Source: Bacteroidota bacterium
Lineage (GTDB): Bacteria > Bacteroidota > Bacteroidia > Chitinophagales > UBA10324
NCBI GenBank assembly: GCA_014190535.1
Contig: BJGO01000004.1
Span: forward strand, 1 to 33,618
DNA: 33,618 nucleotides
Direction of reading: 5' to 3'
In this document: in pieces, positions 1-33,618 of the stretch
How positions within the stretch are numbered: the first letter of the stretch is position 1
How the letters are laid out: each line of letters begins with the position of its first letter
Translations under genes and position numbers: made by a program
Notes under the pieces: generated by a model
What the model was told of the DNA's origin: nothing
Seen by the model: only the letters and a program-made list of their open reading frames with translations
The model's database searches: none

Positions 1-146
1 TCATTCTGAACGCAGCGCAGCGTAGTGAAGAATCTCCTAGACTCCTCCTACCTCGGAGTGACAAAAACGAGCCCCTGTCATTCTGAACGCAGCGCAGCGC
101 AGTGAAGAATCTCCTAGACTCCTCCTACCTCGGAGTGAAAAAACGA
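1..146. repeat. Tandem 77-bp REP/MITE-like palindromic repeat (about 2 copies, cut by the window edge)
   Basis: 1-60 equals 78-137 except one base (cgtagtg vs cgcagtg). The unit runs GTCATTCTGAACGCAGCGCAGCG..GAAGAATCTC..CGGAGTGAC, and its ends can pair with G-T wobbles, as in GTCATTC...GAATGAC-type intergenic repeats. Confidence 0.85.
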
Positions 147-183
147 CCAATTATCTATGAGTAACAAGGAATCTCAACAGCAA

Positions 184-3100
184 TTAATGCATAATAACAA
201 CCGGATAGTGGCCTATGCAATTTGATGCGCGGTATATGGTAAGGAGGTAGGTGCCGCCGGCAAGATCGCTCACCGAAATGGCGTGTGGTTTATGAGCGTT
301 ACACGTGCCTGATCTGATTACACGACCGGTGCAATCGGATAATTGATAGGTCAGCATGGCGGCATCGTCGAATTTCGCCAACAGGTACAGTTGCTGATTG
401 GCCGGCACAGGATACACCGATACCTTGCTATTTGCAAGTTGTGCCGCGCCGGTGGTGAGTGGTTTAAAGTGTGCGGTGAACGAGAGCGGCTCTGTTGTAT
501 TGAGGGTATCTAAAAAAGTGTCGGTAAGCGTATCGGCAAGCACGCTGTTGGGCTCCCAGTGCGAGAAGGTAAAGCCGCTTGCCGGAGTAGCCCTTATGCC
601 AATAGGTACGTTGTTGAAATAGGTGCCCGTCCAAGGAAATTGTTCGGGCGTGATGGTGCTGATGGAAATGGTGCCTCCCTGCGGTGGTACGGTATTTAGT
701 GTAACGGGCAGTTTATTGCCCAGTTGAAAGTTACCGACGAGATGGTCCTGTACAATTTCGGTGCGAAGCAATAACTGATCGCGGAACACCAGATGATTTT
801 GTATGAATCCGTTCATCTGATCGGTAACATTATTGGGGTCGCCCCAGCGGTAATACTGATTAGGCATTTCGGGCAATACCCAGTTGAAGATATTCGCTTC
901 GCGTTGAGCGAGCAGATCGTTGGTATAGTAAACATTCATCACATCGGCAAAGCGGTTGATGAAGTTATTGCGGAAGCGCTGGTTTTGTATGCTTTTTAGA
1001 AAAATGTTAATAAACGGATTATCGGGATTTTGACCGAGCACATACTGTACATTATCGGAGTAGCAATCGGTCCAGGAATTTGGTGCCATCGATAACTCCA
1101 GGTCGATGGTGGCAAAGCGCCAGCGATGGTTTGTTTTATCCGATTTATAGATTTTGATGTTGTTGCCCGGCCAGTCGACATTGCCCATCCATGTTTGGCC
1201 AATGATATAGTCGGTGTAATAGTGGAGATCGAAATACTGATTTGCAAGCGACGAGTACGCGGAATCGCTGATGCTGAGCTGCGCCCAATTGTTGTAATCG
1301 TTAAAGAACGTGTCGGTAGATCCGTTTTGTGCACGAAGCACACTGCCATAGTAGTAGCTCAGACCCAGGATATGGAGTTGATCGGGGTCGGCCTGTTCGC
1401 TCTGAATGAAAAATTCGTCGTCCAGCTTTTCGCGGAGTTCGTAGAGGCCAAAGTAGGCGCCGTTGATATAAACACTCACCGGCCGGTAAGCCGAGTAGTA
1501 GGCATTCAGATCTTTACACATGGCCTGCACCTGACAGGCATCTTTATAGGGCAGTACCTGAAACTGATTACTGCCGTTACGCAGGTAAATATTGCTGTAA
1601 ATGTTTCGCTGAGGGCGGTCGGGTATAAAGGGATAGTTGACAGGAGTATACCCCATTACGCCGTCGGCAAAGTTTAAGCGAAAAGAACGTTGCGGATGGG
1701 TGCGGCTTCCGCCGGCTCCGCCATCCATGCGCATGGCGGCAGGCGATGAAAAGATGAATTGTTTGGTGCTGTCGAAGTAGATGGCTTCGGCAGGTTTTTC
1801 CCAATCCTGAAATACGTTATCGAAAATGCCCTGAGGGCCATAGAGGTGGCTGTTGTCGGTTATTACGGAGAGTATTGGTGTGGTATGGTTTACATTAATG
1901 AGCACCGATGAGGAGCTGATGGTGCTCGGGAACTTGCCCGGTGCATAGGCTCTGGCACGCACGGCCGATGAGCTTACCACATAGATCGGTGAGCCGTTGT
2001 AGAGCTGGTCGCTTGTATCCGGTTCGTTACCATTTGTTGTGTAGTAAATGCTGGCTGTGGTATCGGCACAGGTCATCGACACAAGCTGTACCTGCGAATA
2101 AAAGCCTGAAGGGACAGAGAGCACAGGCGCCGGCGTGAAGGAGTTGTAGGTTTCGCTGTTGTTATTGGTTTGGCCGGGTGTAGGCTGTAGAAAGGTGCCG
2201 ACTATGGTACTGCCATCGGGTTGCAGGCCAATGCTGTAGTCGATGGCCGGTGCTTTTACCAGCAGTGCGCTAACGACCTGCGACGCATTATTATAGAGAT
2301 AGATGCGTTCGCCCTGTGCCGCTATTTTGAAGTTGGTATGCCACTCTTCATTGCCGGCAGAATTTTGAAACACATTACTTAATTCATTCATATATGTTGG
2401 CCCCACGCTCACATCGATATAATCATATAAGGCATTGTCGCTTGCCAGCACATTAAATGCCAGCGATGTAAGCGGTCCGGCGCTGAGGCCTGCGGCCTGC
2501 AACTCGGTTGCCGGTATGAGGAACTGATGCCGTGCACACCAGTACCAATTGCCATACGGAGCCGGATAATCGGTGGGCGAGTTCTCCGAATCTGCAGTAC
2601 CTATGATGATGCCGTTAAGCTTAAGCACGGGCCGGCGATAGAAGGCCGCGCCATTGTTGGCATTGCAGGAGGCGTCGTTGCCGTCGTTGACGCTTGCCAG
2701 CGATGAGGCATAGGTAGTATTGGTGAGCTGAACAACGGAGTTAGCCGTGTATCCGAGACTGCTGTATGAACATATATTAATAATAATGTTAGATACACCA
2801 TCCCACTCGTAGGGTGTCGTAAAGAGGTGTTCGTTCCAGCCGTTGCTTGGCGTGTAGGCGCCGGTATTCAGTGCCGGAGTAAATGGCGCAATAGGATATC
2901 GGTTTTTAGCGCTACAAAAAATAGTTGCATAACCGAATGCGGGTATGATTTGCTGAGGCAAGGGCCATTTAGTTGTATTGAGACTATCGTCGGTAAGGAA
3001 ATAGCTGCCGAGACTGATATCAGAAGCGCCGGCATTATATAATTCAATCCAGTCCGGGTTTTCGCTGTCGTTGTCGGTGAGGGTTTGCACATTTTTATTA

Positions 3101-3228
3101 GACCCTTCGTTGATGACAAGTTGAGCCGAAACACGTGTGGCTATGAGCATCAACATCAAACCACTTACCGTTAACCGATTCAGGAAACGGATCACTGGTC
3201 TGCTTCTTAACATTTGTTTTTTATTCAA
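184..3228 (-). CDS. Secreted CotH-kinase family protein with lamin-tail domain, chitobiase/Fn3-associated domain and T9SS type A C-terminal domain
   Basis: Signal peptide ending VSA-Q; LTD motifs LVINE, DWIELYN, HTNFKI; PSGFY..IYYTTNGNEP; CotH motifs YLRNGSN, VYINGAYFGLYELRE, NVDWPGNN, DLE; CTD VYPVPA..GTYLL. The start codon is uncertain (TTG 3228, ATG 3213 or later). Confidence 0.85.
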   Translation of the reverse strand: MNKKQMLRSRPVIRFLNRLTVSGLMLMLIATRVSAQLVINEGSNKNVQTLTDNDSENPDWIELYNAGASDISLGSYFLTDDSLNTTKWPLPQQIIPAFGYATIFCSAKNRYPIAPFTPALNTGAYTPSNGWNEHLFTTPYEWDGVSNIIINICSYSSLGYTANSVVQLTNTTYASSLASVNDGNDASCNANNGAAFYRRPVLKLNGIIIGTADSENSPTDYPAPYGNWYWCARHQFLIPATELQAAGLSAGPLTSLAFNVLASDNALYDYIDVSVGPTYMNELSNVFQNSAGNEEWHTNFKIAAQGERIYLYNNASQVVSALLVKAPAIDYSIGLQPDGSTIVGTFLQPTPGQTNNNSETYNSFTPAPVLSVPSGFYSQVQLVSMTCADTTASIYYTTNGNEPDTSDQLYNGSPIYVVSSSAVRARAYAPGKFPSTISSSSVLINVNHTTPILSVITDNSHLYGPQGIFDNVFQDWEKPAEAIYFDSTKQFIFSSPAAMRMDGGAGGSRTHPQRSFRLNFADGVMGYTPVNYPFIPDRPQRNIYSNIYLRNGSNQFQVLPYKDACQVQAMCKDLNAYYSAYRPVSVYINGAYFGLYELREKLDDEFFIQSEQADPDQLHILGLSYYYGSVLRAQNGSTDTFFNDYNNWAQLSISDSAYSSLANQYFDLHYYTDYIIGQTWMGNVDWPGNNIKIYKSDKTNHRWRFATIDLELSMAPNSWTDCYSDNVQYVLGQNPDNPFINIFLKSIQNQRFRNNFINRFADVMNVYYTNDLLAQREANIFNWVLPEMPNQYYRWGDPNNVTDQMNGFIQNHLVFRDQLLLRTEIVQDHLVGNFQLGNKLPVTLNTVPPQGGTISISTITPEQFPWTGTYFNNVPIGIRATPASGFTFSHWEPNSVLADTLTDTFLDTLNTTEPLSFTAHFKPLTTGAAQLANSKVSVYPVPANQQLYLLAKFDDAAMLTYQLSDCTGRVIRSGTCNAHKPHAISVSDLAGGTYLLTIYRASNCIGHYPVVIMH

Positions 3229-3372
3229 TGGTGATTGCCCTGCGCGATGCTAAAATAGGATAATAAGCGGTCGCAGGCAACAGCGATGGGGCGCATTATG
3301 CAATACCATGTGATAAATACTAACTCCCCGAGAGCATCAACTTTGTTTTATTTGCATAATACATACATTGCT

Positions 3373-5232
3373 ATGTCATCGAAAAAAATCTATCAGGAAC
3401 ATACCTACACACGCTGGCACGTGGTTGTGTTATTTCTTATCCCGCTGATTCTGTATGCACAGAGTTTCGGATTTAACTTCGTGTTTCACGACGACGACAG
3501 CATCATTTTACAAAATGCCGAAGTGTTGAAACAGTTCGACTGGCAAAAACTTCTGTTCACTGATGCGTGGATTTTAAAAAAGCAGATTGAGTTGTACCGC
3601 CCCCTGCAAAGCATCACCTTTGCCCTGGATTATCAGATCGGGCAAACCAATCCTGCAGTATATCACGTGCACAATATGCTTGCATTCGCGATGGGGATCG
3701 TGTTGCTCTATTTATTCTTTATTCAGCTGGGCATCACGGCGGCACACAGTTTTCTTCTAAGTGCCCTCTACGGAGTGCATTATCTCTTTGCCAATACGGT
3801 GTGCTGGATACCGGCCCGGGGCGATTTATATTTATTTCTCTTCAGTATGCTTACACTGTTGCTTTGGTTTAAGGTATTGCATTCGGGGCGCATGCTTTAT
3901 GTTCTGCTGGCGGCGCTTACTTATTTTTTAGCGCTAATGGCCAAGGAGAGCGCCATTGTGGTATTGCCCATTGTGGCATTGATTACCTATCAGCAGAAAA
4001 AGCTTCAGATCAAAAATACATGGCTCCTGATTTTTGGTGCGCTGAGTATCATGCTCAGCGGCATCTATTTTTATATGCGTTCGCTCTCTATCATTAACAC
4101 GCCCAATATCTTTACGCTTGAGGGCTTTCTTTATAACATCCGAATCATACCGGAGCAAACCGGCAAATTCTTTTTGCCGGCATTTTTTTCTGTGATGCCT
4201 GCATTTACTATGCTATTAACGCTACTGGGGTGCCTGGTACTTATGGTAATTGCATCGCTCCTATTTCTGTACCGCAAGCAACTACCCATGGGTATGATCG
4301 GGCTGGGCGCGACTTTATTTATACTCCCTACCCTGCCGGCCGTTGTTTACAAACCGCAGTTTACAGGATTTGCCTACGACTATCTGGATCACCGCTTATT
4401 TTTTCCGGCTACCGGCCTTTTGCTCATAGCATATCATCTGGTTCAATTACTGATCAGCAAGCGCATATCCACATCATACGTTTATATCCTGATGCTGGTC
4501 CTTGCCGGATACAGCTATGCTGTTTCGCGCAGTTATACCGATTATAAAACCTACTATACCAATGCTACTGAAACCAACCCGCGCAGTGGACTGGCATGGA
4601 TGAATTTTGGCACACTCAGCACCCGCGAGAATAATTATGATATGGCTTTCAAGTACTTCTATAAAGCCAAGGAAGTAGTACCGGACAATATCGAGTTACG
4701 TTTAAAAATTGCTGACTCGCATCTTACCCTGAAACAGTGGGATGCTATGAAGAGGGAATGTAAAGAGATTATTGCTAAGAGTCCAAAAACGCTCAAAGCC
4801 TATTACAATATTGCTGATTATTATGTGGAAATGAATCAAGCGGACAGTATGCGGAGCTGGATGCAACGGGCGTATCGTCAGGATAGCAGTTCGGCTGAAT
4901 ACTATTATTATTATGGCTTTCTTTATAAACATCTAAATATTCCGGACTCATCGATTCACTATTTTGGTGAAAGCATTAAACGCAATACCACGTATTCACT
5001 GGCTTATTTTAACCGGGGCATGCTCAACGGCAATAAAGGTGATTATCAAGCCGCATTAAAAGACTTTGAAGAATATATCACGAAAGCTCCCGGAGACCCT
5101 AACGCCTACTTCTATTACGGGCAAGCACTTTGCTTTACCGGTAATGCAGGCAAAGGATGTGAGTTTCTGAAAGAGGCAGACCGGCGCGGTGTAAAGGAAG
5201 CCCGGGCAAAAATTGATTATTACTGCAGGTAG
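3373..5232 (+). CDS. TMTC-like GT-C membrane glycosyltransferase with C-terminal TPR repeats
   Basis: FVFHDDD acidic motif after TM1, YRPL, WIPARGDL, AKES, DHRLFFP, many TM helices, then TPRs (AWMNFG, AYFNRG, AYFYYG). ATG 3373 is preferred over 3286. Confidence 0.75.
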   Translation: MSSKKIYQEHTYTRWHVVVLFLIPLILYAQSFGFNFVFHDDDSIILQNAEVLKQFDWQKLLFTDAWILKKQIELYRPLQSITFALDYQIGQTNPAVYHVHNMLAFAMGIVLLYLFFIQLGITAAHSFLLSALYGVHYLFANTVCWIPARGDLYLFLFSMLTLLLWFKVLHSGRMLYVLLAALTYFLALMAKESAIVVLPIVALITYQQKKLQIKNTWLLIFGALSIMLSGIYFYMRSLSIINTPNIFTLEGFLYNIRIIPEQTGKFFLPAFFSVMPAFTMLLTLLGCLVLMVIASLLFLYRKQLPMGMIGLGATLFILPTLPAVVYKPQFTGFAYDYLDHRLFFPATGLLLIAYHLVQLLISKRISTSYVYILMLVLAGYSYAVSRSYTDYKTYYTNATETNPRSGLAWMNFGTLSTRENNYDMAFKYFYKAKEVVPDNIELRLKIADSHLTLKQWDAMKRECKEIIAKSPKTLKAYYNIADYYVEMNQADSMRSWMQRAYRQDSSSAEYYYYYGFLYKHLNIPDSSIHYFGESIKRNTTYSLAYFNRGMLNGNKGDYQAALKDFEEYITKAPGDPNAYFYYGQALCFTGNAGKGCEFLKEADRRGVKEARAKIDYYCR

Positions 5233-5249
5233 GCCATTTGCTGTTAGGG

Positions 5250-6245
5250 TCAATTGGTTTGCAGTGCCTTATTCGCACTGCTATAGTAGTTGAGCCAGTG
5301 GCCGATCATCTCATCGAGCATGGTTTCGAAGGTATAGCGTGGTGTCCAACCCAGCTTGGTTCTCAGTTTTGATGAATCCCCTTTGAGGTGATGCAATTCT
5401 TCGGGCCTGAAAAATTTTTCATCAACAAGAACGTAGTCTTTATAGTTGAGATCGAGTTTACTGAACACGTACTGACACAAATCTTCCACAGACCGGGAGA
5501 TTCCGGTAGCACATACAAAGTCATCGGCCTCGTCGGCCTGTAACATCTTCCACATCACTTCCACGTAATCCTTGGCATGCCCCCAATAGCGTGTTGCTTT
5601 CAGGTTGCCCAGTTTGAGCACCGTGCTGTGCCCGAGTTTTATTTTAACTGCTTCTTTACACACTTTGTTGGTAACGAAATTTGTGCCGCGGCGTGGTGAT
5701 TCGTGATTGAATAAAATACCGTTGGCGATAAACATACCGTAAGAGTGACGATAATTTCTGCTGATGTTGTAGGCAAACACTTTAGCACAGCCATAGGGCG
5801 ATACGGGATTCATTGGCGTGGTTTCGCGCTGATAGCCGTCGGCATCGATCGAGTTGCCAAACATCTCGGAACTGCTGGCCTGGTAAACCCTGGTTTTGGG
5901 CGAAACCATTTTTACCGCTTCGAGCACATGGAGCGCACCCACTCCGGTTACGGCGGCGGTATAGAGGGGCTGGTCGAAACTGATGCGCACATGAGATTGT
6001 GCGGCCAGATTGTACAATTCATCGGGTTGTATTTTTTGTACCACTCGAATGAGCGATGCCAGGTCGGTGAGGTCGGCATATTCGAGTTTAACCTTGGTAT
6101 ATACATCGTTTAAGCGGGCCGTCTGATTCTCAGCAACCGAATTGCGCTTGAGAATACCCCAGACCTCGTACCCTTTGTCCAGCAAAAATTCAGCAAGGTA
6201 TGAGCCATCCTGACCATTAATACCGGTGATGAGTGCTTTTTTCAT
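5250..6245 (-). CDS. gmd: GDP-mannose 4,6-dehydratase
   Basis: ITGINGQDGSYLAEFLL, YNLAAQSHV, QASSSEMFG, SPYGCAK, GILFNHESPRRG. The start overlaps the upstream stop (ATGA 6242-6245). Confidence 0.95.
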   Translation of the reverse strand: MKKALITGINGQDGSYLAEFLLDKGYEVWGILKRNSVAENQTARLNDVYTKVKLEYADLTDLASLIRVVQKIQPDELYNLAAQSHVRISFDQPLYTAAVTGVGALHVLEAVKMVSPKTRVYQASSSEMFGNSIDADGYQRETTPMNPVSPYGCAKVFAYNISRNYRHSYGMFIANGILFNHESPRRGTNFVTNKVCKEAVKIKLGHSTVLKLGNLKATRYWGHAKDYVEVMWKMLQADEADDFVCATGISRSVEDLCQYVFSKLDLNYKDYVLVDEKFFRPEELHHLKGDSSKLRTKLGWTPRYTFETMLDEMIGHWLNYYSSANKALQTN

Positions 6246-7144
6246 TTTCGAATCGTATTATAATTTTTTTCAAAGTGTGTTATGGTTTCCTGCAGGCCGT
6301 CGCGGAGTGAGGTAAACTGAAAATCTCCGATAATCTGCTTGAGGTAGCTGTTATCTGAGGGTTTTCGGTATTGTCCGTCGGGCTTTGACGTATCAAAAAT
6401 AATCCTGTTTTTAAAGTTGAAGATATCGCAGATGGTTTCAACAATTTCTTTAATAGAAACTTCATACGAGGTGGAGATAATAACCGGTTTGGTATGCTCA
6501 TATTTTTCGAGCAGGAGTGAGGTGATCTGCGCCACATCGCGGCTGAAAATAAATTCGCGAAGTGGTTTACCCGAACCCCACACAACGAGGTCGGTATTGT
6601 TTTGTTTGGCCAGGTATACTTTATGTATCAGCGCCGGTATAACGTGGGCGTTCTCCAGGTGATAGTTGTCGTTTGGACCATATACATTCGTGGGGATCAC
6701 CGAAAAATAAGCCGTGTTGTATTGTTTATTATAAGCCTGTATCATCGTATCGGCCATACGCTTGGCATAGGCATAAGGTGCGTTGCTGAAGTGCGGAGGG
6801 CCGAGATGGATTTTATCCTCATTAAGCGGATAGATTACATCGTCGGGGAATACGCAGGTTGACAGGTAACAAATTAATTTCTTTACACCATACCGATAGG
6901 CTACATCGATGATGTTGGAATTCATAAATAGATTGTCGCGGCAGAAGTCGGCTGGATAATTCATGTTAGCCCCCACTCCACCTACACGGGCCGCAGTATG
7001 AATGATCGCTTCGGGCTTATAGTCGAGCATCATGCGGTATACATCAACGATGCTGGTGAGATCATAATCTTTGGACCGGGGTTTCAACCCGTATTTCATT
7101 TCTGAACCAATCAATCCCGAACCACCTGTTACAAGAACTCTCAT
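6242..7144 (-). CDS. fcl: GDP-L-fucose synthase (GDP-4-keto-6-deoxymannose epimerase/reductase)
   Basis: TGGSGLIG, AARVGG, LSTCVFP, YAYAK, PTNVYGPNDNY, HVIPALIHK, VWGSGKPLREF; coupled to gmd. Confidence 0.92.
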   Translation of the reverse strand: MRVLVTGGSGLIGSEMKYGLKPRSKDYDLTSIVDVYRMMLDYKPEAIIHTAARVGGVGANMNYPADFCRDNLFMNSNIIDVAYRYGVKKLICYLSTCVFPDDVIYPLNEDKIHLGPPHFSNAPYAYAKRMADTMIQAYNKQYNTAYFSVIPTNVYGPNDNYHLENAHVIPALIHKVYLAKQNNTDLVVWGSGKPLREFIFSRDVAQITSLLLEKYEHTKPVIISTSYEVSIKEIVETICDIFNFKNRIIFDTSKPDGQYRKPSDNSYLKQIIGDFQFTSLRDGLQETITHFEKNYNTIRK

Positions 7145-7214
7145 AGTATGCTGTATCGTTTGGTATTATGATTTTGAATGAGGCAAATGTGCGTGTAATC
7201 TTAACGTATTGGGG

Positions 7215-8360
7215 TTATACTGCGGAAACCGAAATTGCCGGCACCCAGGTTTTAAGTTTTTCAATCACGTAGTCCACTTCATCGCGGGTATTGTTATGGT
7301 CGAAACTAAAGCGCACCGCCACTTTATCGGCAGGAAGATGAATCGCTTCAAGTACATGAGATCCTTTACTGCTTCCGCTACTGCAAGCCGAACCGCTACT
7401 GGCGCAGATATTGTTCATGTCCAGGTTAAAAAGCAACATGGAGGTTTTATCATTTAAGGGAAATCCTACATTGAGCACGGTGTATAAACTTCGTGAAGGA
7501 TCGCCCTGGATACAAATACCTTCGAAGGTGTTCAGGAGTTTTTGCTCCATATAATTTTTGAGATCGTTGATGTAGATGGCTTCGCTGTCGAGATGTTTGT
7601 AGGCCCGTTCCATTGCGGCGGCAAGACCAACAACGCCATATAAATTTTCGGTTCCGGCACGCATGTTACGCTCCTGAGCACCGCCGTAGATGAGTGGTGG
7701 GATGGTGAGGCTGTGATGTATATATATGAAGCCAACCCCTTTAGGGCCATTGAATTTATGTGCGGCACCACTGATAAAATGCACCGGTGTTTTTTTAAGA
7801 TCGAAGCGATAGTGTGCCATCGTTTGAACGGTATCGCAGTGAAACAATGCACCAAATTCAGCGCATATCGCGGCTATTTCCCCGATGTCGATCATTGTTC
7901 CGATTTCGTTATTGGCGTGCATCAGCGAAACCAACGCAGGCTCAGCAAGAGTAGACAATAGCTGACGTAGTTGTGCCGTGTTGATACGTCCTTTTGTATC
8001 CACACCCAAAAGATGTACACGAACAGCGCCGCTTTTTTCGAGTTCCTCAGCGGTGTGTAATACGCAGTGATGTTCAATCGGTGACGTAATGATGTGTTTT
8101 ATCCCTGAAGCTTTTACCGCCGAACGAATTGCCGTATTGTTTGCTTCGGTGCCGCCGCTGGTAAAAAATATTTCACCCGGCGAAGCATTTAGCAGGGTAG
8201 CTATGGTTTTGCGTGCCTTTTCAATAGCGGCTCTGGTTTCGCGGCCTTTTGCATGAATAGCCGAGGGGTTTCCGAATTTTTCGGTTAGGTAGGGCATCAT
8301 CGCCAACAACACATCCTGATCGAGCGGGGTTGTTGCGGCATTGTCAAAGTAAACGTTCAT
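7215..8360 (-). CDS. iscS: Cysteine desulfurase (IscS/NifS group I)
   Basis: YFDNAATT, FTSGGTEANN, AHKFNGPKG (PLP lysine), SSGSACSS (catalytic Cys). The likely start is ATG 8360 (MNVYFD). Confidence 0.92.
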   Translation of the reverse strand: MNVYFDNAATTPLDQDVLLAMMPYLTEKFGNPSAIHAKGRETRAAIEKARKTIATLLNASPGEIFFTSGGTEANNTAIRSAVKASGIKHIITSPIEHHCVLHTAEELEKSGAVRVHLLGVDTKGRINTAQLRQLLSTLAEPALVSLMHANNEIGTMIDIGEIAAICAEFGALFHCDTVQTMAHYRFDLKKTPVHFISGAAHKFNGPKGVGFIYIHHSLTIPPLIYGGAQERNMRAGTENLYGVVGLAAAMERAYKHLDSEAIYINDLKNYMEQKLLNTFEGICIQGDPSRSLYTVLNVGFPLNDKTSMLLFNLDMNNICASSGSACSSGSSKGSHVLEAIHLPADKVAVRFSFDHNNTRDEVDYVIEKLKTWVPAISVSAV

Positions 8361-8394
8361 TCGTAAAGGTAATGGGATGTGAATGTAGTATGAA

Positions 8395-9786
8395 TCAGTG
8401 ATGATTTTTAAGGAGGTTACCGATTTCAGCAATCATATTCTTGGCCAGCTTTTCTGCGGTAGACTCGTGACCGCTTTCGGCATAGATGCGAATGATGGGC
8501 TCGGTATTGCTTCGGCGCAAATGAATCCAGTCTGTATCGAATTCGATTTTGAGGCCATCCTCCGTATTATGGGGTTGTTTTTTGTATTTATTTTTTATGC
8601 TTAGTAATAGCTCATCGATATTGATCTGCGGGGTGAGCTCAATTTTATTTTTGGAGATAAAATAATCCGGATAGGACGCACGCAAAACGGAACATTTCTT
8701 ATTGCTGTTTGCCAGATGCGTAAGAAAGAGTGCAATGCCAACAAGGGCATCGCGGCCATAGTGCAATTCGGGAAAAATAATCCCGCCATTGCCCTCACCA
8801 CCAATTACAGCATCCACCGCTTTCATTTTGGTGACTACGTTCACTTCACCAACTGCGGTGCCGTAATGTGTTCCGCCATGTTTTTCCGTAATATCCCGGA
8901 GTGCACGCGTAGAGGATAAATTGGAAACCGTGTTGCCCTTACGATGACTGAGCACATAATCGGCAACGGCCACCAGGGTGTACTCTTCGCCAAACATAGT
9001 TCCATCCTCACACACAAAGCAAAGACGATCTACATCCGGATCAACGACGATACCTAAATCGGCCTTGCGTATTTTAACTTCGTGGGCAATGGCTGAAAGA
9101 TTTTCGGGTAGCGGCTCCGGGTTATGGGGAAATTTGCCGTCGGGGGTGCAATAGAGTTCAATGACTTCTTCAACACCCAGCGCACGCAGTAAAGATGGCA
9201 CGGCAATGCCGCCACTCGAGTTCACGGCGTCAACAACAACTTTAAATTTCTTTTTCTGTATAGCCTGAACATCAACAAGCCCAAGTCCCAGTATGGATAA
9301 AATGTGTTTCTGTATGTAGGAGTCGTTTCTGCTATACTGACCTAAACGGTCAACCGGCACATACTCGAATCGATCCTGTTCGGCGAGTTGAAGTATGGCT
9401 TTGCCATCGGCATCGCTGATAAATTCGCCTTTGTGATTGAGCAGTTTCAGTGCATTCCATTGCCCGGGGTTGTGGCTTGCGGTGAGGATGATACCACCGG
9501 CCGCTTTTTCCCATACAACAGCCATCTCTACCGTGGGTGTTGTAGACAAATCCAAATCAATCACATCGAAACCGCAACCAATAAGTGTGCTGCTGACCAA
9601 ACCGGAGAGCATCGGGCCGGAGATTCGGGCATCGCGACCAATTACGATACGTCGGATGTCGGATTGGCCGGCAATGAATGCCGCATAGGCCGAGGTGAAC
9701 TTAACAATATCAAGTGGGGTGAGGGCTTCACCGGGATTACCCCCGATGGTGCCACGTATACCGGAAATTGATTTAATCAGTGTCAA
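8395..9786 (-). CDS. glmM: Phosphoglucosamine mutase / phosphohexomutase
   Basis: SISGIRG, TASHNP, DPDVDR, GGEGNGG, SNTEPIIRIY; TTG start. Confidence 0.88.
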   Translation of the reverse strand: MTLIKSISGIRGTIGGNPGEALTPLDIVKFTSAYAAFIAGQSDIRRIVIGRDARISGPMLSGLVSSTLIGCGFDVIDLDLSTTPTVEMAVVWEKAAGGIILTASHNPGQWNALKLLNHKGEFISDADGKAILQLAEQDRFEYVPVDRLGQYSRNDSYIQKHILSILGLGLVDVQAIQKKKFKVVVDAVNSSGGIAVPSLLRALGVEEVIELYCTPDGKFPHNPEPLPENLSAIAHEVKIRKADLGIVVDPDVDRLCFVCEDGTMFGEEYTLVAVADYVLSHRKGNTVSNLSSTRALRDITEKHGGTHYGTAVGEVNVVTKMKAVDAVIGGEGNGGIIFPELHYGRDALVGIALFLTHLANSNKKCSVLRASYPDYFISKNKIELTPQINIDELLLSIKNKYKKQPHNTEDGLKIEFDTDWIHLRRSNTEPIIRIYAESGHESTAEKLAKNMIAEIGNLLKNHH

Positions 9787-9885
9787 CGTGCAAATAAGAT
9801 TTAAGGTAACTCTTCAAAAAGACGATGCCGCTAAATTAGGAATTTACGTTCAGGCTTCAACGAAATCGCTCCAATATTATTTATA

Positions 9886-10668
9886 ATGAAAATGCCGCTT
9901 ATTTTTGAGCACTTGCAAACATCACCTTCCATTAACGAGAACTGGTTCAGCGAATGGTTTAACAGTCCATATTACGACCTGCTGTATCAGCACCGTAATG
10001 ATGAGGAGGCCGCCTTATTTATCGATAAGCTACTGAATCATCTTGAACTGAAGCCTGATGCTGTTATTGCCGATATGCCCTGCGGCAATGGCCGGCACGC
10101 CAGACAACTGGCCTCAAAAGGCTATTCGGTTTATGCCTACGATCTGAGCGAAAAAAATATTCGCGAGGCCGCCAAGCACCAGGCGGCCAACCTGCATACT
10201 GCGGTTCACGACATGCGTCAGTATGTTGCCTGCAATGTTTTTGATGCGCTCTTTAATTTATTTACCAGCCTGGGTTATTTCCGTGGCGATTATGTTGATC
10301 GGCGCATACTTAAAAATTTTTATGCCGCCATTAAACCGGGAGGCAAACTGGTACTGGACTATTTTAATGCCCCTGTGGTGTTAAGAAATCTTCAAAAAGA
10401 AAGTCGCGTTACGCATGATGGTGTTGAATTCCATATTCAGCGATATTATGACGGCAAACGAATTATTAAAACCGTGGAGATCACCGATCGTCAATCGGTA
10501 CATCACTTTGCCGAACGGGTACGTGCCTACACCATGACCGAGTTGTGCGATCTATTGCAACAAGCCGGATTCCAAATAACAGAGGTATTCGGCGACTATC
10601 AACTGCATTCGTTTGAAGAACAGCTTGCTCCCAGGTGCATACTGATTGCCCAAAAGAAACCCCTGTGA
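9886..10668 (+). CDS. Class I SAM-dependent methyltransferase
   Basis: WFNSPYY, DMPCGNGRH, YDLS, HDMR, NLFTSLGYF, LKPGG-like IKPGG. The true start may be TTG 9913. Confidence 0.88.
   Translation: MKMPLIFEHLQTSPSINENWFSEWFNSPYYDLLYQHRNDEEAALFIDKLLNHLELKPDAVIADMPCGNGRHARQLASKGYSVYAYDLSEKNIREAAKHQAANLHTAVHDMRQYVACNVFDALFNLFTSLGYFRGDYVDRRILKNFYAAIKPGGKLVLDYFNAPVVLRNLQKESRVTHDGVEFHIQRYYDGKRIIKTVEITDRQSVHHFAERVRAYTMTELCDLLQQAGFQITEVFGDYQLHSFEEQLAPRCILIAQKKPL
9900..9907 (+). promoter_or_regulatory. Putative Bacteroidota -7 promoter box TATTTTTG
   Basis: Exact TAnnTTTG match just upstream of an in-frame TTG at 9913, which suggests that is the methyltransferase start. Confidence 0.4.
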
Positions 10669-11237
10669 TGGACTGGCTAACCGATATTGATCGCAGTTTA
10701 CTTTTTTTTATCAATCAAACCTGCAACAATACGCTGTTTGATGTCGTGATGCCCTGGATCAGAGAGAAGAAAACCTGGATTCCGGCATATGTACTGCTCA
10801 CCTCGTGGATTATATACCGGCATCGCCACAAAAGCTGGATGATCGTACTACTGATCGTATGCGCCGTTGCCCTTTCCGATCAGGTAGCCTCCGGATTGTT
10901 TAAACCGTTGTTTCACCGATTGCGCCCCTGTGCGGCACCCGGCATCCGGGAACACTTGCAACTGCTGATACCTTGCGGCGGCGGATATAGTTTTTTTTCA
11001 TCGCATGCGGCAACGCATAGCTGCCTGTCTTTCTTGTTGATTTACTTGATGAAGCCCGTTAAATTACTGAGCGCGTTATTTGTGCTTTGGGCCTTTCTGA
11101 TTTGCCTCGCACAAGTTTATGTAGCTTATCATTATCCGTCTGATGTATTCTGCGGTGCTCTGTGTGGTGTACTAATCGCATACCTTTTGGCCTATATTGC
11201 AAGCCATTATTTTCTGAAATTGCAACCCGCATCATAA
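10668..11237 (+). CDS. PAP2 family membrane phosphatase (lipid A phosphatase/UPP phosphatase-like)
   Basis: KPLFHRLRP, SFFSSHA, QVYVAYHYPSDV. The ATG overlaps the upstream TGA. Confidence 0.88.
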   Translation: MDWLTDIDRSLLFFINQTCNNTLFDVVMPWIREKKTWIPAYVLLTSWIIYRHRHKSWMIVLLIVCAVALSDQVASGLFKPLFHRLRPCAAPGIREHLQLLIPCGGGYSFFSSHAATHSCLSFLLIYLMKPVKLLSALFVLWAFLICLAQVYVAYHYPSDVFCGALCGVLIAYLLAYIASHYFLKLQPAS

Positions 11238-11240
11238 CGC

Positions 11241-11954
11241 ATGGACAACTGGATTTACCTGGTACTTTTTCTGGCCCCATTCCTTGGAGGTACCCTTGCG
11301 TTCTTTTTTAAACCTAAGGTGGAAGGGAAGTATAAATTATTGCTGTCCTTTTCCGGAGCGTATTTGTTTTCGGTGGCGGTACTGCATTTTTTTTCGGTGA
11401 TATTTTCTTCGGGACATATTGAGCATGCCGGTGTATATGTATTGCTTGGATTTTTTCTTCAACTGCTTCTGGAGCAACTCACCCGCGGACTGGAACACGG
11501 ACACTTCCATGTTCATCACGATCATCATCCTTCGTTTGTATATACCGTGATGCTAGGCATCTGTATCCATTCGTTCTTTGATGGTATTCCTGTTTTTAGC
11601 GGAGAGCACCACGGCCACAATCATTCTATGCTATCGGCAATGGCCCTGCATAAATTGCCCGAAGGTTATGCCCTGGTGGTGTTACTTGGTTTACTGAACA
11701 TTAAAACATCTACCTCATTCATCCTGCTGTTTCTGTATAGTCTGGTTGCTCCGGCCGGTGCCATGGCCGCTTCTTATTTCGACAATCAGAATCCTCAGGT
11801 GCTGATGATTCTTTATGCGCTGGTTGGCGGTTTGATCCTTCATGTTTCTACAACCATCCTTTTTGAATCAGAATCGGGACAACACCGTTTTACGTACCAG
11901 AAAATTGCGGCTGTTGGCTTGGGCTCACTCCTTGCCTATCTCACATCCATTTAA
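11241..11954 (+). CDS. ZIP family divalent metal transporter
   Basis: Multiple TM helices, His-rich loop HGHFHVHHDHH, HSFFDG and HKLPEG motifs. Confidence 0.88.
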   Translation: MDNWIYLVLFLAPFLGGTLAFFFKPKVEGKYKLLLSFSGAYLFSVAVLHFFSVIFSSGHIEHAGVYVLLGFFLQLLLEQLTRGLEHGHFHVHHDHHPSFVYTVMLGICIHSFFDGIPVFSGEHHGHNHSMLSAMALHKLPEGYALVVLLGLLNIKTSTSFILLFLYSLVAPAGAMAASYFDNQNPQVLMILYALVGGLILHVSTTILFESESGQHRFTYQKIAAVGLGSLLAYLTSI

Positions 11955-11968
11955 ATCATACCCTTACT

Positions 11969-12748
11969 ATGCAAACTGAATTCATTATCGTTACTCCCCA
12001 ATTCGAAAAGCACATAGCACTGATACAACTCAACAGACCCAAAGAGTTGAACGCGCTGAACCTGCAACTAATGGGTGAGGTGCGCGACGCGCTGAAGATG
12101 CTAGATAACGATGACCATGTGCGTGCAATCATCATTACCGGAAATGAAAAAGCGTTTGCCGCCGGAGCAGACATTAAACAAATGGCCGGTAAAACAGCCA
12201 TTGATATGTTAAACATTGATCAGTTCAGCACCTGGGATCAAATCAAGAAAACGAAAAAACCGCTCATAGCTGCGGTGTCGGGTTTCGCATTGGGCGGTGG
12301 CTGTGAGTTGATGATGCACTGCGACATCATTGTTGCCTCCGAAACGGCTCGTATCGGTCAGCCGGAAATTAAAATCGGTGTGATGCCCGGAGCAGGCGGC
12401 ACACAACGGCTTACACGTGCCGTGGGCAAAGCATTAGCCATGGAAATGGTGTTAACCGGAAAATTTATCACCGCTGAAGAGGCCCTTCGTGCAGGCTTGA
12501 TCAATAAGGTAGTACCTGTAGAATTTTATTTGAAGGAGGCGGTGCAATATGCACAACAACTTGCGGCCCTGTCGCCTGTTGCCGTAAAACTTGCCAAGGA
12601 GGCGGTGCTCAATGCGTTTAACTCTTCGCTCGATGAAGGACTGCACTTCGAACGCAAGAATTTTTATTTGTGTTTTGCCTCTGAAGATCAGAAGGAGGGC
12701 ATGAATGCGTTTATTGAGAAACGCACCGCGCAGTTCAGCGGTAAATAA
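11969..12748 (+). CDS. Enoyl-CoA hydratase (crotonase; PaaF-like)
   Basis: LNRPKELNAL, FAAGADI, ALGGGCEL, QPEIKIGVMPGAGGTQRL. Confidence 0.92.
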   Translation: MQTEFIIVTPQFEKHIALIQLNRPKELNALNLQLMGEVRDALKMLDNDDHVRAIIITGNEKAFAAGADIKQMAGKTAIDMLNIDQFSTWDQIKKTKKPLIAAVSGFALGGGCELMMHCDIIVASETARIGQPEIKIGVMPGAGGTQRLTRAVGKALAMEMVLTGKFITAEEALRAGLINKVVPVEFYLKEAVQYAQQLAALSPVAVKLAKEAVLNAFNSSLDEGLHFERKNFYLCFASEDQKEGMNAFIEKRTAQFSGK

Positions 12749-12780
12749 AAAACGGGAAGTGTTATACTCCTTCCCGTTCT
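12745..12780. terminator. Intrinsic terminator hairpin between convergent genes
   Basis: AACGGGAAG (12751-12759) / CTTCCCGTT (12770-12778) perfect 9-bp stem, preceded by an A run that gives a U-tract on the minus strand. Confidence 0.75.
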
Positions 12781-12802
12781 GAGCATTTTACAACCTAAAA
12801 CC

Positions 12803-14581
12803 CTAATTTATGTAAAGCTCATATGGTAAACGAGCCTGTACGCCCTTTATTGTGCTAAGCATTTTTAACTGCTGATAGTAAGGATATAAGGCACCCAGCG
12901 ACGCTTTGATGTGTGCCTCTTCATTAGTTTCTTCATCCAGCATTTCAAAGATTTGCTCCAGACCGTTATCTTTTGATTTCGGAAATTCAACGATTCGGTA
13001 TTTATCGGCTTTGGCCAGTTTAGCGGCAATGGCTAAGGCGGTATGGATATCGCCAAGAGTATCAACAAGACCATTGGCCAATCCCTGTTGACCGGTCCAT
13101 ACGCGGCCCTGAGCAATGGAGTCCACAAGATTCATGGGCATATTGCGTCCCTGCGCCACACGGGTTCTGAATTTCAGATAGATAGAGTCCACGCCGCGCT
13201 GTATGATAAGTTTTTCATCTTCACGAACCGGGCGTGTGAGCGTACCCAGATCGGAGTATTTACCTGTGCTCACCCCATCGAACGTGATGCCGAGTTTTTC
13301 GTTCATCAGCTTTTGTATGTTAGGCAGTATACCGAATACGCCGATTGAACCGGTGAGCGTATTAGGCAGGGCAACAATCTTGGAAGCACCGCACGAGATG
13401 TAGTACCCGCCGGATGCGGCTAAATCACCCATACTCACTACAACCGGTTTTTTCGCTTTCACCAGCTGTACTTCACGCCAGATGATATCCGATGCCAGTG
13501 CACTGCCGCCCGGTGAATTCACGCGCAGTACCAGTGCAGAAATTTTTTCGTCTTCACGAATCTTTTTTAATTGTTCTATCAAACGTGCAGAACCTATTTC
13601 AGAACGATCGCCCTTGCCATCAACGATTTCGCCCTGTGCATAGAGTATGGCAATTTTTTTATCGTCGAGCGATTTCTTTTCGCCATCTGCAGTGCGACGA
13701 TATTTATTAACGGTCATGAATTGCAGTTTATCTTTTTCACCAAGCTTCAATTGTTTGCGCATATAGTCAGTCACCTGATCGGTGTAGTACAGGTCGTCAA
13801 CCATTTTATAATTCAATGCATCGGAAGATGCCTGTATCAGCATGTTATCTGATACGTTTTTAACCTCATCAAAAGAAAGCTTGCGCCCATCGGCGATGCG
13901 TTGCATCATATAATTATTGAGATTGCCGATAAGATCAGCAACCATCACACGATTGGGTTCACTCATTTTATCGTAGCGGAAAGGCTCCGTTGCCGACTTA
14001 AACTTACCGCAGTAAAATACCTGAGGTTCAACCCCAACCTTATCGAGCATATTTTTGAAAAAGGTGATCTGTGAATTCAGTCCGCGCAATTCCATCAGGC
14101 CTGTAGGATTCAGAAATATTTTGCTTGCTGCACTGGCCACGTAATAGCCTTTTTGAGTATATACTTCGGAATAGGACACCACAAATTTACCGGACTCACG
14201 GAAGTCGAGTAAGGCAGAACGAATCTGTTCAGCTGTTGCAAAGCCACTGGTAAACATGCCGCACTCCAGATAAATCCCTTTGATATTGGCATCTGTTTTT
14301 GCCCGCTTGATTGTTTTTATAATATCGTTGAGTCCGGGAGTAATTTTTGGCTCAAACGAGCTGAAATTAAAATCTTCAAACGGGTTATTATTGGTCTTTT
14401 CGGCTATATCGTAATCGAGATTAACGTGGAGTATGGAATTTGGCTTAACCGTTACCTCTACCTCACTGGTTGATCCGGCTATGATGCCACCGATAATGGC
14501 GAATAGCACAAATAAGAGTAAAAAGCTTCCAATGATGAATCCCAACACGGAAGCGAAAAAGAATTTAAAAAATTGTTTCAT
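12803..14581 (-). CDS. sppA: Signal peptide peptidase SppA, 67K type
   Basis: N-terminal TM, GKFKSATEP, RVNSPGGSALAS, SMGDLAASGGYY, TGSIGV, QGRVWTG. Confidence 0.95.
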   Translation of the reverse strand: MKQFFKFFFASVLGFIIGSFLLLFVLFAIIGGIIAGSTSEVEVTVKPNSILHVNLDYDIAEKTNNNPFEDFNFSSFEPKITPGLNDIIKTIKRAKTDANIKGIYLECGMFTSGFATAEQIRSALLDFRESGKFVVSYSEVYTQKGYYVASAASKIFLNPTGLMELRGLNSQITFFKNMLDKVGVEPQVFYCGKFKSATEPFRYDKMSEPNRVMVADLIGNLNNYMMQRIADGRKLSFDEVKNVSDNMLIQASSDALNYKMVDDLYYTDQVTDYMRKQLKLGEKDKLQFMTVNKYRRTADGEKKSLDDKKIAILYAQGEIVDGKGDRSEIGSARLIEQLKKIREDEKISALVLRVNSPGGSALASDIIWREVQLVKAKKPVVVSMGDLAASGGYYISCGASKIVALPNTLTGSIGVFGILPNIQKLMNEKLGITFDGVSTGKYSDLGTLTRPVREDEKLIIQRGVDSIYLKFRTRVAQGRNMPMNLVDSIAQGRVWTGQQGLANGLVDTLGDIHTALAIAAKLAKADKYRIVEFPKSKDNGLEQIFEMLDEETNEEAHIKASLGALYPYYQQLKMLSTIKGVQARLPYELYIN

Positions 14582-14601
14582 GTCAATTTGGTTTACGGCT
14601 A

Positions 14602-14609
14602 CAAATGTA
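14602..14609 (-). promoter_or_regulatory. Putative -7 promoter box TACATTTG for sppA
   Basis: Exact TAnnTTTG on the minus strand about 20 nt upstream of the sppA ATG. Confidence 0.5.
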
Positions 14610-14709
14610 TAGGCCCCCGTGAGGTATCAAAACCGGAATATGATGATTGCTGTAAGAAAATGATAAACGAAATGGCAAGATGTGAGCCGTTGCCTATAGA
14701 TTTACCGGC

Positions 14710-15201
14710 GTGAATACTGCATTTCTACTTTTAGGATCCAATATTGAGCCCCGGTTGGATTATTTGAACAAAGCCAAGGAACTGCTTGCACAAGGCGTAA
14801 CGATAGTGAAGTCGTCTGCGGTTTATGAAACAGAGGCCTGGCAAATGCCGGCAGGCACAACAGCCTTTCTGAACCAGGTGATCGAGATCGATGGAACGAT
14901 GACAGTATCCGAACTATTAAACTTTACTCAGGAAACCGAGCGTGCCTGTAACAGAGCCGATAAATCGAAAAACACATCACGTACACTCGATATCGATCTG
15001 CTCTTGTATAATCACGAAATCATCGTGAGTCCTGAACTGCAGGTGCCACATCCACGTCTTCATCTGAGGCGCTTCACCCTATTGCCCCTGTGCGAAATTG
15101 CCGGAGACCACATGCATCCTCAACTGCATCAATCCTTCCATCATTTATTAAAACAATGCACGGATATTTGTGCCGTCCGCCGGTATGACATTGCGTTATA
15201 A
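14710..15201 (+). CDS. folK: 2-amino-4-hydroxy-6-hydroxymethyldihydropteridine diphosphokinase (HPPK)
   Basis: LLLGSNI, SAVYETEAW, FLNQV, RTLDIDLL, PHPRLHLRRF; GTG start. Confidence 0.93.
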   Translation: MNTAFLLLGSNIEPRLDYLNKAKELLAQGVTIVKSSAVYETEAWQMPAGTTAFLNQVIEIDGTMTVSELLNFTQETERACNRADKSKNTSRTLDIDLLLYNHEIIVSPELQVPHPRLHLRRFTLLPLCEIAGDHMHPQLHQSFHHLLKQCTDICAVRRYDIAL

Positions 15202-15835
15202 ATACATAACCATAGAGGGGAACATCGGAGCCGGAAAAACTTCGCTGGCCACGATGCTGGCTAAGCAGTTTGATGCCCAACTGGTGCTGGAGCAGTTTGC
15301 CGACAATCCCTTTTTACCCTTGTTTTATGAATTACCTCAACGCTATGGCTTTCCGCTGGAATTGTTTTTTATGGCGGAGCGTTTTCAGCAACTCAAGGAA
15401 ACCACTGGGAATAGTCAGCTTTTTCAACCCAATGTCATCGCCGATTATTTGTTTATTAAATCGCTCTTATTTGCCCGCATCAACCTGAACGAGGAGGAAT
15501 ACAAATTATATCAGCGCCTGTTCCATTATATCTACACCACCCTGCCCGAACCCGAACTGCTGGTGTATCTGCACTGCGACGTGCCTCAGCTACTTAATAA
15601 TATCGGGAAACGCGGACGCTCCTATGAAAAAAATATTAGCGGCGACTATCTGCAAAATATTCAGGACACGTATTTCAGTTACTTTAAAACCAAAGAACAG
15701 TTGCGCATACTGGTTATTGACAGCACCGATATCGATTTTATCCATAATCCGAACACCTATGATCGCCTGGTCGATATCATCAACCGCGATTATGAAAGCG
15801 GCATACACTATGTGAAAAATATTTATGAGTACTAA
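15185..15835 (+). CDS. Deoxynucleoside kinase (dAK/dGK family)
   Basis: IEGNIGAGKTSL P-loop, NPFLPLFY, KRGRSYE lid. ATG 15185 overlaps the folK end. Confidence 0.9.
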   Translation: MTLRYKYITIEGNIGAGKTSLATMLAKQFDAQLVLEQFADNPFLPLFYELPQRYGFPLELFFMAERFQQLKETTGNSQLFQPNVIADYLFIKSLLFARINLNEEEYKLYQRLFHYIYTTLPEPELLVYLHCDVPQLLNNIGKRGRSYEKNISGDYLQNIQDTYFSYFKTKEQLRILVIDSTDIDFIHNPNTYDRLVDIINRDYESGIHYVKNIYEY

Positions 15836-15942
15836 ACCTTGTTACGTATACTTCACACCAAATTTATGCTGTCCCGAATATGCAATACCATAACAACTTG
15901 TATTTTTCTTTGCGTGAGCAAAAGCAATAACTTCATAATAAC

Positions 15943-17283
15943 ATGAACACCTATCTAATTAAAGATGTACAAATAATCAATGAGGGAAACATTGTTACCG
16001 GCAGTGTATTAATTGAACATAACCGGATTAAAGAAATAGGCAATCAACTGAATGAGAACGGCGCTACGCTGATCGATGGCACCAATCATGTATTGTTCCC
16101 GGGTATCATCGATGGTCAGGTTCATTTTCGTGAACCGGGCCTAACCCATAAAGCAGACCTCTATACCGAGACTAAGGCGGCTGTTGCAGGAGGCATTACT
16201 TCATTTATTGATATGCCCAACACCATACCCAACGTATTAACACCGGAAATTTTACACGAGAAATATCGATTGGCATCCATGCACGCATTGGCTAACTATG
16301 GTTTCCTGATGGGTGTTAACGGTCAAAATCTGGATGAGGTCATACAAATGGATAAGACCGGCCTGCTTGGACTTTCCGACGACGGCCTCTATTTCAGCGG
16401 TAAGGGGAATCTGCTTGCCGATCATCCCGAAATTCTTGAAAAACTATTTAAGCATTGCCATGCCATCATCGGCATCCATTCAGAAAAGGAGCAACTTATC
16501 GAAGAAAATGAACACAAGTACCGTTCGATTTATGGTGATGAGATCCCCTTTGAGTATCATCCGCTGATACGCAGTGAACAAGCCTGCTATGAAGCAACTA
16601 AACAGGCCATTGCGCTGGCGAACACCTACAAGGCACGCCTACACATACTTCATCTTTCAACCGAAGCCGAAACCCGTTTATTCCGAAACGATATTCCACT
16701 AAAAGCAAAAAATATTACTACAGAAGTCTGTATCCATCATTTATGGTTTTCGGATAAAGACTATAAACAACTTGGCCCTCTCATTAAATGGAACCCTGCC
16801 ATCAAAACCGAAAAAGACAGACAAGGACTGATGCGCGCCCTTCTGGACGATCGCATAGACATGATTACCACCGACCACGCACCTCATACCCTTACAGAAA
16901 AACAACAAAGCTATTTTAAATCGATGTCGGGGGCTCCTATGGTACAGCATGCCCTTCCGGTAATGCTGGAATTTTATCACAGAGGCATCATTTCTCTTGA
17001 AAAGATTGCTGAAAAGATGTGTCATAATCCGGCAGTGATTTACAACATAAAGGACAGAGGGTATATCCGTGAAGGATATTTTGCAGACCTCACGATGGTA
17101 AACCTGAACAAGCCTCATACCGTAAGCAGAGATACGATCCTGTATAAGTGCGGCTGGTCGCCACTAGAGGGCACCACCCTGCAATCGCAGGTAACACATA
17201 CGTTTGTTAACGGACATTTGGTACACCATAATGGCGTGTTTGATGATCGTACAAGAGGGTCGGCACTCGAAACCAATCATTAA
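15943..17283 (+). CDS. pyrC: Dihydroorotase-like amidohydrolase
   Basis: DGQVHFREPG, GGITSFIDMPNT, IHSE, HILHLST, KWNPAIK, TDHAPH, KCGWSP. Confidence 0.82.
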   Translation: MNTYLIKDVQIINEGNIVTGSVLIEHNRIKEIGNQLNENGATLIDGTNHVLFPGIIDGQVHFREPGLTHKADLYTETKAAVAGGITSFIDMPNTIPNVLTPEILHEKYRLASMHALANYGFLMGVNGQNLDEVIQMDKTGLLGLSDDGLYFSGKGNLLADHPEILEKLFKHCHAIIGIHSEKEQLIEENEHKYRSIYGDEIPFEYHPLIRSEQACYEATKQAIALANTYKARLHILHLSTEAETRLFRNDIPLKAKNITTEVCIHHLWFSDKDYKQLGPLIKWNPAIKTEKDRQGLMRALLDDRIDMITTDHAPHTLTEKQQSYFKSMSGAPMVQHALPVMLEFYHRGIISLEKIAEKMCHNPAVIYNIKDRGYIREGYFADLTMVNLNKPHTVSRDTILYKCGWSPLEGTTLQSQVTHTFVNGHLVHHNGVFDDRTRGSALETNH

Positions 17284-17300
17284 TAAACAAGAGCAACACG

Positions 17301-18137
17301 ATGTTTCAGGGCCGATCACTGGTTATAGCAACAAAACATCATAAAGAACAGGCTATTGCTCCGGTGCTTGAACGGGAGCTGGGCGTTCGATGTTTTGCCG
17401 ATACCACACAGGACACAGATGAACTGGGCACATTTACCGGTGAGGTGGAACGCCGACTGGACCCGATGGCCTCGGCAAGAGAAAAGTGCATGAGAGCGAT
17501 GGCCGCAAATAGTTGTACGCTGGGTGTTGCCAGCGAAGGCTCTTTCGGCCCTCACCCCTCGTTACCGTTTGTTCCGGCAGATGATGAACTTCTGATTTTT
17601 ATCGACACCCTGAACCATATTGAAGTTGTGGTTAGAGAACTCAGCACCTCAACTAATTTTAGTGCAAGGTCGATTACACAGATCCATGAATTATCCGCCT
17701 TTGCCGAGCAAGTTGGATTTCCGTTGCACGGTATCATACTGCGTGATAAAAACCCACATAGCACGGTGATCTATAAAGGCATCCACTCCATGGACGTTTT
17801 GTTAGACCGCTTTGATATGCTGTACACAACATTTCAGTCTGCCTATGCAGAAACCGATATGCGCGCTATGTATAATCCTACACGCATGGAGGTAATCAAA
17901 AAAGCCGCCGAGAAACTGGCGCAAAAAATAAATTCGCGTTGCCCTCAATGCAATACTCCCGGATTCGATATTACAGATGTGATTAGGGGCTTACCCTGCA
18001 GTCTTTGTCATAGACCAACCGACATGATCATTAGCAGTGTTTGTATCTGCTCTGCCTGCCAATACCTGCAGGTAAACAGATATCCCGAGCAGAAATATAC
18101 CGCCGATCCGATGTACTGCAATTTTTGCAACCCCTGA
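17301..18137 (+). CDS. DUF6671-like protein with four C-terminal CxxC pairs
   Basis: IATKHHKE, GTFTGEVER, ASEGSFGPHP, ETDMRAMYNPTRM, CPQC/CSLC/CSAC/CNFC. Family recalled from memory. Confidence 0.7.
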   Translation: MFQGRSLVIATKHHKEQAIAPVLERELGVRCFADTTQDTDELGTFTGEVERRLDPMASAREKCMRAMAANSCTLGVASEGSFGPHPSLPFVPADDELLIFIDTLNHIEVVVRELSTSTNFSARSITQIHELSAFAEQVGFPLHGIILRDKNPHSTVIYKGIHSMDVLLDRFDMLYTTFQSAYAETDMRAMYNPTRMEVIKKAAEKLAQKINSRCPQCNTPGFDITDVIRGLPCSLCHRPTDMIISSVCICSACQYLQVNRYPEQKYTADPMYCNFCNP

Positions 18138-18224
18138 TGGATTCAGCATAATGACTATCTATTGATCTGCTCAATCACGCAATAAACCTATTATTGCATT
18201 CGTTTACGCACACATTATTCATCA

Positions 18225-19025
18225 ATGAAACGTTTCACCTTTTATTTCTGTCTCTTGTTGTTTTACTCATTGTGTTCGTGCAGTAAAGACGAGCAACAAC
18301 AGATCTATATGCCCGAAGTTTCAGCAAATAAATCATCCGAACCGGAGGAAACGAAGAACACAACAGACCCCGTTACCCCTGAACGGAAAGTGATTAAAAA
18401 AGGAGATCTCCATTTTGAAACTTCGAGCAATCAGGAAACCAGGGCCTTCATAACTAAACAAGTTCTTGAATTAAAGGGGTATATTTCAGATGATGATTTT
18501 TATGAATATGACAACCGTACGGAGTATCGTATAACACTACGGGTACCTTCCAATCAATTCGATCAACTCCTGAACCGCTTTACTTCACACGCTAAAAAAA
18601 TTGACCGAAGCAATATCAACACAAGCGATGTAACCGATGAATTCGTTGACATCGAGGCACGGCTAAAAACAAAAAAAGAGTTGGAAAACCGTTACCGGGA
18701 ATTACTGAAGGAAGCCAATAGCGTTGATGATATGCTAGCTATAGAGCGCGAACTGGGGACGCTACGTGCAGACATAGAATCCGCAGAAGGTCGTTTACGA
18801 CTGCTTGACAATCTGGTGTCATACAGCACACTATCTGTTTCGTTCTATGAGAAACATAATGCCGCACTTGGCTTTGGCCTGCGACTCGGAGAAGCTTTGG
18901 AAACAGGTTGGTCTGGTTTACTCTGGTTGATTGTTGCTGTAACCAGCTTATGGCCTTTCATACTTTCTGCAGTTATCCTTGTATTGGTAAATCGCCGATT
19001 CACAAACAACATATCACGAAAATAA
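18225..19025 (+). CDS. DUF4349 family lipoprotein
   Basis: Lipobox-like LCSCS, RKVIKKG, LRVPS, DVTDEFVDIEARL coiled coil, VSYSTL, C-terminal TM with LWPF. Confidence 0.8.
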   Translation: MKRFTFYFCLLLFYSLCSCSKDEQQQIYMPEVSANKSSEPEETKNTTDPVTPERKVIKKGDLHFETSSNQETRAFITKQVLELKGYISDDDFYEYDNRTEYRITLRVPSNQFDQLLNRFTSHAKKIDRSNINTSDVTDEFVDIEARLKTKKELENRYRELLKEANSVDDMLAIERELGTLRADIESAEGRLRLLDNLVSYSTLSVSFYEKHNAALGFGLRLGEALETGWSGLLWLIVAVTSLWPFILSAVILVLVNRRFTNNISRK

Positions 19026-19131
19026 GGACGGTATTAAGCCGCATAAATCAACGTTGCCGGTTTGCTTGCTGATGAAATAATAGTTCGTAGTGTTGTTTAG
19101 ATTGAGTTGTTCCTGATGTATTTTTATTTTC

Positions 19132-20070
19132 ATGAATAGCAATAAGGAAAATTCACGACGACAGTTTTTGCGCAATACCGCATTGGCCTCACTTTCTGCC
19201 GGGTTCATCCCGGTGATTGGCTCAGCCGCCGCTCCCGACAATGCCTCAGGTGGATGCGATCCCACCACCCTTGATGCCTATGGGCAGGGACCATTTTACA
19301 CAGCCAATGCTCCCACCTTAACGGATAATCAGCTTGCATTGGCCAATGAGCCCGGAACCCGACTGGTCATCAGTGGTGTGGTACGCACGCTCGATTGTTC
19401 GCTTGTAATCCCGAATACCCTGATTGATGTATGGCACGCCAATGATGCCGGGGCATACGACACCGTCGGGTATAACCTTAGAGGAATTACCTATTCCAAT
19501 GCTCAGGGCTTTTACATTTTTGAAACCATACTTCCGGGAAAATATCTGAATGGTGCCTCCTATCGGCCACGACATATCCATTTCCGTATTACACCTCCCG
19601 GATTTCCTACCCTGATTACACAGCTTTATTTTGAGGGAGATACGGATATTGCCGGCGATGCCGCCGCATCGGTAACTTCGGGCACCTACGATGCCACAAA
19701 ACGGATTATTCCATTAACCCTGAATGCTGAGAATAAATATGAAGGCACATGGGATATCGTAGTTAACGGATCAGCAACAACCGCACTCCCCGACCTGCAT
19801 CTGGATAAAGGCATGCTCTATCAGGCCACCCCAAATCCGTTTAGCACTGTGGTTCAGATTCATTACGGAATTTTTGAGCCGGCACAGGTTGCGTTACAAA
19901 TTTTTGATATACGGGGAGCCCTTATGGCCACACTGGATGAACAATATCTCACGCCACAGAAATATGTTGCCATCTGGCATCCCGACCGTATGCTCCCTGC
20001 AGGCGTTTATTTTATTGCACTTCGTATTAATGACCTTCAGGTTCATTATGTAAAGACTATGAAAATATAG
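19132..20070 (+). CDS. Intradiol ring-cleavage dioxygenase domain protein with Tat signal and T9SS-type C-terminal domain
   Basis: SRRQFL Tat motif; GPFY, IDVWHANDAGAY, TILPGKY, RPRHIHF, TQLYF; CTD TPNPFS..IFDIRG..GVYF. Confidence 0.85.
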   Translation: MNSNKENSRRQFLRNTALASLSAGFIPVIGSAAAPDNASGGCDPTTLDAYGQGPFYTANAPTLTDNQLALANEPGTRLVISGVVRTLDCSLVIPNTLIDVWHANDAGAYDTVGYNLRGITYSNAQGFYIFETILPGKYLNGASYRPRHIHFRITPPGFPTLITQLYFEGDTDIAGDAAASVTSGTYDATKRIIPLTLNAENKYEGTWDIVVNGSATTALPDLHLDKGMLYQATPNPFSTVVQIHYGIFEPAQVALQIFDIRGALMATLDEQYLTPQKYVAIWHPDRMLPAGVYFIALRINDLQVHYVKTMKI

Positions 20071-20225
20071 CAGTCATTTTTATTGATACTCTCACAAGAA
20101 ATTCTCTGAATAATTCATCTTAGCAGAAGATTTTTAAAAAGTTTAATGTTAACCGGCTTTAAGCAAGTTGCTACCAATTATAGGAATACAAGACCTAATT
20201 CATTAAATCTCCAGACAAACAAGAA

Positions 20226-20957
20226 ATGCCATTTACATTTTCACATCCGGCCATAGTTTTACCGTTGACATTTTTGCCTCGGCAATGGTTTTCTTTAACC
20301 GGACTTGTAATCGGCAGTTTGATACCTGACTTTGAATATTTTTTAAGAATGAGAATTAAGAGTACTTACAGCCACACAATCGACGGACTTTTTTGGTTTG
20401 ATTTACCCTTGGGACTATTGCTCGCTTTTATTTTTCACAACACGGTTCGGAATCGTTTATACGACAATTTGCCTGCATTTTTAAAATCAAGATTTTTAAC
20501 TTTTAAGCAGTTTAACTGGAATAGACACTTCAAAAGAAACTGGTTTGTAGTGGCTATTTCAATTCTTATCGGTGCCGCTTCACATATTTTTTGGGACGGT
20601 TTTACACACGACCACGGTTATTTCGTTCAGGCAATTCCGCAATTGCAAAACGAAGTGAACCTATTAGGCGAACAAATTCCAATTTTAAAAATATTGCAAC
20701 ACAGCTCCACGTTGCTCGGCGCACTTGTAATTGCTTTTGCTATTTACAAACTGCCAATAAACAAGACTGGAAAACAAAATATTAGTTTGAAATACTGGTC
20801 CATTTTATCAGCATTAACATTAACCATAGTTGCAGTCAGACTTTTAAGCGGACTTGAACTGAAACCATACGGAAATATAATTGCGACAACAATTTCGGCA
20901 GGACTAATGTCATTGATATTGACCTCTGTAATTTTTATTAAATCCAATAAACAGTGA
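20226..20957 (+). CDS. DUF4184 family membrane protein (putative metal-dependent hydrolase-like)
   Basis: MPFTFSHPA, GSLIPDFEYF, SHT, SHIFWDGFTH, LQHSST. Confidence 0.82.
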   Translation: MPFTFSHPAIVLPLTFLPRQWFSLTGLVIGSLIPDFEYFLRMRIKSTYSHTIDGLFWFDLPLGLLLAFIFHNTVRNRLYDNLPAFLKSRFLTFKQFNWNRHFKRNWFVVAISILIGAASHIFWDGFTHDHGYFVQAIPQLQNEVNLLGEQIPILKILQHSSTLLGALVIAFAIYKLPINKTGKQNISLKYWSILSALTLTIVAVRLLSGLELKPYGNIIATTISAGLMSLILTSVIFIKSNKQ

Positions 20958-21358
20958 TTGCGTATTTTAAAAAAGCTTTTTATACTATCCGGTTTATTAC
21001 CTGCAACTTATTTCTTAGGGTTGACCCTCTTTTTTTTACCTCACAGGACAAAGAACTTATCTTTTGAATTAGTTGATATTTTAATAGTTACATCCATGTT
21101 TTTTGAAATTTATGGCTGTATCAGTTTATTACTTTCTTGGCTACCTATACTGTAACATAAGTACTTGTTAAAATGTATTTTTTTAGTTCTTGGGATTATA
21201 GGTTCTATAACATTTACAACAATCGAAGGCGTAAAACAGTGTGGACTTGGGTTTTAAATATTGAAGAACCTGTCGAATGGATTATACGGGTTTGGCCTCT
21301 AATCGTATCAACGGTATTAATAGGTTCAAAGAGCACGAAATTATTCAATAAAAATTAA
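20958..21358 (+). pseudogene. Decayed small multi-TM membrane protein gene
   Basis: The hydrophobic reading continues past TAA 21153-21155 (HKYLLKCIFLVLGIIGSITFTTIEG). A one-base loss near 21230 joins it to KTVWTWVLNIEEPVEWIIRVWPLIV. Confidence 0.65.
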
Positions 21359-21481
21359 GGATAGATGATATCCACACAGACCTCATAAAGCCTTAACTAT
21401 CTTACACCTAATGATCTCGCACCAGAAATTGTAAATTCGTATAGTAAACTAATAACTGATCGAATACCGGGAAGATTACAA

Positions 21482-22291
21482 ATGAATCTGGATATTTTAG
21501 ATATAGAATATAAATTAACGAACGAACAAATTCAATTTTATAAAGAACAAGGCTTTGTAAAATTAAAAAATGTTTTGCCGCCAGATATTATTCGATATTT
21601 CAATACAGAGATTTCGAGAAAGGTTAATCAATTAAACACTAACGAAGTTCCATTTGAGCATAGAAACACATACGGAAAAGCTTTTTTGCAGTTATTTAAT
21701 CTTTGGAGAGAAGATCGTAACGTTAAGCTGTTTGTTTTTAGTAAAAGATTGGCCCAAATTGCAAGTGAATTGATGCAAGTCAATGGAGTTAGATTATATC
21801 ATGACCAAGCCCTTTTTAAAGAAGCCGGCGGAGGAATTACACCTTGGCACGCAGATCAGCATTATTGGCCATTATCATCCGATAAAGCCATAACCGCATG
21901 GATACCCTTGCAAAATACACCTCTTGACATGGGGCCACTCGAATTCAGTGCAGGAAGCCAGAATGTTATCACGGGCAGGGAGTTGTCGATCAGCGATAAA
22001 AGCGAAGCTGTGATAAAAAAGAATCTCAAGGTTAATAATTTCCCTCAAGTAATAGAACCATTTGACATCGGAGAAGTGAGCTTCCATTCCGGTTGGGTTT
22101 TTCATAGGGCTGGTGCAAATACTTCCGATCAAATCAGAAAAGTTATGACAATCATCTATATCGACAAGAATATGACTTTAAAAGAGCCTGAAAACAAAGG
22201 ACAATTAAATGATTGGAAAACTTGGTGTCCAAATGCAAAAATTGGGGAGGTTATCCATACACCATTGAATCCTATCCTATATACAAAATAA
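21482..22291 (+). CDS. PhyH family Fe(II)/2-oxoglutarate dioxygenase
   Basis: QIQFYKEQGF, DQALFK, TPWHADQ (HxD), WIPL, GPLEF, FHSGWVFHRAGAN, R-K-V-M. Confidence 0.88.
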   Translation: MNLDILDIEYKLTNEQIQFYKEQGFVKLKNVLPPDIIRYFNTEISRKVNQLNTNEVPFEHRNTYGKAFLQLFNLWREDRNVKLFVFSKRLAQIASELMQVNGVRLYHDQALFKEAGGGITPWHADQHYWPLSSDKAITAWIPLQNTPLDMGPLEFSAGSQNVITGRELSISDKSEAVIKKNLKVNNFPQVIEPFDIGEVSFHSGWVFHRAGANTSDQIRKVMTIIYIDKNMTLKEPENKGQLNDWKTWCPNAKIGEVIHTPLNPILYTK

Positions 22292-22438
22292 CTCATGCTA
22301 CATTATTTAAGCAACCTTGCCTTGCCTCGTAAATGCGGTCTAACGCATAGCAACATCGTCTACACGCAAACCGTAAGGCTCTGAAATAACTAATAATATA
22401 TCGAATCAGTATTTTTTTGTTGCTCATATATGCTTCTG

Positions 22439-22475
22439 TTGCTTCATAACATTCATTTATGCGAAGCCTGTTTTC
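22439..22475. repeat. 37-bp direct repeat copy 1 (dif/tyrosine-recombinase-site-like)
   Basis: TTGCTTCATAA-CATTCAT-TTATGCGAAGC-CTGTTTTC; 32/37 identical to 23396-23432. Confidence 0.7.
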
Positions 22476-22647
22476 AAGTGTCTATGTTCTATTTTTATCT
22501 TAGTGGTATGATGTAGTTTATATAATGATAAGAAGACATGAAAAAACTTCATTGACTAGATTGTAACAAGCACTTTGGGTATTTGAATTGTGGATAGTAT
22601 TTTCACAGTCTGCCATTGTATGCCATAAACAAACAAATAATGATAAT

Positions 22648-23219
22648 ATGAATAACGTTAAATTAATTCTAGTAATGTCATTTCTTCTAGTGACATTTAT
22701 TACAAATGCACAAATTACAGTTTATCGAACTTATGAGGATTTCCAAAATAAAAGAGGGGAAGAATATGATGATTATTGGGGTTACATTCACAGTATGGGG
22801 AGTGTTAAATTAATATTTAAAAAAGATAAAAAGAAAATCAATATTCACTGTAGCGATATATGGGGGTTTATTTACAAAGATGTTTTTTTAGGATTGATAA
22901 AAAATATAATCAGCCTACAAGAGTTATAAGTACCGGCAAGATAATTTATTACGAAAATGGTATAGCAAACCTTAGCATGTTACGAGATAATTCAGAAATA
23001 GGAGCGTTTAAAATTGGTTACTATTGCTATATCTCAAAGAGTATTGACTCTGAATTGATTCCTATGCCGCAGGGCCAATTTAATTCTGATTTAAGAAAAA
23101 AGGTTACAAAATTCAAGGAAGAAAACCCTGAGTACAAGGAACTATTTGATTGTATAGATAATAACTATAATTACCTTAGTGTTCGATCTTGTGTTGTAAA
23201 ATTCGAAAAAAGTGAATAA
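22648..23219 (+). pseudogene. Exported hypothetical protein split by a -1 frameshift at a T7 run
   Basis: Signal peptide ending TNA-Q. The ORF switches frame at GAT GTT TTT TTA GG (T7, 22883-22889); one extra T gives continuous WGFIYKDVFFRIDKKY. Confidence 0.7.
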
Positions 23220-23230
23220 TACGGCACACA

Positions 23231-23380
23231 ATCGAGTAGACGGCCTCGCCAGTTGTAACGGACGAGGTGCGCCTCTCACATCACTGTACGTGCGTGTCTT
23301 GAATACAACGGTTCATTATGTTTTAGAGCTACTTATTGGTAATGTTCAAGCAATGATTCGCAACCTCGTTTTCGCAATCG
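23231..23380 (-). mobile_element. 5'-truncated, degenerate group IIC intron remnant (RT/maturase C-terminus, DV, DVI)
   Basis: The minus strand reads GAACCGTTGTAT..ACGTACAGTGATGTGAGAGG (DV, 23272-23314), then DVI GAGAGGCG..CGTCT-A-CTC with the bulged A 7 nt from a terminal AT. Translation RLRKRGCESLLEHYQ*VALKHNEPLYSRHARTVM* resembles the EPPY.RP.RTVV* tail of IIC RTs. Confidence 0.85.
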
Positions 23381-23395
23381 TATCCATATAACCGA

Positions 23396-23432
23396 TTGCT
23401 TCATAAGGTTCATTTAAGCGATGCCTGTATTC
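23396..23432. repeat. 37-bp direct repeat copy 2
   Basis: TTGCTTCATAA-GGTTCAT-TTAAGCGATGC-CTGTATTC; 957 bp from copy 1 and adjacent to the intron truncation point. Confidence 0.7.
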
Positions 23433-23781
23433 TGGTTTTTGTTGCGAACAGGTTATCCGTTTATAGTCCGCTTACTTTTATACTGTAGTTTGAAAACAGT
23501 TGCGCAGTGTGATGTAGTGTAAGCTTACCCATTATTCGACCAGTTAGTAGTTGACTTTATGAATTAACAATAGCCTTCAATAAAACGGCAGGTGCCGGGT
23601 TATTAAATGCTTTGTGTTGCCTGTGATCGTTTCGCATAAGATCAGAAACAATTCGTATAAGCACCTGCTATCTGATCCTGAAATAGCAAACAACCTGTCT
23701 ATATCATTTTCCTATTCATTATCAAAGACTCTTTTTTTTGCTTTTATTTGAAAGCTGATAACACGAATACCCACCAAAAAA

Positions 23782-26088
23782 TTGGCGTCTAACCCCTATA
23801 GCAAAACCCTTTTCAAACTTGCACTTCTGTATGTGCTGTTTGTATTTCCCTTTTATAGTACTGCTCAAAAAATCCGTTTCGAGGGCAAGGTAATAGATGC
23901 ACTTTCGGGTGATGCGTTGGCAGGTGCATCAATAATTTTGGATCAGGTACACGCATACACCAGCAACGAAAACGGTTTGTTTACGCTAACAACCGAGCCC
24001 GGCAATCATCAGCTAATCATCTATCACGTGGGATACCGGGACACGCTACTGAATGTGCCGATGACATCGGATCATCCATTCATTACCATTCATCTGATTA
24101 AGAAAGAACAGATGCTTCAGGAAGTTATCATAGGAGCAAATAGGTATGGAAGAGCGCTAATCGAACAAATTTCAAGCATAAGCACGATCAATCCTAAAGA
24201 AGTTCAGTTTAAAAACATTCAGGATGCGGCACAAGCCATAGATCAGTTGTCGGGCGTTGTTGTTATCGACGGACAGGCCAGCATTCGTGGTGGAAGCGGC
24301 TATGCCTTTGGAGCCGGTAGCCGGGTTATGATGGTATATGATGGTGTGCCCATGCTAACCTCCGACAGAAATGATGTTAAATGGAGCTTCATTCCCATGG
24401 AAAATGTGGAACGAATTGAACTGGTAAAAGGGGCCTCATCGGTGCAATATGGATCATCTGCCCTGAATGGTGTTTTAAATATTCAAACAGCATTTGCCGT
24501 AAAGGACGATGAAACCACGTTTTCTACTTATCTCACCCGATATGATGGAAGTATTCCGGCTAACAAGATAAGGCCTGAAGACAAAGTGCCTTTTGCCACC
24601 GGCGGTTACCTTCTGCACAAAATGAAACGTGGCAAGAGTGATTTCGTGATCAATGCCTATGCTCACCGCTCTCAAAGCTGGCTCCAGGGGGAATTTGCCA
24701 AACGCTCGCGACTGCACGTAAAATACCGCTATCGGCTCAGTGAGCGCACGTCTTTTGGCATTAACCTCACCGGTATGTTACAACACACGTCTCAATTCTT
24801 CTTCTGGTCTGACGACTCTGTGGGCGCTTATCAGCCGTTAAACGGAACAACTACTCTTGTTAATCTGAAAGAACTATATACCGTTGCACAGGCCAATATG
24901 CATCACTTTGATCGCAATAACATTAAACACACAGCCCATATTCAGTACTATCACACGAATCATATAAACGGACGACTATGGCAACCCGCTACAAATTTAT
25001 TCAGCGCCGATTATCACATGCAAAAAGAATTTAATACGTGGATCCTAAGCGGAGGGGTATATACCAATGCATTTTTTTTCAGAGATGACGGAATAGGTGG
25101 CAGGCATTCGGGTAATCAGGGCTCTTTGTTTGTACAATTCGAAAAAGCCTTTAATAAATTCCGAATCGAAGGCGGCGGCCGTATGGAACTGTTCCGACTA
25201 GATACCATTTATGCCGGCTCAAGACCGGTAGGCCGAATAGGTATAAACTACTCGCCATACAAACAGCTCTTCCTCAGGGCCTCATTTGGTCAGGGGTTCC
25301 GTTTCCCAAGTCCGGCAGAGCGCTATGTAAACTATTCACTCGGCGATATCTATATCTACCCCAACCCAACATTGCTTCCGGAAAAAGGCTGGAGTTCTGA
25401 AATCGGCCTTAGAAAAAAAGCCTCGCTCGGTAAGTTTAATGCCTATGCCGACTGGGCATTATTTCTTCAGGGATTTACCAATATGATGGAATTCTCGTTT
25501 GGGCAGTGGGGCAATCCATCGGCTCCGTTTTTTGGTCTTGGCTTTAAGTCGGTTAACGTAAATGAAGCACGTATGGCAGGCAGTGAACTGGAGTTAGGTG
25601 TTCAAAAAAATATCGGCAAACTTAAACTACTCACCGACATTGGTTATACCTACACATATCCGGTAGACCTCAATGCCGATTCGTCGCTTCGATCGGCAAA
25701 AAATTTTATGCAAGGATTCATAAAAGGTTTGTATAACACCGACAGCACATTCAGGCGTGGGTTATTGCGCTACCGTAATCGCCATCTGATTAAGTTCGAT
25801 CTGGACGTAAGTTATAACCGTTTATCTTTTGGAGGAAGTATTAAATATTACAGCCGTATGGATAATATTGATTCATACCTTGCACTGTTTATACCCGGCG
25901 TTAATGGCTATCGCAAGGATCATTTGCAGGGCGATTGGCTATTTGATTTGAGACTATCCTATCAGGCAGATCAGTACGGTAAAGTGGCCCTCATTTGTAA
26001 TAATTTATTGAACTCATTTTATGCCATTCGCATCGCCCGGCCTGATGCACCCAGAGGATTTACCATACAGTACACCTATACGCTGTAG
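23782..26088 (+). CDS. TonB-dependent receptor with N-terminal carboxypeptidase-regulatory-like domain
   Basis: GKVIDALSGDALAGASI, HVGY, SIRGGSG, IELVKGASSVQYGSSALNGVLN plug, LLPEKG, NNLLN; TTG start uncertain. Confidence 0.9.
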   Translation: MASNPYSKTLFKLALLYVLFVFPFYSTAQKIRFEGKVIDALSGDALAGASIILDQVHAYTSNENGLFTLTTEPGNHQLIIYHVGYRDTLLNVPMTSDHPFITIHLIKKEQMLQEVIIGANRYGRALIEQISSISTINPKEVQFKNIQDAAQAIDQLSGVVVIDGQASIRGGSGYAFGAGSRVMMVYDGVPMLTSDRNDVKWSFIPMENVERIELVKGASSVQYGSSALNGVLNIQTAFAVKDDETTFSTYLTRYDGSIPANKIRPEDKVPFATGGYLLHKMKRGKSDFVINAYAHRSQSWLQGEFAKRSRLHVKYRYRLSERTSFGINLTGMLQHTSQFFFWSDDSVGAYQPLNGTTTLVNLKELYTVAQANMHHFDRNNIKHTAHIQYYHTNHINGRLWQPATNLFSADYHMQKEFNTWILSGGVYTNAFFFRDDGIGGRHSGNQGSLFVQFEKAFNKFRIEGGGRMELFRLDTIYAGSRPVGRIGINYSPYKQLFLRASFGQGFRFPSPAERYVNYSLGDIYIYPNPTLLPEKGWSSEIGLRKKASLGKFNAYADWALFLQGFTNMMEFSFGQWGNPSAPFFGLGFKSVNVNEARMAGSELELGVQKNIGKLKLLTDIGYTYTYPVDLNADSSLRSAKNFMQGFIKGLYNTDSTFRRGLLRYRNRHLIKFDLDVSYNRLSFGGSIKYYSRMDNIDSYLALFIPGVNGYRKDHLQGDWLFDLRLSYQADQYGKVALICNNLLNSFYAIRIARPDAPRGFTIQYTYTL

Positions 26089-26184
26089 CATACTATGATG
26101 GACGCGCAAAAAGGAATCAATCCCGATTTACGGAACGGATTATTTCTTACCTGTCCCTTCGGGCACAGTCTGATTCATACATTG

Positions 26185-26192
26185 TACTTTTG
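26185..26192 (+). promoter_or_regulatory. Putative -7 promoter box TACTTTTG for lysS
   Basis: Exact TAnnTTTG about 30 nt upstream of the ATG. Confidence 0.5.
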
Positions 26193-26223
26193 TGCGCGTT
26201 ATTAAAAATGGAAAATCAACTTC

Positions 26224-27741
26224 ATGACACAATTAAGTGAACACGAGATTATCAGGCGCCAAACGCTGACTGAATTGGAGCAATTAGGTATCAACCCCTA
26301 CCCTGCTGAAACCTTTGAAATAAATGACACGAGTAAACAGATTGCCGAGTTATATCAGCAAAATACCGCCGCCTACGATGGTAAAACAATTTCAATTGCC
26401 GGTCGCATAATGAGCAAACGAATTATGGGCTCTGCTTCATTTGCTGTTCTTCAAGATAGTCAGGGCAGAATTCAGTTGTATATCAGCCGCGATGAGCTCT
26501 GTCCGGCCGAAGACAAAACATTTTATAATACCGTTTTCAAGAAACTAATAGACCTCGGCGATTTTGTTGGAATTACAGGATATGTGTTTCGTACAAAAAC
26601 CGGAGAGATCAGCATACACGTGCAATCGCTCAGGCTATTGAGCAAATCACTTAAACCACTTCCTGTTGTTAAAGAGAAAGAGGGCGAGTTATTTGACGCC
26701 GTTACTGATCCCGAATTACGTTACCGTCAACGCTATGTAGACCTTAACATCAACCCTGCATCCAAAGAAGTATTTATTAAGCGCACTAAACTGGTAAATT
26801 CTATTCGTGAGTATCTGAACGCTAAAGAATATCTTGAAGTAGAAACACCAATCCTGCAGCCTATTTATGGAGGTGCCGCCGCCAGACCATTTAAGACACA
26901 TCATAACACACTCGATATGCCTCTCTATTTGCGCATTGCAAATGAGTTGTACCTGAAACGTTTAATCGTTGGCGGATTTGATGGTGTATATGAATTCAGT
27001 AAAGACTTTCGTAACGAAGGCATGGATCGCACCCATAATCCTGAGTTTACACAAATGGAATTATACGTAGCCTATAAAGATTATTACTGGATGATGGATC
27101 TGGTTGAGGAGATGGTTGAGAAAGTTGCCATTGACGTAAATGGCACAACTGAGGTGCAGGTTGGACAACATGTAATCAACTTTAAACGACCCTGGAAACG
27201 CTATACTATGTTTGAAGCGATAAAGGAATATACCGGTGTCGATATCAGCGAAATGGATGAGGCGCAGTTACGCCTTACGGCTCACGATTTAAAAGTAACT
27301 ATAGATCATACGATGGGAAAAGGGAAAATTATTGATGAAATCTTTGGTGAACACGTGGAACCTAAACTGATACAACCTACATTCATAACCGATTATCCAC
27401 TCGAGATGTCGCCTTTGGCAAAAAAGCATCGTAACAGACCCGGATTAGTAGAACGCTTCGAGGCCATATGTAATGCTAAAGAACTATGCAACTCGTTTTC
27501 CGAATTAAACGATCCTATCGATCAGCGTAAACGATTTGAAGAACAGGTAGAACTAGGTAAACGCGGTGATGAAGAGGCTATGGTGCTCGATGAAGATTTC
27601 CTGAGAGCCTTAGAGTATGGTATGCCTCCAACAGCTGGACTGGGAATTGGTATAGACCGTTTATCCATGATTATGACCAATTCACACTCCATACAGGATG
27701 TCTTGTTCTTCCCGCAGATGAAGCCGGAACGATTCGATTAA
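26224..27741 (+). CDS. lysS: Lysine--tRNA ligase (class II)
   Basis: [55 protein letters not shown]. Confidence 0.98.
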
Positions 27742-27875
27742 GTTTCAAAAAACATACAATCCTTACATCGATGATCTCATCCTATCGGGAAGCATGATAT
27801 GATGAAATAATTTACATCAGCTATTGTATAGTCCGATTAGCTTTTTATCTTCGTTAACATCTATTCTTCGGCTAT

Positions 27876-28817
27876 ATGAGAAAAGATGTGAAACGTTATA
27901 TAAGAACATATTTTACGTTCACCCGGCAAGAAACCAGAGGGACAATCATACTGGTGTGCATCATCACGCTACTTGTGCTTTACCGGTTTTTGCATCCTGT
28001 TTTCTCCTTGCCGCCACTCAACAACTTGAACGATGTACAGATACTTTGGGTTAATGAATCGAAAAAACAATTAACCAGCACCTATACTCCAAACGACTCT
28101 CTTATTGCAAAGCAGAACGATAGCGAGAGCAAACAAAAAAAATCCGCAATAGGCAAGGGTTTTTATTTCAACCCTAACAGCATTTCAGCAGATAGTTTAG
28201 CGATGTTTGGTATCAGCCAAAAAAAGATTTCTGTTTTTATCAAGTACCGAAATACAGGAGCAACCTTTAAATCTGCAGATGACCTGAAGAAGATTTACTC
28301 CTTTAGCGAAGACGATATCACCAAATTAAGGCCCTGGGTAATGATTCCTCCGGCACCACAAAAGCAGGTACAACCGGAAAAAATAACGACACAACATAAG
28401 GTTGTGGAAAAGAAACCCTGGTATGTAGATATCAACACTTGTGACTCGGCCGCTTTAGTTTCATTGTCGGGCATAGGCCCCGTGCTGGCCTCACGAATTT
28501 TGAAGTACCGTAATCGGTTTGGTGCCTTCCGGTCTAAAGATCAACTGCTTGAGATTACCGGTATAACTGCTGAATGGTATCAGGCTAATCAAGCCTCTAT
28601 ACTGTTGAGTGCAGTACCGGTGAAACAATTAAATATCAATACCTGCACACTGGATGAACTAAAACGCCACGCCTACTTTGATTATAACATAGCCTCGATA
28701 CTACTCAATTACCGCACGCATCATGGCCCGTTTCAATCCGTATCCGAGATAAAAAATTGTGCCGCAATACAAGAGGCATTTTACAAAAAAGTTGAGGCTT
28801 ATCTTAAAGTAAATTAA
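27876..28817 (+). CDS. ComEA-like helix-hairpin-helix DNA-binding membrane protein
   Basis: N-terminal TM, FNPN, DINTCD..LSGIGPVLASRILKYR, LNINT..YRTHHGPF: three HhH modules. Confidence 0.85.
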   Translation: MRKDVKRYIRTYFTFTRQETRGTIILVCIITLLVLYRFLHPVFSLPPLNNLNDVQILWVNESKKQLTSTYTPNDSLIAKQNDSESKQKKSAIGKGFYFNPNSISADSLAMFGISQKKISVFIKYRNTGATFKSADDLKKIYSFSEDDITKLRPWVMIPPAPQKQVQPEKITTQHKVVEKKPWYVDINTCDSAALVSLSGIGPVLASRILKYRNRFGAFRSKDQLLEITGITAEWYQANQASILLSAVPVKQLNINTCTLDELKRHAYFDYNIASILLNYRTHHGPFQSVSEIKNCAAIQEAFYKKVEAYLKVN

Positions 28818-28820
28818 ATC

Positions 28821-28848
28821 AAAAGGCCGGCTATTCGCCGGCCTTATT
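28821..28848. terminator. Bidirectional intrinsic terminator
   Basis: AAGGCCGGC (28823-28831) TATTC GCCGGCCTT (28837-28845) between convergent genes. Confidence 0.8.
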
Positions 28849-28874
28849 CAAATAAGTTTAACAATGCCTGTTAA

Positions 28875-31403
28875 TCAGGCATCGGTCTTCTCTTGCTTTT
28901 TAGTGTGCTTGATGGTGAATTTTAGTTTCTCCCCTTTGGCATCTGTATCAACGTGCATAATATCTCCGTTCTTGATACCGGAAGCAAGAATCTCTTCGGC
29001 GAGTGGATCCTCCAGATATTTTTGAATGGCACGGTGTAGCGGACGAGCACCAAAGTTTGCATCGTAACCTCTTTCAGCAATAAAGTCCTTGGCTTTTTCT
29101 GATAATTCGAGCGTGAATCCAAGATTAATCACACGGTCATACAGACCTTTGAGTGCGATATCGATAATAGAATGGATATGCTCTTTGGTTAAGGAGTTGA
29201 ATACGATAACGTCGTCAATCCGGTTCAGAAATTCCGGCGAGAATGTACGCTTCAGAGCGGACTCAATCACAGACTTGGAGTGATCTTCGGCACTTTCACG
29301 TTTTGCAGATGTCCCGAAGCCAATACCTTGACCAAAGTCTTTCAATTGTCTGGCTCCGATGTTCGATGTCATGATAATCAAGGTGTTTTTAAAATCAACC
29401 TTACGACCAAGACCATCCGTTAGGATACCATCATCTAAAACCTGAAGCAGCACGCTGTATACATCCGGATGTGCTTTTTCTATTTCATCCAGCAGAATTA
29501 CGGAATAAGGTTTACGGCGAACTTTCTCTGTCAGCTGTCCACCTTCTTCATAACCCACGTAGCCCGGAGGCGCTCCTATCAGCCTGCTTACACTGAATTT
29601 TTCCATGTACTCACTCATATCAATTCGAATGAGTGAATCTTCACTGTCAAAAAGATATCGGGCAAGCACTTTTGCCAACTCCGTTTTTCCGACACCCGTT
29701 GGACCAAGGAAAATGAATGACCCGATCGGTTTTTTGGGATCTTTTAGTCCGGCACGGTTACGCTGAATGGCTTTGGTTACTTTAACGATCGCATCATCCT
29801 GACCAACAACACTACCCTTGAGGTCATCAGCCATTTTCAATAATCGGGTGCTTTCCGTCTGAGCAACACGCTTAACCGGAATACCTGTCATCATCGCAAC
29901 AACCTCAGCGATATCCTCATCCGTTACGGGGTAACGTTTTGTTTTAGTTTCTTCTTCCCAGTTTTGTTTGGCCTTTTCAAGATCCTCGAGCAGTTTCTTC
30001 TCCGAATCACGAAGTCTTGCGGCTTCTTCATAGCGCTGACTCTTAACGACTTTATTTTTCTCGAGTTTTATCTCTTCAATGCTCTTCTCCAGGTCAAGTA
30101 TCGATTGTGGTACATGAATATTTTTGAGGTGCACCTTAGCCCCCACTTCGTCAATTACATCAATAGCCTTATCGGGCAAAAGGCGATCCGTGATGTAGCG
30201 TGTGCTTAATTTCACGCAGGCATCGATCGCTTCGGGAGTATAACTAACGTTGTGGAACTCTTCATACTTACCCTTGATGTTATTTAAAATAATTACGGTT
30301 TCCTCCGGTGATGGCGGATCAATAATTACTTTCTGGAAACGACGATCCAGGGCACCATCTTTTTCAATGTGTTGACGGTACTCATCCAGGGTAGATGCTC
30401 CTATGCATTGCAGTTCGCCACGCGCTAATGCCGGCTTAAAGATGTTGGATGCATCGAGAGAGCCCGTTGCACCACCTGCTCCAACTATAGTATGTATTTC
30501 ATCAATGAAAAGAATAACATCGCGGTTCTTTTCCAGTTCATTCATTATAGCTTTGATACGTTCCTCGAACTGACCACGGTATTTAGTACCTGCAACAAGT
30601 GCGGCTAGATCAAGCATTACAATGCGCTTATCGTATAATACCCGCGATACCTTACGTTGAATAATCCTAAGGGCAAGGCCCTCAACCACTGCTGTTTTAC
30701 CTACTCCGGGTTCTCCAATAAGTATAGGATTGTTTTTCTTACGTCTGGAAAGTATCTGTGAAACACGTTCAATTTCTGTTTCGCGGCCCACAATGGGATC
30801 CAGGGTGCCTTCTTCGGCCATTTTAGTAATGTCGCGACCAAAGTTGTCCAGAACAGGCGTTTTGGATTTAGATGCACCCGGCTTTTTAGCCGAACCTTTT
30901 GAGCGATCCTCTTCTTCAAATGCCTCTTCTTCACCTCCATCGTTCGTCATATCGGAGCGTATGTCTTTATTGTAGAAATCAAATTCCGCTTTGAACGTTT
31001 CGTGATCCACCGACAAACGATTGAGCATTTCGGTAGCAATATTGTCCTTCACTTTTAAGATAGACAACATCAAGTGCTCGGTGCCAATGGTGTCGTTTCG
31101 CATGGTTTTTGCCTCAAGAAGCGCAAACTTTAACACCTTCTCTGCCTGTTTGGTTAAGGGCATATTGTTAATCTCCTGCGGGTGATGAACGGCCTTGTCG
31201 CGGATGGAATCCTCAATGGCACGACGAAGCAAAACGATATCGACTTCAAGTGATTTTAAAATACGGGATGCTGTGTCATCTTCGTCACGAACGAGTCCCA
31301 AGAGCAGATGTTCAACGCCAATATAGTCATGACCCAATCGGAGTGCTTCCTCTCTCGCATAAGCGATGACTTCTTTGACCTTTTGTGAGAATTTTTGTTC
31401 CAT
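28875..31403 (-). CDS. clpC: ATP-dependent Clp protease ATP-binding subunit ClpC
   Basis: Clp-N repeats, [11 protein letters not shown] coil [37 protein letters not shown]. Confidence 0.96.
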
Positions 31404-31618
31404 AGTGTTTATCTTATCAAATAGCGCACCAAGTATTTTTGATGCCCTTTTGCTGTTTTATTTTCTGAAAAATAGCCATTATTTGCACAATCGTGTTTTT
31501 TTGACTGATTTTCTATGTTAGTTTTTACACATTAATACTTGAATTTGTTTCTTTTTAAGTAAATAATTCTAAATTTACAATTCAAATCAAAACCCTAAAA
31601 CAAACAACACAACCTATT

Positions 31619-31990
31619 ATGAAGTTTACACTCGATAAGCACGACAAGTATTGTATTTTCACGCTTGAGGAAGAAAAACTAAACTCAGTAATTGCGCCGC
31701 TGGTTAAGTCTGAAATGATTGTGTTGAATGCCGAAGGCGTAAAGAATATAATTTTTGATACAAGTCGCGTTCGCTTTGTGGATTCTTCAGGATTGAGTTC
31801 TATCCTGATCGCAAATCGTCTTTGTAAAAATTCAGGCGGCAATCTTGTGCTTTGCTCTGTTAGCGACAATGTTCACAAGTTGATCAAAATATCTCAACTA
31901 GACTCGATCCTGACCATTATTCCTTCCAAAGAGGAATCGATAGATATGGTTATGATGGAGGAAATTGAAAAAGATATTAAGAAGAGTTAA
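31619..31990 (+). CDS. STAS domain anti-sigma factor antagonist
   Basis: FDTSRVRFVDSSGLS phosphoserine motif; stop overlaps the rnz start. Confidence 0.9.
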   Translation: MKFTLDKHDKYCIFTLEEEKLNSVIAPLVKSEMIVLNAEGVKNIIFDTSRVRFVDSSGLSSILIANRLCKNSGGNLVLCSVSDNVHKLIKISQLDSILTIIPSKEESIDMVMMEEIEKDIKKS

Positions 31991-32898
31991 TGGACTTCAG
32001 CGTTACTGTACTTGGTAACAGCGCTGCACTACCCACACGTAACCGAAACACCACTGCTCAGGTAGTTACTCACAACAACAGCATTTTTCTGCTTGATTGT
32101 GGTGAGGGAACACAAAACCGAATCCGCGAATACGGTATTCGTTTCAGTAAAGCATCACATATATTCATCTCTCATCTTCATGGAGACCACTACTATGGTT
32201 TGCCCGGACTGATTACCTCATTGCATCTTTACAAACGGGAACAGCCCTTAACCATCTATGCGCCTCCCGGATTAAAACCGATTATTGAGCTCAACCTGAA
32301 CGTATCGCAAACCAGATTATCATATCCATTACACATTGTAGAGGTTCACGAGTCAGACCTGGCAATCTATGAGGATGATTTCATCGAGATAAAGCCCATT
32401 ACCATGCGACACCGCATCCCTTGTTTTGGTTATTTATTTTCTGAAAAAAAGGAGCGCGTTAACATACTGACCGACGCGTTGCGGGATTACAAAATACCAT
32501 TTGATCAGATTGAATCGATAAAATCAGGTAAAGATTTTACCCATGCGCAAGGCTATACCATTCCCCACGAAAAGCTTGTGGTAAAACGTACCGCCAGGCG
32601 ATATGCCTTTTGTTCAGACACGCTGTTTAACCTGGATTACTGCAAACAAATACAAGGCGTCGATTTACTTTATCATGAAAGCACCTTTTTGGAAGCAGAT
32701 GCCGAAAAGGCTACCGAACGATATCACTGCACAGCTAAACAGGCGGCAACCGTAGCATTACATGCCGGGGTTAACAAGCTTTTACTGGGGCATTTTTCGT
32801 CCCGGTATCCATCGGAGATGCTCTTTGAACAGGAGGCCAAAGCGGTTTTTGAGCATAGCATCGCCAGTGTAGAAGGTGCTTGCTATGAAATCGGGTAA
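31990..32898 (+). CDS. rnz: Ribonuclease Z
   Basis: LGNSAALP, DCGEGTQ, SHLHGDH, SDT, HESTF, GHFSSRY. Confidence 0.95.
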   Translation: MDFSVTVLGNSAALPTRNRNTTAQVVTHNNSIFLLDCGEGTQNRIREYGIRFSKASHIFISHLHGDHYYGLPGLITSLHLYKREQPLTIYAPPGLKPIIELNLNVSQTRLSYPLHIVEVHESDLAIYEDDFIEIKPITMRHRIPCFGYLFSEKKERVNILTDALRDYKIPFDQIESIKSGKDFTHAQGYTIPHEKLVVKRTARRYAFCSDTLFNLDYCKQIQGVDLLYHESTFLEADAEKATERYHCTAKQAATVALHAGVNKLLLGHFSSRYPSEMLFEQEAKAVFEHSIASVEGACYEIG

Positions 32899-32904
32899 GA
32901 AGTA

Positions 32905-33618
32905 TTAATCGTTGTTCAATGCCTCGCCTTTTTCCTGATACTCACTATCTGTATTTATACTCCACAGATGCTGACGACTACCTTCAAGAATTTCTTTTGC
33001 TGCCAATAAGCCCATAAGGATCGAGTGATCCTGGTTATTGTATTTGAAGGATCCATATCGGCCAATGACACGCAGATGCTCGATACGATCCAGATACGTC
33101 TTAATAGTTTCTATATGATTCATGTAACCCGTTTCATAAACGGGATAACAACGTTGTAATTTAACTACTGCTGTATTTAGTATAGCCGTTTCAGGCTTAA
33201 CCAGTTTTATGCGTTTAACCTCTTCTGCCGCCAGTTTGCCGAAATAGGCCTCATCCTTACTCCACAATGCATCTTTATCGAAACACCAGTATTCCAGACA
33301 CAGAATAGTTGTTTTTTTATCTCCATATAATTCGGGACTCCAATTTCTGAAATTTGTAATGCGGCCATGATCTACTTCCGGACTATGCACATAAATCCAA
33401 TTGTCAGGAAACAGATCAACAGCATCTACTTCTATATAAACCAAAATCGTATTTCGGTAATACAACCGATCACAGGCATGGATGACTTGTTCAGGAACAT
33501 CCTCCAGTCCCTTAACCATAAGAGTCAGCGGCATCGTACTGATTATTTCATCGGCAAAAAGTTTCTCGCCAGAAACCAATTCTACACCAATTGCCTTATT
33601 GTTTTGAAGGATTACTTT
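32905..33618 (-). CDS. FAD-dependent oxidoreductase (protoporphyrinogen oxidase/UDP-galactopyranose mutase-like), 5'-partial
   Basis: The frame is open to the window edge; ISTMPL, DNWIYVH, GRITNFRNW, YPVY, GRYGSFKYNNQDHS. Confidence 0.8.
   Translation of the reverse strand, partial: KVILQNNKAIGVELVSGEKLFADEIISTMPLTLMVKGLEDVPEQVIHACDRLYYRNTILVYIEVDAVDLFPDNWIYVHSPEVDHGRITNFRNWSPELYGDKKTTILCLEYWCFDKDALWSKDEAYFGKLAAEEVKRIKLVKPETAILNTAVVKLQRCYPVYETGYMNHIETIKTYLDRIEHLRVIGRYGSFKYNNQDHSILMGLLAAKEILEGSRQHLWSINTDSEYQEKGEALNND

Follow-up and report, generated by a model that had tools for sequence, protein, structure and literature searches.

The window analysed here, a stretch of 33,618 nucleotides from the freshwater Bacteroidota genome G000 (contig BJGO01000004.1), contains an AT-rich island at 20071-23781 that extends from a dioxygenase gene to a TonB-dependent receptor gene and has no strand of its own. 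The island coincides with a lineage-specific rearrangement joint: in G002, a genome of the same genus, hisS comes after the dioxygenase gene and lysS is located on another long contig, and upstream of lysS a different gene block is common to G001 and G002. The GC content of the island is 0.343 vs 0.415 genome-wide; it is 0.28-0.37 in 500-nt windows through 20001-23500 and about 0.40-0.48 in the flanks, and equally low values are reached in only 0.75% of 1876 genome-wide windows of 3.5 kb. Four co-oriented units lie on the plus strand (20226-23219), namely a DUF4184 gene, a group of small ORFs, a PhyH gene and a weakly DUF6705-like gene (gene 4), and the spacers of the island measure 155, 123, 356 and 562 nt. 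The AT-rich run, the common orientation and the long spacers pointed out in the preliminary description, made from the letters alone, are consequently real. Rfam gave 0 matches over the whole window at gathering thresholds and only noise in 19900-23900 at E <= 10, and a tRNA scan found none.

The first unit (20226-20957, plus strand) is an intact gene for a DUF4184 or Zn-dependent phospholipase C-like protein (Pfam PF13803, E 1.8e-72). Of 28 family genomes only G000 has it, and it is covered in all four runs of the population comparison, which was carried out with freshwater metagenomes from four studies (X2, X3 and X9 among them). Unit 2 (20958-21358, plus strand) consists of small membrane-like ORFs without Pfam match and is possibly a decayed gene, as an in-frame stop and a change of frame show in its three-frame translation; populations differ in it by single bases at 21037 and 21346. 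Neither a repeat nor an attC was found alongside the DUF4184 gene or unit 2 by repeat search and two covariance models (R1 and R2, the latter built from other genera's sites only). The DUF4184 gene and the small ORFs would be foreign DNA, and they bear no detectable site or cassette marks.

Downstream of them, a putative relic was located at 21369-21481 on the plus strand; it would consist of a DDE-transposase gene's 3' end and an IS end, with ...AAGATTACA ending at 21480. Its translation reads YPHRPHKAL and then, in another frame, NYLTPNDLAPEIV; this motif we take to be that of a DDE transposase. A 31-aa piece of the relic had no match in Pfam, and a tblastn search of plasmids with the relic piece returned nothing useful. 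Two more solo copies exist in G000 (C66:1956-2042 and C7:27192-27274), and no copy of the IS-end relic was found among the 27 other family genomes. The relic includes the left arm (21428-21480) of a 54-nt inverted repeat, detected by blastn as a plus/minus match to 23571-23518. The right arm (23518-23571, plus strand), a putative IS end that begins with TGTAAGCTTACCC, is 89% identical to C7:27229-27274. Both arms share 44 of 54 positions (81%, E 3e-7) and bracket 21481-23517. That the run lacks integrase and transposase, as first stated, holds for intact genes; the putative transposase end at 21369-21481 has to be added.

Just after the relic starts an intact gene of the PhyH dioxygenase family (21482-22291, plus strand; Pfam PF05721), which both same-genus genomes lack and 5 of the 8 from genus g4 have. 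Its identity to the copy of G017, a genome of another genus, is 83% at the nucleotide level and is confined to the ORF (21482-22293), which in G017 starts 19 nt after an attC match. The gene is present in all four metagenome populations and, from its sequence distribution, is apparently imported. A possible gutted attC with its ends kept and its core missing follows at 22294-22383 (plus strand), and it is not significant in either covariance model (in R1, 22344-22383 at 11.6 bits and E 0.48, skipping 107 model positions; in R2, 22294-22383 at 8.8 bits and E 3.1). PhyH would represent a cassette whose own attC is lost or gutted.

Gene 4 (22648-23219, plus strand) resembles DUF6705 weakly (Pfam PF20448 at E 0.003, under the cut-off) and is split in the window, the frame shifting within a T7 run (22882-22888). 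Because the X2 and X3 contigs have one extra T in this run, gene 4 is unbroken in the populations they come from; of the two genes regarded as decayed, unit 2 is possibly so, with its in-frame stop and frame change. Among the four metagenome runs gene content varies only at 22615-23229, a slot bounded by 22614 and 23230. The joint 22614->23230 was observed in X2 and X9, and X3 has a depth of 14 at the slot vs 69-86. Contig cover in X9 is zero at 22816-23116, a gap that counts only jointly with the joints and with a 4694-nt contig that diverges in sequence. The slot variation is known from joints and depth, not from allele sequences, and contigs running through multi-copy repeats can mislead. 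Variable gene content, which the preliminary description had expected over the entire interval, is hence seen at the last slot, while DUF4184, unit 2 and PhyH occur in all four populations.

At both sides of gene 4 there are decayed copies of a non-coding junction repeat of about 360 nt. The copy on the left (22366-22620, plus strand), identified by its match to sister copies, comprises modules A (22366-22509) and B (22509-22620) and has no module C; its left end is the R'-like GTAAGGC, and on the right it ends in ...TTCACAGTCTGCC, after which comes a degenerate core. It is 78-81% identical to the copies on 17 G000 contigs, which are 92-98% alike mutually. The second copy occupies the spacer 23230-23520 and includes a module C remnant (23450-23518, plus strand; 80% match to module C elsewhere), whose hairpin AGGTTATCCGTTTATAGTCC (23450-23469) adjoins the intron relic's 5' end (see below). 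By blastn the repeat has 22 matches in G000 and 13 in G002; other genera gave no match. The copies are mosaic, often truncated, and placed at many contig ends; the inverted ends of the repeat are 11 bp long (CAGRCTGTGAA), with (A/C)CGT on both sides. Full B-ends are followed by GTTA(G/T/C)NN in 10 of 12 cases, and module B is consistently situated 18-137 nt upstream of an ORF start. The genes downstream of the repeats are mutually unrelated, and two copies end an array without a gene behind (23230-23520 in the window and G002:C27).

No Rfam family was found for the junction repeat in four repeat loci. A 16-mer scan of 185,579 species gave 45 stretches and no autonomous version of it; the matches fell on a few contigs of one other genome, the rest being scattered singles in unrelated phyla that were taken as chance. 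The repeat had no blastn match to the integrase-proximal DNA of relatives. It was also considered as a cassette that lacks an ORF and carries an attC itself, but module B showed no fold of the attC kind. Besides, a 37-nt direct repeat with 86% identity between its copies is real: copy 1 (22439-22475, plus strand) belongs to the junction repeat, of which it forms a conserved block in A-type and X-type copies, and copy 2 (23396-23432, plus strand) lies inside the intron relic. Copy 1 carries CATAA-N7-TTATGCG (the family consensus being TTAAGCG), in which we presume a resemblance to the dif half-palindrome. The dif-like repeats reported around the last gene are therefore internal to a multi-copy element and not a boundary.

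The spacer behind gene 4 also contains, on the minus strand, a putative miniature group II intron relic (23231-23449), with domains V-VI at 23313-23231 and its 5' end at 23449. RF00029 is the only family that it matches, at 12.9 bits and E 4.1, below the gathering score of 40; the sister copies reach 24.3 and 27.6 bits against that same gathering score. The relic matches loci of genome G034 by blastn (E 1e-20), and the D5-D6 of these loci score 38-39.5 bits. Its 5' end is GTTCGC in the window vs GTGCGC in the sister copies, which gives GUUCG in the RNA and not GUGYG, and an insertion takes the place of the D5-like hairpin's tip in 2 of the 5 copies aligned. Reverse transcriptase (PF00078) was not matched in G000, G001 or G002, and no intact group II intron was found in the genus. 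The group IIC remnant proposed at this point thus agrees with a weak D5-D6 match (23231-23313, minus strand) that stays under the gathering score. Related to this, the available part of the report on S.ma.I2 (PMC3001079) allows a comparison with group IIC-attC introns: as in those introns, the relic is antisense to the cassette genes, lies between the cassette ORF and the next site, and has a weakly domain V-VI-like 3' end, the sister copies showing GTGCG directly after the hairpin. Unlike the S.ma.I2 type as presented in that part, the relic is only about 220 nt long, is devoid of an RT ORF and has practically no domains I-IV, and the hairpin preceding it is a constant part of the repeat instead of a varying attC. 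A dead group II intron would sit where IIC-attC introns do, on the opposite strand to the genes.

Elsewhere in G000 there are five attC-type sites of about 135 nt (on C61, C76, C86, C92 and C251), and R2 recovers the same five at 75-112 bits. In the four judgeable cases their place relative to a stop codon ranges between 7 nt inside and 20 nt beyond it. Compensatory change is seen at 10 of the 22 pairs of the site alignment, whose cells are 84% paired vs 31-39% when the partners are slid. The five sites are on five short contigs, each of which breaks in the junction repeat, and at 5 of 5 the repeat starts in the R' core. The cassette genes of G000 outside the window are AT-rich too (GC 0.29-0.33). 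Co-oriented arrays were found in relatives: G005:C5 has 4 sites at E <= 0.01, or 5-6 with filters off, G033:C11 has 5 and G001:C9 has 4. The cores of relatives are ..YTAAC and GTTRRNN, and their cassette cargo includes PIN plus antitoxin, ParDE and VIT. It had been proposed that sites of this lineage do not fit strict GTTRRRY/RYYYAAC, and this was not confirmed, as the true sites of relatives fit well. The scan of the window with the same two models found no attC (best E 0.48 in R1 and 0.26 in R2). No candidate in 19900-23900 came out of a strict R''/R' motif-pair search combined with folding, which was dropped because it proved insensitive, recovering 2 of 5 positive controls. The presence of attC-type cassette sites in the lineage is supported by these results.

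The tyrosine recombinases of G000 are limited to XerC-like (C110) and XerD-like (C257 and C6) genes, and no IntI-like gene was found in the assembly. In 12 of 28 family genomes there are 13 IntI-like genes that match TIGR02249 at positions of about 2-180 and 240-315, leaving about 181-239 unmatched (23 aa vs 66 in VchIntIA); the cut-off of TIGR02249 was reached in 0 of the 28 genomes. An IntI-like protein scored 129 bits against an archaeal XerA-like protein vs 126 against VchIntIA. Thus the suggested listing of tyrosine recombinases gave XerC/D-like genes for G000 and, for some relatives, IntI-like genes without the IntI-specific insertion. The 3 IntI-like genes or fragments of G005 are all 1.1-5.5 kb from an attC, and two large ORFs separate the IntI-like gene from the first attC; with R2, an attC within about 1.5 kb was found at 0 of 11 IntI-like loci, the association of these genes with the arrays being a loose one. 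DEDD transposase (PF01548) is absent from G000. The relatives differ from complete integrons in that their recombinases are without the insertion specific to IntI and stay under the TIGR02249 cut-off.

CALIN arrays, reportedly described by Cury et al. in 2016, offer a close framework, and G000 resembles them in being devoid of integrase. According to the accessible part of a review (PMC8618304), the likeness to CALIN and to sedentary chromosomal integrons extends to single promoterless-looking genes, each with an imperfect palindrome of about 135 nt, and to RYYYAAC/GTTRRRY-like cores, co-oriented arrays in relatives and AT-rich miscellaneous cargo that includes toxin-antitoxin genes. Since the window has no intact attC, it falls outside the definition of a CALIN, and unlike in CALIN the repeat of about 360 nt occupies the R' core of every site in this genus. 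IS1111 elements are not known to make a duplication, whereas the junction repeat has (A/C)CGT on both sides. Judging from the part of PMC11187229 that is available, the junction repeat is comparable to the IS1111-attC elements ISKpn4 and ISPst6 in being placed at one attC end in one orientation, and its 11-bp inverted repeats near the ends recall the subterminal repeats of 11-13 bp in IS1111; it is unlike IS1111-attC in being about 360 nt long and non-coding, in an assembly with no DEDD transposase. The presence of XerC/D alone in G000 and a short dif-like half-palindrome within the repeat are features shared with Xer/dif modules (pdif modules, IMEXs). In those modules a 28-bp site (11-6-11) stands at the boundaries of the mobile unit, unlike the motif found here, which is internal to the repeat, has a 7-nt spacer and forms no inverted site pair flanking a gene.

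The interval is best read as a decayed cassette-array fragment and not as an active accretion site that uses the ends named at the outset. It is fairly probable that the right-hand part, from about 21481 to 23520, once belonged to the family's integron-type cassette system and survives as a decayed piece of it, that gene 4 is a cassette slot still exchanged between strains, and that the island is imported DNA lodged at the rearrangement joint. The order would be PhyH cassette, junction repeat, gene 4 slot and antisense intron relic. The cassettes would have arrived by IntI-like recombination in an ancestor or donor and, the genome being integrase-less, the slot would turn over by homologous recombination via the conserved junction repeats. 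It is very improbable that 20100-23432 is, in line with the preliminary description, an active integrase-less accretion site with four single-gene cassettes taken up at non-canonical attC/dif-like ends by a recombinase in trans (e.g. XerC/D). The retention of only XerC-/XerD-like genes, the CATAA-N7-TTATGCG of copy 1 (by the dif consensus as we take it to be) and the variation of gene 4 among populations are in its favour, but the named ends are neither enriched nor at boundaries. GTTGCTACCAAT lies at 20167-20178, upstream of the first gene. Exact copies of it number 2 genome-wide, and allowing <=1 mismatch gives 14 vs about 11.6 expected; the window has 2 matches with <=2 mismatches vs 3.6 expected. 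The complementary ends attributed to the last gene are at chance level, the best bracketing pair (15 nt, 73%, 22587-22601 / 23218-23232) being among 18 comparable pairs within 761 nt. Moreover, the repeat has TTAAGCG as its consensus and a spacing of 7 in place of 6, DUF4184 and unit 2 have no adjoining repeat or site, and 3 of the 4 units are fixed in all four populations. From the stockpiling of cassettes that had been envisaged, attC-type sites in the lineage and a variable last slot remain; the named ends are not boundary sites, and nothing shows a recombinase in trans.

A plain island shaped by transposable elements only is a rather unlikely alternative to the decayed cassette fragment. 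This would make the junction repeat a MITE that generates a 3-4 bp duplication and favours hairpins behind genes, and the stem-loops REP- or terminator-like; no integron-type recombination would have occurred at the locus. Its inverted ends with (A/C)CGT on both sides, its occurrence at many contig ends, as would be expected from a multi-copy element, the putative IS ends that bracket 21481-23517, and a window without attC in an assembly without IntI-like recombinase are all consistent with this. However, the stem-loops of relatives are found behind single genes in co-oriented arrays, with RYYYAAC/GTTRRRY cores and cassette-type cargo, the repeat begins in the R' core at every one of the five sites, no mobilising transposase was found (no DEDD, no RVT), and variation in the window is limited to one gene-sized slot between repeats. 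Less plausible is the idea that the repeats serve a set of accessory genes as common regulatory leaders (promoter or 5' UTR modules), conserved by co-regulation and not by mobility, gene 4 variation being an ordinary strain-level indel. The place of module B ahead of ORF starts would suit such leaders, and so would the outward promoters of group IIC-attC introns that drive the next cassette, as described in the available part of PMC3001079; against them, some copies end arrays without a gene, the genes downstream are unrelated to each other, and the repeat is mosaic and often truncated.

Bacteroidota integrons are barely documented: the part available of the IntegronFinder 2.0 preprint reports only In0 elements and one complete integron (Salinibacter). 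The family studied here is noteworthy on two counts: the whole family has canonical-looking attC arrays, some of them near recombinases without the IntI hallmark, and in one genus, with no IntI-like recombinase in G000, a cassette nevertheless varies between natural populations. The IntI-specific domain is considered necessary for reading folded attC sites, and standard tools would miss such systems because they require this domain. It can be proposed tentatively that the family runs integron-like cassettes with a recombinase minus the IntI-specific domain and that, in the recombinase-less genus, the composite repeat acts as portable homology for integrase-free swapping, with the gene 4 slot as a live example. 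If true, this would widen where and how cassette exchange works, and it would provide a testable case of integrase-free cassette turnover; the window alone, a decayed fragment, is a modest result. In that proposal the composite repeat is made up of inverted R' cores together with a group II intron relic.

The window forms one entire contig (C4) of a 2.64 Mb assembly of 261 contigs (G000), and between 20001 and 23500 its GC content is 0.28-0.37 in every 500-nt window, as against about 0.40-0.48 on either side. GC content is 0.343 for the island (20071-23781) and 0.415 for the genome, and values as low occur in just 0.75% of 1876 genome-wide windows of 3.5 kb, which bears out the AT-rich run of four co-oriented units noted in the preliminary description. 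These units are a DUF4184 gene (20226-20957; Pfam E 1.8e-72), small membrane-like ORFs containing an in-frame stop and a frame change (unit 2, 20958-21358; no match in the Pfam search), a PhyH dioxygenase gene (21482-22291; Pfam) and a last gene (gene 4, 22648-23219), the N-terminal part of which weakly resembles DUF6705 (E 0.003, below the cut-off) and whose reading frame is broken by a frameshift at a run of seven T (T7, 22882-22888). The left neighbour of the island is a T9SS-tailed dioxygenase gene (19132-20070); on the right come a TonB-dependent receptor gene (23782-26088) and then lysS. With moderate confidence, we read this interval as a decayed fragment of an integron-type cassette array on which a dispersed repeat, an intron relic and putative IS ends are superimposed; the recombinase would have been lost from the genome.

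In the same-genus genome G002 the block equivalent to 7215-15835 directly joins the dioxygenase gene and then hisS, lysS and the clpB block lie on another long contig, and a different block, common to G002 and the other same-genus genome (G001), is found upstream of lysS. Since, besides, orthologs of the TonB receptor (56-58%) occur in other genera only, 20071-26223 is a lineage-specific joint; at the depth of the species genomes available, a cassette-by-cassette comparison is out of reach. The DUF4184 gene is restricted to this genome among the 28 of the family. Neither of the two same-genus genomes has PhyH, whereas five of the eight genomes of genus g4 carry it; its best copy, in G017, has 83% DNA identity over a match that opens with the start codon and closes two bases behind the stop codon, and this ORF starts 19 nt behind an attC match (47 bits), with an IS downstream. 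The same contig has a second, partial copy (G017:C117:29376-29828; L114, L116; residues 119-269, 79%); about 1 kb downstream of this copy comes a ParD/ParE pair, and behind the pair an attC-type site of 91 bits. Next to the island, window positions 15943-19025 (amidohydrolase, DUF6671, DUF4349) are missing from the syntenic stretch of G002, where dNK directly precedes the dioxygenase gene; this is a second, adjoining indel.

The spacers of the island (22366-22620 and 23230-23520) consist of a junction repeat with related sequence on 17 contigs of the genome, often at contig ends. It gives 22 blastn matches in this genome, 13 in G002 and, for the repeat proper, none in the remaining 26 family genomes; in one genome per species (185,579 species) a 16-mer of it was found only on contigs of one other genome and as scattered singles in unrelated phyla, which were taken as chance. 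The other copies are 92-98% identical among themselves, whereas those of the window are 78-81% alike and AT-richer, and are therefore older or decaying. In terms of its modules (A, C and B, and X, a variant with the left part of A swapped), the window has A-B, with C deleted, before gene 4 and X-A'-C after it. Outside the window, single genes alternate with junction repeats, for example on C61, C92 and C86 of the same genome and on G002:C27, where the final repeat adjoins a core gene of the opposite strand.

In all five copies with sufficient upstream sequence the junction repeat starts at CGT(C/T)AGGCTGTGAA, the 3' end of an imperfect inverted repeat of 133-137 nt. The junction repeat's own ends are mutually inverted, (A)AACCGT being followed by CAGGCTGTGAA on the left, and TTCACAGTCTG by (A/C)CGT on the right. 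Directly after 10 of the 12 full B-ends in the genome (the window's copy and that of C63 are the exceptions) comes GTTA(G/T/C)NN, mostly continued by GCAAT/GCAAC-like letters as behind the attC sites of relatives; the short end motif also matches elsewhere (e.g. C66, C1), outside full copies. The simplest reading is that the repeat would have inserted into an R' core (..AAACC GTTAGNN), leaving (A/C)CGT on both sides, with a transposase or an IntI-type crossover at G|TT among the possible agents. According to PMC11187229, IS1111-attC elements have subterminal repeats of 11-13 bp and are sited at one attC end. The junction repeat is similar in its inverted end repeats and its place at one end of attC but, unlike those elements, occurs in an assembly without a DEDD transposase.

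The five inverted repeats at whose 3' end the junction repeat starts differ in sequence and keep their pairing: in their alignment, compensatory changes affect 10 of 22 pairs, and 84% of the cells are paired compared with 31-39% when the partner is slid. None of 500 shuffles reached the observed value for four of five measures, and 13 of 500 did so for further pair types. Relative to the stop codon of a gene, the position of the site in the four judgeable cases ranges from 7 nt inside to 20 nt beyond. Co-oriented arrays in relatives were found with a covariance model (R1) built from these five sites. Its matches at E <= 0.01 lie in G001 (6), G002 (5), G005 (11), G014 (19) and G033 (23), and include runs of five (G033:C11), four (G005:C5) and four sites (G001:C9). 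The ends of the relatives' sites, ..(C/T)TAAC and GTT(A/G)(G/T/C)NN, fit RYYYAAC / GTTRRRY well, and GCAAC often opens the next unit. In the G005 run an ORF lies 50-100 nt before each site, the cargo including a VIT protein, a PIN toxin with a small partner, a T9SS protein and an IS; in G017 a site is preceded by ParD/ParE. A second model (R2), from 15 sites of other genera only, recovers exactly the same five sites of this genome at 75-112 bits, which is why the family is read as putative attC sites. Other genes before such sites in this genome have GC contents of 0.29-0.33, AT-rich like the island, the value for a rhodopsin gene being 0.40.

That gene (G000:C86:363-1220, L005; bacteriorhodopsin-like, Pfam E 1.1e-42) has a junction repeat on one side and, beginning 8 nt past its stop codon, an attC-type site on the other, and thus looks cassette-borne; just upstream is a DUF805 RNA motif (RF03081, L005:281-348; 52.0 bits, gathering score 51.1). 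On C61 (G000:C61:12609-13917; L006, L010) an Ntox44-domain protein of 294 aa is followed by a 121-aa ORF and an attC-type site; the arrangement resembles a cassette carrying a polymorphic toxin together with a possible immunity gene.

Within the window R1 finds no significant attC site: its best match (22344-22383, 11.6 bits, E 0.48) preserves the two ends while passing over 107 positions of the core. The best match of R2 (E 0.26) lies inside PhyH and is AT-rich noise, and 22294-22383 scores 8.8 bits (E 3.1); the stretch from the PhyH stop codon to the junction repeat is at most a gutted attC. Beside the DUF4184 gene and unit 2, the repeat search and both models found neither junction repeat nor attC match. 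As for a recombinase in trans, proposed in the preliminary description, the only tyrosine recombinases of this genome are XerC-like (C110, followed by a hibernation-factor gene) and XerD-like (C257 and C6). The two pieces of the XerD-like gene stand at the ends of different contigs (C257:6-590 and C6:12-260), and about 25 profile positions are missing between them, perhaps through an inserted repeat or an assembly gap.

The cut-off of the integron-integrase model TIGR02249 is reached in none of the 28 family genomes, and the same search gave no IntI-like gene in the window's genome or G002. Thirteen genes in 12 genomes score far above Xer genes, with 93-134 bits at about positions 2-180, a second piece at about 240-315 and the part between unmatched. 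One of them, a 293-aa protein of G005 (Phage_int_SAM_4 and Phage_integrase), aligns with VchIntIA in two pieces, 23 residues standing opposite 66. Because of the unmatched middle and these 23 residues, the IntI-like enzymes of relatives lack the IntI-specific insertion; an archaeal XerA-like protein scores about as well as VchIntIA against the G005 protein. In G005 all three IntI-like genes or fragments have an attC match 1.1-5.5 kb away. None of 11 IntI-like loci examined, several of which end at contig ends, has an attC within about 1.5 kb, which counts against a tight link.

The intron remnant proposed at the downstream end of gene 4 is weakly supported, as a dead miniature. Searched alone against 4227 Rfam families, 23200-23480 gives one match, RF00029 (group II intron domains V-VI; full model 23313-23231, minus strand, 12.9 bits, E 4.1); sister copies in G002 reach 24.3 (E 0.006) and 27.6 bits (E 0.001), all below the gathering score of 40. 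The stretch resembles two loci of G034 at E 1e-20, whose D5-D6 score 38-39.5 bits, and D5-D6 matches above the threshold occur in G033 and G034. The relic, on the strand opposite to the genes, ends with ...GUCUACUCGAU, 10 nt from the gene 4 stop codon; its other end is GTGCGC right behind a small hairpin in the sister copies and GTTCGC at 23449 in the window. According to PMC3001079, IIC-attC introns occupy the bottom strand between the ORF of a cassette and its attC, a place and orientation like those of the relic. It is only about 220 nt long, the tip of its D5-like hairpin is replaced in two of five copies, the hairpin at its 5' end is a constant part of the junction repeat, and no reverse transcriptase was found in the genus (G000, G001, G002). 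Thus 23231-23449 is, tentatively, a putative dead miniature group II intron.

Two other loci concern such introns. In G014 (C5:270433-272745, L168) a reverse-transcriptase domain (88.7 bits) lies in a 462-aa ORF (open frame 466 aa), with an attC-type match about 1.6 kb away on the same strand; no D5-D6 match at E <= 0.1 was reported there. In G033 (C8:929724-932798, L162) the sequence ahead of a D5-D6 match of 66.6 bits consists, for about 800 bases, of long G and C runs, which look like an assembly or sequencing artefact replacing the intron body.

The stretch 21369-21481 translates as YPHRPHKAL, then NYLTPNDLAPEIV... one frame over, and ends with ...AAGATTACA, one base ahead of the PhyH start codon; on the basis of a transposase-like motif it is read as a putative transposase end, and searches of Pfam and plasmids gave no confirmation. 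A 54-nt inverted partner (81%) begins at 23518 (TGTAAGCTTACCC...). C7 and C66 carry solo copies, and the 27 other family genomes have none. The two stretches on either side of 21481-23517 are read as putative ends of a pair of decayed IS copies.

Twenty publicly available DNA runs, which come from 10 studies and are for the most part metagenomes of freshwater and sediment, contain part of 20000-24000. In four runs from four studies (X1, X2, X3, X9) contigs were placed on the window at >=90% likeness; such contigs indicate presence, not absence, and repeats can mislead assemblers. Both 18000-22614 and 23343-27000 are covered in all four, a single 22-kb contig of X2 spanning 18000-22469, and in gene content gene 4 alone varies. 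A joint from 22614 to 23230 (615 nt skipped, the letters between not being known) occurs in one contig of X2 (depth 34) and two of X9 (depth 90), its break points being the B-end of the junction repeat and the intron relic's 3' end. Both forms occur in X2 and are about equally deep there; in X3 the contig with gene 4 reaches a depth of 14, compared with 69-86 in the neighbouring sequence; and in X9 22816-23116 is without contig cover and a 4694-nt contig covers 20220-22614 and continues for 2.3 kb unlike the window. Loose ends past 22612/22614 start with GTTAGCAGCAAT, GTTAGGCCCAAC, GTTACGCACAAT, GTTAGCGGCAAG and GTTAGCTACAAT, candidate R' cores with cassette starts; some may derive from other junction-repeat copies. 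The simplest explanation for turnover of the gene-4 slot would be homologous recombination via the conserved junction repeats.

The cassette interpretation is thus partly supported for the lineage and the last gene slot, and not for the left half of the interval or the individual sites proposed; the observation as a whole is partly confirmed. GTTGCTACCAAT is present at 20167-20178 without enrichment, the window having 2 matches with <=2 mismatches (3.6 expected) and the genome 2 exact copies and 14 with <=1 mismatch (about 11.6 expected). The 'complementary ends' of gene 4 dissolve into the background: the best pair measures 15 nt (73%), and 761 AT-rich bases hold 18 such pairs, this one included. 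The 37-nt direct repeat (22439-22475 and 23396-23432) is real (86%); rather than marking a boundary, it is an internal block of the multi-copy junction repeat, and its family consensus, TTAAGCG with a 7-nt spacer, is a poor fit to a dif site.

At the level of single bases, one extra T at 22882 in X2 and X3 restores the frame of gene 4. X1, which contains 88% of the words and T7 at the gene 4 run, may be the source sample. In unit 2 three of the four runs lack a base at 21346 and one run has an additional A at 21037; the reading frame of the unit therefore varies between strains.

Follow-up and report, generated by a model that had tools for sequence, protein, structure and literature searches.

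What is the short piece of group II intron that lies antisense behind a small gene in this Bacteroidota genome, and what kind of site did the intron enter? The window, that is, the whole stretch of DNA analysed here, is an entire contig (C4; 33,618 nucleotides) of a 2.6-Mb genome assembled in 261 contigs, and its mobile-element matches point to Bacteroidota. Around the remnant, from about 20170 to 23520, the DNA is AT-rich and contains small genes, with housekeeping genes on either side. In the reading that we favour, with a probability of roughly 0.8, this inactive 3' end comes from a Bacteroidota class C intron that was inserted antisense in the R'' box of an attC-like cassette end and was then fused to a MITE. 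The identity, orientation and decay of the intron, its fusion point and the target habit of its relatives are observed; the order of events that connects them is reconstructed below.

Window positions 23231-23406 hold, on the minus strand, what is left of a class C group II intron, a dead 3' end (Table 1). The first-pass annotation, which was based on the letters alone, had described a domain V (DV) with nine of ten lower-stem pairs, a CGT triad and a broken upper stem, followed by domain VI (DVI), a terminal AT and a prematurely stopped tail of the reverse transcriptase (RT). All of these elements are read in the sequence; its remnant end at 23380 had to be moved, as intron sequence extends to 23406. 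The nine lower-stem pairs of DV include G-U, the single mismatch is C-A, and the triad at 23310-23308 is altered from the CGC that relatives keep. DVI folds with a z-score of -3.4, and an equally good fold occurs in one of 200 shuffled sequences; DV and DVI jointly fold at chance level (z -1.1), compared with -6.1 and -5.5 in two intact relatives. The RT tail demonstrates 49% identity to residues 389-437 of an intact relative's RT (tblastn, E 2.4e-7), a protein that passes TIGR04416 and aligns over its full length with the references of a panel composed of class C-type RTs only. An nhmmer profile of the relatives' 3' ends matched window positions 23391-23231 at E 6.7e-34 and gave a single further match in the rest of the genome, on contig C61 (E 5e-28), the next best having an E value of 1.4.

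The same annotation had counted on a minus-strand hit to the Rfam model RF00029 and had taken its absence as grounds for rejection. Rfam scans of the window gave neither this match nor anything else relevant, and a genome-wide search assigns 12.9 bits (E 9) to the remnant; this miss is uninformative for the lineage, because two intact relatives also fall below the cut-off of 40 bits (39.4 and 39.7), and rejection on that ground is not valid. DNA matches to the remnant are present in 20 of 401 genomes of the phylum, its own genome counted, and the same stretch is carried by contigs of other studies, which rules out an assembly artefact. The 5' GUGYG end and domain I, both present in 47 complete relatives, have been deleted from the window, and tblastn detected no full-length RT of this intron family in the source genome. 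Two candidate readings were rejected: GTGCG-like letters near 23445, considered as the intron 5' end, lie inside the MITE in apparent transposase coding sequence, and the intron-MITE chimera, considered as an active mini-intron, is missing domain I. The remnant copy is inactive and has no evident function.

Table 1. Features in and around the intron remnant (window coordinates)
Feature	Position	Strand	Details
Intron DVI	23277-23231	minus	bulged A at 23237, terminal AT at 23232-23231
Intron DV, damaged	23312-23280	minus	triad CGT, lower-stem mismatch, upper stem broken
RT/maturase ORF, C-terminal tail	23282-23406	minus	premature TAA at 23335-23333
R'' half of attC-like site (intron 3' exon)	23220-23230	plus	R'' matrix score, tet(X2) match
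Cassette-type hypothetical gene	22648-23219	plus	upstream of intron remnant, convergent with intron
11-nt microhomology, fusion point	23396-23406		letters common to intron and MITE
Internal MITE fragment	23396-23518		further internal deletion; cut at 23518
Decayed copy of 344-bp MITE	22373-22614		blastn and profile, 80% identity; upstream cassette boundary
Short unrelated repeat truncating the MITE	23518-23571	plus	further copies at 21428-21480 (minus) and on contigs C7, C66 and C100

What survives of the target is the 3' exon of the intron, which starts TGTGTGCCGT, 11 nt past the stop codon of the convergent gene. On a matrix built from the exons of 75 relatives, positions 23220-23230 outscore 99.1% of random 20-mers, at 3.9 bits versus a median of 9.8 bits for the training exons; the exon of the C61 copy does not rise over background on the same matrix. 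The window exon agrees with the R'' side of a natural empty tet(X2) site in nine of 11 letters, and its R'' box matches RYYYAAC in six of seven positions, counting the inferred AC. Model R1, whose best score in the window is 10.8 bits, detected no complete palindrome, L boxes or R' at the intron site and no intact attC-like site anywhere in the window. With the hairpin lost, all that marks the site is its R'' half, and we infer the former complete site, as neither hairpin nor 5' exon is left there. The scar likely marks a former cassette boundary.

The gene that ends at this scar is frameshifted near 22882 in this assembly; its reading frame is unbroken in three other runs and also in a homolog from a metagenome. 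Its upstream boundary is of the R' type, with an eroded core (ATT for GTT) at 22615-22617. At the syntenic spot of a congener, G525, a dioxygenase gene is directly followed by another gene, and no empty allele is available. Elsewhere in the patch, a DUF4184 gene (20167-20957) begins after a GTT core, and its leader and start resemble, by eye, the cassette after an attC-like site in the Kaistella locus L100. A second short gene (20958-21358) is apparently split into two ORFs, and one other run has a 1-nt insertion at 21037 within it. The contig starts with two REP-like direct repeats of 66 nt (1-143) that are 97% identical.

The target habit of this intron family was derived from its relatives. 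A contig scan provided 74 loci (from the best 80 of 117 confirmed matches), to which two plasmid copies were added; these 76 loci contain 81 intron 3' ends and 47 complete introns, and 36 unique complete relatives were kept once tandem copies, short flanks and duplicates had been dropped. The 5' exons end in TGT (28/36), GGT (7/36) or TGA (1/36), and the 3' exon begins with T in 35 of the 36 relatives; 35 sites read GT/N, at most 34 read GT/T by position counts, and the fourth base before the insertion site is T in 19. On the opposite strand, the rebuilt sites show an R''-like box, split at A/AC, ahead of a palindrome that spans 57-136 nt and closes with CGTT; the boxes R'', L'', L' and R' are named as in PMC7923331. 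A palindrome-arm score, designed together with its thresholds after the sites had been seen, was passed by 27 of the 36 rebuilt sites, versus 2.7% of 3000 AAC positions taken at random and 3.6% of shuffled sequences, and failed by the other nine. A looser hairpin heuristic had returned 309 genome hits, mostly false, and was replaced by the tighter version. Complete palindromes with L boxes and R' were identified at five other places in the source genome. As to neighbouring genes, the end of a convergent ORF lies no more than 80 nt away in 20 of the 33 relatives with enough flank, and the remaining 13 have none under this rule; a same-strand ORF ends at this distance in two of 36, the random figure being 15%.

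These counts support the conclusion that the relatives insert antisense at the R'' box of long palindromes, not after terminators. They also bear on a simpler account, in which an ordinary terminator-type class C intron landed ectopically and the cassette look of its surroundings is coincidental. Class C introns do mostly follow terminators, as described in PMC4424553, and no hairpin is demonstrable at the site; yet in addition to the near-absence of same-strand genes, at least five T among the last eight exon bases were found in just four of the 36 relatives, whereas six terminator-type class C references from other phyla have a hairpin and a T-rich run instead. The terminator-targeting introns L121, L123, L124, L127, L128 and L133 share the RNA class, the CGC triad and a length of 1.8-1.9 kb with the Bacteroidota family and differ from it in following a same-strand hairpin and T-rich run, whereas the Bacteroidota introns lie antisense at cassette ends. 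Moreover, the gene at 22648-23219 has its independent upstream boundary. Largely refuted by the exon counts and arm scores of the relatives and by the tet(X) alleles described below, a coincidental landing is highly improbable. Among other members of the family, L013, L015, L016 and L055 have apparently lost the ORF and kept domains I-III and V-VI, and L044, L054 and L089 contain full-length introns in head-to-tail tandem.

Natural filled and empty alleles of the same kind of site were found at tet(X) genes (L035:2880-3090, on a tet(X4) plasmid; L220 and L221:2907-3060). A 3' relic of this intron family, roughly 190 nt long, is located 22 nt past the stop codon of tet(X4), and 208 plasmid records cover the tet(X4)-relic query. 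At the same position, tet(X2) of Empedobacter and Bacteroides fragilis possesses an uninterrupted attC-like site (85 and 82 bits with a model built from 33 natural sites), and tet(X2) has cassette-type boundaries on both sides. This pair of alleles, filled in tet(X4) and empty in tet(X2), fixes the exact insertion point.

Against this background, most of what had been proposed from the letters of the window can be assigned a place. The antisense insertion, described as matching the geometry of IIC-attC introns, agrees with the orientation in the window and with the excess of convergent over same-strand genes among the relatives, and the tabulated insertion sites of full-length copies proved to be mostly cassette-end R'' boxes rather than post-terminator positions. 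The uninterrupted site had been written as GT followed by the present 3' exon; the exon is read directly, and the GT comes from the relatives, the 5' exon being deleted. The claim that the intron marks a cassette-type hairpin is borne out by the relatives, the tet(X) alleles and the boundary at 22615, and has to be narrowed at the locus itself to an R'' half with no local hairpin.

The other partner of the fusion belongs to a family of 344-bp MITEs with inverted ends, which probably derive from IS1182. This origin is suggested by locus L076, which has an end in common with the MITE as well as a peptide resembling that of the MITE; there, this end flanks a transposase fragment matching NF033551 (E 2e-11); the peptide fragment of the MITE in the source genome has no family match, and its likeness to the L076 peptide was judged by eye. 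The position of the MITE is the R' core of attC-like sites: on one side, six of six readable ends come after the inner side of R', and on the other side, 11 of 13 ends directly precede GTT. All five intact attC-like sites of the source genome run into a MITE end. Members of the family were observed on contigs C4, C14, C16, C54, C61, C63, C76, C86, C92 and C114 and, further, on C154, C218, C241 and C251. The short repeat that cuts the MITE fragment at 23518 begins with TGT, faces outward on both sides of the block from PhyH to the intron, and also truncates MITE copies.

A plausible history would start from a full-length intron and a full hairpin standing at the end of the gene 22648-23219. By retrohoming, the intron probably entered the R'' box of this attC-like hairpin in antisense orientation, and it may have recognised the folded bottom strand, by analogy with the published IIC-attC introns. 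The MITE would have entered that site at its R' box, and a later microhomology-guided deletion likely fused the intron tail to it. One such deletion could have removed about 1.7 kb of the intron together with the hairpin body and one MITE end, and the cassette 22648-23219 would no longer be excisable. In support of this history, locus L076 has the layout of the precursor, with an IS1182 fragment in R' and a full intron in R'' at the two ends of one site. In addition, longer copies on contigs of runs X2 and X4, from two other studies, part from the window sequence at precisely position 23406; past this point, the X2 contig continues as RT coding sequence of the intron ORF.

The fusion point of the window recurs on contig C61, with a different 3' exon, and on C16 of the congener G525, in an undeleted IS form, and G525:C27 has a second, different intron-IS junction. 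The same intron species has left decayed 3' remnants at G000:C61:14112-14418 and on G525 contigs C16, C27 and C8. Recurrence of one junction with different neighbours, together with the second junction, may also reflect a remnant that was born truncated, when the target was joined to the intron 3' end only and the 11-nt microhomology guided the ligation of a partial cDNA to the nearby MITE. The many 3'-only pieces away from contig edges among the fetched loci point in the same direction, but these loci were fetched by 3'-end queries, which biases the excess of such pieces. Repeated deletion at one microhomology predicts identical junctions as well, and bacterial introns usually end in decay and truncation according to PMC4424553; a truncated birth appears quite unlikely.

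Another possibility is that the intron-MITE fusion happened a single time and then spread to further cassette ends through recombination in the shared intron tail, in which case the scar in the window may be second-hand. The window and C61 copies align without a break for about 290 nt, a stretch that includes the fusion point as well as a second deletion inside the MITE, and their similarity ends one base past the intron end, as such copying would have it. However, a stand-alone MITE on contig C9 resembles the deleted variant, so the second deletion may be older than the fusion; in G525:C16, the IS at this junction is undeleted; and the window and C61 copies are merely 77% identical. We regard a single origin as rather unlikely, and it would change how the scar arose but leave the kind of site as it is. 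The three histories, namely repeated deletion, integration of a truncated intron and spread by recombination, are not yet distinguishable, the deletion history being the simplest.

The named comparison for this family is the proteobacterial IIC-attC introns, S.ma.I2 and its kin in PMC3001079 and the integron-borne L116, L119, L130 and L131. IIC-attC introns are defined in PMC3001079 as a monophyletic subset, and PMC7923331 describes their insertion at TTGT/T in R''. Both groups have a class C RT without an endonuclease-sized extension and insert antisense in the R'' box at a TGT/T core, with a hairpin replacing the terminator. In contrast to the IIC-attC introns, the Bacteroidota family forms a separate RT clade in the best trees, has T at position -4 in only 19 of the 36 sites, and targets mostly palindromes of about 130 nt that are unlinked to IntI; the window copy, moreover, is dead.

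The RT phylogeny rests on the relatives, the window tail being too short for placement. Two unrooted trees were built, a quick tree of 50 rows, one of them (L009_1) on a long branch, and a careful tree of 32 of these rows; L126 was counted in the attC group as its nearest relative, its own site being unconfirmed. In both trees, one clade holds the Bacteroidota family (100/100) and another the integron-borne IIC-attC references (100/100), and the proteobacterial attC introns cluster with proteobacterial non-attC class C introns (98 SH-aLRT; 99/98). The kinship with IIC-attC introns raised by the first-pass annotation is thus not recovered in the best tree, which places the family outside their clade, and is left standing by the AU test, which does not reject a joint clade (p 0.096). 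A common origin, in which the family would be one branch of the published lineage of IIC-attC introns and owe its attC targeting to a shared ancestor, would agree with this test and with the strand, box and TGT/T core shared with the introns of PMC7923331; it is doubtful given the proteobacterial clustering apart from the Bacteroidota clade in both trees and the RT identity of about 36-39% to the integron-borne introns. In its target habit, the intron appears to work like an IIC-attC intron, and membership of that lineage is not established in the trees. As a separate observation, locus L132 (3090-3200) has a class C intron outside the IIC-attC clade within a class 1 integron; this intron has the same direction as the cassettes and ends at an apparent R' core before qacE-delta1.

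Which system do the target sites belong to? In the alignment of the 33 natural sites, 93.8% of cells are paired versus 32-39% in slid controls, a covariation to be read with the caveat that the structure comes from the same alignment and that the sites were selected for arm pairing. None of the 151 Bacteroidia genomes searched, including the unpublished G471, which enters this tally only, has a protein above the TIGR02249 (IntI) cut-off. Many of them encode IntI-like proteins; 24 such loci were examined, two of them without a full ORF, and the IntI insertion, as it is named in the published integron literature, is missing in 22 of 22 aligned proteins. Linkage was assessed in 20 loci (L161-L180) chosen from the top TIGR02249 hits. 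Downstream of these insertion-less recombinases, 37 sites were found in 173 kb, 36 of them on the same strand, versus none in 102 kb upstream, and 14 of the 20 loci head co-directional arrays of attC-like sites of about 130 nt. The same scan of the 2.6-Mb source genome gave four sites; a cassette recombinase was not found in its 261-contig assembly, which encodes XerC and XerD only, and is present in three of five close relatives. From this linkage, we place the sites in a probable integron-like system, whose recombinase would be IntI-like and lack the IntI insertion.

Among known systems, integrons and CALINs, as described in PMC4889954 and PMC9024848, share the unit of a gene and an imperfect R''...R' palindrome, the arrays, and boundaries at GTT. 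They differ from the Bacteroidota loci, where the linked recombinases lack the IntI insertion and have the same direction as the cassettes and where no IntI above the cut-off was found in any of the Bacteroidia genomes searched. IntegronFinder 2.0 is reported in PMC9024848 to have found a single complete integron in Bacteroidetes proper. The closest published system that we found, compared by its description only, is the rAID-1 arrays of Bacteroidales (bioRxiv 10.1101/471110), with an XerD-like recombinase, co-directional downstream genes and intergenic repeats reminiscent of integrons; these are described as immunity arrays of gut Bacteroidales, and the accessible description does not define attC boxes or introns. 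IS1111-attC, as presented in PMC3001079, is another mobile element that targets cassette sites. In the literature covered, we found no account of attC-targeting introns in Bacteroidota, of which papers from 2008-2009 might list cases, nor, with subscription literature thinly covered, of IS1182 in attC or of a tet(X) cassette with an intron relic.

A broader proposal, which we hold with evenly divided confidence, is that attC targeting arose independently in Bacteroidota class C introns, within a cassette system of insertion-less recombinases that includes tet(X) and in which repeated fusions of intron tails with R'-targeting IS1182-derived MITEs lock cassettes in place. The value of the dead copy in the window is that of a marker, not of an activity. 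In Bacteroidota palindromes, a presumably hairpin-reading RNA enzyme chooses the box, strand and core that IIC-attC introns use in true attC sites, and this choice lends independent support to the view that these palindromes fold and act like attC. The relic behind tet(X4) bears on the origin of that resistance gene. Two testable questions are raised: did attC targeting arise twice in class C introns, and can a recombinase without the IntI insertion recombine single-stranded hairpin sites? If the proposal is true, Bacteroidota would possess a widespread integron-like system that standard integron searches miss.
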